Source: SAR324 cluster bacterium (lineage in GTDB: Bacteria > SAR324 > NAC60-12). Taken from it: a stretch of DNA of 64,000 nt. Positions within the stretch are counted from its first letter, which is position 1, and the number at the start of each line of letters is the position of its first letter. The stretch spans positions 660 to 64,659 of the forward strand of contig JADGAT010000016.1 of assembly GCA_015231885.1 (NCBI GenBank), written 5' to 3'. Of this stretch, positions 1 through 64,000 are shown in pieces. A program made the translations under genes and the position numbers. The notes beneath the pieces are model-generated. The model was given only the letters and a program-made list of their open reading frames with translations, ran no database searches and was not told the origin of the DNA.

Positions 1-94
1 TGTAATCCAAAAATAGTTTAACCGTTTTTCAAGGCAGGCATTGTCATGAGGCCTGCCTTTTCCTCACCTCATATACTGATCGAAAAGGAAAAAC

Positions 95-2038
95 GTGTAC
101 GAAAAACTTAAAAGGCCCGAACAAATCGTTTTTGATATTCTTGCTGTATTCCTGGTGCTTTTCTATGTATTTTCTGCTGTTATCCAGCCAATGGCAACCC
201 AATACCATCGTGGAATCTACGTGATTGTCACCTATGTCCTGGTATTTTTACTGTACCAATCTCGAACAAAATTGATGAGAATTGTAGATTATATTCTGAT
301 TCTACTTTCCATCATTACGATTGGATACTGGATTTTTAATTTTCAAGCCATCAATTACCGTACAGGGGCTGAAACCCCTCTGGACATGGGAATTGCCATC
401 ATAGGGGTTTTGATTGGAATTGAACTGGCTCGCAGAGTAGTGGGCAACATCTTTGTGGTCATTGGAGTCCTGATGCTGCTTTATGGGGTTTATGGAGAAT
501 TTTTCCCGGATTTGGTTTCTCATGCCGGAGCATCGTTTCCCGAACTCTGCACAAGTATCTTTTATAAAAGTGACGGAGTCTTTGGAATCATGGCCAACGT
601 GCTGGCAACCTATGTCCTTTTATTTGTATTGTTTGGCGCATTCCTGGAAAAGTGCGGCGCACAAAAGTTTTTTATAGATTGGCCTCTGGCCGCAGTTGGG
701 CATAAAATTGGCGGACCAGGAAAAGTATCGGTTATTGCCAGCGGCCTGTTCGGATCTATTTCCGGTAGTGCCATCGCAAACACGGTTTCCACCGGAGCAT
801 TTACCATTCCGATGATGAAAAAAGCCGGGTTCAAACCCCATATTGCCGGAGGAATCGAACCAGCAGCCTCTATTGGAGGAATGTTCATGCCTCCCATCAT
901 GGGTGCTGGAGGCTTCATCATGGCAGAACTGACAGGAGTCCCTTATTCTTATATCATGCTGGTCGCTATTTTTCCTGCCATTATGTATTTTTTCAGCGTC
1001 TATGTGATGGTGCATTATGAAGCCAAGAAAAATAACATCGTGGGGCCAAAATCCCAAACACCAGCCATGGAAATTCTCAAAGAAGAATGGCTCTATATCA
1101 TGCCCCTGGTTATCATCACCATCTTGATGCTATCAGGTTATTCACCAGGCTATTCTGCCGTATTAGGATTGGCAACCTGTATTGCATGCAGCTTTAAAGA
1201 AAGAGATACCCGTATCGATCCGACCCTGGCCATTGTGATGGTTTTCTTTCTGGTTGGCGCATTTGTTACGTTTCTCTTTGGATCAGCCGCCTCATCAGAA
1301 ATCATCAATAAAAAGACGTTGAACAGCATTGTTTCCATTTTATCAGCCAATAATATCTTAATTTTCGGACTACTGGGAGCACTTGCCTTCACCTGGTTTC
1401 GGAAAGGTTCCCGTGAAGATACAAGATTTGAACTGAATGGATTTCTGGGAGCCGCGCGTGCTGGTGCGGAAAGCAGTTTAAAAATTGGAGCCACCGTAGG
1501 CGTGATTGGCATCATCATTGGAGTGCTCACCTTCAGCGGCCTGGTCCTGACCTTTGCAGATATTGTCATTGAACTGGCCGGAGGATCGTTGTTCATGACC
1601 ATCTTACTGATCGCCCTGGCATCCCTGGTGCTGGGCATGGGAGTACCCGTCACGGCTGCTTACCTGATTACAGCTGTTGTGGCAGTACCCGCTCTGACCC
1701 ATTTGGGCGTCAATGAAATTGCAGCGCACATGATCGTCTACTGGCTTTCTCAGGATTCCAATATAACGCCGCCTGTCTGTATTGCGGCCTTTGCCGGGGC
1801 CACCATTGCCGGGGCCAACATGTGGAAAACCGCCTTTTCGGCTTTCAAGTTCGCAAAATTTCTCTATCTGAGCCCATTTCTTTTTGGTTACGTCCCTGGT
1901 TATTCATTGGATGGCAGCCCAACAGACATTATCATCACATTTGTTCTCATCATCGTTGGAACCTATGCCTACTCCTGGTTCCTCAGCGGAATATGGCTCA
2001 ATTATCTCACGAAGAAAGCTCCCTCAGGTGCAGCATAA
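95..2038 (+). CDS. TRAP-type transporter fused permease (DctQ-like 4TM + DctM-like 12TM membrane protein)
   Basis: 647-aa ORF. Highly hydrophobic multi-TM sequence with Gly/Ala-rich motifs typical of the DctM large permease. GTG start with AAGGAA upstream. Confidence 0.7.
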   Translation: MYEKLKRPEQIVFDILAVFLVLFYVFSAVIQPMATQYHRGIYVIVTYVLVFLLYQSRTKLMRIVDYILILLSIITIGYWIFNFQAINYRTGAETPLDMGIAIIGVLIGIELARRVVGNIFVVIGVLMLLYGVYGEFFPDLVSHAGASFPELCTSIFYKSDGVFGIMANVLATYVLLFVLFGAFLEKCGAQKFFIDWPLAAVGHKIGGPGKVSVIASGLFGSISGSAIANTVSTGAFTIPMMKKAGFKPHIAGGIEPAASIGGMFMPPIMGAGGFIMAELTGVPYSYIMLVAIFPAIMYFFSVYVMVHYEAKKNNIVGPKSQTPAMEILKEEWLYIMPLVIITILMLSGYSPGYSAVLGLATCIACSFKERDTRIDPTLAIVMVFFLVGAFVTFLFGSAASSEIINKKTLNSIVSILSANNILIFGLLGALAFTWFRKGSREDTRFELNGFLGAARAGAESSLKIGATVGVIGIIIGVLTFSGLVLTFADIVIELAGGSLFMTILLIALASLVLGMGVPVTAAYLITAVVAVPALTHLGVNEIAAHMIVYWLSQDSNITPPVCIAAFAGATIAGANMWKTAFSAFKFAKFLYLSPFLFGYVPGYSLDGSPTDIIITFVLIIVGTYAYSWFLSGIWLNYLTKKAPSGAA

Positions 2039-2041
2039 TCA

Positions 2042-3013
2042 TTGGTCAAATCCCTTTCTTCTCCTAGAAAGGGATTTGCAATCAACATGACAATTCTCCA
2101 TGCGTTGATTCCAATCTTTGTCATTATCCTGTTTGGGTATGGGCTCAAAGCGAGCGGATTTCCTGGAGATGATTTTTGGGAACCGGCCAAGCGAATCACC
2201 TACTACATTCTTTTTCCCTCCTTATTGTTTCACAACCTGAGCACCGCACAACTCGGCGATTACCCGCTTTTTCAGATGAGTATGGCTGTCGGTGGAGCCA
2301 TTCTAATTCTTACTGCCCTGGTTTTATTTTTAAAAGAAAAAATTGGAGCCGACAACCCCAGTTTCACCTCCATTATTCAAGGCAGCATCCGAATGAATAC
2401 CTACCTGGGAATCTCTGCGGCCGCTTCTCTTTTCGGTCAGGAGGGCATCACCCTGGCGGCACTCAATCTTGCGATTATCATTCCACTGGTCAATGTAGTC
2501 TGTGTTGCCGTACTCACTCATTATACCGAGGATCAATCGCCAAAAAGCCCTGTTCAGAGCATCCTGCAAACTTCACGGTCCTTGTTGACCAACCCGTTGA
2601 TCCTTGCCTGTTCAGCAGGAATTCTATTCAATGCCCTTGACATGTCACTTCCTGTTTCTCTTCATGAAATCTTCAAAATTCTTGGCCGTGCGTCCTTACC
2701 TCTGGGATTATTAGCCGTGGGCTCTGGTTTGAACTTTAGCTCCATGCATTCAACCAAACGCTTGGTATTACTGACCAGCTCTTTCAAATTATTGTGTCTG
2801 CCTGCTATCACGACAATGACTTGTCTGCTGCTAGGTATCGAAGGAAAAACATTGGCTGTTGCTATTTTATTTTCTGCTCTGCCTGCCTCCCCATCTTCAT
2901 ATATCCTGGCACACCAGATGGGAGGCAATCAGCAATTGATGGCCAGCATCCTGACCGTAGAAATTGCCCTTTCGGCACTAAGCCTTTCTGTTATCCTAAG
3001 TATGCTCGTTTAA
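2042..3013 (+). CDS. AEC-family (auxin efflux carrier / malate-permease-like) membrane transporter
   Basis: 323-aa hydrophobic ORF with about 10 predicted TM segments. The N-terminus 'ILHALIPIFVIILFGY' is typical of this family. The real start may be the internal Met at 2087. Confidence 0.6.
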   Translation: MVKSLSSPRKGFAINMTILHALIPIFVIILFGYGLKASGFPGDDFWEPAKRITYYILFPSLLFHNLSTAQLGDYPLFQMSMAVGGAILILTALVLFLKEKIGADNPSFTSIIQGSIRMNTYLGISAAASLFGQEGITLAALNLAIIIPLVNVVCVAVLTHYTEDQSPKSPVQSILQTSRSLLTNPLILACSAGILFNALDMSLPVSLHEIFKILGRASLPLGLLAVGSGLNFSSMHSTKRLVLLTSSFKLLCLPAITTMTCLLLGIEGKTLAVAILFSALPASPSSYILAHQMGGNQQLMASILTVEIALSALSLSVILSMLV

Positions 3014-3472
3014 TCACCACTTTGTATAAGGATGACTGATCAGGTTGGCATTGAAATACCGTGCATCTTCGGTCACTTCTTCTCCAACCCACTCAGGTCT
3101 GAAAAACTCCTGCTCCTCACTTTGCAATTCGATTTCTGCCACCAGCAATCCTTCATTCTCTCCAAAGAACTCATCGACCTCCCATAGCATATTGTCATGT
3201 TCAACCTCATACCGTTTTTTTTCAATCAAAGGTTTTTCGCAAAGATCCAGCAGCTGTGCGGCCTCTTCAAAAGGGATTTCATATTCGAATTCTATCCGGC
3301 TCGCACCCTGGCTCAATCCTTTAATCGTCAAAGTACCTTTATCATTGACCGTGCGTACCCTCACTGTCCTTTCTTTTACTGTACTCAAATAGCCCTGACG
3401 GTATTCTATTCCTTTCACAGAGCGCCATCCGTTCCCTATTACTAAAAACTTACGTTCAATTTCCATTCCCAT
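3014..3472 (-). CDS. CYTH-domain protein (CyaB / thiamine-triphosphatase-like)
   Basis: N-terminal 'EIERKFLV' signature of the CYTH fold. 152 aa. Confidence 0.7.
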   Translation of the reverse strand: MGMEIERKFLVIGNGWRSVKGIEYRQGYLSTVKERTVRVRTVNDKGTLTIKGLSQGASRIEFEYEIPFEEAAQLLDLCEKPLIEKKRYEVEHDNMLWEVDEFFGENEGLLVAEIELQSEEQEFFRPEWVGEEVTEDARYFNANLISHPYTKW

Positions 3473-3685
3473 ACAAACTCTTTATTTTCAAATATTTACA
3501 GAATTTTATCACAGAGGATACTATAGCACACTCAAATTTTGCTTCAATGAATTTCTAAACGAACCAGCCCTCACCAGCCCTAGTCAAAATACAGGAAAAA
3601 TTTCTTTCAAACAGAGTGTTTTCACTATCAATTCAAACTATAAATATAAATTAAACATTTTTTAAAAATATATGCTGTATTTCTT

Positions 3686-3714
3686 TTGACAATGGCGATA
3701 GAATCACGTACAAA
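3686..3714 (+). promoter_or_regulatory. Candidate sigma70-type promoter for the decarboxylase operon
   Basis: TTGACA at 3686-3691, a 17-nt spacer, then TACAAA at 3709-3714, lying in the AT-rich region upstream of the 3759 start. AGGAGA RBS precedes the ATG. Confidence 0.25.
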
Positions 3715-3758
3715 AAATCGATCAGTTTATTGCGACATTTATTCAGGAGAAATATATA

Positions 3759-5312
3759 ATGCCGATTAAAAAAGAATTAACCGATAAATTAAAAGAGCAG
3801 CGAAAAAAAGCCCTGGCAGCTGGTGGACAAGATAAAATTGACAAGCGTCATGAAAAAGGACAGCTGACTGCAAGAGAGCGAGTGGAGCGGCTCATAGACC
3901 CGAATACTTTCCAGGAACAGGGTCTCCATGTAGAGCATGATTGTCATGAATTCGGTATGGAAAGCAAGTTTCTGGCAGGAGACGGAGTGATTACTGGAAT
4001 GGGGCACGTTGATGGACGTCCCGTATCCGTTGCCAGTCAAGATTTCACCGTTGGTGGTGGTACCTTAGGAACCAAGCATGCCCAAAAAATAGCGCGAGCT
4101 ATGGACAATGCCGGAGACCTGGGAACTCCATTGGTTGCTATTAACGATTCTGGTGGAGCCAGAATTCAGGAAGGGGTGAGTTCTCTTTCCGGATATGGAC
4201 AGGTTTTTTATCGAAATGTATACCTTTCGGGCCTGGTTCCGCAAATTGCGATCATTGCAGGACCCTGTGCCGGAGGAGCAGCCTATTCCCCTGCCTTGAC
4301 GGACTTCTTGATCATGACAAAAACTGGTGCCAGTATGTTCATCTGCGGGCCCGAGGTCATCCGTGCGGCCACCGGAGAGCAAGTCACCATGGAAGAGATT
4401 GGAAGCGCCACGGCCCATGCAACCGTCAGTGGAAACATCCATTTTGTGGCAGAAGATGATGATCATGCCATCGCCATTACTAAAAAGCTTTTGAGTTTCC
4501 TCCCGTCTAACAACATGCAGGACCCTCCTCATCATCTTAATGAGGAAATTGCACTGACCAGTGATAAATCAATCAATGATATTCTCCCTGAAGATCCCAG
4601 ACGCCCATTTGATACTAAAAAAGTGATTGAAAAAATCGTGGACAATGGTGACTTTTTGGAAGTCCAGGAATTTTGGGCAAAAAACATCATCGTTTGTTTT
4701 GGCCGCATTGATGGAATCGTGGTTGGATTCATCTGCAATCAGTCAAGTTTTAAAGCCGGAGCCATTGATATTGATGCATCCGATAAGGCAGCGCGTTTTA
4801 TTCGTTTCTGTAATGCATTCAATATTCCCATCGTCAACCTGGTGGATGTTCCCGGTTTCATGCCTGGAAAACAACAGGAAGCCGGCGGTATCATTCGTCA
4901 TGGGGCAAAGATGCTCTCTGCTTATTCCTCTGCAACAGTGCCAAAAATAACCCTGATCATGCGCAAAGCTTATGGCGGTGCTTATTTGGCAATGTGCAGC
5001 AGTGACCTTGGTGCTGATCGGGTATATGCCTGGCCAACTGCTGAAATTGCAGTAATGGGTGCAGAAGGTGCCGTGAACATTCTCTACGGCAAAGAATTGA
5101 AGAGTGCTGAGAATGCAGACGCACAACGAGCCAAGTACCAGGAGGAGTATCGCGAACGCTTTGCCTCTCCTTATCAGGCTGCTCGTCTTGGATTGATAAC
5201 CGATGTGTTTGAGCCTTCAGAAACCAAGAGAGTGCTTTCATTAGCCTTGCACAATCTTCTCAGCAAGCGTATTAGTCGTCCGCCCAAAAAACATGGTCTG
5301 ATTCCTATGTAA
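3759..5312 (+). CDS. mmdA: Acyl-CoA carboxyltransferase subunit of a Na+-translocating decarboxylase (methylmalonyl-CoA decarboxylase alpha-like)
   Basis: 517 aa. Propionyl-CoA carboxylase beta / methylmalonyl-CoA carboxyltransferase-type sequence. First gene of an operon that also encodes a membrane anchor, a biotin carrier and a beta pump subunit. Confidence 0.8.
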   Translation: MPIKKELTDKLKEQRKKALAAGGQDKIDKRHEKGQLTARERVERLIDPNTFQEQGLHVEHDCHEFGMESKFLAGDGVITGMGHVDGRPVSVASQDFTVGGGTLGTKHAQKIARAMDNAGDLGTPLVAINDSGGARIQEGVSSLSGYGQVFYRNVYLSGLVPQIAIIAGPCAGGAAYSPALTDFLIMTKTGASMFICGPEVIRAATGEQVTMEEIGSATAHATVSGNIHFVAEDDDHAIAITKKLLSFLPSNNMQDPPHHLNEEIALTSDKSINDILPEDPRRPFDTKKVIEKIVDNGDFLEVQEFWAKNIIVCFGRIDGIVVGFICNQSSFKAGAIDIDASDKAARFIRFCNAFNIPIVNLVDVPGFMPGKQQEAGGIIRHGAKMLSAYSSATVPKITLIMRKAYGGAYLAMCSSDLGADRVYAWPTAEIAVMGAEGAVNILYGKELKSAENADAQRAKYQEEYRERFASPYQAARLGLITDVFEPSETKRVLSLALHNLLSKRISRPPKKHGLIPM

Positions 5313-5396
5313 TTGAATTTTAAAAACCGGGAGGATTCATCTTTCGCATCAAAATGCAGAATTGATATTCCTCCACCTATATGGATTGATCCAGCT

Positions 5397-5822
5397 ATGA
5401 TTTGGAAACGAACAGTTAGAATATTATTTTTTTTAGTAATGGTCCTTCTCTGGGGAGCCGCAAATTCATACGCAGCCTCTGAGTTATTCATCGTCCCGGT
5501 TGTTGGTTTAGCAACCGTTTTAGCGACCTTGGTTTTATTGTATATTCTTTGTGCTTTGGTTGGTCGTTATTTCATCAATCAGGACAAAGCAGCAGCGGCA
5601 AAAGCAGCCCCTGCTCCTGTCGCCACAGCTGCTCCTGCCGCAGAGACTAAGAAGACAGAATCGTTGGATGGCGTTTCTCCAGAATTAATTGCCATTCTCT
5701 CTGCAGCCGCAGAGTCCGTATTGAGAAAACCCGTAGCAATTGTCCGAGTCTCAGCAGCCCGCGATCATTGGTGGGCAGTACAGGGCCGTCAGGCACATCA
5801 TCATTCGCGTAAAACAAGATAA
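5397..5822 (+). CDS. Small membrane-anchor subunit of the decarboxylase (OadG/MmdD-like)
   Basis: Single N-terminal TM helix followed by an Ala/Pro-rich linker, as in OadG/MmdD. Start set at the internal Met (MIWKRTV...), since the frame at 5313 overlaps the end of mmdA. Confidence 0.5.
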   Translation: MIWKRTVRILFFLVMVLLWGAANSYAASELFIVPVVGLATVLATLVLLYILCALVGRYFINQDKAAAAKAAPAPVATAAPAAETKKTESLDGVSPELIAILSAAAESVLRKPVAIVRVSAARDHWWAVQGRQAHHHSRKTR

Positions 5823-5852
5823 TCCGCAATCATTTGAAATTGGAAATGCATT

Positions 5853-6251
5853 ATGAAAAAATTACGAATCACTGTAGAAGATAAAGAGTACGAAGTAACT
5901 GTCGAAGTTTTAGAAGACGATGAGAGTTATTATCAGCCGATGCCTCAAGCGGCTGCGGGGGCTGCTCCTGCAGCCCGTTCTGCACAAGTAGACGCACCGC
6001 CAGTATCCGCACCGAAGCCTGCCGCACCCAAAGCCGCCGCAGGAGACCTTCCCAGTCCTTTAGCAGGAAATGTCTTTAAAGTTTTGGTAAAACCTGGAGA
6101 CAGCTTTACAGCAGGACAAGACCTGATCATTTTGGAAGCAATGAAGATGGAAACCAGTATTTCTGCTCCCAGTGATGGTACTGTCGCTGCAGTTCATGTC
6201 AAAGAAGGCGATACCGTACAAGAAGGACAAGCGTTAATATCAATATCTTAA
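5853..6251 (+). CDS. mmdC: Biotin carboxyl carrier subunit (biotinyl domain)
   Basis: Ala/Pro-rich linker followed by a lipoyl/biotinyl domain carrying the biotinylation motif EAMKME. 132 aa. Confidence 0.8.
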   Translation: MKKLRITVEDKEYEVTVEVLEDDESYYQPMPQAAAGAAPAARSAQVDAPPVSAPKPAAPKAAAGDLPSPLAGNVFKVLVKPGDSFTAGQDLIILEAMKMETSISAPSDGTVAAVHVKEGDTVQEGQALISIS

Positions 6252-6254
6252 GGA

Positions 6255-7376
6255 TTGAAACTTATGGACGTAATTCTCGAATTTACAGCACTCGGACATG
6301 TCACGTGGAAAATGCTGGTGATGTGGGTTGTCTGCATGTTAATGTTCTATTTGGCAATACACAAAGGCTTTGAGCCCATGCTTCTGATTCCTATAGGTTT
6401 TGGAGCATTACTGGCAAATCTTCCCACCGAAGGAATACTGCATGTTCCTGGAGGGCACGGACTGTATGATATTATTACAAAAGGGATCGAATTCGAACTG
6501 TTCCCTCCTTTGATCTTTTTAGGAGTGGGGGCGCTGACAGACTTCGGACCATTGATTGCCAACCCGCGTACGCTGCTTTTAGGTGCAGCGGCACAGGTGG
6601 GAGTCTTTGCAACTTTTTTCACAGCAGTATTGCTTGGATTTTCTTCACAAGAAGGTGCTGCTATTGGAATCATTGGAGGAGCCGATGGGCCTACCTCTAT
6701 CTTCCTTGCTAATAAGCTTGCTCCTCATCTCGTTGGGGCTATCGCAGTAGCTGCTTATTCTTATATGGCGCTGGTACCGCTCATCCAACCCCCTATCATG
6801 TATGCGCTGACCACCCAGAAGGAACGTTTGATTCGCATGAAGTCACTGCGTAAAGTAACAAAGCTAGAGCGTATCATCTTTTGTTTGATGGTGATGGTTA
6901 TCTGTATCTTGATCATTCCATCAGCTTCTCCTCTGATTGCCATGCTGATGCTGGGCAACTTACTGAGAGAAAGCGGGGTTGTCGAGAGACTCAACAAAGC
7001 ATCTCAAAATGAAATCATCAATATCGTGACTATCTTTTTAGGAACGAGTGTGGGCATCACAATGAGTGGTGACAGTTTTCTAAAGGCGGAGACATTGATG
7101 ATTCTAGGTATGGGAATTGTTGCATTCGGACTTTCTACGGCTGGCGGTGTGCTAATGGCAAAAGCAATGAATATGTTGAGCCCAAAAAACCCGATCAATC
7201 CTCTGATTGGTTCTGCTGGAGTATCTGCGGTTCCAATGGCAGCCAGGGTTTCTCAGGTTGTTGGTCAAAAAGAGGATCAAGGCAATTTTTTGCTGATGCA
7301 TGCCATGGGTCCTAATGTGGCAGGTGTGATTGGAACAGCCGTTTGTGCAGGCTATTTCATTGCACACTTCAGATAA
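6255..7376 (+). CDS. mmdB: Na+-transporting decarboxylase beta subunit (OadB/MmdB/GcdB family)
   Basis: 373-aa polytopic membrane protein. Sequence typical of the OadB beta-subunit family. Lies immediately downstream of the biotin carrier gene. Confidence 0.85.
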   Translation: MKLMDVILEFTALGHVTWKMLVMWVVCMLMFYLAIHKGFEPMLLIPIGFGALLANLPTEGILHVPGGHGLYDIITKGIEFELFPPLIFLGVGALTDFGPLIANPRTLLLGAAAQVGVFATFFTAVLLGFSSQEGAAIGIIGGADGPTSIFLANKLAPHLVGAIAVAAYSYMALVPLIQPPIMYALTTQKERLIRMKSLRKVTKLERIIFCLMVMVICILIIPSASPLIAMLMLGNLLRESGVVERLNKASQNEIINIVTIFLGTSVGITMSGDSFLKAETLMILGMGIVAFGLSTAGGVLMAKAMNMLSPKNPINPLIGSAGVSAVPMAARVSQVVGQKEDQGNFLLMHAMGPNVAGVIGTAVCAGYFIAHFR

Positions 7377-7423
7377 AAATTTTGGTAGTGGTTAATTGAG
7401 AGATGCGTTTCTTCTGGAATTAC

Positions 7424-7580
7424 CTACACATAGGCCTTCCAGAAATCGCTGAAGGAACAGCACCGTTTATACTCATCAGGGATCTTGTCCCATAAGTGAG
7501 AGCAAGTTTTTTCACTCCGATCACCAATAGCAAAAGCCTCGATCTGTTTCAACTCTGGGAGGTTTTGGACTTTTTTATCC
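7424..7580 (-). pseudogene. Possible fragment of an IS1-family transposase (InsB-like); degraded remnant
   Basis: A 52-aa ORF (MDKKVQNLPELKQIEAFAIGDRSEKTCSHLWDKIPDEYKRCCSFSDFWKAYV) loosely resembles the InsB core (EQWGYVG...W......TDGWPLY). All three minus-strand frames stay open across 7735-7940, as expected for a frameshifted remnant. Confidence 0.2.
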
Positions 7581-7943
7581 ATTCGGTAAATTTTGGTCCT
7601 TGGTTTGGCCTCTAAAAATAGAGTATATTTTCACGAATATATACATGCATCAATCCGTGAATTCCTTTGATATGCCAGAAGGTCCAAGACTCGACGGGTA
7701 CCTTCTGGATATCGAATCGTTGATAAGACTCATTTCATACTCCCTCAAAATAGTCCTTCACCAGCTGCACAATTAATGCTTCCATTTCCGCCTTCTCCAT
7801 CGCTGAGTAGTGTGAAGTCCTCTGTTCTGCGAAGAACTCGCTTGATGGCACGAATGGCTCTCTTAAAAAGTTTGCGATCCTTACGTCCGCAGCCAAGTTC
7901 CCAAATGAAACGAGAGGCTCGATCCATTTCCAACCATCTGGGT

Positions 7944-8843
7944 TCACAGTAAATAATAAAGGATAGGGAGGGTTCCAAAGCTCAAAACGATTCCCAAGCC
8001 TACCAGGGCTGCCGTCAGGGCTGGGGATAAGCCTGCCAGGATTGCCAGTGCTCCGGCAGATACCATTGGAGGCATACCCGCTTCGAAGATGGAAACATCC
8101 ACAACTTTTCCTTCCAAACCAATAGCTCTGCACAAAATGAGTGCTGTCAGAGGAGCAATCATCAGTTTGAACACTAGACCGATGGCAAGGGGGGCTTTTG
8201 TTTCACTGCTCAAACGAAGAGTCAGTTGATAACCAACGGCAATCATGACAACTGGAACCAGCGTTGAACCTAACGCTTCAAGAAGACTGCTCACCACCGC
8301 AGGGTATTCAAAAGGTTTGAGTATGAAAGCAGACAGTAAGGCAATAAAAGGAGGAAAGGTGATGATTTTCTGCACAACACTTGTTACTGTGGGTTTACTG
8401 TCTTGTGTCCCATAAAAGGCAATGACGAGGGAGCCATAGGTAGCCAGTGCGAGGAAAGACCCTAGTTGATCATAGAGTACCGCATAGGGAGTGACCTCTT
8501 CTCCAAAAAATGCCCGAACCATCGGAATTCCTAGAAAAGAAGTGTTTCCAAGAGGGACCACAAGTAGCAGGCATCCGGTGATGTGCCGGTCCCATTTTAA
8601 AATTTTTGACAACAAGAGAACACCAGCACAAGAGAACACCAGCATCACCCAGGGCATGACGGCAGGAACCAGTATTTCCGTGGAAACGGGGAGCCGCGGG
8701 ATGGTCCGTAAAATCACAGCAGGCAAAGAGATATAGATGACAAACAAATTCAGGGAGTTTCCCGTCTCACTAGGAAATTGTGGAATTCTCCGGATGGCAA
8801 TGCCTATCAAAAGATACGCAAGGATGATGATGAAATTCTCCAT
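7944..8843 (-). CDS. AEC-family (malate permease / auxin-efflux-carrier-like) transporter
   Basis: 299-aa hydrophobic protein. It is a second, divergent AEC paralog flanking the decarboxylase operon. Confidence 0.65.
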   Translation of the reverse strand: MENFIIILAYLLIGIAIRRIPQFPSETGNSLNLFVIYISLPAVILRTIPRLPVSTEILVPAVMPWVMLVFSCAGVLLLSKILKWDRHITGCLLLVVPLGNTSFLGIPMVRAFFGEEVTPYAVLYDQLGSFLALATYGSLVIAFYGTQDSKPTVTSVVQKIITFPPFIALLSAFILKPFEYPAVVSSLLEALGSTLVPVVMIAVGYQLTLRLSSETKAPLAIGLVFKLMIAPLTALILCRAIGLEGKVVDVSIFEAGMPPMVSAGALAILAGLSPALTAALVGLGIVLSFGTLPILYYLL

Positions 8844-9023
8844 GAAATGAATCCAGTTGATCGATGATTGAAGGTGCTTCTGCAGACTAGAAAACTATTC
8901 GTATACCACAATTGAATGATCAGGGTAAAGCCTCTTCACCATATAAAATCATTGAACCAATTGTGAGTATAACGCATCCTACATTTAATACAGGATATAT
9001 CAACTATACTTCTTTGTTAGGGA

Positions 9024-12000
9024 ATGCTCATGAGTACTAAAGTAACGTCACATTCCAAACACTCCGGCTTTAATCGAGATTTGCAGCTTGAAAAAGGAAT
9101 CAGCGGCTTTGTCACAGCAATGAGCGGTTTGGACCGGGATGGGGAGCGAAGCATTCACAAAAACCCTTATTTGAAGTTATTGAAAGAAACGATCAAGCAG
9201 GCATCCAATCTGGATGAAAAACGAGATCGCATTGCAGAAGCATTGATTGTTCATCTTGGGTTTCAACGAATCAAATACTATTCCGTCCTGCCCAAAGGAA
9301 GCTCCTACTTTGTCAAGTCAGAGCAGGTATGGGAAAGAGTGGAAGGGCCAGCAGGTCAGATTCAAATCACCAAAGCCGCATTGGAAGCATCCAAATACTA
9401 CCCTGGAAAGTTCGTGGAAGCAGAAAGTGCCATGGAACGCACCATTTTGATGGGCCAGCGCATCGTTTCGGATGTTGCGTCAGAACCCTACTACCGAAAT
9501 GAATTTACTGCCAATGATCCATTTGTGATGGTTCGTGTTGTGGGGGATGATAGTAAGGTCGCCGGAGTTTTAAAGGCTGATGCTTTTGAATATTCTCCAA
9601 CCAAACCAACGACATGGGTAGAAAAAGACCTCCAGGATAAAATGAAACTCATGAAATCTTTGGTTGAAAATCTAACCTTAGAGCTCATTAGCAACAACCC
9701 TGCTTCGTTTATTCAGCACCGTCCCATCAATGAGATAATTCAGGCAAATAAGAAAAATCTGCACCGCATCAATGACATCCGCAGCCTGCAGAAAGTGCTG
9801 ATTCAATCTTCATCTTTGACCAAAGAGCTTTTTATCAAAATTGGACAGACCCTGCTTTCCGACCGTTTTGGATTTACTGCCCTGCGGGTGTATTACCGCG
9901 ATCCTGCCACCAATACGGTCAAGTCAGGCAGGGTGATGGAAAAAGGAGATGAATTTCCCCACATTAACTTCAATTCTTCATACTGGAATACAGGATTTGG
10001 CCGCATGCTCCATCAGGGAGAAATCTTTGAAACGGCGGCTCGTACCAATCGTCCTATTGTGGTGGCAGATCCTGCAAATGACTATCGCTGCAGTGAAACA
10101 AGAAATCCGTTTTTGGATGATCCGTCTTCCAGTACCAAACCCTTTATTGTATTTCCCATTGGGCCTTATGGAAAAGATGGATTTATTAAACTCGACGGAT
10201 CTTCCATCGACATGGAAACCGATATTGAGCAGATGTATGGAAGTCTTTATGAACGATTGATGATCCTGGAACCATTGATCAAGCAAATTCAAATTTGCCG
10301 TGAAGAGGAGATGCAGCTCCCTTCCATTGAAGACACATGGCTGAAAGAATTCAAACTGGATATTTTTGACAACATATCTCCTCTTGAATTCAAAATAAGC
10401 ACCCTGAGAATTATGACAAAAACCGTTTTTCTCATGGATGAAAATGGGTTGGTGATTGATGAAATCAACACGATGCTGACAACGGACAGCCAAGGGCCCA
10501 TATTGTTGGAGGCATTAAGGTTTCTCAAGACAGTGATACAAAGCAGCCATGTTTCCCTGGAAAGCAAAACCAGTGTCTTTGACAGAGTGGTTGATCTTTA
10601 TAGGAACAACACCAGTGTGACTGCTGAAATGCGGCTGATTATGATCAATATCCTTTCCCTGCTGCAAAGGTTCTTTCCAAAATCTGGAATTTCCTGGCAT
10701 CAAGTCTATTTTGAATTAAGTGACATCAGTAACAACCCCCGGGTTATCTCTGCTTGGGTTAAAAGCATGCTGCACTTCATTCACATTCGTTCGATTCGAG
10801 ACAAGAAGCAAATTAATGAATACCTGGACATCATCAAGCGCATCACCTACCAAAGTCCGCTCAGCAAAAAAGATTATTTTCATGCCTGGGGTGTTTTAGC
10901 ACTGACCGGAGTATTGGACTCCGACTCCATGGTTCACTCCATTGAGCAAATGAAAGAGTATCTCAAGCGGGTTCCCCATGAACTGCCGCAAGTCTTTTCT
11001 TATGTTGCGACCATCCTGAATTCCATGGGAAATGTGTATGCCTTCAAAGAGCTTCCCAAGCGCCAAAGAAAAATCATCGAAAAAAGTTTATTTAAGTTTT
11101 TAAACCATTCCAGTCTGCATTATCGTCAGGTTGCGATTGTTGTCCTGGGAGACATGGCATTGAATCCCATGATCTCCAGAAAGAAAAGAATGCAGTTCAT
11201 TGACAAACTCATCCTGCAGCTGTATGACTCCTCTCCGATTATCCAGGAAAGTGCCATTTCTGTGTTGGTGAATATGAGCCACGAGGCCGAGTTCATTGTC
11301 AGAGAATATCAAAATGCTGGAAAAGCAAGTAAGCATGTCAAAAGTTTGTTAAAAGAAATTATCAACACTTACAACCGTCCTAATGATTTGAGTGGGGCTC
11401 GTGTGATGAGTGTTGATTTGAATGGAGAAGGACTTGGATTTGCCTCAGTCGGACCTAAATCGGAAAATCTTATTAAGCTCAATGAAAATATCAAAAGGAT
11501 CAGCCAGCTGCTGCATGTCCATAATATGTATGTTCCTAATGAAGTCACCTTAGCCAGCACCGAATATCAAGAATTTATCAGACAGGCAAAACTATCTTCG
11601 AAACTGGAAAAAACCCTGACGGCCATTGATTTTGAACAGTCGGCTCCTGATCTGCAGCTTCAATTGCAGACAGCTCACGAAAAGATTGAAAATCTATTCA
11701 TTCGAACCGAATTGCCTCCAGAAATCAAATACTCACTGGGATCTATTTTTATGGGCCACAAAGAATATTTTTTACAAAAAGGTATTTTATTTCCTGGTTT
11801 TGCGGCACGATCAGCGGCTGATGATGAGGATAAAAAGGATACAACGGCAGCCGGAAGATATGCCACTTTTCCTAATATCCAAACTTTAGAAGAACTGGAA
11901 TACTATGTGAAGCGGGTTTGGGCATCCCTCTGGTCACCAGAAGCCATGATTCATCGAAATTTGACAGGGTTGTCCCAAGCCGTTGATACAGTAAAGATGT

Positions 12001-13817
12001 CTGTTATCATCCAGATCATGGCTCCGGAAGTACAGACGTCGGGAGTGATTTTTGTTCAGAACAATGACGGTTGTCTGGATATGGAAATCAGCGCAGGATT
12101 TGGTCAATCCTGTGGGACAAGAAACAATGACAATACCGACCTCATCAAAGTGAAAGGAACTGAAATTCAGATAGAAATAGAAAGACAATATTTTCAAATT
12201 ATTACTGATGAAGAGGGGGAAGAAAAACAGGTTGAATTGTCAATAGAAGAAGGCAGCAGACAGAAGCTCACTACAGCACAAATAGAGCAGTTGATCCTTT
12301 CTGCCCGTGAATTGAGTAATGACCTTCTTTCGCCAGGGTTCCAGAATACACTCAATGACTTAGAATTTGCCATTGTCCCAAGCAATCGAGATCCTGGATA
12401 TCAAATTGCCTGGCTGCAGCAGCGCTACATGACAATGGATGAAGTGACAACGGAAGACGTATCAAATTTTGAAAGCACACCCCATGTCGTGTCTTCTGAT
12501 AAAGAACCTTATATCTACGGGAAAGCGTGTGGCATGGTACAGATCATGACGGAGGAAGATGTGTTTGATGAAGTTAAAAAACGCCAAATTCTGAAACACT
12601 CAGGAGGAAAGATATTGGTTTCCAATCGGCTTGATGAAGAAAACTTACCTTTGTTTTTTGGAAAGGAGGCCCCTGCTTTTGTCATTATTGAAATTGGTTC
12701 CAAGGCATCACACATTGTAAGAGAAGCCGATCAATTACTTAGAAAATACGGGAGAAGAATTCCCGTCATTAAAATCCAGCATGCCACCCAGTTGTTCGCA
12801 GGCATTTCTGAAGTATCCATCGAAGCCAAAGAGGGGGGACACCATCTCTATTTCCAAAATGAAAAAGACAAACAGGTTTTTATTGAGCGGCAGAGCAAGC
12901 TGAATGACAAAAAAGAAACTACTTTTGCCGAGAAATACTCAACTCCAGCAAAGCCTGTGATCTCTATCGAAGATTATCATTTGGAAGCATTGCCGGTTAA
13001 CCAGCAAACCCTTTTGAAAAGAACCGACTATGAAGTATCCATACAGGTCCTGATTGAAAAGGGAACTGACCTGCCAGGGAAAGTCGAAAACGTATTGAAC
13101 AGCCTGTATGCCATCAATACAATGCGTAAGGACCTTTTTACCACCAGTTTCACCAGCCAAATCGAGGCTCCTGACGAGTATGATCGAACTGCGGACTACC
13201 TGGGAGAAATCTATATGTTTTTCATTTCTATCCAGCGTTTTGGCACACCAGGTAAAATTACGGGGAAAATTCAAACAGCAGGCATAGAAAATGGGAAAAG
13301 GCTGACAGATCCTGAGCACAGTCTGTATCAAATTTCAACAATCATCCACCAAACGAATCAGCTCATCGAAGTCATCAATAAAACATGTTGGAAAGGTCAG
13401 TGGAGTCCCAGGCTGCTCGAATACTATTGTCCAAGCCCGCATGATGGATTAATTCCAAGCAGCAAAAGTTTTGCGATCCATGCAAAAGATTGGAGTATTA
13501 TTGTGGAAACATCGGATGATGAACTCATTTTTCATGATGCGGTGTATCAGCTCTTCCCAGTGTCAGAAAAACCTTTATTGCTGAGAGGATTGACACAAGG
13601 CAGTGTCAACGGCGGAGGTAAGCTTTGGATTGGATTTCGAGATACCACTCTTTTTAATACAACAGAAAAACAAGCACACATTTTGGCAGAGGCTGCTGGC
13701 TACTTTCTGAAACAAGGCTTTCATCCGAACCTGGATGTTCAGATTATGGAGGCAGGAACCATGTTTGGAGGCCCATTGAAAGAACACATGACATTATTTG
13801 AGCTGAGCCGGATTTGA
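9024..13817 (+). CDS. Giant multidomain protein: N-terminal GAF-like region, HEAT/armadillo-like repeats, then a PEP-utilizing-enzyme module (PPDK-N ATP-grasp nucleotide-binding domain plus phosphohistidine mobile domain), and a C-terminal region of unknown function
   Basis: 1597-aa uninterrupted ORF. The segment 'VWASLWSPEAMIHRNLTG...VIIQIMAPEVQTSGVIFVQN' matches the PEP-synthase / rifampin-phosphotransferase ATP-binding domain. 'IGSKASHIVREAD...RRIPV' resembles the GGRTSHAAIVAREL phosphohistidine loop. Confidence 0.7.
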   Translation: MLMSTKVTSHSKHSGFNRDLQLEKGISGFVTAMSGLDRDGERSIHKNPYLKLLKETIKQASNLDEKRDRIAEALIVHLGFQRIKYYSVLPKGSSYFVKSEQVWERVEGPAGQIQITKAALEASKYYPGKFVEAESAMERTILMGQRIVSDVASEPYYRNEFTANDPFVMVRVVGDDSKVAGVLKADAFEYSPTKPTTWVEKDLQDKMKLMKSLVENLTLELISNNPASFIQHRPINEIIQANKKNLHRINDIRSLQKVLIQSSSLTKELFIKIGQTLLSDRFGFTALRVYYRDPATNTVKSGRVMEKGDEFPHINFNSSYWNTGFGRMLHQGEIFETAARTNRPIVVADPANDYRCSETRNPFLDDPSSSTKPFIVFPIGPYGKDGFIKLDGSSIDMETDIEQMYGSLYERLMILEPLIKQIQICREEEMQLPSIEDTWLKEFKLDIFDNISPLEFKISTLRIMTKTVFLMDENGLVIDEINTMLTTDSQGPILLEALRFLKTVIQSSHVSLESKTSVFDRVVDLYRNNTSVTAEMRLIMINILSLLQRFFPKSGISWHQVYFELSDISNNPRVISAWVKSMLHFIHIRSIRDKKQINEYLDIIKRITYQSPLSKKDYFHAWGVLALTGVLDSDSMVHSIEQMKEYLKRVPHELPQVFSYVATILNSMGNVYAFKELPKRQRKIIEKSLFKFLNHSSLHYRQVAIVVLGDMALNPMISRKKRMQFIDKLILQLYDSSPIIQESAISVLVNMSHEAEFIVREYQNAGKASKHVKSLLKEIINTYNRPNDLSGARVMSVDLNGEGLGFASVGPKSENLIKLNENIKRISQLLHVHNMYVPNEVTLASTEYQEFIRQAKLSSKLEKTLTAIDFEQSAPDLQLQLQTAHEKIENLFIRTELPPEIKYSLGSIFMGHKEYFLQKGILFPGFAARSAADDEDKKDTTAAGRYATFPNIQTLEELEYYVKRVWASLWSPEAMIHRNLTGLSQAVDTVKMSVIIQIMAPEVQTSGVIFVQNNDGCLDMEISAGFGQSCGTRNNDNTDLIKVKGTEIQIEIERQYFQIITDEEGEEKQVELSIEEGSRQKLTTAQIEQLILSARELSNDLLSPGFQNTLNDLEFAIVPSNRDPGYQIAWLQQRYMTMDEVTTEDVSNFESTPHVVSSDKEPYIYGKACGMVQIMTEEDVFDEVKKRQILKHSGGKILVSNRLDEENLPLFFGKEAPAFVIIEIGSKASHIVREADQLLRKYGRRIPVIKIQHATQLFAGISEVSIEAKEGGHHLYFQNEKDKQVFIERQSKLNDKKETTFAEKYSTPAKPVISIEDYHLEALPVNQQTLLKRTDYEVSIQVLIEKGTDLPGKVENVLNSLYAINTMRKDLFTTSFTSQIEAPDEYDRTADYLGEIYMFFISIQRFGTPGKITGKIQTAGIENGKRLTDPEHSLYQISTIIHQTNQLIEVINKTCWKGQWSPRLLEYYCPSPHDGLIPSSKSFAIHAKDWSIIVETSDDELIFHDAVYQLFPVSEKPLLLRGLTQGSVNGGGKLWIGFRDTTLFNTTEKQAHILAEAAGYFLKQGFHPNLDVQIMEAGTMFGGPLKEHMTLFELSRI

Positions 13818-13822
13818 TTTTG

Positions 13823-14407
13823 TCATGTCTCAAAATCAACCCCTTCATCTTTTTCAAAAAAAGATTCTTCAGGTTCGGATGGATCTTCAAAAATGCTTGT
13901 TTCCTCATCAGTAGAAGCATCTTCGGCCAGCAAATATTCTTTCAGAGGATCAAAGTCTCCGTGAAAATAGCGAATTGTGGCCATGTGCTGATGTAAAAAC
14001 TCTTGTCCTGTTTGGCTGTCCAGCAGATCAACAAACCATTGGTAGGCGTGCGAAGATGGACTTTTTGAGATGTGAAGACCGAGACATCCCCTCAAAAAAC
14101 CCCCAAAATTGACCACCCCATCTTTGACTTCACTTTGTAATTCGGACGGCATTTCTCCGGAAAACCCCCTCACAACAACGGGCACTTCTAGAATATGCAA
14201 TTTTTTCAAATCTTCTATTTTCAACATGTCAAATGAATCAACATGCTGAGGATCAAATGTTAAGTATCCCGCATCCTGATAGTGAATCGTGATGCGGTCG
14301 TTCCTCTGTCTGGAGATTGTTGCAGAAAATCCATCCTGCTGATGAATAGTAACAAAGAAATCTTTGTCCCGCCGTTTTCCTTTTCGAATCCCGTATAAGA
14401 TAAACAT
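13823..14407 (-). CDS. Hypothetical protein (acidic C-terminus)
   Basis: 199-aa ORF, convergent with the giant gene and ending 6 bp from it. No recognisable domain. The start is probably at MFILYGIRKG. Confidence 0.45.
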   Translation of the reverse strand: MFILYGIRKGKRRDKDFFVTIHQQDGFSATISRQRNDRITIHYQDAGYLTFDPQHVDSFDMLKIEDLKKLHILEVPVVVRGFSGEMPSELQSEVKDGVVNFGGFLRGCLGLHISKSPSSHAYQWFVDLLDSQTGQEFLHQHMATIRYFHGDFDPLKEYLLAEDASTDEETSIFEDPSEPEESFFEKDEGVDFET

Positions 14408-14558
14408 TGCTGATTCTTTCATATTTCCTTTCGTAACTCTGCGATCAAGATACTATATAGCGCCAGATGATTCAAGACGTTCTGTCCCTGTGTCCGCATT
14501 AATTTTCCCTTCCACATAATGAATAATTTGACTACACGCGCTTTGTGTTGTATTTTTG

Positions 14559-14591
14559 ATATTATTTACAGTATTATTTACAGTATTATTT
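14559..14591 (+). promoter_or_regulatory. Tandem direct repeats (TATTATTTACAG x2.75) in the vapBC promoter region; candidate autoregulatory operator
   Basis: Two exact 12-bp repeats at 14559-14570 and 14571-14582, plus a partial third, lying 16 bp upstream of the vapB start. Confidence 0.4.
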
Positions 14592-14606
14592 TATACGAAG
14601 GTTAGA

Positions 14607-14852
14607 ATGCAAAGAATATCCGTGACACTTCCTGATGATGTCGTACAACGATTTCATGCAAAGGTTGAAAAAGGGGAACGTTCAAAATTTATTACGAATG
14701 CAATCAAAGAAGCTCTCCAAAAAGAAGAAAAATGGAAAGCATTTCAATCACTGACTCAATTCAAACCATTCGCGGTTTTCCGTGACTCAACAGAGGTGTT
14801 AAGAGAAATCAGAGAAAAAGGCCCTAAAGAGACATTAGAGGAGAAACAATAG
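14607..14852 (+). CDS. vapB: Ribbon-helix-helix (CopG/VapB-like) antitoxin
   Basis: 'MQRISVTLPDDVVQRFHAKV' is a typical RHH N-terminal beta-strand plus helix. GAAGG RBS upstream. The stop lies 1 nt before the PIN gene. Confidence 0.7.
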   Translation: MQRISVTLPDDVVQRFHAKVEKGERSKFITNAIKEALQKEEKWKAFQSLTQFKPFAVFRDSTEVLREIREKGPKETLEEKQ

Positions 14853-14853
14853 G

Positions 14854-15288
14854 ATGCCTTTATATATAATTGATTCTTCTGTATTTAATAAATTGTATTT
14901 AGAAGAGCCAGGAAGGAATACTGCTCTCATGATTTTCGAGCAGGCATCGAAAGGAAATATCAATTTATTGGCTCCTCAGTTATTATACTATGAGGTCATC
15001 GCAACAGCACAGTATTATAAATTACCCATAGGCTCTATTTCACAACTGCTAGATCAACAGATAAAATACAATCTACCCCTTGTCGAGCCCACAGAGGAAC
15101 ATCGGCATAAAGCTATTGAAATTATTCAGATGGGACATCCTAAGAATGGATCCCCAACAATTTATGATGCAATATTTCACGCTATTGCGATCATAGAAAA
15201 TGGAACATTTGTTACAGCAGATAGAAAACACTTTGTTAAGGCAAATACACTTGGTTACATTACGATGTTAGAGACATGGGAAGCATAA
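14854..15288 (+). CDS. vapC: PIN-domain toxin (VapC family)
   Basis: N-terminal 'YIIDSSVF' (first catalytic Asp), a central acidic residue, and C-terminal 'FVTADRKHF' (conserved Asp). 144 aa. Translationally coupled to the upstream RHH gene. Confidence 0.75.
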   Translation: MPLYIIDSSVFNKLYLEEPGRNTALMIFEQASKGNINLLAPQLLYYEVIATAQYYKLPIGSISQLLDQQIKYNLPLVEPTEEHRHKAIEIIQMGHPKNGSPTIYDAIFHAIAIIENGTFVTADRKHFVKANTLGYITMLETWEA

Positions 15289-15576
15289 TTATAAAAAAAC
15301 TGATCAATTTCAGGCTGGCACAACTCTCTCTTATAAGGATGCTCAAACAATAGCTGACTAAATCTTTGTCTTTCAGCGATCCGCTGAGTTGTCTTACCGG
15401 TAGCATATCTTGTTTGCCCTGTGCCAGATAAAACTCCTTGAACCTCGATGAAAATCCTGCGTAACTTTCGCATGTTATTATTTTCGTTTTCCTCAGAATT
15501 GCAAGTAATGGTTGACATCGGCATGAAGTGTCTGCACAATTCAGTCTCAATTCTTAATTTATTTGGAGGTAACCCC

Positions 15577-16032
15577 ATGGATACACAAAAAGTCCATCAA
15601 GATCACGTTGATATTTTCCCAAGCAAAAAATCCTGGATCAACCTGGAAAGCATCATGCAGGTTCAGGTCATTTCAGAGGTGGGGGCCTATGCCCTTGATC
15701 CGATAAGTGGTTGGCGGGCAGGTCATCCTGGCAAACAGACTCTTCGTTTTATTTTTAAGGAGCCGTTGAAACTTCGCCGTATCCGCCTGGTTTTCGAAGA
15801 AACCGAACTGGAGCGTGCCCAACAGTTTCTTTTGCGCTGGTCTTCCAAATCAACTGATTCGTATCAGGATATTATCACTCAGCAGTACAACTTCAGCCCA
15901 TCCGGCTCTATTTGTGAAGAAGAGGAATACGAAGTTGATTTAGATGGTGCAGTGTCACTGGAACTCCAAATAGATCCTGATATCCATGGTTCAGAAGCTT
16001 TTGCTTCGCTAAAACAAATTCAGCTGGCGTAG
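15577..16032 (+). CDS. Hypothetical protein
   Basis: 152-aa ORF starting at an ATG with a GGAGGT RBS. No recognised domain. Confidence 0.5.
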   Translation: MDTQKVHQDHVDIFPSKKSWINLESIMQVQVISEVGAYALDPISGWRAGHPGKQTLRFIFKEPLKLRRIRLVFEETELERAQQFLLRWSSKSTDSYQDIITQQYNFSPSGSICEEEEYEVDLDGAVSLELQIDPDIHGSEAFASLKQIQLA

Positions 16033-16497
16033 TTGATCGAGGGCTTTTTTGAATGCGAAGTTATTGATACCGCCTTCCAACAGACTCAACTGATTTGTAA
16101 ACTCAGCCCCCCTGCAGATATTCCTGTAGGGATTCTAACACATTCAACACATCCGTCCGGACTGCTCGTTCAATTTCTTTATTCTGTAAAGCGATTTGGA
16201 TCTCCTGGGAAGAAAGAGATCGCCACATACCTCGTTTCTCGCGATAACAGTTATTGTTTTAGCATTCCTTAGGATTCGTGCAGAAATAACGTTGACAAAG
16301 ATGAGGAAGTATTTTTTCTTGGCTACAAGGCGTCTTCAATTGTGCATACTGGAGTATGTGCCTTTGAAGACAACACCGTAGACGAGGAAAAAGACAAGTC
16401 ATCTGTAAAGGTTATTTATGTACGGGCCCTTAATGCCTGAAATACGAAAGAAAACTTTTTTAGTATCCACACACTCAACTGACACAAAGGAGATTGC

Positions 16498-17043
16498 ATG
16501 TTAAAACCAAACCCATTGAAATTTATAAACGTTCTAGCCATATTTATCGTTATTGTCACATGTTCGCTGAAAGCAGCAGCCCAAACTTCTATTGACAGCC
16601 TTCCCATCAGAAACTTAAGTCATCCTGAGGGAAATACATTTGCCAGCGGACAACCCACTAAAGAGGAATTTTCATCACTGGCTGAATTGGGAATCAAACA
16701 CATAATCAATCTCCGTCCTGCTGAAGAACAAAGTTGGAACGAAGGCGAATATGTTGAAGCACTTGGCATGAAATATCATTCGATACCTGTTGCGGGTGCG
16801 GCTGGAATTACTAAGGAAAATGCATTATTATTTGCTGCCACGCTAAAAGAAATTGGGGGAGCTCCCACGCTAGTACATTGCGCCAGTGGAAACCGAATTG
16901 GAGCCCTCATTGCCTTGCGCCAGGGATTATTAGAAGGGAAAGATATTGAAACGGCTGTGAATCATGGAAAATTATGGGGGCTCACCCGTTTAGAACCTTT
17001 AGTACGTGAGATGCTATCCAAATCTCTTTTGAGACCATTATGA
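16498..17043 (+). CDS. Secreted DUF442-type putative phosphatase / sulfurtransferase-fold protein (PTP-like Cys loop)
   Basis: N-terminal signal peptide. Contains a 'VHCASGNRIG' Cys-X4/5-Arg P-loop. Confidence 0.6.
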   Translation: MLKPNPLKFINVLAIFIVIVTCSLKAAAQTSIDSLPIRNLSHPEGNTFASGQPTKEEFSSLAELGIKHIINLRPAEEQSWNEGEYVEALGMKYHSIPVAGAAGITKENALLFAATLKEIGGAPTLVHCASGNRIGALIALRQGLLEGKDIETAVNHGKLWGLTRLEPLVREMLSKSLLRPL

Positions 17044-17324
17044 AAAAAACATTCAAACTGACCCACCCGAAAATCAAAGTTGCCAGGCTTGTTGAAGCCA
17101 TCAAGCATGAAGTGAGAAAATATCTAAAAAGAGAACGCAGGAAGAATTTACCGAAAGATGCTGATTTTTGGGATTTTGACTGCCGGTATGGTGATGACGA
17201 ATCCAGTAGTCAAGTCATCCATGTGTCTGATATTGATAAATTCATTAATCAGGCCGAGTTGAAGCAGCTGGAATCCTTTTATTTGGAAATTCTGGCCAAA
17301 CCTGGTTATCGAAAAAAAAGATAA
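17040..17324 (+). CDS. Small basic hypothetical protein
   Basis: 94 aa. Overlaps the upstream gene by 4 nt (ATGA), suggesting translational coupling. Confidence 0.45.
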   Translation: MKKTFKLTHPKIKVARLVEAIKHEVRKYLKRERRKNLPKDADFWDFDCRYGDDESSSQVIHVSDIDKFINQAELKQLESFYLEILAKPGYRKKR

Positions 17325-17680
17325 AGGAGGCTGTGTGATGTCGGAATTTGTTGAGATTTTATCCAGTTGTGTCCTTCAGTTTGTCAAAAAACGAATTGCT
17401 GATAGAATTGGCCCGACTTGACAAAAGCTGGGAAGGGATAGATTATATAGACAACCTTCTCGTTAATCATCATGCAGGAACAACTATGGCTTCTAGTTAT
17501 GTGATTGTGATTATATTATTTCCTCTCATTTTTTATATTTTCAACTGAGGAAAAAATTAATCTTAATGTTCTTAAGTAACTCTTTCTTTACGTGCTTTTG
17601 ATCCAATTGAACGTATTGCTGCAATTTTTCCGTTTTTCTCCGGCACCATTCTATAAACTTTTCTCAAAGGCAAGGTATCT

Positions 17681-20600
17681 ATGAAATATCGCTGTGTCTG
17701 TTTATTTGTGATTTTGTTTGTATGGCAAAGTGTGACGTTTGGGGCCTCTGACAAAACAGACCCTCGTTATAAGCAGCGTCACTACCGGAGGTTGGTTTTG
17801 GAAAATAAGATCAAAGTGCTGCTGATTTCAGATCCCACCAGCGATCAGGCTGCGGCCTCCCTGAGTGTGGGTGCTGGCTCATTGAATGATCCGCCAGAAC
17901 ATCAGGGAATGGCACATTTTTTAGAACATATGCTGTTTTTGGGGACTAAAAAGTATCCTGCCGTCGATGATTATAAAAATTATATTGCCAGTCATGATGG
18001 ATACAGCAATGCATTCACGGGGACAGAATATACCAATTACCATTTTCAGGTAAGCAATGATTATTTAGAAGGAGCCCTGGACCGTTTTTCCCAGTTTTTT
18101 ATTGCCCCTTTATTCAATCCCAAATTTGTAGAACGAGAGATGCAAGCCGTTGATTCCGAATTTTCGAAAAATCGACAGAATGATTACTGGCGCATCTCTC
18201 AGGTCGAGCGTTCATTGTATGCCGCAAATCACCCGGCCCGAATGTTCCATATTGGCAACTCAGAGACTTTGGGACAAACCACTCAGGAAGAGCTGTTGAA
18301 GTTCTACCATTCTCACTATTCGGCTAATTTAATGAATCTTGTGGTGCTTGGGAAAGAAAATCTGGATACTCTGCAAAACTGGGTAGAAACATATTTTCAT
18401 GATATCAAAAATTTAGACCTTCCTCCATTCACTTTTCCACAAAAATATCTTTCAAAAAGCAATCAACTGAGACTGCTGCGCATAAAGCCGGTGAAGGACA
18501 GCAGGACTCTCCAGCTCACGTTTCCTTTGCCGAGTGTCCGGCATCGTTATGACAGCAAGCCCTCCCAACTCCTTGGTTTTTTAATTGGACATGAAGGAAC
18601 AGGAAGCCTTTTGTCTTTGTTAAAAAAAGAAGGCCTAGCTACCGGACTTTCAGCAGGAGGTCACTCACAAAGTTCATATGGAACCTTTCGTATCAGCATT
18701 CAATTAACGCCGCAGGGGCTCAAAAATTATAAAACTGTCATAACCCGAGTCTTTCAGTATATTCGACTTTTACGTAAAACCGGTTTGCCCCTATATGTCT
18801 ATGACGAAGTTCAGAAAATGGCAGAGATTGATTATCGGTTTCAGGAAAAGGAAGAAGGAACCGGTTTGGTCATTGATCTAGCAGCCATGCTTCATTATGT
18901 CCCTCTTCCTGTTGTTGAAATAGATCCTTATTTATATAAAAAATATGACCCTGACTTGTTTGACAGTCTCTTATTTCGTCTGACTCCTGATAATATGCTG
19001 GTTTCCTTGATTGCAAGAGATCAGAAAACCCGTCAAAGAGAACCTTACTATGGGACGGCCTATTCTTATGTCAGCAATGATCGTCAACTCATCCGTCAGC
19101 TGAAACGGGTGAGGTATCATCCTGAGTTAAAAATTCCTGAAAAAAATATTTTTATCCCTGAAAAATTGGCAGTGGACACTCCGGACATACCTTTTGGACT
19201 TTCTTATCAATCGATTGCCGGTTTGAAGCAAGACCAGGTTCCATCCTCCGTACTGAATCGTTTGATGGAACATCAGGGGCAGCGCTGGAACTCGTGGCAG
19301 GATTTTCAAACTCTCGTTTTTCCAGACAACCCAAAAGAGGCCGGAGATCTTCGAAAATTAATGATAAAGCATGCATTGGTTCTTCCAGAAAAAATTCTCG
19401 ATAATCCGCAAGGAACGGTCTGGTTTCAACAGGACATCCGCTTTGGTACCCCTAAAGCGCAACTGACGTTGCTGCTCCATACTCCTGAAGTTTATAAATC
19501 AGCACGATCAGCAGTACTTTCCCAACTATATGTGAATGCTATTGAAGAAGGATTGAATGAATTTGGCTACATGGTGCATTTGGCTGGCCTCAATTATGGA
19601 CTCAGTGCTCAAAAAAAAGGAGTAACTCTCAACATCAGCGGATATTCTGATCGTATCCTGGACTTGACCCAAACCCTTGCTGACAAACTCAAAAAAATTA
19701 TCATTGATGACACAACATTCGACGCGGTCAAAGATCAACAAGTGCGTTTGTACCAAAATTTTCAATTCAATCAGCCTTATCAGCAGGCATGGTATTTCCA
19801 AAATCTGCTTTTAGAAGAAAAAAAATTCTCCATTGATCAATATCAGAAGGAAATTGAGACCATCACTCTCCGGGAATTGCAAGACTATGCCCAAAAATTA
19901 TACAGAACCGTTTATGTGGAAGGTGTGGTGTATGGGAATCTGATGAAATCGGAAGCCGAAAAGACCATTGAGGGTTTTCTCGCAAAAATTGATGCCACGC
20001 CTTTATCCCCATCAGAAAAATTTGTAGACAAAATCGTTCAGCTCAAAGGCAAAAACAATTATATCTATTCCAAAAAAGCAAGTGTTGATAATTCTGCGAT
20101 TTATTATGGAATACAAGTCGGGAAAACCAGTCCTAGACTGAGAGGTGCCCTTTTGATCATCAGTAAAGCCCTTCGTCCCTGGACCTACACCGAGTTGAGG
20201 ACTCAGCAGCAATTGGGATATATTGTGGAAGGAGGCATGTCTCAAATAGAAAAGACTTTAAGCTGGATGTTTGTTGTCCAATCAGGAAAATACCCTGCAG
20301 GGTTGTTGCAGCAAAAAATTTCAAAATATATTCCCGAATTTATTGAAAAATTTAAAAAAATGTCAGATGATGATTTTGAGGTGCTGCGCCAATCTGTGAT
20401 CACGGCCAAACTAGAAAAAGCAACAACCAGCACCGAAGAGGCCGGTCGGATTTATTATGCGGCCTTTGAAAAAGATGCCAACTTTGACTATGTGAGTGAG
20501 GACATACAGGCCGTAGAAAATCTGACACGAAACGAAGTGAATCAGATATTGGAAAAATATTTGTCACCAGAATACAAGCATCGTCTGGTGGTCAGAATGG

Positions 20601-20695
20601 TTGGGCAATCTCATCAAGACACACCTGTCATGGGAACTCTAATTGACTCAGTGGAGCAGTTCAAGCAGGGACAAAAAGCCGGGTCGGAGCATTAA
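17681..20695 (+). CDS. Secreted M16-family (pitrilysin/insulinase-like) zinc metallopeptidase, double-domain
   Basis: Signal peptide. Inverted zinc motif HFLEHMLF (HxxEH) with a downstream Glu. 1004 aa. Confidence 0.85.
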   Translation: MKYRCVCLFVILFVWQSVTFGASDKTDPRYKQRHYRRLVLENKIKVLLISDPTSDQAAASLSVGAGSLNDPPEHQGMAHFLEHMLFLGTKKYPAVDDYKNYIASHDGYSNAFTGTEYTNYHFQVSNDYLEGALDRFSQFFIAPLFNPKFVEREMQAVDSEFSKNRQNDYWRISQVERSLYAANHPARMFHIGNSETLGQTTQEELLKFYHSHYSANLMNLVVLGKENLDTLQNWVETYFHDIKNLDLPPFTFPQKYLSKSNQLRLLRIKPVKDSRTLQLTFPLPSVRHRYDSKPSQLLGFLIGHEGTGSLLSLLKKEGLATGLSAGGHSQSSYGTFRISIQLTPQGLKNYKTVITRVFQYIRLLRKTGLPLYVYDEVQKMAEIDYRFQEKEEGTGLVIDLAAMLHYVPLPVVEIDPYLYKKYDPDLFDSLLFRLTPDNMLVSLIARDQKTRQREPYYGTAYSYVSNDRQLIRQLKRVRYHPELKIPEKNIFIPEKLAVDTPDIPFGLSYQSIAGLKQDQVPSSVLNRLMEHQGQRWNSWQDFQTLVFPDNPKEAGDLRKLMIKHALVLPEKILDNPQGTVWFQQDIRFGTPKAQLTLLLHTPEVYKSARSAVLSQLYVNAIEEGLNEFGYMVHLAGLNYGLSAQKKGVTLNISGYSDRILDLTQTLADKLKKIIIDDTTFDAVKDQQVRLYQNFQFNQPYQQAWYFQNLLLEEKKFSIDQYQKEIETITLRELQDYAQKLYRTVYVEGVVYGNLMKSEAEKTIEGFLAKIDATPLSPSEKFVDKIVQLKGKNNYIYSKKASVDNSAIYYGIQVGKTSPRLRGALLIISKALRPWTYTELRTQQQLGYIVEGGMSQIEKTLSWMFVVQSGKYPAGLLQQKISKYIPEFIEKFKKMSDDDFEVLRQSVITAKLEKATTSTEEAGRIYYAAFEKDANFDYVSEDIQAVENLTRNEVNQILEKYLSPEYKHRLVVRMVGQSHQDTPVMGTLIDSVEQFKQGQKAGSEH

Positions 20696-20773
20696 ATGGT
20701 TGCAATTGACTCTTAAACTAAGGCACAGTTTAATATTTGATTCAAATAATTATTTTTGATGGGTAAATAAATT

Positions 20774-22423
20774 ATGATTGGACATTACAAACTTTTAATT
20801 GTGGATGACAGTAACTTCATTCGATTGACTTTGAAGAAATGCCTGCAATCCAATAAAAATGCTCCCATCCAGGTGACCGAAGCGCATGACGGGCAACATG
20901 CCCTTGAAATCCTTTCCGCCGATTCCTTTGACCTGATTATCACTGATTTGGAAATGCCCAATTTGAATGGTTTGGGGTTGATTGCGGAATTACGCAAAAG
21001 TGCCAAATATGACGAAGTTCCTATAATTTTTCTGACCAGTGTTGATACGTCTGATAAAAAAGTGTCGGCATTTGAATGCGGTGCTACCGATTACTTGATA
21101 AAACCCTTCATTGCAGAAGAATTGATCGCACGAATTTTTGCCCATCTGGAGCGAAAATTCATGATGGAAGCGGTACGCAAAAAAGCCAAAGTCGCTGAAA
21201 ACTTGACGGTTTTTTATCGGCGACTGAGATCCATCAATCTGGAAAACTTAGAGCATACCCTGATATTTTTACTCATCAACCACCTCAGGGTCGGTTCGGT
21301 TGCTCTTTGGGAATTTGATCAGTCTAAAGAAGTGCTTCAATTGAAAATTTCCAGTGATAAACTGGGGACCGAATTGCCACCGCAGACGGACAATGAGTCC
21401 CCTATGTGGAAGGCTTTTGAAGAAAAACAGCCTGTTTTTTTAGAAAACCTGGAAGGAGCGGCTGTCGAAAATTTAGGTTTCAACCTACAGGCTTACTCTG
21501 GTGGTGCCATTACGGTGATTCCTTTGGCAATTGATGATAAACGTTTTGGTATTCTGAATTTAGCCAACTTTCCTGCAACATTTTTTTCTGATTATGAGCT
21601 GACTCACTTGGAGGCATTGCAACATTACATTTCCAATTCCTTTGAAAATGCTTTTTCTTATAAAATCATTAAGGAAAAACAGGAACAAACCAAGGCAGAA
21701 CTGAAGCAGGCAAAAGACACACAGTTGGCCGTGCTGCCGCAAAAAATTCCCAAGCTGCCCTACATGAAAATTGTAACAAAATACTCGGCAATGGAAGAAA
21801 TTGGTGGAGATTTGTACGATATTCTGGAACTCAGCGAAGACAAAGTTGGGATTTTAGTGGCAGATGTGACAGGCCATGGGATTCCTGCCGCTTTGATTTC
21901 CTGTATGAGTTCGAGTTTATTCAAAGCCACAGCAGCCTCAGATATACTGCCCAAGGATGTACTGACCTACATCAATGATCAACTGGAGACACGCATGCCC
22001 GATGGAAAGTTTGTGACAGCGTTTTATTCCACGTATGATGCTGCCAGAGAGACCTTGTTTTATTCAATTGCCGGTCACCCTCCTGGTTATGTCGTCAGGG
22101 AGGCGACAGGAGAAATATTTCCGTTACAGGAAAATACCGGAGTACCTCTGGGGGTCTTTTCTGGAGACATTGCCAGCTATGATGATGCTTCTATGAAGCT
22201 GCAAAAAGGAGATCGCGTGTTTTTCTATACCGATGGCATTGTTGAAATATCCGATCCGCAAGAGGAGATGTTTGGCAATGCGCGTCTCAAGGAGTTTCTC
22301 TTGGCAAATAGCAAAACTCCTATTGAAAACGTGCTGGATGAGTTATATTCCCATGTACTTCAAGCGACATCCCATCAGGAATATGATGACGACATCACAC
22401 TGGTAGCGTTTGAAATCACATAA
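20774..22423 (+). CDS. Response regulator (REC) fused to a GAF-like region and a PP2C/SpoIIE-type serine phosphatase (RsbU-like)
   Basis: N-terminal 'LLIVDDSNFIR...DLIITDLEMP' receiver domain. C-terminal 'GGDLYDIL...VADVTGHGIPAAL...DDITLVAF' PP2C motifs. Confidence 0.8.
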   Translation: MIGHYKLLIVDDSNFIRLTLKKCLQSNKNAPIQVTEAHDGQHALEILSADSFDLIITDLEMPNLNGLGLIAELRKSAKYDEVPIIFLTSVDTSDKKVSAFECGATDYLIKPFIAEELIARIFAHLERKFMMEAVRKKAKVAENLTVFYRRLRSINLENLEHTLIFLLINHLRVGSVALWEFDQSKEVLQLKISSDKLGTELPPQTDNESPMWKAFEEKQPVFLENLEGAAVENLGFNLQAYSGGAITVIPLAIDDKRFGILNLANFPATFFSDYELTHLEALQHYISNSFENAFSYKIIKEKQEQTKAELKQAKDTQLAVLPQKIPKLPYMKIVTKYSAMEEIGGDLYDILELSEDKVGILVADVTGHGIPAALISCMSSSLFKATAASDILPKDVLTYINDQLETRMPDGKFVTAFYSTYDAARETLFYSIAGHPPGYVVREATGEIFPLQENTGVPLGVFSGDIASYDDASMKLQKGDRVFFYTDGIVEISDPQEEMFGNARLKEFLLANSKTPIENVLDELYSHVLQATSHQEYDDDITLVAFEIT

Positions 22424-22426
22424 CGT

Positions 22427-23644
22427 TCAGGAGCAAGACTTTTTAGGAAGGATAATCTTGAATGTGGCACCAACTGCTTCAGTGGAAATATATTTTACCA
22501 TCCCATTGTGATCTTCAACCGCTTTTTTAACAATAGTCAATCCCAGTCCTATTCCTGTCGTTTTTCCATGAGAGACAAAGGGATCAAACAGGGACTGTTG
22601 AATTGCCGGTGGAATACCAGGTCCATTGTCCTCAATTTCAATTTCCAAATGATCTTCAAAATCAAACACTTCTACACGGATACGTGGATTTTCTGTTTTA
22701 GAATAGCGCAGTGCTTCCCAGGCGTTTTTGCATAAGTTGACCAAAGCCCTGTGAATTCGGTTGGCATCCAAATGATATAAGGCTGTTGTTGACAATTCTA
22801 ATTGCAGAGTAATTGGCCAGGCCTGTGTGATTTGAGTGAATTCCTTTTGTAGATGATCTAACATCTGCCTGGAGTCGATTGGCTGTAAATGGACGGTACT
22901 GGGGTCTTTGGCAAACAGCAAAATTTCCTCAATCATGCCAACCAGACGCTGAATTTCATCATTCAGCAATTCTCCATAGTTTTCGCGTTGTTCTTCTGTT
23001 AAATCCTGATGAACAAGTACATATCCCATGGTCGAAATACTGGTAACGGGATTTCGGAGGTCGTGAACAATCATAGAAGCCATCTTGCCCAGGGTACTCA
23101 AGCGCTCTTGCTGCACCAATTCGTTTTGTGTTTCCTGCAGTAAAGTGAGTGTTTCTTCCAATTTTATATTTTTCTTCTGCAACATCTCAATCAGCATACT
23201 ATCTGTTTGCCGGAGACGTTGACTGAGAAACTTCATGAGATTGATAGCAAACCGGCTTCTTTCCACAACAAGAAGTTTTTCAAAATTGATTTCGTCAATG
23301 ATGAGAAAATGGGATCGTGTTTTTGTTTTTAAACTCGCGCTCCTGGGCTCATTCTCAATAACGGCCATTTCTCCAAAACAATCCCCCTGTTTACCAACAG
23401 TCAGAATCGTTGGTGCCTCTTCCAATCCTAAGAATAGAACTGTTTCCCCGTCCAACTGAAAAAAAATTTTCTTCCCCAAATCTCCTTCACGAAAAACAAT
23501 GGTGCTGGCATCATACTGCTCAATGGTTGTATATTGGGAGATATCGATCAATTGCTGCTCAGGAATATCCTTGAACAAGTGGGTATCCTTTAGGGTTAAG
23601 ATCCATTCAGAAGCCGTTTTTTTATTTTTAGAATTGTTCATCAT
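22427..23644 (-). CDS. Cyclic-nucleotide-binding-domain sensor histidine kinase
   Basis: N-terminal cNMP-binding domain (FGEMAVIENEPRSAS). HisKA H-box 'IVHDLRNPVTSI'. HATPase_c 'GIGLGLTIVKK'. Confidence 0.8.
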   Translation of the reverse strand: MMNNSKNKKTASEWILTLKDTHLFKDIPEQQLIDISQYTTIEQYDASTIVFREGDLGKKIFFQLDGETVLFLGLEEAPTILTVGKQGDCFGEMAVIENEPRSASLKTKTRSHFLIIDEINFEKLLVVERSRFAINLMKFLSQRLRQTDSMLIEMLQKKNIKLEETLTLLQETQNELVQQERLSTLGKMASMIVHDLRNPVTSISTMGYVLVHQDLTEEQRENYGELLNDEIQRLVGMIEEILLFAKDPSTVHLQPIDSRQMLDHLQKEFTQITQAWPITLQLELSTTALYHLDANRIHRALVNLCKNAWEALRYSKTENPRIRVEVFDFEDHLEIEIEDNGPGIPPAIQQSLFDPFVSHGKTTGIGLGLTIVKKAVEDHNGMVKYISTEAVGATFKIILPKKSCS

Positions 23645-23656
23645 CGATCTCTCACA

Positions 23657-23989
23657 TCAAGGTTCGCGAGATTCTATTTCAGATTCAATACAAATTTGAC
23701 CATCGTCGTGATAGCGGTTTATTTCTCTAATGGTTGTATTATACTTTGTATTTCCAATAATAGAGCGAAGGTGAAATTTTGCGGCATTTTGAGAAATTCG
23801 AATTGCCGTTTTTTCATCCAATGCACATCCTGTTCCAGTCACTTGGAGTCTTGTTGGGGTTTCGTATCGGAGGGAATACTCAGAGCCTGATCTGGAACGA
23901 AAACGCTCTGATGGAGACGAACAGGCAAACAATACGACACTGCATAGCATCGCAATGCCTATGGCCTGGTATCTTTTTTTATTTGGCAT
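23657..23989 (-). CDS. Predicted lipoprotein
   Basis: Signal peptide with lipobox 'LFACSS'. Lies 12 nt downstream of the kinase gene. Confidence 0.5.
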   Translation of the reverse strand: MPNKKRYQAIGIAMLCSVVLFACSSPSERFRSRSGSEYSLRYETPTRLQVTGTGCALDEKTAIRISQNAAKFHLRSIIGNTKYNTTIREINRYHDDGQICIESEIESREP

Positions 23990-24342
23990 GACAGCCGTTC
24001 TATACCTGTGATTATTGGATAACATGACCCTGCTCTAGCCTAATTTATTTTATTTTTCACATAAGAATTCATTTTTCTATAACTTCTGGTATGCGATTTG
24101 TATGCAAGTATTCTTAGAATGATTTTCAAAATCTTCTGAAACTTTATATTCTTTGGAACGAGAATAAAATAGTGTCCCTATTTTTGATAAATCCTCTTTT
24201 TATAATAATATAAGCACCAGGCAAAAGTATTTTAACATTTTTCTTTGACTGTCATCCCGAGGTACGAGTGACGTGACAATCTCTTTATTCCGTAGATTGC
24301 TTCAGCACACTTCCCGCTTCGGCGTACCGTCGCAATGCCGGA

Positions 24343-26004
24343 ATGTTAAAAATATATGGTCAGGTACTTACTACAATTTGTAGACGAAACATGGATGTAA
24401 TAAAAACAAATGAGATCATAGCAGACACCTCTCTCTCTGTTGAGCATCAGCCTATCACAAATGATAACATTTCAATAGCAAATCCTTTAAAATCGCTTAG
24501 TGATGAATCTGGAGGCTTTGGACTGGAGGATCCTGTCCATTTGTATTTGAAAAAACTGGCACGAATCCAGTCACTGAGCCGAGAAGAAGCGACGAACATG
24601 GCCAGGCAGTTAGAAGCGTATAAAACCGATTTAGTAAACATATTTAGTCATTCTATGTTGATTGTGGATTATTTAATGGACTGGATTCCGATATTTGAAA
24701 AAGAAGATGCTGATATCAGCCATTATGTTTCTACAATTAACTATGATAACAATGAACTCCAGGAGGAAAACGAAGTTGGCCGCCAAGTGCTGGACAACTT
24801 AAAAAACCTGGAAAAGTTATATACGAGATGGCAGGAACTGCATGAATATAAGGAAAAAAATAAGTTGAATGGCAACAACAGGGAATACAAAGAATACTTT
24901 TTGAAAATATCCAAGTGTGTTGGTGAATTATCCTTCACAAGCCGGCAAATACAAAAAATACAAGCATTGATCCTTAGGCACTATGATTTGATTTTGTCAA
25001 CAAACAAGGATTTGAAAAAATATAAAAAACTGTTACATGATGTGCCAGAGGGCAACGGCATAATAAAAGCCTGTGAGTCAGTTCCAGGAGAAGAACGTGG
25101 GTGCCGTAGAAAGCTGCATATAAAAGAAAATGGATTGGATCTTCGTCTGCTCACACGTTACACAGAGTGCTGTGGCATTTTACAAAAACGCCTCCAGCGT
25201 ATGGAAAGGAAAATTGGGATTCCGCTGGCGGTGTTCCTGAGCGACGTTGAGAAAATCAAACAAATTCAAAACAAAATCCATCTATTGACACACGAATTCA
25301 TTGAGGCACACATGAACCTGGTCGTTACAATTGCACGACGTTATTGCAATCGGGGACTCCAGTTTTTGGACTTGGTGCAGGAAGGCAATATTGGTTTGAT
25401 ACGGGCTGTAGAAACCTTTGAATACCGTCGAGGTTACAAGTTTTCTACTTATGCGACCTGGTGGATTCGTCAATCGATCGTCCGTGCAATCGCAGATAAA
25501 GGCAGGACTATACGCATTCCTATTCACATGGTCGAAACGATTGCAAAGCTCCAGCGTGCCCGTCGACGCCTGGTTTCTTATTTGGGTGAAGAACCCAGTT
25601 TCTCTGATTTATCTAAACAATCTGAGCTGCCCGGAGACAAAGTCATTGAAGCTCTTTCCATTGCCAAGGAACCCTCGTCTTTGGATAGTTTGGTCGAAGA
25701 AGATGAAGGAATATCATTGCTGGAAGTTCTAGAAAATAGTGCTTCTGAAGACCCTGGAAACTGGACCATGTTTCGTGATGATCAGAAAAGGATATGCGGA
25801 GTATTGTCTTCTCTGACTCCCAGAGAGGAAAAGGTGATCAAGATGCGTTTTGGAATTGAACATGAATATGATCATACGCTCGAAGAAATTGGACAGGTTT
25901 TTAATTTAACGCGAGAACGCATCCGTCAGATTGAAGCAAAAGCCTTGAGTAAACTCGGGCATGCTTCTCGCAGTCAAATTTTATCCAATTGTCTTGAAAA
26001 ATAA
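24343..26004 (+). CDS. rpoD: RNA polymerase sigma-70 family primary-like sigma factor
   Basis: Region 2 '[27 protein letters not shown]'. Regions 3 and 4 present. 553 aa. The start may be at the internal Met at 24391. Confidence 0.85.
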
Positions 26005-26135
26005 ACCATTTTACCATATTTTTTGAGACAGAGATTCTTCTTTTAGAGGAATTTTAAAGGCTCGATCACCCGGTCGTTCCCATCCCAATATCTGCCCTGC
26101 GGATGCATCAGCAATACTATCCAAGGAAATAAAAT

Positions 26136-27413
26136 ATGAAACTGCAGCAATCTGTTCAACTTTTTCAGCGTGCCCGACAATCCTTAGTCGGTGGCGTCAA
26201 TAGCCCGGTTCGTGCTTTTAAATCAGTGGGGCTGAGTCCTGTATTTATTCAGAAGGGAAAAGGCTCTAAAATTTATGATGTGGATGGCAATGAATATATT
26301 GATTATGTGGGGTCATGGGGCCCCTTGATCCTGGGACATTGTAATGAGACGGTGATCACTGCAGTGGAAAAAGCGCTTGCTTCAGGGACTTCTTTTGGTG
26401 CTCCAACAGAAGGAGAAATTGTACTGGCCGAGATGATCAAAGAGGCCGTTCCCAGTATTGAACTGCTCCGTCTTGTTAATTCTGGAAGTGAAGCAACATC
26501 AGGAGCCATTCGTGCAGCACGGGGCTATACGGGAAGAGATAAAATCCTTAAATTTGAAGGGTGCTATCATGGAAGCATCGACTCTTTGCTGGTGCAAGCA
26601 GGTTCGGGCGCTACAACCCTTGGTAAACCAGATTCTGACGGGGTTCCTCAAGCCTTTGTCGATCTCACATTACTGGCTGAATACAATAATTTGGATTCGG
26701 TAGTAGAACAGGTGGAAAGTCACCCTGGTGAGATTGCCGCTGTGATTGTGGAACCGGTTCCGGGAAACATGGGGATGATTTTACCAGAGCATGGTTTTTT
26801 GAGTGGATTACGAAGCCTCTGTGACCGAGAAGGAATATTACTCATATTTGATGAAGTGATGACTGGATTTCGTGTTGATTATGGAGGAGCCCAGGCATTA
26901 TTGAACATACAGCCCGATTTGACCACGTTTGGCAAAGTCATTGGAGGAGGCTTTCCCGTTGGAGGATACGGGGGGCGTCAGGACATCATGCTCACAGTTG
27001 CTCCAGAAGGTAGTGTTTATCAAGCAGGAACTTTATCCGGCAACCCTGTTGCCGTTGCCGCAGGAATTGCGACATTGACTGTGCTGAAACGGAACACTGT
27101 TTATGCTGATCTCAGTGAAAACAGCAGCTGGCTGGTCAATGAAATGAAATCACATTGCCAAAAAAAAGGGATTCCTTTGCAATGCAGTCAGATGGGAGCA
27201 ATGTTTGGATTTTTCTTTTCAGAAAAGCCTGTTCGCCACTATCAGGATGCACTGCAGACAGATGTTGGCCAATTCAAAGTATTTTTTAAAAGCATGCTCC
27301 AAGCAGGAATCTACTTAGCCCCTTCTGCCTTCGAATCGCTGTTCATGTCAACAGCACATACCGAAGAAGATTTGGAAAAAACAGCAAAAGCTATACAACA
27401 ATCACTCCAATAG
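26136..27413 (+). CDS. hemL: Glutamate-1-semialdehyde 2,1-aminomutase
   Basis: Class-III aminotransferase fold with typical HemL sequence, including the PLP-binding Lys context 'TTFGKVIGGG'. Confidence 0.9.
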   Translation: MKLQQSVQLFQRARQSLVGGVNSPVRAFKSVGLSPVFIQKGKGSKIYDVDGNEYIDYVGSWGPLILGHCNETVITAVEKALASGTSFGAPTEGEIVLAEMIKEAVPSIELLRLVNSGSEATSGAIRAARGYTGRDKILKFEGCYHGSIDSLLVQAGSGATTLGKPDSDGVPQAFVDLTLLAEYNNLDSVVEQVESHPGEIAAVIVEPVPGNMGMILPEHGFLSGLRSLCDREGILLIFDEVMTGFRVDYGGAQALLNIQPDLTTFGKVIGGGFPVGGYGGRQDIMLTVAPEGSVYQAGTLSGNPVAVAAGIATLTVLKRNTVYADLSENSSWLVNEMKSHCQKKGIPLQCSQMGAMFGFFFSEKPVRHYQDALQTDVGQFKVFFKSMLQAGIYLAPSAFESLFMSTAHTEEDLEKTAKAIQQSLQ

Positions 27414-27433
27414 CAAAAAAGTCTGGTTCTTAC

Positions 27434-29869
27434 TCAGTGATAATTGGGGACTTCTGTTTTAGGAAAAGGCTCTTTAGAAATCACAGCGGCATCTTCTGCA
27501 TCTTTTTCTTCTTTGACAGGATCTTCTACTGCAGCAGGCATATATTCTAAAGCCACTTTCAAAGCATCTTCTGCATATTTAACAGGAATGATGGTCAGTT
27601 CCTTCTTAATTTCAGAAGAAATTTCTGTCAGATCTTTTTCGTTTTTTTCTGGAATCAAGACGGTTTTGATACCTGCCCGCTTGGCAGCCAATAATTTTTC
27701 CTTCAACCCGCCAATGGGCAAGACCGTTCCCCTTAGAGTGATCTCTCCTGTCATAGCAACTTCGCTTTGAACAGGAATGCCGGTAAATGCACTGATCAGA
27801 GAAGTGGTGATGGTGATTCCTGCCGAGGGTCCATCTTTAGGGACAGCACCTTCTGGGACATGAATATGGACATCCGTTTCTTTGAAGTGGGAAGAATAAA
27901 TACCAAATCGGTTGGCATTACTGCGGACATAGCTCAACGATGCTTTTGCTGATTCTTTCATCACATCACCAAGCTGCCCTGTTAATTTCAATTTATTAGA
28001 CCCTTTCATTAAGCACACTTCAGTATTCAACAATTTTCCGCCAACTTGAGTCCACGCCAGACCATTCGTGACCCCCACTTCATTCTTTTCGTGAATTGCT
28101 TTATGTTTGTATCGAGGAACACCTAAAAACTGATGAACCTTACCGGTGGTGATAGCAATGGGTGTTTTGGTTTTTTGCTGCACAATTTGACGCGCTACTT
28201 TCCGACAGACCTTTGAAAGTGAACGTTCAAGATTACGGACACCAGCCTCACTGGTATAACGCTGGATGATTTCAGTCAACCCCTTATGTCTGAATTTAAT
28301 TTGCTCGTCGTTTAATCCATTTTCGGAAATTTGCTTTGGAATCAGATGCTGGATCGCAATATGTTCTTTTTCTAATTCGGTGTATCCCGAAAGTGTGATC
28401 ACTTCCATTCGATCTTTTAAAGCCGCGGGAATATTCTGCCCGACATTTGCTGTACAGAAAAACAACACATCCGACAAATCAAATTCAATTTCCAGGTAAT
28501 GATCCATAAAAGTACTATTCTGTTCACGATCCAACACTTCCAGTAATGCGGCAGAAGGGTCCCCCATCACGCCATGAGTCAGCTTATCTATTTCATCCAG
28601 CAGCATCAAAGGATTACTGCTTTTTGCCTTTCGGATGGATTGTATGATTTTACCAGGCATTGCTCCAATATAGGTCCTTCGATGTCCCCGTATTTCTGCT
28701 TCATCTCGCACACCGCCCAAACTCATCCTAACAAAGTTCCTGCCCAATGCTTTTGCAACAGAGCGGGCTAACGAAGTTTTTCCGACTCCTGGAGGACCAA
28801 CGAGACAGATGATCGGGCCATGCATTTCGCCTACTTTTTTTGCAACAGCCAGATACTCAATCATACGTTCTTTGATTTTTTCGAGTCCGTAATGCTCTGC
28901 GTTCAAAACGGCTTCTGCTTTATCTAAATCAAAATGATCCTCTGTTTTATGGTTCCAGGGCAACCCCAGGAGCCAGTCCAGGTAGTTGCGAACCACATTA
29001 GCCTCAGCAGACATGGGTTGCATCATTTTTAACTTTTTCAGTTCTTTTTCTGCAACCTCTTTTGCCTCCTTAGCAAGCTGGGTCTCATTTATTTTATTGG
29101 TATATTCCTCAATCTCAGCTTTTCCATCTTCCTGCCCGAGTTCTTTTTGAATCGCTTTGATTTGTTCATTGAGGTAGTATTCTTTTTGAGTCTTTCCTAT
29201 TTGTCCCTGAACCCGGTCTTTGAGCTGACGTTCCACTTTTTTGAGTTCATTCTCTTCAAGCATCCGCTCATAAATAATTTCCAAACGTTTTTGGGCATCC
29301 GTTATTTCCAAAAGTTCCTGTTTTTTATGCAGTCCCATATTGAGCAATGGAGCAATTCGGTCTGCCAGAAAGTGAGGTTCTTCAATATCCAGCGCAAGCT
29401 TCTCGATGCCTTCAGTGTGTTTTTTTACGTCTTTGAGGTATCGTTTCAATTCTTCACGTACATTTTTGCTCAATGCTGTGAGCTCAGGAGTACGCTCATA
29501 CGTTTCTTTGATTTGCTGTACCTGGGCTGAGTAAAAATCGTCCGTGATATGCGCTTGGATTAAACGCCCACGATGTTTTGCCTCAAATAATGCTTTAATG
29601 GTTCCATTATGCAGACGCATGATTTGAAGAATCTGTCCAATGGTGCCGACTTGAAATAAGTCATTTTCTGTTGGAGTTTCCGTCATTGGGTCTTGTTGTG
29701 CCACCACAAAAATAAGGCGATCGGTTGCCAGGGCTTTTTCCAATGCCGCAATAGAAGGCGCTCTTCCAATAAAAAAAGGTGCCGTCATCTTGGGGAACAC
29801 CACTATATCCCTCATAGGCAGCATGGGCAGTGTTAACAGGTTACTTGATTCATGTTGATCATTTAGCAT
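27434..29869 (-). CDS. lon: ATP-dependent Lon protease
   Basis: Walker A 'GPPGVGKTS'. Catalytic 'PKDGPSAG' Ser. N-terminal LAN domain. 811 aa. Confidence 0.95.
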   Translation of the reverse strand: MLNDQHESSNLLTLPMLPMRDIVVFPKMTAPFFIGRAPSIAALEKALATDRLIFVVAQQDPMTETPTENDLFQVGTIGQILQIMRLHNGTIKALFEAKHRGRLIQAHITDDFYSAQVQQIKETYERTPELTALSKNVREELKRYLKDVKKHTEGIEKLALDIEEPHFLADRIAPLLNMGLHKKQELLEITDAQKRLEIIYERMLEENELKKVERQLKDRVQGQIGKTQKEYYLNEQIKAIQKELGQEDGKAEIEEYTNKINETQLAKEAKEVAEKELKKLKMMQPMSAEANVVRNYLDWLLGLPWNHKTEDHFDLDKAEAVLNAEHYGLEKIKERMIEYLAVAKKVGEMHGPIICLVGPPGVGKTSLARSVAKALGRNFVRMSLGGVRDEAEIRGHRRTYIGAMPGKIIQSIRKAKSSNPLMLLDEIDKLTHGVMGDPSAALLEVLDREQNSTFMDHYLEIEFDLSDVLFFCTANVGQNIPAALKDRMEVITLSGYTELEKEHIAIQHLIPKQISENGLNDEQIKFRHKGLTEIIQRYTSEAGVRNLERSLSKVCRKVARQIVQQKTKTPIAITTGKVHQFLGVPRYKHKAIHEKNEVGVTNGLAWTQVGGKLLNTEVCLMKGSNKLKLTGQLGDVMKESAKASLSYVRSNANRFGIYSSHFKETDVHIHVPEGAVPKDGPSAGITITTSLISAFTGIPVQSEVAMTGEITLRGTVLPIGGLKEKLLAAKRAGIKTVLIPEKNEKDLTEISSEIKKELTIIPVKYAEDALKVALEYMPAAVEDPVKEEKDAEDAAVISKEPFPKTEVPNYH

Positions 29870-30030
29870 TAGATAATCCTTTCTAGTATCGCAATGGGAT
29901 CTATTGACTCAATCCTTGTGAACACTGAAACAAATAGGCAATCATGGGGTAGTTCAATCCTTTTCTTACCATCATAACTTATGTTTTGTTCAAAATCCAG
30001 TGTGCATCTCCCTGAGGAGGCGAGATTTTT

Positions 30031-30537
30031 TTAAAATGGGATATCATCTTCAATATATTCGCTGGGAGGGGGTTCTTCCACAGATTCCTTTGTTGATGCA
30101 TTATGAGCATTTGATGCAATATTCGTCGGTTGCCCAGATCCTTTTGCTGCAGGAGCAGCATAGCCCCCTTCGCTGCTTGAACGAGAATCCAGAAATTGGA
30201 GTGTCCTTGCCTGAATTTCGGTGGTGTAGCGTTTTTGACCATTCTGATCTTCCCAGCTCCGGGTCTGTAATTTTCCTTCAATATAAAGCTGACTGCCCTT
30301 TCTTAAATAATTTTGAGCAAGATCTGCCAGTTTATCCCAGGCAACAACATTGTGCCATTCGGTTTTTTCCTGGCGTTGCCCCTGCTTATCATTCCAGACT
30401 TCTGAAGTAGCCAGTGTGAAGTTAGCAACGGCATTCCCTGACTGAGTGTAACGGATTTCAGGATCTTTCCCAAGACGCCCGATTAGCATGACTTTATTTA
30501 AATTTCCCATCAGATACTCTCTGTTGAAGGTGATCAA
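30031..30537 (-). CDS. ssb: Single-stranded DNA-binding protein
   Basis: OB fold with a Gly/Pro-rich linker and an acidic C-terminal tail ending 'DDIPF'. Confidence 0.9.
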
Positions 30538-31145
30538 TGTAATGAAGTAAGTAAAGACAGAGCTTTTTTAATTTGCCCCTCAAAAGAATTTTCTTCCGCC
30601 TGTACTTGTCCCAGGATAGATAGCACATCTTTATCGGAAAATCCCATATTTGTTAATGCTGATAATAATTCATCTGCCGGGGAATGAAAAACTTTTTCCG
30701 AAACAAGTTGAGTTTTTGTGAATTCCAGTCCGGTGATTGGATGTTTTTTGAGCAGATCTGCCATATCCAGGCAAATTTTTGATGCCGTTTTTTTTCCTAT
30801 TCCTGGAACCGCATTGAGTTGAGAAATATTTTGATTGTAAATGCTTTCTAATAACTGAGGAGGGCGCAAATTCGACAGGGTCACAATGGCTAACTTGGGT
30901 CCCACTCCAGTCGTTTTGATCAGCATTTCAAATATTTTTTTTTCTTCTAATGTTTCGAAACCATATAGAGTGATTTCCCCTTCCCTGACATGAGTATGAA
31001 TATGAAATTGTACTGCCTTGTTTTTTGTTGCCTGGATGAGTAATGGCTGAGGAACAAAAATTTGATATCCCACTCCCGCATCCGTTTTGATGACCAAATA
31101 ATCGGGCTCTGCCAAAAAGACCGTGCCTTCAATGTGTGCGATCAT
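30534..31145 (-). CDS. ruvA: Holliday junction branch-migration protein RuvA
   Basis: 'MIAHIEGTV...' N-terminal OB domain, HhH motifs, and C-terminal domain III. Overlaps ssb by 4 nt. Confidence 0.85.
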
Positions 31146-31632
31146 GTCGTCTTAAATGGGGAATAAAGTGTGAATGAGTAATGGCAATCGCCAAAGCATC
31201 GGATTCGTCTTCATGGAATTGAGTTTGTTTTTTATTGAGTAAAATCTGTACCATATGCTGAACTTGGTCTTTCGAGGCTCTTCCAACTCCTACCAGAGTT
31301 TGCTTAACTTCCAGAGGGCTGTATTCAAAAACAGGCAAGTGGTGAGTTGCCAGTTTCAACAGAGCCACTCCTCGAGCATGCCCTAAGATTAAAGCCGACT
31401 TTGCGTTTTTTGAGAAAAAAATGGATTCAATGGAACCGCACTCTGGCTGAAATTCCTGAAGAACTTCATCCAGTTGTTGATCCAGCATCACTAAACGGTC
31501 AGCCAGTGACGCTGATTCAGTGAGATGGATACACCCACTCTTGACATAGACGTTGCGGTTGCCGTCTTTTTGTATAATACCATACCCTGTTTTGCGGCTT
31601 CCTGGGTCAATACCAATGATCAGCATGGTCAA
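31129..31632 (-). CDS. ruvC: Crossover junction endodeoxyribonuclease RuvC
   Basis: 'IIGIDPGSRKTGYGI' RNase-H-like N-terminus. 167 aa. Confidence 0.9.
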   Translation of the reverse strand: MTMLIIGIDPGSRKTGYGIIQKDGNRNVYVKSGCIHLTESASLADRLVMLDQQLDEVLQEFQPECGSIESIFFSKNAKSALILGHARGVALLKLATHHLPVFEYSPLEVKQTLVGVGRASKDQVQHMVQILLNKKQTQFHEDESDALAIAITHSHFIPHLRRHDRTH

Positions 31633-31638
31633 GGTCGA

Positions 31639-32391
31639 TTATGACATTTGGGACAGGACACTATCACTAATATCGAAGTTTGAATAGACTTTTTGGATAT
31701 CATCATTGTCCTCCAGTTGGTCAATCAAGCGCATCACCTGCTCAGCTTTTTTAAGATCATCAATTTCGATTCTGTTTTGGGGAACCCAGGCAATTTCGGC
31801 AGATGCCATAGGAATACCTTTTCCTTCCAATTCTTCGCAGACTTGTGAGAAGCTGGAAATGGCAGTCACCACTTCAAAATTTTCTGTATCATCAGTATTG
31901 AGATCATCAGCACCAGCCTCCAGAATCAGCTCAGTCAGGCTGTCTTCATCAATGGCCGTTTTGTCAATATAAATTTGGCCCAAATGATCAAACATGTATT
32001 GTACTGAGTTGGGAGATCCTAAATTTCCTCCCAGTTTGCTGAAGGTGCTGCGGACAAAAGAAATAGTACGGTTGCGGTTATCGGTCATGACTTCCACAAT
32101 GATAGCCACATTGTGGGGGCCATATCCTTCATAGAGTATTTCTTCATAGTCCACTCCTTCCAGCTCGCCGGTTCCTTTTTTAATGGCACGCTCAATATTA
32201 TCTTTTGGCATGCTTTGGCTTTTTGCAGTAGAAATAGCAGTACGCAGTCGCGGATTGGATTCAACATCTCCTCCTCCAAGCCTGGCGGCAATGGTAATTT
32301 CTTTGATCAATTTTGTGAAAATTTTACCACGTTTGGCATCCTGTGCTCCTTTTCGATGCTTGATGGAACTCCATTTACTATGTCCTGACAT
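31639..32391 (-). CDS. YebC/PmpR-family probable transcriptional regulator
   Basis: '[15 protein letters not shown]' hallmark N-terminus. 250 aa. Confidence 0.9.
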
Positions 32392-32532
32392 AACCTTCCT
32401 CTTTTTATGATAAGGAATGAGGATAAAATAACTTCCATCAACAATTCCCTTTTTAGCAGGGGGCCGGGGGATTATTAAAAGATAGGGAAGTTATTTAATT
32501 TTCATTCCTAACGTTGATTATCAACTTAAATT

Positions 32533-33900
32533 TTATTCTCTGTTTCCATGAATAGCACGCCCTACCAGATCATAAGGATGAGCATCCGTGATTTCAATCA
32601 TGTTGAAATCCATTGGCCTGACTTCCCCCTCATTGATATAGACCAACCCATCGACGTTTGCGCCCTGATACTGGGTACGTCCCTGTATCAATAAATCACT
32701 TTCCTGTGACACCCCGTCTACCAGCACTTGCAGACTTTTGCCAATATGAGACTTGTTTTTCTTTAAGCTGATATGCTGCTGTATTTCCAGGAGCTGTTCT
32801 TTTCGCTCTCGTTTTAATGCATTGGGAACAGGGTCGCCCCATTTGGCCGAAGTGATGTTGTCTTCATGGGAGTAAGCAAATACGCCAATGTGATCAAAAT
32901 GTCCTTCTGCCACAAAATCGGAAAGCTCTTTAAAACGGTCTGCTGTTTCTGAGGGAAAACCAACGATGAAGGTAGTACGTAATGCAATATCGGGCAAGTA
33001 TTTTTTGATCTGATCCATTTTTTTGTAAATTTCTTTTGTGGTGATTTTGCGATTCATTCTTGCTAAAACGCCATCATTGATGTGTTGGAACGGCATGTCC
33101 AAATATCGACAGAATCTCGGATCGCTGGCCATTATCTCCAGAGCCTCTTCAGAAAAAGTATTAGGGTAGGCATAAAATATCCGTATCCAATGCTCTCCAT
33201 CCACTTGGCTGATGGCAGACAGCAATGAGGCGATATCTGTATTTTTTGTTAAATCTTTTCCATAAGAAGACGTATCCTGTGAAAGCAGATTGATCTCCCG
33301 GACTCCTTGCTGCAGCAATGTTTTCAATTCCTCAACAATCGATAGGATGGAGCGACTGCTGAAACGGCCCCGTAAATATGGTATATTGCAAAAAGAACAC
33401 ATGTTGGAGCAGCCTTCTGCAATTTTTAAATAAGCAAAATGCTGGGGTGTGCTCTGGATCCTCTCTTGCTTCTCATATTGGGTATAATGAGGTTTTTTAC
33501 TGATCAAAATTTGTGGATGCTGAGGATTGTTGTATATTTGTGAAATTAGGAAAGGAATTTGTTCAAAATTACTGGATCCCAGCAAACCATCCAGCTCCGG
33601 AATGGTTGAGAACAGTTCGTCCTGGTATCGTTGGCTCAAGCATCCGGTGACCACTAATTTTTCGCATTGCCCCGTTGCTTTGTAGTCGCTTAAATTCAAA
33701 ATTCGATCAATGGACTCTTCTGTGGCAGCAGTCACAAAAGCGCATGTATTGAGCACAATGACATGCGCTGAAACGGGTGTGTCTGTGAGTTGATAGTTGT
33801 GCTTCCTGAGGGCTGCCAGCATAATTTCCGAGTCCACCCGGTTTTTTTCACACCCCAATGTCTCTAAATAAATCTGCTTTGGCATACCCTCCTGAACCAT
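32533..33900 (-). CDS. rimO: Radical-SAM methylthiotransferase, RimO/MiaB family (probably ribosomal protein S12 methylthiotransferase RimO)
   Basis: N-terminal MTTase domain (LGCEKN). Radical-SAM CxxxCxxC (CSNMCSFC). C-terminal TRAM domain. The start is likely at MPKQIY (33885). Confidence 0.8.
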   Translation of the reverse strand: MVQEGMPKQIYLETLGCEKNRVDSEIMLAALRKHNYQLTDTPVSAHVIVLNTCAFVTAATEESIDRILNLSDYKATGQCEKLVVTGCLSQRYQDELFSTIPELDGLLGSSNFEQIPFLISQIYNNPQHPQILISKKPHYTQYEKQERIQSTPQHFAYLKIAEGCSNMCSFCNIPYLRGRFSSRSILSIVEELKTLLQQGVREINLLSQDTSSYGKDLTKNTDIASLLSAISQVDGEHWIRIFYAYPNTFSEEALEIMASDPRFCRYLDMPFQHINDGVLARMNRKITTKEIYKKMDQIKKYLPDIALRTTFIVGFPSETADRFKELSDFVAEGHFDHIGVFAYSHEDNITSAKWGDPVPNALKRERKEQLLEIQQHISLKKNKSHIGKSLQVLVDGVSQESDLLIQGRTQYQGANVDGLVYINEGEVRPMDFNMIEITDAHPYDLVGRAIHGNRE

Positions 33901-34186
33901 TCTTTGGATCTAGAATAGAAGAAATGAATTTATGCGAATCCGAAGTTAAAATTTATTTTAAAGAAAAATGACAAGTGCATGATACAGTGTATTGCTTGAA
34001 AAATCTATGGGCTTGATCATATTTTCGCCCAGCTATACTCGTCATTGCGAGGACTGAGGAACGCTGAACGCAGCAATCTCAGGAAGAAATAAATCGCTTC
34101 GCCGTGGCGATGACAATCTTGGGGTGGATCAAAATGTGATCATCTCCAAATCTACTTTTCTATCGGTCTGATTTTACTGTTAAAGT

Positions 34187-34525
34187 TCACCCGAGACATT
34201 TCTCATATAAATCCAGGTGAAATCCAACAATGAACTGATTGCCTATTTGCAGCGTGGGGGCTCTCAAGTTTCCACTGGGGCCCATCACATGGGTCAGTAT
34301 GCTGTCCTGTTCCTCGGTGGTTGAATCAAAAGAAATCACTTTTTTACCTTTTGCCACAGTAATCTTTGACGAACCCTTTAATAAGTCCCAGGCAGCCCCC
34401 GGATCAAATCTTTCTTTGCGTGCATCAACAATCGTTTGTACCTTAACCTGCTTTGCATCAAGAAACTCTTGTGCTTTTTTACAGGATGTTCAACCTTTCC
34501 GAAAATACATCCAATCTATTTTCAT
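34187..34525 (-). CDS. Candidate selenoprotein of the ArsC/Spx/YffB thioredoxin-fold family, with an in-frame UGA (Sec) at codon 12 replacing the first Cys of the CxxC motif (G-U-T-S-C)
   Basis: AAGGAG RBS lies 8 nt upstream of the ATG at 34525. Reading through the TGA at 34490-34492 gives a 112-aa protein, MKIDWMYFRKG-U-TSCKKAQEFLDAKQV...RAPTLQIGNQFIVGFHLDLYEKCLG. It aligns along its full length with ArsC-family proteins (Spx 'PSCTSCRKARAWLEEH' against 'RKGUTSCKKAQEFLDAK'; YffB C-terminus 'KRPLL...LLGF' against 'RAPTL...IVGF'). The ORF track missed it because of the TGA. Confidence 0.6.
34455..34474 (-). promoter_or_regulatory. Candidate bacterial SECIS hairpin downstream of the in-frame UGA
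   Basis: The mRNA segment GCACAAGAGUUUCUUGAUGC forms a stem of 7 bp with one bulge and a 5-nt AGUUU loop, beginning 16 nt 3' of the UGA. Bacterial SECIS elements start about 11-20 nt downstream. Loop composition is not canonical. Confidence 0.3.
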
Positions 34526-34734
34526 CGAACACACTCCTTCTTTATTTAAAGAACTCAAGAGTCGTAAGTTTTTATGTCATACCGGACTTGAATCGGTATC
34601 CAAATGCTGTAACTATCTGATAATAATAATGGATTTCAGATTAAGCCCAGAATAACAATATGATGACACCGAATCAATAATATCAGTAACTTAAAAGAAC
34701 TTATGACTGTCGAGTAAAGAATTGTAATTTAAGC

Positions 34735-34749
34735 TGGCAATGATTGCCA
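34735..34749. promoter_or_regulatory. Perfect 7-1-7 palindrome TGGCAAT-G-ATTGCCA in the divergent intergenic region between the selenoprotein gene and moaB; candidate operator
   Basis: Exact inverted repeat read directly from the sequence. It lies 67 bp upstream of the moaB start. Confidence 0.3.
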
Positions 34750-34815
34750 AATTATTAGACGATTGAAAAAATTAACTATACAAATGCAATCGCATTTTAC
34801 AACAAAGAACAAATC

Positions 34816-35337
34816 ATGGAAGCCAAAAAAGAATTTTTATCCTTACATATCTCCATATTGACCATTTCCGATACACGCACTGAAGCAAATGATACATCCG
34901 GTCAAACTCTGGTCAGCAGGCTTAAAGAAGCTGGACATGCGCTGATAGAAAAGTGTATTGTCATTGATGATATCTACAAAATTCGCGAAATTGTATCACG
35001 CTGGATTGCCAATGACGGCATTGATGTGATAATTACAACAGGGGGAACTGGTTTGACAGGACGAGACGGTACCCCAGAGGCTGTTTTACCATTGTTTGAT
35101 AAAGAGATTGAAGGATTTGGAGAATTGTTTCGATCCATCTCATTTCAGGAGATTCACACATCAACAGTTCAATCCCGAGCCGTTGCCGGTGTGAGCAACG
35201 GAACATACATCTTTTGCCTGCCAGGTTCCTCTGGAGCCTGCCGCACGGGATGGGATAAAATTCTTAAAGATCAGCTTGATTATCGGCACCGTCCCTGTAA
35301 TTTTGCAGAACTCATTCCTCGCTTAAAGGAATACTAA
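34816..35337 (+). CDS. moaB: Molybdenum cofactor biosynthesis protein MoaB/MogA family (molybdopterin adenylyltransferase-like)
   Basis: 'GGTGLTGRD' MoCF-biosynthesis signature. 173 aa. Confidence 0.8.
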   Translation: MEAKKEFLSLHISILTISDTRTEANDTSGQTLVSRLKEAGHALIEKCIVIDDIYKIREIVSRWIANDGIDVIITTGGTGLTGRDGTPEAVLPLFDKEIEGFGELFRSISFQEIHTSTVQSRAVAGVSNGTYIFCLPGSSGACRTGWDKILKDQLDYRHRPCNFAELIPRLKEY

Positions 35338-35360
35338 TCACCATCAAAGGAGGTGTACAA

Positions 35361-36047
35361 ATGAAATATGCAATTCCCTTATTCAACATTCCTACCATTG
35401 ACGTGGCTGGACAATCCTCAAGTTTTCCAGTACATCGCATTTATTGTGTGGGACGTAATTATGCAGCACATGCCCGGGAAATGGGAAGTGACCCCAAGCG
35501 AGAGCCTCCCTGCTTTTTTACCAAACCGGGAGATTCTGTTGTGGCCAATGGAAGCCAGGTTCCTTATCCTTCAGCAACCGAAAACCTGCACCATGAGGTG
35601 GAACTCGTTGTTGCTATTGGCAAAGACGCTTTAAATATCTCTGCAGATAAAGCCAAAGGTATCATTTTTGGATATGCCGTGGGCAATGATTTGACACGTC
35701 GTGATTTGCAGGCCCAAGCTAAAAAACTGGCACAACCCTGGGATGTGGCCAAAGGTTTTGATCACTCAGCACCCATCACGGCAATTCATCCTGTAGAAAA
35801 AGTAGGGCACCTGGAAAAAGGTGAAATATGGCTGAAAGTGAATGACGACATGCGGCAGCATGGGCATATTGAAGACATGGTGTGGAGCATTCCTGAAGTG
35901 ATTGAAGCCCTTTCCAAATTGTTTCGTTTGATACCTGGAGACCTGATTTTTACAGGAACTCCTGCTGGAGTAGGAGCCCTCTCTCCTGGTGATAAAGTGG
36001 AAGGTTGTGTAGAAGGACTGGATATTTTAAAACATACTGTTGTATAG
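35361..36047 (+). CDS. Fumarylacetoacetate hydrolase (FAH) family protein
   Basis: FAH-fold C-terminal domain sequence, 228 aa. AAAGGAGG RBS upstream. Confidence 0.8.
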   Translation: MKYAIPLFNIPTIDVAGQSSSFPVHRIYCVGRNYAAHAREMGSDPKREPPCFFTKPGDSVVANGSQVPYPSATENLHHEVELVVAIGKDALNISADKAKGIIFGYAVGNDLTRRDLQAQAKKLAQPWDVAKGFDHSAPITAIHPVEKVGHLEKGEIWLKVNDDMRQHGHIEDMVWSIPEVIEALSKLFRLIPGDLIFTGTPAGVGALSPGDKVEGCVEGLDILKHTVV

Positions 36048-36078
36048 TGGTCATCTATTTGCATCTAAATGAACAATA

Positions 36079-37524
36079 TTGCTCATAAGTGTTAAAGTTC
36101 CAAACTTTTTGAAATATATGCAGATGAAAGAAACTAGCCCTGAAAAACAGATTCAGACCTTACAGTCGGAGCTGGAAATAGCCCGCCAGACTCTGAAAGA
36201 TCGAGATCAGGAAATTGAACGTTTCCAGAAGGATTTCAAAAAAGCCAAGATGCAATTGGCAGAAGTACAAAAAGTTGCAGCGATGGTAGCAGAATTAAAA
36301 ATTGAAGCAACTACGGATCGCTTGACAGGATGCTGGAATCAAAATAAACTGACGGATGACCTGGAAGTTCATAAAAAAGGGACATTGATTTATTTCAAAT
36401 TGGACAATATTGGAAAAATCAATGATGCTCTCGGTTTTGAAGCAGGAAATGAGACTGTTGTGCAAATAATTCGGAATCTTCAGCAATTCTTAACCAAAGA
36501 CTATCAACTGTATCGCTGCTGGAGATCTGAGTTTGCTATTCTGATTAAAGAGAACACACAGCAAGGCTTTGAATTGACTGAAAAAATTCGAGATTATCTG
36601 GATTCCGTCCATATCATGTTCGAAAAAACCAGGATCGTGCCAGCCCTGCTCTTCAGCCTTACTGATTTAGCCTTGGGAGACCCCATCCGTCACGTCTATA
36701 TCACCCTCGAAGAAGCCAAAAAAACAAAAAAGACACTGATCTATAGTGACGATCTTGATGCCCAGGAACAATTTTTGAAAGGTTTGGAAGAAGCGAAAAC
36801 AGTGAGTGAAGCCTTTGAGAAAAACCTTTTTTTCCCTGTATTTCAAGGGATTCGGGATAACCGCAAAAACAGTCCCCATTACCAAAAAATCCATAAATTT
36901 GAATGTTTGATTCGTCTGCAATCCGGAGAGAAGGTACTGTCACCTTACTTTTTCATGAAAGGCTTGGAACAGGGGCATCAACTCAGCCGGGCTACCAAAA
37001 TCATGATCATGAAAAGCTGTGAAGCGATGGCGCCGTATACCTACGATTTTTCGATCAATTTGACGGAACAGGACTTGCTGGACGAATCCATGCTCGAATT
37101 TGTGCTGTTCCAAATAGAAGGAAACCAGATTGATCCCGCACGGGTCACTTTTGAAATCCTGGAAGGCATTGGTTCAATGGAGTCTGATACCATCCTTGGC
37201 TTTTTGCATACCTTGAAAAAGAAAAGATGTAAAATTGCCATTGATGACTTTGGAGCAGAGCAATCGAACATTGGAAGATTGCTCAACTTTGAACCGGATT
37301 TTATTAAGATTGATGCCAAGTTCATCAAAAACCTGGCAACTGATAAAAAAAGCCGGATCATTGTAGAAAATGTATTTGACCTCGCAACTCGTATTGGGGC
37401 TGAGGTCGTTGCTGAGTTTGTGGAAAACGAAGACATTCAGCAAGTGATAGAAGACATAGGAATTCATTTTTCCCAAGGGTATTTATTTTCCGTCCCTAAG
37501 GCTGAACTTCCGGAGTCAGGATAA
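36079..37524 (+). CDS. Signalling protein with coiled-coil, a degenerate GGDEF domain and an EAL phosphodiesterase domain
   Basis: The GG(D/E)EF site is replaced by 'WRSEFAIL'. EAL-domain C-terminal half present, with 'ECLIRL' in place of 'EALVRW'. The start may be at 36121. Confidence 0.75.
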   Translation: MLISVKVPNFLKYMQMKETSPEKQIQTLQSELEIARQTLKDRDQEIERFQKDFKKAKMQLAEVQKVAAMVAELKIEATTDRLTGCWNQNKLTDDLEVHKKGTLIYFKLDNIGKINDALGFEAGNETVVQIIRNLQQFLTKDYQLYRCWRSEFAILIKENTQQGFELTEKIRDYLDSVHIMFEKTRIVPALLFSLTDLALGDPIRHVYITLEEAKKTKKTLIYSDDLDAQEQFLKGLEEAKTVSEAFEKNLFFPVFQGIRDNRKNSPHYQKIHKFECLIRLQSGEKVLSPYFFMKGLEQGHQLSRATKIMIMKSCEAMAPYTYDFSINLTEQDLLDESMLEFVLFQIEGNQIDPARVTFEILEGIGSMESDTILGFLHTLKKKRCKIAIDDFGAEQSNIGRLLNFEPDFIKIDAKFIKNLATDKKSRIIVENVFDLATRIGAEVVAEFVENEDIQQVIEDIGIHFSQGYLFSVPKAELPESG

Positions 37525-37537
37525 ACGTAAACTCCTT

Positions 37538-38611
37538 CTATCGTGCCAATCGCATGACCTCTGGGGCAATGTTACGCAGAGAGAGTATGTGATCGGCAGC
37601 ACCCAGCTTGATTGCTTCTTTGGGCATCCCAAACACCACACAAGATGCTTCATCCTGGGCAATAGTAATGGCCCCTGCCTCTTTCATTTCAAGCAAACCT
37701 TTTGCTCCATCATCCCCCATTCCTGTCATAATCACTCCCATCGCATTTTTTCCGGCATACCGAGACGCCGAACGAAAGAGAACATCAACGGAAGGGCGGT
37801 GACGACTGACCAGAGGCCCGGGTTTTACCTCAACGTAGTAACGGGCGCCACTGCGTTTTAGCAAGGCATGGTAATCTCCTGGAGCAATCAATGCCTGACC
37901 GCGGAGAACACTATCATTATTAGAGGCTTCTTTAACGGTGATGGCGCATGACTGATTCAAACGCTCGGCAAAGGCTGTTGTGAAATTACCAGGCATGTGC
38001 TGTACAATCACAATACCCGGAGTGTCTGCAGGGAATGCTTCCAAAAAAGTTTTTAATGCTTCGGTACCACCTGTAGAAGCACCTACCATGACCACCGTTT
38101 CTGTGGTGCGAACCATGGCACTGCCTGAGGTGGACTTAGCCAACATCGCATCTGCTGTGAGTTTTTTAGCCACCTTGACAGGTTCTGCTTTTTTGACAAC
38201 ACGTTTAGCTCGTGTCATGGCAGCAGCAACGATTGTATCGCAGATGGTTACTTTGGATTCTTCAAAAAATTGTTTGGTGCCCAATTTGGGTTTTTGAATG
38301 ATTTCAATGGCCCCATATTCCATTGCTTTGAGAGCGGTTTCTGACCCCATTTCTGTCAAACTGGAACACATTACTACGGGAATCGGATGCTGGCTCATGA
38401 TCTTTTTCAAGAAAGTGATTCCATCCATACGCGGCATTTCAACATCCAGGGTGATTACATCGGGCACATTGTCCCGTAACTTTTGTGCTGCAACAAAAGG
38501 ATCGGATGCTGTCGCCATCACTTCAATTCGGGAGTCCGACTCTAGTATATCACAAAGAGTTTGGCGAACCACAGCAGAGTCATCGACAATCAATACTTTA
38601 ATTTTACCAGT
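37538..38611 (-). CDS. cheB: CheB-type response-regulator protein-glutamate methylesterase
   Basis: REC domain '[14 protein letters not shown]'. CheB methylesterase domain with 'GASTGG' Ser and 'VVFGMP'. Start taken at MTGKIKV. Confidence 0.8.
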
Positions 38612-38791
38612 CATTTTCGTCTTTGGCCAGATAGAGTAGTGACACGAATGCAATTGTCCAACGATTCTGGACCTGCGCTTATGAAATAAAGTACCGTAAA
38701 ATGGCATAAAACTGAAGAAGAATCGTAAGGGATTTTAGAATCAAGCGAACTTTTGTAAAGTCAGTACTTTATTGTATGATGATGTTTTATT

Positions 38792-39907
38792 CTAGCTTAT
38801 ATCGGCAGATTCAGCGGTATCGGATTGCAGTTTGATAAGAATGGTTGTCCCATGGTCTGCGGAATCTTCTGTTTTTTCTTCAGACAACACTTCGATACTG
38901 CCTTCATACGCCGTCACAAAGCCCTTGACCAAAGGCATTCCGAATCCTGTTCCCTGTTCTCCGTTTGTTCCGAAACGGGTTGTTTCCTGATCAACAGCAA
39001 ATAACCGGTCTTTCAAATTTTTTGGGATGCCAATTCCATAATCGCGGATAGACAACACAACCATGCTTCCCTTTTTTTCTGCTTCAATTTTTAGGGGATT
39101 TCCTGCAAAAGAAAACTTAATGGCATTGGTCAGGATGTTGTTGAGTACCGAATTGATCAAAGAAATTTTTTCAGCTTTCACATGAAGGGATGCATCAATA
39201 TGGACTGCAGGAAAAATTTCTTTTTCCGTCAATTTATATTGAAGCATCTCCAAAGATTGCTCCACCGCATCACTCAGATTGATCCCAGTCAATACGATTT
39301 TATGCTTGCCTGTGCTGATGGCCCTGAGTGTTCTGACCAGCTTAATGATGTTGCTGGCATGTTGCAAAACAGAGACAATATTTTCTTTTCGTTCAAACAG
39401 CTCTTGTGGATTTTTGGCAAACTGCAAACCGGTTTGTGCTGCCCAGATGGGATTACTCAGATCATGGCAGAGAATATGGAGTATCTCTTCCCGTTCCTGA
39501 CTTTGTCGAAGAATGGTTTTTCTGCTCAAGTTCAATTCCAGGTGGGTCCGTACCCTGGCCAGCAATTCGGCGGAATTAAATGGTTTGGTCACATAGTCAA
39601 CGGCTCCCAGTTCAAATCCTTTGACCAGATCATCTGTTTCATTCTTTGCGGTCAAGAAAATCACAGGAATATTGCTGGTGGTTTCTAAGCCTTTGAGTTG
39701 TTTACATGCTTCAAACCCATCCATAACAGGCATCATCACATCCAATAAAATCAGATCTGGCTGCACCGCCTGTGCCGCTTTCACGGCCTCAGCTCCATTA
39801 GTAGCTACCACAATTTTATAATTTTGTTCATTGAGCATTTGTCCCAGCACTTGAATATTTTTGGGATTGTCATCAACAATAAGAATGTGCATGTCTTTCA
39901 ATTTCAT
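38792..39907 (-). CDS. Response-regulator / histidine-kinase hybrid (REC-HisKA-HATPase)
   Basis: N-terminal 'ILIVDDNPKNIQVL...DLILLDVMMP' receiver. H-box 'CHDLSNPIWAAQ'. HATPase_c G-boxes. Confidence 0.8.
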   Translation of the reverse strand: MKLKDMHILIVDDNPKNIQVLGQMLNEQNYKIVVATNGAEAVKAAQAVQPDLILLDVMMPVMDGFEACKQLKGLETTSNIPVIFLTAKNETDDLVKGFELGAVDYVTKPFNSAELLARVRTHLELNLSRKTILRQSQEREEILHILCHDLSNPIWAAQTGLQFAKNPQELFERKENIVSVLQHASNIIKLVRTLRAISTGKHKIVLTGINLSDAVEQSLEMLQYKLTEKEIFPAVHIDASLHVKAEKISLINSVLNNILTNAIKFSFAGNPLKIEAEKKGSMVVLSIRDYGIGIPKNLKDRLFAVDQETTRFGTNGEQGTGFGMPLVKGFVTAYEGSIEVLSEEKTEDSADHGTTILIKLQSDTAESADIS

Positions 39908-39912
39908 CCTTT

Positions 39913-42258
39913 CTATTTCCTTTCTTGTAAAAGGGAACGGATGGTTTTGAGGAACTTTGGAAACTCTTTCATCGTAAGCTGCATCTCCTCAATATCGAAC
40001 CGACTGGCCTGATCATAGACATCGGCCCCCCATTTTTCTAATGCAGGATATTCATAACTGGCACCCAAATCAACGATCTCCATAGCGGATTGCTGGATAT
40101 CAGGAATCACCAGTACCTCACGAAGTGTTTCCCATTTCGTCAATGCGTCGGCCAAGATATCTAGCAATTCTGACAACTGTTCCTGATTGTTTTGTGGAAG
40201 AAGAAATTCGTTGACATGCGTCCCGTCTGGCTGGTCTTTTTTAGCCAAACCTCCATGATAGTGATGTTTGAGAAAGCTGGATATCAGGCGAACCAATTGG
40301 ACATGAGTGACCGGTTTTCTTAAAAACCCGTCACACATTTTTAAAAAATTATTTTCTGCCTGTTTCATTCCTGCCGCTGTCAAAGCAATCACCGGAATGT
40401 CCTGGGTGCTCACATCGGCTTTGAGTATTTTGGTAGCTTCTTCCCCATTCAAAACCGGCATTTTGATATCCATCAAAATCAAATCAGGAACATGGTTTCT
40501 CGCTTTTTCAACAGCTTGCTGCCCATTCTCTGCTTCCAGAAAATGGAAATCATATGAGGCTAGAAATCCTTTGACCAGCTTACGGTTGGTTGCAACGTCA
40601 TCCACTATCAAAATAGCAGCAGGCTCAAACTCAACAAGATTCACATCCATTGTCGTTATTTCAGGTGCCTTCCCATCACCTGAAACAGCCACATCGACTT
40701 TTTCGAGCACAACATGAAAGCCGCTGCCGACACCTAATGTGGAAGTTACAAAAATGCGGCCACCCATCATCTCGACAAGGCGCTTGGTAATGGCCAATCC
40801 CAGCCCTGTCCCGCCATATTCATTAATATTCTGCCCCTTTTGCTGTTCAAAGGCTTCAAAGATTGCGTGCAGTTGGCCTTCAGAAATGCCAATCCCCGTA
40901 TCTTCCACAGAAAAATTTAAATCAATCTGACTGTGATCCTCTTTAGTCGATTGTTTGCTGACAGATAATCGGATAGATCCTGTTTTCGTAAACTTGACTG
41001 AATTTCCGACAAGGTTCAGCAGGATCTGACGCAGCCTGACTTCATCCAATAACAGCGCTTTGGGGAGGTCCGGATCAATATTGATTTGAAACTCCAGGCC
41101 TTTTTCCGCAATTTTATGTGAAAAAACCTGCTGCATTTCCTCAAAGACAATATGAGGATTGAAGACATGGTACTCCAATTCCAGCTTTCCAGCTTCCACT
41201 TTGGAGAGATCTAGAATATCATTGATCAGGGTAAGGAGTGATTTCCCACTGGCTTGAATCGAATCCAGGTAATCCTTTTGCAGTTCATCAACCGTTTGTC
41301 TGCTAAGGAGCTCGGTGAAGCCAAGAATAGCATTCATCGGAGTGCGGATTTCATGACTCATGTTGGCCAAAAATTCACTTTTTGCCTTGTTAGCCGCATC
41401 GGCCTCCTGGCGTGCCTTGTCTAATTCCACATTCTTGAACTCCATGTCGTTTGCGTATTTATTGAGCGTTGCCGCATATTTTTCTGCTTCTTCTTTTGCT
41501 TCTTCCAGTTCTGCTGTCCTTAATTTGACACGTTCCTCCAACTGTTGATTTAGTTGGTTCAGTGCTGCACTGGTTGTTTGTTGTTCATTCATTTTTGTGT
41601 GAATGACTTGCTGCATTTTCTCGAAACTTCTTGCCAAAATCCCCAGTTCATCGGTTCGGGAGGTTTCCAGCAATTCTTTTAGATGACCCGCTGAGATATT
41701 TTCTATATTACGAGTCAGGGCTTTGATTGGCCGAGAAACCGTCCACTCCAGTAAAACTGCCAAAACAGGAAGCATGGCAAGGATCAGCACGATCATCCTG
41801 GTGGCCACTTGTTGCAGTTCCCTTGCAATTTGTTCTCTCATGAACTTATCCGTCAGATGGACTTCGACGGTGCCAAGCTTTTTATCTTTATTGTACAGGG
41901 GGAATGCTTGGCCGATAAAGGAAGGAATACTGTTATCTTTGCTGATATCTGCCAATGCCCATTGATTGTCTCTGGTTTTGCCAAAAGCAGAATCATCATG
42001 AGCATAGTGGATGATGATCGCAGCAACGTTTTTATTGCCCATTTCGGCTCGGATCAATTCCTCTGTTGCGTCTTCATCAAAAGACCAAACCGGATAGACC
42101 AAACTCTTGCCCACCCTTTCAGAAATTTTGGATAATTCAGTGTGGAGTTCTCCCTCCATCTGGGACTGAACCTGCTTCACTTCATAGGCTCCTGACATTA
42201 ACAGGACACAGGTCACCACCAAACAAACGATTCCATTAATTTTAACGCTTAGTGTCAT
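39913..42258 (-). CDS. Membrane hybrid sensor histidine kinase (two TM segments, periplasmic sensor, HAMP/coiled-coil, HisKA, HATPase, C-terminal REC)
   Basis: H-box 'SHEIRTPMNAILG'. 'GTGLGLAI' G2-box. Receiver 'ILIVDDVATNR...DLILMDIKMP'. Confidence 0.8.
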   Translation of the reverse strand: MTLSVKINGIVCLVVTCVLLMSGAYEVKQVQSQMEGELHTELSKISERVGKSLVYPVWSFDEDATEELIRAEMGNKNVAAIIIHYAHDDSAFGKTRDNQWALADISKDNSIPSFIGQAFPLYNKDKKLGTVEVHLTDKFMREQIARELQQVATRMIVLILAMLPVLAVLLEWTVSRPIKALTRNIENISAGHLKELLETSRTDELGILARSFEKMQQVIHTKMNEQQTTSAALNQLNQQLEERVKLRTAELEEAKEEAEKYAATLNKYANDMEFKNVELDKARQEADAANKAKSEFLANMSHEIRTPMNAILGFTELLSRQTVDELQKDYLDSIQASGKSLLTLINDILDLSKVEAGKLELEYHVFNPHIVFEEMQQVFSHKIAEKGLEFQINIDPDLPKALLLDEVRLRQILLNLVGNSVKFTKTGSIRLSVSKQSTKEDHSQIDLNFSVEDTGIGISEGQLHAIFEAFEQQKGQNINEYGGTGLGLAITKRLVEMMGGRIFVTSTLGVGSGFHVVLEKVDVAVSGDGKAPEITTMDVNLVEFEPAAILIVDDVATNRKLVKGFLASYDFHFLEAENGQQAVEKARNHVPDLILMDIKMPVLNGEEATKILKADVSTQDIPVIALTAAGMKQAENNFLKMCDGFLRKPVTHVQLVRLISSFLKHHYHGGLAKKDQPDGTHVNEFLLPQNNQEQLSELLDILADALTKWETLREVLVIPDIQQSAMEIVDLGASYEYPALEKWGADVYDQASRFDIEEMQLTMKEFPKFLKTIRSLLQERK

Positions 42259-42545
42259 TTTGAGGAATTCTGTTATGCAACTGAGATGTTATTCGACTAA
42301 TTACCCTATTTTTTTTAATGATGCAAAGTTTCTTTAATATAGCTCCCCAGAATTACATTGGCAAATCGGACTTGACATCATATACGATAGGAGCTGATGC
42401 TCTTTATCAGTGATAGCAATCCTTAATACTTTGGAGTCGACGATGGAGGGCAAGCTTGATTCTTTGGGATCCAGTACGAACGGTGGATTTGATAACGAGG
42501 GAAGGATTCTTCAAGAAATCTCGAATAAGTTGGATAAACTGTAAT

Positions 42546-44078
42546 TTAGTGATACTCCAGTTCTCCCAGTTTACGGCGTATAATTTTCCCATTAGACGTG
42601 TGGGGCAGCTGCTGAACAAAGCGTATTTCTTTGGGTCGTTTATAAACAGCCAACTGGCTGTTGACCCAGGACATGAGTTCTTCCTTGTCCAGTGAATCCG
42701 AACCTTTGGGGACAACAAAAGCCGCAATGATCGCAACATCATCAGATACGGTTATTTCAGTCACTCCAACTTCCGTAATTTGCGGATGCTTCATGAACAC
42801 GCTTTCGATTTCCAGAGGAGACGTCCGGTATCCAAATGTGTTCATCAAATCATTATTTCTTCCGTGGTACCATACGTATCCGTCCTCATCGATCTGAGCC
42901 AAGTCGCCGCCAATGAACCATTCTCCGCGAAACACTTCTTTTTCTTCTTCTTCCCTTTTCCAGTAACCCAACATCAGTCCTGGATCACTGCGGTGGATTG
43001 CCAGCAGCCCAATTTTTCCAGGAGGCAGTGGTTCCTCTCCTCCTTCGATAGGCAGGATTGTAACGTTTCTTCCTTTTTGCGGTTTCCCAGGACAGCCAGG
43101 CCTGGTTGGAACGCTAGGGCTGGAGCTGATATAGGTAGAAATCTCGCTCATTCCCAAAGCCTCATAGAGTTCGGTCCCTGCCTGCTCACGCCAGGCATCC
43201 AGAAGTGTCGGGGGAAGGGGTTCACCTGCTGTCAATCCATAACGCAATGATGAAAGATCATGTTTCTCCACATGCCCGTATTTAAGAATTTGACGGTATA
43301 AGGTAGGAACCGTCGCAAATACAGTCACTTTGTATTTTTCAATCAAGATAGGCCATACCATTGGATTTTTTTCTCCATGATAGAGCACTGTGGTCGCACC
43401 GACGGACCATGTGTCGATGAGCCCCACTCCCAGGGTGTAAGTCCAATTGAGCTGCCCAGCATGAAGCACAATATCATCATGGGTCAACCCAGACCATCCT
43501 TCGATCATCGGGCGTCGTCCCCATGCGTTGCGCTGTGCGTGCAAAACTCCTTTGGGCGTGCTGGTTGTGCCGGAGGTGTAAATCAAAAACGCAGGATCAT
43601 CAAAATGAGTCTGGGGCGCTTCGAAGGAAGGACCATGCTGGGTTTTACTGGTGAGTTCCTCAATGTCAACCACCTGGCAGTCCTTCGATAACTTACCGTC
43701 AGGTAATGAAAACGGAGTGGCCGTGATGACCATACGGGCTTCAGCATCGTTCAGCAGTGTGACAACTTCCTTGGTTGTCAATAAAGGAGAGGCTGGCAGC
43801 GGTACCAGTTCTGCGGCAATAGAAGCAAAAAAAGCCAGTGCGTAATCGGTTGTGTTGTCCAGCCGTATCATCACCCTGGAAAAACGTGGCAGATGAAACG
43901 AGCGCAGTGCCATGGCCATTTGTTGGACTGCATCATAAAAATCTCGGAATGTCCAGCGTTCATCTTCCCCATTGTCAGAAGCAAAAATCAATGCTGTTTT
44001 TTCAGGCTGGTGGACAGCGTTGTTTTCCAGGCAGTATTGTGTGATATTGAATAATTTATTTGACGGAATATCGGACAT
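42546..44078 (-). CDS. AMP-dependent acyl-CoA synthetase/ligase
   Basis: AMP-binding motif 'IYTSGTTSTPKGV' and 'GYGLTE-like' motif. 510 aa. Confidence 0.8.
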   Translation of the reverse strand: MSDIPSNKLFNITQYCLENNAVHQPEKTALIFASDNGEDERWTFRDFYDAVQQMAMALRSFHLPRFSRVMIRLDNTTDYALAFFASIAAELVPLPASPLLTTKEVVTLLNDAEARMVITATPFSLPDGKLSKDCQVVDIEELTSKTQHGPSFEAPQTHFDDPAFLIYTSGTTSTPKGVLHAQRNAWGRRPMIEGWSGLTHDDIVLHAGQLNWTYTLGVGLIDTWSVGATTVLYHGEKNPMVWPILIEKYKVTVFATVPTLYRQILKYGHVEKHDLSSLRYGLTAGEPLPPTLLDAWREQAGTELYEALGMSEISTYISSSPSVPTRPGCPGKPQKGRNVTILPIEGGEEPLPPGKIGLLAIHRSDPGLMLGYWKREEEEKEVFRGEWFIGGDLAQIDEDGYVWYHGRNNDLMNTFGYRTSPLEIESVFMKHPQITEVGVTEITVSDDVAIIAAFVVPKGSDSLDKEELMSWVNSQLAVYKRPKEIRFVQQLPHTSNGKIIRRKLGELEYH

Positions 44079-44197
44079 ATCGACTCTTAACGAACTTGGA
44101 AAAAGAGATTATCATTTCATCATTCTCCTTTGATTTCAGACATCAAATTCAAAATCAGTTCTTTCTCATAGGGTGTATTTTAGCATAAGCATTTTAC

Positions 44198-44274
44198 TGG
44201 TCGGGGTGAGGAGACTCGAACTCCTGACCTCATCGTCCCGAACGATGCGCGCTACCAGACTGCGCCACACCCCG
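44198..44274 (-). tRNA. tRNA-Pro (anticodon CGG), CCA encoded
   Basis: Minus-strand sequence CGGGGTG-TG-GCGC-AGTCTGGTA-GCGC-G-CATCG-TTCGGGA-CGATG-AGGTC-AGGAG-TTCGAGT-CTCCT-CACCCCG-A-CCA folds as a cloverleaf. It is nearly collinear with E. coli proK. Confidence 0.85.
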
Positions 44275-44342
44275 ACTGTTAGTGATAACATACCAATAAC
44301 ATCGACCGTCGTCTACTGTTGATTTTCAATTCCAATTTTTTC

Positions 44343-47300
44343 TCATAATGAATGCACATGCAGGATATCCTGTTTCAGTTGGGATTGCGCGAGTTCCACA
44401 AGATGGTGATGGTGGGAAAACAAAAGAATTTGTGTTTTTTGGGAGAGTTCTGCCAAAGTGTGCAACAAGGCTTCTGACCGTTGATCATCAAAATTAATCA
44501 AAATGTCATCCACAATAAAAGGAATAGGTTCGTGCTTTTCCAGATATTGTTCGAGGTGTGCAAGTCGTAGGGAAAGATAGAGCTGGTCCCGCGTCCCATC
44601 ACTCATCCCTTCCACCAGCACCTGTTGGCCATCAGAACGGACTCCGACCAGGATCGGCGTGTCATGCTTTGCATCAAAATCGGTTTGCAGTCCGGCAAAA
44701 GATCCCAGGGTCAATCTGGTAAAATATTGACTGGCACTGGACAGCAAAGGATCCTGCTTTTCTTTGCGATAGTACTCGATTTGCCGCTGGAGAATAAGAA
44801 AAGATAGTTGAACCAGGAGATAGCGCTCCACCCCATCCCTGATTTCTGCGGCACAATTTTCTACTTTTTCTGCCGCTTCTGCCGCTTTTCCTCCGCCATC
44901 CATATTATTCAAGGCATTGGTGTTGCTGCCAAGTTCTTTTGTCATCTCCAGCTGCTGCTGCTCCAGAGATTTGATTTGGTGTTCTGTTTCTCTGATGGTT
45001 TCTGGCAATGTATCGACATCCAGTGATTCTGTTTTGACGATGAGTTCATCAATGGCCAACCCGCCTCCATCATCAAGTAGTTGGCTTTCGACCCGTTTCA
45101 AATCTTTTTGCAGCATTTCTACTTTTAAGAAGCTCTCTTCTACTTCTTCCAACTCTTCTATTGTCTCGCACTGAGCCTTCTGGCACAGGGTTTTCAAAAT
45201 TTGGTTTGCTTCTTCTACCTCACGCCGTGCTGTATCAAATACTTTCTGACGGGCTTCCTGCTGTTGCTGATGTTCTTTTAATGAGGCAGAGTCCTGTTTT
45301 GTTTTTTCGAGCAGCGCATACATTTTGTTGACTGCTTGAGAAAGAGGGAGTTTTTCGAGCTCAGGAGCATACTGGTTCATAAAAATTTCCACTTTTTTCT
45401 CATAGCTTTCGGCATCCCGATCAATACCACGAATTCGCTTGGTGTGGCTGGCCACTTGATCTATTTTTTTAAAGAGTTCCTCCAGTTCTACCATGACTTC
45501 ATTGACTGTGGAGGGTACTTCATTTTCATTCAACCCCAATGATTGAATAGCAGAGGACCAGTTTGATTTCCAAGTTTGGAGTTCATTGATTGCCGTTTGT
45601 CTTTGTTCATGGGCATCTTTCATTTCGTTTTCAGATTGAATGAGCTGCTGCTCCAGTTGTTCTCTTTTACGATTGGACGTTTCGATGTGCTCCACCAGAG
45701 ATTCGGCACTTCCTATGAGATCATCCAGTCTATGTGTTGTGGACGTTTCCAGTTTTTGTAAATCATCATGTTCCAGGGGGTCCAATTGCTGAAGGCACTT
45801 TCTGATTGCCTGGCAATGATCCGCAATGCTTTTTTGCAAATACTCCAGCTGCGCCTGCCCCTTGCGGAATTTCTCAGCATGCTGTACAAGAAGCTGCTGT
45901 TGATCAATCCAAGTAAGCATTTCCTGAGGAGAGTATGGCGTTACTTGGATGGTATGCCAGCGTTCATTCCATGCATTTTGGCACTCGGATCGTTTTTGTT
46001 GTGTTTCCAAAATTTTTTGTTCCAATTGCCGAACATCTTCCTGGTATTTTCCTTTATCGGCAAGATAAGTTGCCTGTTGGGCCACACGCTCGGCTTCGCG
46101 GCGTAAACGGTCTGCCATTTCGTCAGCCTTCCGGACAATGCTCTGGTAGGTGTCCAGGAGTGAATGATTGAAGATGGTTTCAGTTTTCATTTCTTTTCCC
46201 GACTTTTCTTCAATGAGCATGAGGCGAATGGCTTCCCAGTCCTTATCTCTTAAAAAGCGGACCGATTCCAACTCATTTTCTGAGGGCACTGACCCGGCAA
46301 GCTCCAATTCTTTGAGTTGACGATCCAGTTCCATGACTTTATTCCTATTTTGTGTGCATTGGTTTTCTAGGGCTTTTAATTCTTGATTCAACTGTCCCAA
46401 CTCCCGATCGAATTGGTTCACCATTTCTCTAGAAGGCACTTGCAGCGTTTCTAAATCTACCAGTGTCCCAGACCACCCAGGCAAACGCTTTCGTTCAATT
46501 TCAATTTGTTTTGTTTCCTGTGCCAATTGATGCTGCAACTGCTGGTATTCCAATTCCAGGTCCCCTTGTTTTTCAGCACGTTTAACGGCTTGCTTCAATA
46601 GTGCGGGATTCTGAAATTTACCAGATTGCTTCAAAGAGTGTTGCGAGGCAGCTATGTTTTTTTCCAATTGCTTCAATTTTTTATCGGTCTGATCCTTTTG
46701 TTCAAACAGAGCCTGACGCTGATTTCCTAAATCCTGAATTCTACGACGCTGTGCTGTGGTGAGCCTCAATGATTCAACCTCAGCAAGAGGCGTATTGTAT
46801 TGGAGTTTTTTTAAAATAGTGTCCGCATCCATTTCTAACAGTTTTTGTTCTCCCTGAAGGCGAGTTCGATCTGAATGGGCTTTTTGGTAACTGCCCAGCT
46901 GCTGATGTAAATTCTGAATGATCTGTGATTGCTGGAGAAATGTTTCTGATATGTGTAACGCAGCCTTCCGTGTTTCAATTTGCTGCAGCTCTTCGCCGGT
47001 ACGATCCGCTGTATTTGAAGCAACTTTTAATTGTTCTAAAGCATTGCGGTGGGTTTTGGAAAAATCTACTGGGAGCGTGGGCAGGCTTCCCAGTTGTTGC
47101 AGTTGACTCAACAACATTTTTCGCTCGGCGATGAGCGGAATTGCCCTTAAAAAACGTTCCCATTTGTTCTTTTCTGTGCGCAGCTGGTGTATTTTTTTTG
47201 TAACCTGATCTATTTTGGTTTGAACCTCTTTGATGGTTTGTTCCAGGGCGAGCCACTGCTGGCTGGGAAGAGAGATATGAAGCTTTTCAGCTTTTGCGTC

Positions 47301-47861
47301 TTTGTAGGCATGAATGGCTTTGTTGATTATTTTTTGTCCTCTTGGGCGGAAAAGAGATTCTGCTTCTTTTTCTAAGGTGCGCATAACTTCACGCAGCTGA
47401 GTATTTCCCATTCCTGCTGAAAATAAACTCCTGCCCAATTGCCCTTGTCCCTGCAGAATGTCTTCTCCTCCGTCGTGCAAGGTTTCGTGGTTTATGCCAA
47501 AGAAGGAGGAAAAAACTTCTTTTTCCAGATTGCCCAGGAGTTTTTGTAAGACATTGTCTGGAAGCGGTTGTCCGTCGGCATCCAACAACGTGTTTTTTCT
47601 GCCTTTTCTGCGGATAAAAGAGGATTCCAAACCATTGGAGTGACGCAAGCGTGCTCCCACACGAAGTTCCTGGTTTAAATAAGTATCAGAGGATTGATGA
47701 GGAAAACCATAGAAAAACCCTGTCAAGGCACGAAGTGTTGAGCTTTTTCCCGCTTCATTCGGGCCATAAATGAGGTGTATTCCTTCTTTTCCTGCTGAAA
47801 GGTCCAATGTTTGGTGGCTGAATGAGCCATAAGCCGTCAGATCCAAATAGAGGATTTTCAT
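44343..47861 (-). CDS. sbcC: SbcC/YhaN-like AAA ATPase with a long coiled-coil (Rad50-family; no CxxC zinc hook seen)
   Basis: N-terminal Walker A 'GPNEAGKSSTLRA'. More than 900 aa of heptad-rich coiled-coil. C-terminal signature / Walker B / D-loop 'FIVDDILINFDDQR'. Confidence 0.8.
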   Translation of the reverse strand: MKILYLDLTAYGSFSHQTLDLSAGKEGIHLIYGPNEAGKSSTLRALTGFFYGFPHQSSDTYLNQELRVGARLRHSNGLESSFIRRKGRKNTLLDADGQPLPDNVLQKLLGNLEKEVFSSFFGINHETLHDGGEDILQGQGQLGRSLFSAGMGNTQLREVMRTLEKEAESLFRPRGQKIINKAIHAYKDAKAEKLHISLPSQQWLALEQTIKEVQTKIDQVTKKIHQLRTEKNKWERFLRAIPLIAERKMLLSQLQQLGSLPTLPVDFSKTHRNALEQLKVASNTADRTGEELQQIETRKAALHISETFLQQSQIIQNLHQQLGSYQKAHSDRTRLQGEQKLLEMDADTILKKLQYNTPLAEVESLRLTTAQRRRIQDLGNQRQALFEQKDQTDKKLKQLEKNIAASQHSLKQSGKFQNPALLKQAVKRAEKQGDLELEYQQLQHQLAQETKQIEIERKRLPGWSGTLVDLETLQVPSREMVNQFDRELGQLNQELKALENQCTQNRNKVMELDRQLKELELAGSVPSENELESVRFLRDKDWEAIRLMLIEEKSGKEMKTETIFNHSLLDTYQSIVRKADEMADRLRREAERVAQQATYLADKGKYQEDVRQLEQKILETQQKRSECQNAWNERWHTIQVTPYSPQEMLTWIDQQQLLVQHAEKFRKGQAQLEYLQKSIADHCQAIRKCLQQLDPLEHDDLQKLETSTTHRLDDLIGSAESLVEHIETSNRKREQLEQQLIQSENEMKDAHEQRQTAINELQTWKSNWSSAIQSLGLNENEVPSTVNEVMVELEELFKKIDQVASHTKRIRGIDRDAESYEKKVEIFMNQYAPELEKLPLSQAVNKMYALLEKTKQDSASLKEHQQQQEARQKVFDTARREVEEANQILKTLCQKAQCETIEELEEVEESFLKVEMLQKDLKRVESQLLDDGGGLAIDELIVKTESLDVDTLPETIRETEHQIKSLEQQQLEMTKELGSNTNALNNMDGGGKAAEAAEKVENCAAEIRDGVERYLLVQLSFLILQRQIEYYRKEKQDPLLSSASQYFTRLTLGSFAGLQTDFDAKHDTPILVGVRSDGQQVLVEGMSDGTRDQLYLSLRLAHLEQYLEKHEPIPFIVDDILINFDDQRSEALLHTLAELSQKTQILLFSHHHHLVELAQSQLKQDILHVHSL

Positions 47862-64000: not shown

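What the first reader, a model, noticed from the sequence alone, without database searches (positions are those of the whole stretch)
9024..13817. 1597-aa multidomain protein embedding a PEP-utilizing-enzyme phosphotransferase module behind GAF-like and HEAT-like repeat regions
A single uninterrupted ORF combines a PPDK-N-type ATP-grasp nucleotide-binding domain ('ASLWSPEAMIHRN...IIQIMAPEVQTSGVIF') and a phosphohistidine swivel domain ('IGSKASHIVREAD') with about 850 N-terminal residues of putative sensory/scaffold domains and a 330-aa C-terminal extension. This architecture resembles rifampin-phosphotransferase/PEP-synthase-like kinases but is far larger, so the protein may be a signal-regulated phosphotransferase of unknown substrate. 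It is convergent and nearly abutting (6 bp) with an acidic hypothetical gene.
Basis: partly seen in the sequence, partly recalled or inferred. Interest (0 to 1): 0.6.

Follow-up and report, generated by a model that had tools for sequence, protein, structure and literature searches.

The report
Giant sensor-fused dikinase, unknown substrate
This is a real 1,597-residue gene from a rare family of PEP-synthase-like "dikinase" enzymes in which the usual pyruvate-binding barrel has been replaced by an unrecognised domain and about 800 residues of likely sensor and scaffold domains have been added in front, so its chemistry can be predicted but its substrate cannot.

Summary
The ORF (9024..13817, +) is real, uninterrupted and identical in two independent assemblies of a SAR324 MAG. 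Pfam confirms a PPDK_N ATP-grasp domain (aa 808-1140, E 3e-35), and all key catalytic columns are conserved. Pfam misses the phosphohistidine swivel domain, but a profile-profile comparison recovers it (95%, E 2.5e-8) with His1230 on the catalytic histidine.

The N-terminus is a tandem duplication of a ~150-aa domain with recurring sub-threshold GAF_2 hits. A helical, weakly HEAT-like region follows.

The C-terminal ~320 aa form a family-specific domain. It is not the PEP/pyruvate TIM barrel and not the RPH substrate domain, and its confidently modelled last ~130 residues match no fold in PDB or BFVD.

An exhaustive search of 1.8 billion representative proteins, plus follow-up searches, found about seven other lineages with this core. 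They include long (~2,700 aa) and short (969 aa) forms, and several come from magnetotactic bacteria.

Most likely it is an active ATP-dependent His-phosphotransfer (dikinase-type) enzyme with an unknown acceptor and N-terminal regulation. It is a new variant of a known kind and moderately interesting. The abutting acidic gene is not a conserved partner, but an upstream AEC-family transporter gene is conserved in two phyla.

The parts
9024..13817 (+). Complete gene for the 1597-aa protein (alternative start at 9030 gives 1595 aa, as in the NCBI model HQM14_06465)
9165..9623 (+). N-terminal domain A (aa ~48-200), first copy of a tandem-duplicated GAF-like domain
   Evidence: hhalign of A against B: 94%, E 1.1e-7; conserved across family
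9771..10298 (+). N-terminal domain B (aa ~250-425), second GAF-like copy; holds the sub-threshold Pfam GAF_2 hit (aa 325-379)
   Evidence: GAF_2 in 3 of 6 members, best E 0.0011
10299..11423 (+). Helical region (aa ~426-800), weakly HEAT/ARM-like
   Evidence: Cnd1 PF12717 E 9e-5, below cutoff; family profile against PDB 2db0 E 0.004
11445..12443 (+). PPDK_N ATP-grasp nucleotide-binding domain (aa 808-1140), with K812, R929, S930, E935, D936, G944, Q997, D1112, E1114, Q1132, R1134
12507..12842 (+). Divergent phosphohistidine swivel (PEP-utilizers mobile) domain, aa ~1162-1273
   Evidence: hhalign 95.2%, E 2.5e-8; weak hit of the family profile to the swivel-like C-terminal domain of pyruvate kinase 2e28 with the His aligned
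12711..12713 (+). Codon of His1230, the predicted phospho-carrier histidine (motif GSKASH)
   Evidence: invariant in all family members; aligned with the catalytic His of GGxxSHAAI
12843..13388 (+). Poorly conserved, predicted-helical linker region after the swivel domain (aa ~1274-1455)
   Evidence: pLDDT below 50, helices
13389..13814 (+). Family-specific C-terminal alpha/beta domain (aa ~1456-1597) with invariant H1504, R1521, G1522 and G1537 and near-invariant D1540; candidate acceptor-binding domain
   Evidence: (pLDDT ~80-90)
7944..8843 (-). Divergently transcribed AEC-family (Mem_trans) transporter gene. Its orthologue (62% identical) occupies the same position next to the Thermodesulfobacteriota homolog. 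Possible functional partner, not proven.

Best explanation
The gene encodes an active, very large member of the PEP-utilizing (dikinase) enzyme superfamily. Inferred mechanism, by analogy with PEP synthase, PPDK, rifampin phosphotransferase and glucan water dikinase: the ATP-grasp domain (aa 808-1140) binds ATP; the beta-phosphate is passed to His1230 on the swivel domain, releasing AMP and Pi; the swivel domain then carries the phosphate to an acceptor held by the family-specific C-terminal domain (aa ~1274-1597; conserved H1504, R1521-G1522, G1537, D1540). That domain sits exactly where PEP synthase has its pyruvate-binding TIM barrel. The ~800 N-terminal residues (two GAF-like domains and a helical repeat region) are accessory, most likely regulatory or scaffolding, because one family member (969 aa) lacks the GAF-like domains and most of the helical region while others add ~1000 more residues. 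Shown here: the domain identities, the conservation of catalytic residues, and the absence of known acceptor domains. Inferred: the phosphotransfer chemistry, the role of the C-terminal domain as acceptor site, and the sensory role of the N-terminus. The acceptor is unknown.
For: PPDK_N at E 3.3e-35. PEP-synthase models align collinearly from the ATP-grasp domain through the swivel domain. PDB PEP synthases and RPH match the ATP-grasp domain. At the columns that are at least 85% conserved in 78 canonical PPDK_N domains, the family keeps R929, S930, E935, D936, A943, G944, S968, Q997, G1007, G1025, E1114, Q1132 and R1134 in 7 of 7 members and D1112 in 6 of 7. Swivel homology at 95%, E 2.5e-8, with invariant His1230 on the catalytic His. 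The ATP-grasp, swivel and C-terminal domains are collinear and conserved in all members across at least three phyla at only 18-28% identity, which implies purifying selection. The N-terminal modules vary: they are absent in P0003 and extended in P0002, L015 and L016. General dikinase mechanism as described in PMC13553574.
Against: No biochemical data exist. Pfam's own swivel model does not reach significance. The C-terminal domain has no recognisable ligand-binding fold, and only its last ~130 residues were modelled with confidence from a 6-sequence alignment. Gene neighbourhoods are not conserved, so they give no pathway hint. The GAF and HEAT assignments are sub-threshold.
Confidence: 0.6

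Rival explanations
1. The acceptor is a macromolecule or surface bound by the large N-terminal region, as glucan water dikinase uses N-terminal carbohydrate-binding modules. On this reading the C-terminal domain serves oligomerisation or regulation rather than acceptor binding.
For: Size and layout resemble GWD (~1400 aa with a large non-catalytic N-terminus; PMC13553574). Helical repeat regions often bind macromolecules.
Against: P0003 (969 aa) lacks the GAF-like domains and most of the helical region yet keeps the ATP-grasp, swivel and C-terminal domains. The most conserved non-catalytic residues lie in the C-terminal domain. No carbohydrate-binding module or other binding domain was detected.
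Confidence: 0.15
2. It is a signalling phosphorelay protein, analogous to the GAF-containing Enzyme I-Ntr (PtsP). A ligand sensed by the GAF-like domains controls autophosphorylation of His1230, and the phosphate goes to a protein partner or to the invariant His1504 in its own C-terminal domain rather than to a metabolite.
For: GAF-like N-terminus. Invariant His and Arg in the C-terminal domain. No metabolic operon context. Signalling genes are abundant in the window.
Against: No HPr-like, PEP-utilizers_N or PEP-utilizers_C domain was found. There is no conserved small partner gene. The phosphoryl donor domain is an ATP-grasp, not a PEP-binding barrel.
Confidence: 0.15
3. It is simply a PEP synthase, PPDK or RPH/PigC-type enzyme with extra domains attached and keeps one of those known activities.
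For: The best named HMM hits are PEP synthase, PigC and RPH.
Against: All those hits fall far below their curated cutoffs (101 against 598, 62 against 1300, 57 against 999 bits). The RPH and PigC alignments cover only the ATP-grasp domain, and the PEP-synthase alignments stop at the end of the swivel domain. There is no PF02896 TIM barrel. hhalign of the C-terminal domain against the barrel gives 0.1%, against 100% for the positive control. There is no relation to the RPH-type central domain.
Confidence: 0.04
4. It is a non-functional relic, a pseudoenzyme scaffold, or an assembly or gene-fusion artefact.
For: Extreme rarity. One homolog (L016) is split by a frameshift.
Against: The protein is identical in two assemblies. 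The architecture is collinear in other phyla. Catalytic residues are invariant despite ~20-28% overall identity.
Confidence: 0.04

Closest known systems
Phosphoenolpyruvate synthase (PpsA; pyruvate, water dikinase; TIGR01418 / NF005057)
   Same: Same domain order in the catalytic core: PPDK_N ATP-grasp, short linker, phosphohistidine swivel domain, then a ~320-aa C-terminal domain. Best-scoring named models, with collinear alignment through the swivel domain. Catalytic ATP-grasp residues and the carrier His are conserved.
   Different: The C-terminal PEP/pyruvate-binding TIM barrel (PF02896) is replaced by an unrelated, unrecognised domain. About 800 extra N-terminal residues. Scores are 6-7 fold below the family cutoffs.
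Rifampin phosphotransferase (RPH) and the related PigC/RedH/YvkC-type small-molecule dikinases
   Same: ATP-grasp plus swivel His without a TIM barrel, with phosphate passed to a non-pyruvate acceptor (mechanism from PMC13553574).
   Different: In RPH-type enzymes the substrate-binding domain lies between the ATP-grasp and a C-terminal swivel domain. Here the swivel domain follows the ATP-grasp directly and the unknown domain is C-terminal. No profile similarity to the RPH-type central domain.
Alpha-glucan water dikinase (GWD/PWD) of plants and algae
   Same: [quoted passage not shown]
   Different: In GWD the order is CBM45s, central domain, His domain, ATP-binding domain. Here the ATP-grasp precedes the His domain and a further domain follows. 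No CBM was detected.
Enzyme I-Ntr (PtsP): GAF-fused PEP-utilizing enzyme
   Same: A GAF(-like) sensor fused N-terminally to a swivel-His phosphotransfer enzyme.
   Different: PtsP uses PEP through PEP-utilizers_C and has a PEP-utilizers_N HPr-binding domain. Neither is present here, and the donor domain is an ATP-grasp.

Membership tests
PEP-utilizing enzyme / dikinase superfamily (ATP-grasp + swivel His) | PPDK_N-type ATP-grasp nucleotide-binding domain | tested here: met
   PF01326 E 3.3e-35, 122 bits against cutoff 27; present in all 6 family members scanned
PEP-utilizing enzyme / dikinase superfamily (ATP-grasp + swivel His) | Conserved ATP/Mg-binding residues of the ATP-grasp (GxK, RS...ED, D-x-E, Q-x-R) | tested here: met
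   K812, R929, S930, E935, D936, D1112, E1114, Q1132, R1134 conserved
PEP-utilizing enzyme / dikinase superfamily (ATP-grasp + swivel His) | Phosphohistidine swivel (mobile) domain with the catalytic His | tested here: met
   Pfam PF00391 not significant (1 of 6 members at E 0.052). hhalign family against 49 canonical domains gives 95.2%, E 2.5e-8, with invariant His1230 on the catalytic His
PEP-utilizing enzyme / dikinase superfamily (ATP-grasp + swivel His) | ATP to AMP + Pi with a phospho-His intermediate | not testable with these tools
   Requires biochemistry
PEP synthase (PpsA) / PPDK | C-terminal PEP/pyruvate-binding TIM barrel (PF02896) | tested here: not met
   No Pfam hit at E up to 10 on the excised C-terminus. 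hhalign against the canonical barrel gives 0.1% (control 100%)
PEP synthase (PpsA) / PPDK | Score above the curated equivalog cutoff | tested here: not met
   NF005057 101 bits against 598; TIGR01418 100 against 740
Rifampin phosphotransferase (RPH) | Central rifampin-binding domain between the ATP-grasp and a C-terminal swivel domain; equivalog score | tested here: not met
   NF041857 57 bits against 999, covering model positions 24-307 only. No profile match to the RPH-type central region. Domain order differs
Glucan water dikinase | N-terminal CBM45/CBM20 and His domain preceding a C-terminal ATP-binding domain | tested here: not met
   No CBM hits. The ATP-grasp precedes the His domain. 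GWD order taken from PMC13553574
Enzyme I-Ntr (PtsP) | GAF + PEP-utilizers_N + swivel + PEP-utilizers_C | tested here: not met
   Only a GAF-like N-terminus and the swivel domain are present; no PF05524 or PF02896
GAF domain | Significant match to a GAF profile or the GAF fold | tested here: inconclusive
   GAF_2 below cutoff: query E 0.034-0.052; 3 of 6 members, best 0.0011. Family profile finds nothing in the PDB. No match to a single GAF template.
HEAT/ARM repeat | Significant match to helical-repeat profiles | tested here: inconclusive
   Cnd1 23 bits against cutoff 26.4. PDB 2db0 E 0.004 with the family profile
Known anti-phage defence systems (PADLOC) | Match to any PADLOC model | tested here: not met
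   0 families for the protein and both flanking genes

The most novel reading that the evidence does not exclude
The family is a previously unrecognised dikinase class with a new acceptor domain, and its distribution is tied to the magnetotactic lifestyle. Of about eight lineages found among ~15 billion proteins, the named ones come from a magnetotactic SAR324 MAG (accession within the range deposited by Lin et al. 2018), from the magnetotactic Nitrospirota genus Ca. Magnetominusculus and related MAGs, and from a Thermodesulfobacteriota MAG. In two phyla the gene travels with a 62%-identical AEC transporter. It could phosphorylate a metabolite or polymer specific to these sediment-dwelling, inclusion-rich bacteria under control of its GAF-like sensors.
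Probability: 0.15. Interest if true: 0.75.

Novelty: new variant of a known kind. Interest (0 to 1): 0.5.

Why it matters
Dikinases that pass the beta-phosphate of ATP through a swivelling histidine are a small, mechanistically distinctive enzyme class. Each new acceptor found so far (pyruvate, starch, rifampicin, prodiginine precursors, flavonoids) has revealed new biology. This family keeps the intact phosphate-delivery machinery but has swapped the acceptor domain for one with no recognisable relative and added what looks like a sensory front end. It therefore marks an undiscovered phosphorylation reaction that is probably ligand-regulated. Its extreme rarity and its appearance in magnetotactic bacteria from different phyla make it a tractable target. 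The core can be expressed, the His-phosphorylation assay is standard, and the conserved C-terminal residues (H1504, R1521, D1540) are obvious mutagenesis targets.

Tried and rejected
1. Single-sequence AlphaFold2 of aa 801-1597 was uninformative (mean pLDDT 34).
2. The word-index protein search found only the protein itself. The same search with the swivel + C-terminal alignment found nothing, not even the query itself, which I take as a tool limitation.
3. Pattern-based scans of GTDB genomes with the single protein found nothing. A five-sequence alignment was too divergent to derive patterns. A two-sequence alignment re-found only the P0002 genome, plus two ordinary PPDK_N proteins.
4. The C-terminal domain as a degenerate TIM barrel: rejected. 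As an RPH-type substrate domain: rejected. As a second swivel domain: rejected.
5. P0157 (128 aa) as a standalone C-terminal domain: rejected. It is the tail of a frameshifted long-form gene.
6. The abutting acidic gene as a conserved partner: rejected. It is not homologous to the L015 downstream gene and is absent from the other loci.
7. Defence-system membership: no PADLOC hits.
9. The family N-terminal profile against the PDB gave no hits, and hhalign against the one GAF domain available in the window gave no match.
10. The extra N-terminus of the long forms as a second ATP-grasp + swivel unit: only weak, collinear signals (17%, E 0.0015; swivel E 0.14), so unresolved.
11. Sample metadata for the unnamed metagenome members could not be traced in the literature.
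Full report
**Observation.** The window holds one uninterrupted ORF at 9024..13817 on the + strand (ATG start, 1597 codons). An identical protein (P0001, 1595 aa, starting at the second ATG at 9030) is annotated as a hypothetical protein of a SAR324 cluster MAG (HQM14_06465) and was seen on two contigs. One of these is PDZZ01000054.1 of GCA_002753255.1, which has the same gene order on both sides. All quoted peptides are present at aa 967, 995 and 1224. The convergent neighbour (13823..14422, -) lies 5 bp away and is acidic (pI 4.8).

**Catalytic core: ATP-grasp.** Pfam finds PPDK_N at aa 808-1140 (E 3.3e-35). NCBIfam PEP-synthase models align collinearly from aa 827 to 1283, up to model position 467 of 798. 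That is through the swivel domain and up to where the TIM barrel would start. The scores are 6-7 fold below the equivalog cutoffs. The RPH and PigC models match only the ATP-grasp part. PDB PEP synthases and Listeria RPH match the ATP-grasp domain (E 5e-11 to 4e-6). I aligned the seven family ATP-grasp domains with 78 canonical PPDK_N domains. At columns at least 85% conserved in the canonical set, the family keeps R929, S930, E935, D936, A943, G944, S968, Q997, G1007, G1025, E1114, Q1132 and R1134 in 7 of 7 members and D1112 in 6 of 7. K812 of the GxK motif is invariant in the family alignment. The nucleotide site therefore looks intact.

**Catalytic core: swivel domain.** Pfam PF00391 does not detect this domain in the whole protein or in the excised segment, and only 1 of 6 relatives reaches E 0.052. 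A profile-profile comparison did detect it. I compared the family region (6 sequences) with 49 canonical swivel domains cut from ordinary PPDK_N proteins found. The result was 95.2% probability, E 2.5e-8, over 95 columns, with the invariant His1230 (GSKASH) on the catalytic His of GGxxSHAAI. A weak profile hit to the swivel-like C-terminal domain of Geobacillus pyruvate kinase (2e28) aligns the same His.

**The family.** The word-index search found only the protein itself. An exhaustive phmmer search of aa 400-1597 against 1.84 billion representatives gave about 1530 hits. Only five non-self proteins matched beyond the ATP-grasp domain: P0002 (2682 aa), P0003 (969 aa), P0004 (1618 aa), P0005 (1688 aa) and P0006 (1819 aa). 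Two more long-form members came from metagenome loci. L015 encodes a 2735-aa protein. L016 is 65% identical to P0002 and is split by a frameshift; the 128-aa hit P0157 is its C-terminal piece, not a standalone domain. Pairwise identity to the query is 18-27%, yet the ATP-grasp, swivel and C-terminal domains are collinear in all members. The N-terminus is modular. It is absent in P0003, present as two domains plus a helical region in the query and the Nitrospirota clade, and preceded by ~1000 further residues in the long forms.

**N-terminus.** The two ~150-aa N-terminal domains are homologous to each other (hhalign 94%, E 1.1e-7), which indicates a tandem duplication. GAF_2 is the only Pfam family that recurs when the N-terminal regions of all members are scanned (3 of 6, best E 0.0011, all below cutoff). 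The family profile finds nothing in the PDB. I call these domains GAF-like but not proven. The region from aa 426 to 800 gives a sub-threshold Cnd1 (HEAT-type) hit and E 0.004 to PDB 2db0, which is weak support for a helical repeat.

**C-terminus.** The ~320 residues after the swivel domain have no Pfam, NCBIfam or PDB sequence match. They are unrelated to the PEP/pyruvate TIM barrel (hhalign 0.1% against 100% for the positive control) and to the central substrate domain of RPH-type enzymes. AlphaFold2 with a 6-sequence alignment gives low confidence for the first ~175 residues (helical). The last ~130 residues form an alpha/beta domain at pLDDT ~80-90. This domain carries invariant H1504, R1521, G1522 and G1537 and near-invariant D1540. 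Foldseek finds no significant match in PDB (best E 0.27) or BFVD (best E 0.015). The other structure libraries were unavailable.

**Context.**
- Upstream is a Na+-translocating decarboxylase operon (3759-7376) and a divergent 299-aa Mem_trans (AEC) transporter gene (7944-8843, -).
- Downstream are the acidic 199-aa gene, an RHH-PIN pair, a dual-specificity phosphatase, DUF6172 and an M16 peptidase.
- The rest of the window is housekeeping and signalling genes, with no magnetosome genes.
- Neighbourhoods of the relatives differ: priA follows the gene in Nitrospirota, a canonical PPDK sits next to P0002, and the others are unrelated.
- The acidic neighbour is not conserved.
- The exception is the transporter. 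The Thermodesulfobacteriota locus has a divergent 299-aa Mem_trans gene that is 62% identical with no gaps. The big proteins are only ~27% identical, and the window's other Mem_trans is only 25% identical.

**Host.**
- PDZZ lies within the accession range PDZS-PEAR deposited by Lin et al. 2018 for MAGs from magnetically enriched cells. The only 'Ca. Lambdaproteobacteria' (SAR324) genome in that set is PCRbin3 (PMC5955933).
- The 2020 follow-up study lists SAR324 MAGs that contain magnetosome gene clusters (PMC7602337).
- P0004 is from Ca. Magnetominusculus dajiuhuensis, and its cluster includes Nitrospirae MAGs with HQK locus tags. Ca. Magnetominusculus is a magnetotactic Nitrospirota genus.
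- At least two of about eight lineages are therefore magnetotactic. That is notable for so rare a family, but the sample is small and phylogeny confounds it.

**Interpretation.** The best-supported reading (confidence ~0.6) is an active dikinase-type phosphotransferase. ATP binds the ATP-grasp domain, the beta-phosphate goes to His1230, and the swivel domain delivers it to an acceptor on the novel C-terminal domain, which occupies the position of the pyruvate barrel in PEP synthase. The N-terminal GAF-like and helical modules regulate or scaffold. The mechanism is inferred from the superfamily (PMC13553574), and the acceptor is unknown.

Rivals:
- N-terminal binding of a macromolecular acceptor, as in GWD (0.15).
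- A PtsP-like phosphorelay, possibly to His1504 (0.15).
- An ordinary PEP synthase or RPH activity (0.04).
- A relic or artefact (0.04).

**Verdict.** This is a new variant of a known kind, a rare PEP-synthase-like dikinase architecture with a replaced acceptor domain. Interest is moderate (0.5).

Noticed in passing
window 7944..8843 (-) and L002 8400..9299 (-): The AEC-family (Mem_trans) transporter gene divergently upstream of the big gene has a 62%-identical, gap-free orthologue in the same position next to the Thermodesulfobacteriota homolog. The big proteins themselves are only ~27% identical. The pairing is absent from the Nitrospirota, L006, L011 and L015 loci.
   Followed up: partly
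L002 10001..18049; L015 5043..13250; L016 3..7441: Long-form homologs (~2,700 aa) carry ~1000 extra N-terminal residues with motifs reminiscent of a second ATP-grasp start and swivel. hhalign gives only weak, collinear signals (17%, E 0.0015 for ATP-grasp; E 0.14 for swivel), so a degenerate duplicated catalytic unit is possible but unproven.
   Followed up: partly
L016 ~6900..7060: The long-form homolog in JGI metagenome 3300056972 is split by a frameshift into a 2315-aa piece and a 128-aa piece (P0157). This is either a sequencing error or a pseudogene.
   Followed up: partly
window 14556..15288 (+): A ribbon-helix-helix (RHH_5, 98 aa) gene followed by an overlapping PIN-domain gene (144 aa), which is a typical VapBC-like toxin-antitoxin pair. 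PIN, HicAB and MazE modules also lie near the homologs in L003 and L006.
   Followed up: no
window 13823..14422 (-): 199-aa protein with no Pfam or PADLOC match and a very acidic C-terminal tail (16 D/E in its last 40 residues). It is also present in the second assembly of this organism but not next to any homolog of the big gene.
   Followed up: partly
window 3759..7376 (+): Complete Na+-translocating decarboxylase operon (carboxyltransferase, OAD_gamma-like, biotin carrier, OAD_beta), flanked by a CYTH-domain gene, a second Mem_trans gene and a fused TRAP DctQM-type transporter gene.
   Followed up: no
window 16498..17324 (+): Dual-specificity/tyrosine phosphatase-like gene (181 aa) overlapping a DUF6172 gene (94 aa, E 1e-41). 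The function of the pair is unknown.
   Followed up: no
window 20774..23644: A response-regulator-GAF-SpoIIE (PP2C) phosphatase gene and a convergent cNMP-binding histidine kinase gene. Further on there is a chemotaxis/c-di-GMP signalling block (CheB, hybrid kinases, GGDEF-EAL, PilZ) at 36079..50987.
   Followed up: no
window 59754..61514 (-): 586-aa ORF with no Pfam family at E <= 1e-4.
   Followed up: no
L003 905..3933 (+): Upstream of the Ca. Magnetominusculus homolog lies a tandem array of five ~156-198-aa genes with no Pfam hits, after a histone-H1-like (HC2) gene. It may be a paralog array.
   Followed up: no
whole window / host: The contig belongs to a SAR324 MAG whose earlier assembly (PDZZ) falls in the accession range of MAGs from magnetically enriched cells (Lin et al. 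2018). This 64-kb window holds no magnetosome genes.
   Followed up: partly

What the first reader, a model, noticed from the sequence alone, without database searches (positions are those of the whole stretch)
34187..34525. ArsC/Spx-family gene with an in-frame UGA at the catalytic Cys position; candidate selenoprotein missed by ORF calling
A minus-strand gene with a strong AAGGAG RBS 8 nt upstream of its ATG has a single in-frame TGA at codon 12, at plus-strand 34490-34492. The TGA sits exactly where ArsC/Spx/YffB-family proteins carry the first Cys of the N-terminal CxxC redox motif, giving G-U-T-S-C in place of the Spx C-T-S-C. Reading through it gives a 112-aa protein that aligns along its full length with the ArsC thioredoxin fold, including the YffB-like C-terminal 'RAPTL...IVGFHLDLY'. 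The plus-strand ORF 34239-34655 in the track is antisense to this gene and should be discarded. Arsenate-reductase-like selenoproteins have been reported only sporadically. This would mean the organism carries the selA/selB/selC/selD Sec-insertion machinery elsewhere in its genome.
Basis: partly seen in the sequence, partly recalled or inferred. Interest (0 to 1): 0.85.

Follow-up and report, generated by a model that had tools for sequence, protein, structure and literature searches.

The report
Known ArsC-like selenoprotein gene, miscalled
This is a real but ordinary gene for a small redox protein that uses selenocysteine (encoded by UGA). It belongs to a selenoprotein family that is already catalogued, and standard gene callers cut it short.

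Summary
A minus-strand gene (34525..34187) has an AAGGAG ribosome-binding site, an ATG start, one in-frame TGA at codon 12 (34490-34492) and a 112-codon reading frame.

With Cys at codon 12, the protein matches NCBIfam NF041106, "ArsC family (seleno)protein", end to end (137.8 bits, cut-off 85). In 79 of the 80 best related genome loci the same codon is TGA, and one has Cys. Two further Cys forms also align Cys there.

All 80 TGA forms, the window's included, have a hairpin 16 nt after the UGA with G-U in its loop. Some pairs show compensatory changes. Three Cys forms lack the hairpin.

TGA ends 11 of 30 family-supported genes in the window, so the genetic code is standard.

The nearest ortholog is in a SAR324 genome assembled from a metagenome (80% aa identity, dN/dS 0.15, same neighbouring genes).

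A structural model of a Cys homolog is glutaredoxin-like. Its closest solved structures are YffB, ArsC-related proteins and Spx, at moderate scores. Pfam PF03960 does not hit.

No selA, selB, selD or tRNA-Sec gene lies in the window, so that requirement is untested.

ArsC-like UxxC selenoproteins have been listed in surveys since 2006-2008. Interest is low.

The parts
34187..34525 (-). Coding sequence of a 112-aa ArsC-related selenoprotein (ATG 34525-34523, stop TGA 34189-34187)
   Evidence: Searches give the sequence. NCBIfam NF041106 matches at E=1.9e-40, 137.8 bits against a cut-off of 85, covering profile positions 1-107 of 107. 80 homologous loci are conserved over the full length. dN/dS is 0.15 against ortholog L001.
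34534..34539 (-). Shine-Dalgarno AAGGAG, 8 nt before the ATG
   Evidence: Read directly. GAAGGAG is also present before the ATG of ortholog L001.
34490..34492 (-). In-frame UGA, codon 12, read as selenocysteine (U12 of the U-T-S-C redox motif)
   Evidence: The same codon is TGA in 79 of 80 related loci and TGT in L036. It is TGC or TGT in the Cys forms L081 and L082. It aligns with the YffB Cys and with Spx Cys10.
34481..34483 (-). TGT, Cys15, the presumed resolving cysteine of the UxxC motif
   Evidence: Columns 10-11 (T, G) are invariant in the 80-sequence alignment. Cys is present at this position in every locus.
34455..34474 (-). SECIS-like hairpin core, GCACAAGA-GUU-UCUUG(A)UGC. It starts 16 nt after the UGA. 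The loop G-U sits at positions 27-28 counted from the U of UGA.
   Evidence: The MFE fold contains it. The local hairpin energy is -7.0 kcal/mol. All 80 TGA forms have the hairpin at the same place, at -6.2 to -12.1 kcal/mol, against -0.7 to -3.6 in three Cys forms. 81% of cells are paired, against 60% or less in slid controls. Compensatory pairs are 21-35 (UA 47, CG 9), 23-33 and 26-30.
34447..34485 (-). Optional outer stem CCUGU/GCAGG enclosing the hairpin (extended SECIS)
   Evidence: Present in the MFE fold of the window and of many relatives, but not all. Not conserved across the family, so it is of uncertain relevance.
34239..34655 (+). 138-aa antisense ORF, judged spurious
   Evidence: Listed. 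It has no NCBIfam or Pfam match. The antisense strand is open for 100 or more codons in only 31 of 81 loci, whereas the minus-strand gene is conserved in all.

Best explanation
The locus encodes a 112-residue glutaredoxin/thioredoxin-fold redox protein of the ArsC-related selenoprotein family (NCBIfam NF041106).

Translation starts at the ATG at 34525. The UGA at codon 12 is not a stop. SelB carrying Sec-tRNA(Sec) is recruited by a hairpin in the mRNA that begins 16 nt downstream and has G-U in its apical loop. SelB inserts selenocysteine there.

U12 and C15 form a U-x-x-C centre after strand beta-1, at the start of helix alpha-1. This is the position of the catalytic Cys of ArsC and YffB and of Spx Cys10. 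The centre most likely cycles between a selenol/thiol state and a selenenylsulfide state, so the protein acts as a small disulfide or metalloid-thiol reductase.

Shown here: the gene structure, family membership, conservation of the UGA, the Sec/Cys pairing, the conserved hairpin, purifying selection and the fold.

Inferred: actual Sec insertion in this organism, the redox cycle and the substrate. Arsenate reduction is not supported specifically.
For: - Family: NF041106 matches at 137.8 bits against a cut-off of 85, full length.
- UGA: TGA is kept at the same codon in 79 of 80 loci from Desulfuromonadales, Desulfobacterales, SAR324 and others. Conserved coding sequence lies on both sides.
- Sec/Cys pairing: Cys occupies that column in L036, P0059 and P0066.
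- Database artefact: database proteins with 'W' at that site are TGA read under another genetic code.
- Hairpin: it is present in all 80 TGA forms at -6.2 to -12.1 kcal/mol and is weak or absent in three Cys forms. 81% of cells are paired against 60% or less when slid, and pairs 21-35, 23-33 and 26-30 show compensatory changes.
- Selection: against the SAR324 ortholog L001 dN/dS is 0.15, the TGA is retained, and the neighbouring moaB, FAH and GGDEF-EAL genes are syntenic.
- Genetic code: TGA terminates 11 of 30 family-supported genes in the window, including this gene itself.
- Profile: the family profile hits YffB, Spx and ArsC-related chains at E from 2.5e-4 to 7e-3, aligning U12 with their Cys.
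- Literature: ArsC-like UxxC selenoproteins are catalogued in PMC1794560, PMC2398784 and PMC9312934.
Against: - No selA, selB, selD or tRNA-Sec lies in the 64 kb window. The organism's ability to decode Sec is therefore not shown directly.
- No second selenoprotein gene was found in the window.
- No Rfam family matches the hairpin.
- The single-sequence fold is no better than shuffles (z = -0.39).
- The hairpin overlaps conserved codons (A-Q-E-F-L-E), so part of its conservation is protein-driven. One slid control (-2) has more double-change cells than the true register.
- Only three Cys-form DNA controls were available.
- Pfam PF03960 does not hit.
- The structural model is of a 55%-identical Cys homolog, not of the window's own protein.
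Confidence: 0.93

Rival explanations
1. The TGA is a sequencing or assembly error, or a recent nonsense mutation, in a Cys-form gene (a pseudogene or miscall).
For: A single base separates TGA from TGT or TGC. Cys forms of the family exist (L036, L081, L082). The Sec machinery is not visible in the window.
Against: The same TGA occurs in 79 of 80 independent genomes, including the closest ortholog L001. The SECIS-like hairpin, which the Cys forms lack, is intact in the window. Both sides of the TGA are under purifying selection (dN/dS 0.15).
Confidence: 0.02
2. The UGA is read through or recoded as a standard amino acid (Trp, Cys or Arg by near-cognate tRNA, or a reassigned code) rather than as selenocysteine.
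For: Many database entries for the family show W at this site. No direct chemical evidence for selenium exists here.
Against: Those W entries are TGA in the DNA and do not translate to the stored protein under table 11, so they are gene-caller artefacts. TGA is a regular stop in this window, ending 11 of 30 genes. A UGA paired with Cys in a redox UxxC motif, with a hairpin at SECIS distance, is the signature of Sec (established knowledge). The family is curated as a (seleno)protein.
Confidence: 0.03
3. Translation stops at codon 12. The functional product is a shorter protein started downstream, such as the 56-aa GTG ORF at 34357, or no product at all.
For: This is what standard ORF calling yields. 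Public annotations of relatives are mostly N-terminally truncated at 80-103 aa.
Against: The truncated forms lack strand beta-1 and the redox motif. Their 'starts' vary between loci. The 11 upstream codons, the RBS and the U/CxxC motif are conserved in frame. Cys forms are continuous 112-117-aa proteins.
Confidence: 0.02

Closest known systems
NCBIfam NF041106, ArsC_rel_Se_1, 'ArsC family (seleno)protein'
   Same: Full-length match above the curated cut-off. It shares the U/C-x-x-C motif, the length of about 112 aa and the invariant GPSGNLRAP and GF..Y motifs.
   Different: Nothing of substance. This is a SAR324-type member, 80% identical to the nearest public ortholog. Public entries carrying this name are often truncated after the Sec codon.
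'ArsC-like', 'distant ArsC homolog' and 'Arsenate reductase 2 (UxxC)' selenoproteins of the Zhang/Gladyshev surveys (PMC1794560, PMC2398784, PMC9312934)
   Same: A COG1393/ArsC-like thioredoxin-fold protein with Sec in a UxxC motif. Reported in Deltaproteobacteria (Desulfotalea, Desulfuromonas) and in marine metagenomes.
   Different: I did not compare this sequence directly with the published accessions. Identity with those exact families is inferred from the motif, the taxa and the COG assignment.
YffB (PA3664, PDB 1rw1) and ArsC-related proteins (3gkx, 2kok) of Pfam PF03960
   Different: The Pfam PF03960 model does not match. TM-scores are only about 0.5. The model shows a beta-hairpin (residues 53-66, carrying the near-invariant G-K-K), and this central segment is where the superposition on these proteins is poor. 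YffB has a single Cys rather than UxxC. Ala, not Arg or Lys, precedes the conserved Pro.
Spx (PDB 1z3e, 3gfk, 3l78), a CxxC redox-sensing regulator that binds RNA polymerase
   Same: The same N-terminal C-T-S-C context, here U-T-S-C. Full-length profile and fold hits.
   Different: The Spx NCBIfam models score far below their cut-offs (24.3 against 75; 14.7 against 152). The protein is about 20 residues shorter than Spx. There is no evidence of RNA-polymerase binding.
Glutaredoxin / NrdH-type small redoxins
   Different: The score is below the Pfam gathering threshold. This protein has an extra roughly 35-residue insert and a C-terminal helix typical of the ArsC/Spx group.

Membership tests
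NCBIfam NF041106 ArsC family (seleno)protein | HMM score at or above the curated cut-off (85 bits), over the full model | tested here: met
   137.8 bits, E=1.9e-40, profile positions 1-107 of 107, with U replaced by C.
NCBIfam NF041106 ArsC family (seleno)protein | Sec or Cys at the first position of the N-terminal U/C-x-x-C motif | tested here: met
   U12-T-S-C15 in the window. The motif is G-U-x-S-C in 79 of 80 loci and C-T-T-C in L036.
Bacterial selenoprotein (SelB/SECIS-dependent UGA recoding) | In-frame UGA aligned with Cys in homologs, with conserved coding sequence on both sides | tested here: met
   dN/dS is 0.15 against L001.
Bacterial selenoprotein (SelB/SECIS-dependent UGA recoding) | Stem-loop just downstream of the UGA with G(U) in the apical loop (bacterial SECIS) | tested here: met
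   The hairpin occupies columns 19-38 after the UGA. Loop G27 is invariant and U29 nearly so. It is present in all 80 TGA forms and weak in three Cys forms. The spacing rule for bacterial SECIS elements is recalled from the literature, not tested. No Rfam model hit.
Bacterial selenoprotein (SelB/SECIS-dependent UGA recoding) | Genome encodes selA, selB, selC (tRNA-Sec) and selD | not testable with these tools
   None of these lies in the 64-kb window. The rest of the genome is not available, and the exact-protein look-up of the neighbouring RimO found no source contig.
Bacterial selenoprotein (SelB/SECIS-dependent UGA recoding) | Selenium demonstrated in the protein | not testable with these tools
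   This needs 75Se labelling or mass spectrometry.
ArsC/Spx/YffB family (Pfam PF03960) | Match to the Pfam PF03960 model | tested here: not met
   There is no PF03960 hit even at E <= 1. The only hit is Glutaredoxin PF00462 at 19.5 bits, below its 22.9 cut-off. One homolog, P0112, carries a precomputed PF03960 hit.
ArsC/Spx/YffB family (Pfam PF03960) | ArsC/Spx-type thioredoxin-like fold with the reactive Cys after beta-1 | tested here: met
Arsenate reductase ArsC proper (R773 type) | Arsenate-binding Arg triad and arsenate reductase activity | tested here: inconclusive
Spx transcriptional regulator | Match to the Spx equivalog or subfamily models | tested here: not met
   TIGR01617 scores 24.3 bits against a cut-off of 75.05. 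NF009885 scores 14.7 against 152.

The most novel reading that the evidence does not exclude
The subfamily is almost entirely Sec-dependent (79 of the 80 nearest loci) and structurally distinct from ArsC, Spx and YffB. It has a beta-hairpin carrying an invariant G-K-K and an invariant GPSGNLRAP loop. It might therefore carry out a redox reaction that is not yet described, rather than arsenate reduction. In some lineages this could serve PF03773 ArsP-type permeases. Its presence in SAR324 genomes would also mean that this abundant deep-ocean lineage decodes Sec. Two SAR324 single-cell genomes were listed in 2016 as having only an orphan SelD.
Probability: 0.25. Interest if true: 0.35.

Novelty: already known. 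Interest (0 to 1): 0.15.

Why it matters
The main value is for annotation. The gene should be called as one 112-codon selenoprotein CDS (34525..34187, transl_except Sec at codon 12), and the antisense ORF should be dropped. The gene also marks the source organism, probably a SAR324 bacterium, as a likely selenocysteine user. It shows how public databases misrepresent this family: some entries are N-terminally truncated and others have the Sec codon read as Trp. It does not open a new biological question, because the family, its Sec/Cys pairing and the recoding mechanism are already catalogued.

Tried and rejected
- **Rfam.** Neither the whole window at gathering thresholds nor 34150-34650 at E <= 10 gave a SECIS family hit, only noise.
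- **Single-sequence folding.** Folding the 71 nt after the UGA gave z = -0.39, which is uninformative alone. The comparative analysis was needed.
- **Source contig.** An exact look-up of the neighbouring RimO protein found nothing on record.
- **Structure of the window's own protein.** The 55%-identical Cys homolog P0009 was modelled instead.
- **Other selenoprotein genes in the window.** A scan for reading frames that stay open across a TGA gave three candidates, and all were rejected. The 16974-17324 candidate is simply a normal ATG ORF at 17040-17324. The 7593-7952 candidate is low-complexity non-coding sequence. At 22427-24025, a lipoprotein-like 122-aa ORF ends in TGA just before a histidine-kinase gene in the same frame.
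- **Sec machinery in the window.** NCBIfam scans of about 45 ORFs found no selA, selB or selD.
- **Conserved operon context as a clue to function.** No neighbouring gene family occurs in more than 9 of 81 loci.
- **Reassigned genetic code.** Rejected, because TGA is a common stop codon here.

Full report
**Observation.** Everything below is on the minus strand.
- AAGGAG lies at 34539-34534, followed by an 8-nt spacer and the ATG at 34525-34523.
- Eleven sense codons follow (MKIDWMYFRKG), then TGA at 34492-34490.
- Next come ACA TCC TGT (T-S-C) and an open frame to the terminal TGA at 34189-34187.
- Read-through gives 112 residues.
- Standard ORF listing returns only a 56-aa GTG fragment on this strand and a 138-aa antisense ORF at 34239..34655.

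The description is accurate to the base.

**Family.** I replaced U with C and scanned the protein.
- It matches NCBIfam NF041106, 'ArsC family (seleno)protein', over the whole model (E = 1.9e-40, 137.8 bits, cut-off 85).
- Spx, glutaredoxin and ArsC models score far below their cut-offs in the same scan.
- Pfam gives no PF03960 hit. The only hit is a sub-threshold Glutaredoxin match.

**Is the TGA conserved?**
- A protein search found 260 relatives. Aligned, the full-length ones show either W or C at the U column. Most others are N-terminally truncated to 80-103 aa.
- For two of the 'W' entries I fetched the DNA. The codon is TGA, and the gene does not translate to the stored protein under table 11. 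These are gene-caller artefacts, not Trp forms.
- A scan of a collection holding one genome per species found 538 related loci.
- In the 80 best loci, 79 carry TGA at exactly this codon (G-U-x-S-C) and one, L036, carries TGT. In every locus the 11 upstream codons are conserved in frame.
- Two more Cys forms (P0059 and P0066; loci L082 and L081) also place Cys there.

**SECIS.**
- Every TGA form has a hairpin at the same place. It spans columns 19-37/38 counted from the U of UGA, so it begins 16 nt after the codon.
- The consensus is GCUCARGAG-UUU-CUUGAGC. G27 is invariant in the loop, and the loop reads G-U or G-G.
- In the window the hairpin is GCACAAGA-GUU-UCUUG(A)UGC at 34474-34455, at -7.0 kcal/mol.
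- The 80 TGA forms range from -6.2 to -12.1 kcal/mol (mean -8.8). The same stretch in the three Cys forms gives -0.7 to -3.6.
- On the alignment 81% of cells are paired, against 28-60% in slid registers. Pair 21-35 switches between U-A (47) and C-G (9). Pairs 23-33 and 26-30 show double changes.
- Sequences with a bulged A35 show A21-U36 against G21-C36 (read).

Caveats:
- The hairpin overlaps the conserved codons A-Q-E-F-L-E, and the sequences are related to each other.
- One slid control has more double-change cells than the true register.
- The single-sequence fold is not significant (z = -0.39).
- Rfam has no matching model.
- That the position and loop fit the bacterial SECIS pattern (E. 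coli fdhF has G23/U24) is my recollection of the literature, not a test.

**Alternatives.**
- TGA ends 11 of 30 family-supported genes in the window, including this gene, so the code is standard.
- The closest ortholog is L001, in a SAR324 MAG. It is 80% identical, keeps the TGA and the RBS, and gives dS 0.72, dN 0.11 and dN/dS 0.15.
- L001 also shares the divergent moaB (95% aa), FAH-family and GGDEF-EAL neighbours.
- A sequencing error, a pseudogene or a downstream start does not fit these data.

**Fold and relation to ArsC/Spx/YffB.**
- A profile of the family hits YffB (1rw1, E 2.5e-4), Spx (3l78 and 1z3e, about 6e-4) and ArsC-related chains over the full length.
- That alignment places the U column on their N-terminal Cys and 'LRAP...VGF..Y' on YffB 'IKRP...VGF..Y'.
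The model has pLDDT 92 and pTM 0.84, with topology b-a-b-a-b-b-a-b-b-a.
- Foldseek puts Spx and ArsC-related proteins first, at probability 1.00 but TM about 0.5.
- The protein is therefore a distant ArsC/Spx/YffB relative with a glutaredoxin-like core and a family-specific beta-hairpin bearing G-K-K.
- Nothing supports arsenate reduction specifically, and Spx-type regulation is not supported.

**Context.**
- Neighbours in the window are housekeeping genes. On one side are lon, ruvA, ruvC, yebC and rimO. On the other are moaB, a FAH-family gene and a GGDEF-EAL gene.
- Across 81 loci no neighbouring family occurs in more than 9 loci.
- The commonest neighbour is a PF03773 ArsP_1 permease. This is a weak hint of a metalloid or thiol link in some lineages only.

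**Sec machinery.**
- The window has only tRNA-Pro.
- It has no selA, selB or selD among about 45 scanned ORFs.
- It has no other credible read-through gene.
- This defining requirement remains untested.

**Prior knowledge.**
- 'ArsC-like' and 'distant ArsC homolog' selenoproteins were reported in Desulfotalea and Desulfuromonas in 2006 (PMC1794560).
- 'Arsenate reductase 2, UxxC' was reported in ocean metagenomes in 2008 (PMC2398784).
- 'Arsenate reductase-like protein, COG1393, UxxC' is listed in a 2022 review (PMC9312934).
- NCBI curates a model for the family.

**Verdict.** The novelty was overstated. This is a correctly spotted, mis-called member of a known selenoprotein family.

Noticed in passing
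Loci L015, L017, L018, L043 (same strand, upstream) and L003, L004, L012, L026, L032 (convergent, abutting): In 9 of 81 loci the selenoprotein gene lies next to a PF03773 ArsP_1 'predicted permease' (E = 4e-48 for the L018 copy). In the Desulfocicer/Desulfobacterium loci L018 and L043 a small ORF precedes the permease on the same strand. It looks like an ArsR-type regulator by eye only, as I ran no family scan on it. This may be a clue to function in those lineages. The arrangement is absent from the window.
   Followed up: partly
window 34816-37524 compared with L001 173-2877: moaB (95% aa), a FAH-family gene (84%) and a GGDEF-EAL gene (87%) are syntenic with SAR324 MAG JANQHV010000170, so the window is probably from a SAR324-cluster bacterium. 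A 2016 survey (PMC5029168, Table 1) listed two SAR324 single-cell genomes as 'orphan SelD' organisms without selenoprotein genes. Four loci here with titles naming SAR324 (L001, L074, L078) or syntenic with it (the window) carry this TGA gene.
   Followed up: partly
Proteins P0001-P0030 (W forms); P0037, P0039, P0045 (named 'ArsC family (seleno)protein'): Public protein sets misrepresent this family in two ways. On short metagenome contigs the Sec codon is translated as Trp (checked for P0005 and P0023: TGA in the DNA). In annotated MAGs the entries start after the Sec codon and so lack strand beta-1 and the selenocysteine.
   Followed up: yes
window 22427-24025 (-): A 122-aa ORF and a 405-aa histidine kinase share a frame, separated by a single TGA (23659-23657). 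The upstream ORF has a signal-peptide/lipobox-like N-terminus (…VVLFAC-SS) and no family hit. The kinase has its own ATG 12 nt on. I read them as two adjacent genes, not a selenoprotein.
   Followed up: partly
window 3759-7376 (+): A cluster resembling a Na+-translocating decarboxylase. It holds a methylmalonyl-CoA decarboxylase alpha-like subunit (below the equivalog cut-off), a biotin carboxyl carrier protein and a beta subunit (TIGR01109, 496 bits). A TRAP fused permease lies upstream at 95-2038.
   Followed up: no
window 14556-15288 (+): A small ribbon-helix-helix ORF (weak RHH_5 hit, below the cut-off) lies directly before a PIN-domain ORF (E = 1.5e-11). The layout is that of a VapBC-type toxin-antitoxin pair.
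   Followed up: no
window 9024-13817 (+) and 44343-47861 (-): Two very large ORFs (1597 aa and 1172 aa) have little or no family assignment. The first has only a partial PEP-synthase-like region (residues about 826-1290, far below the cut-off). The second has no NCBIfam hit at E <= 1e-30.
   Followed up: no
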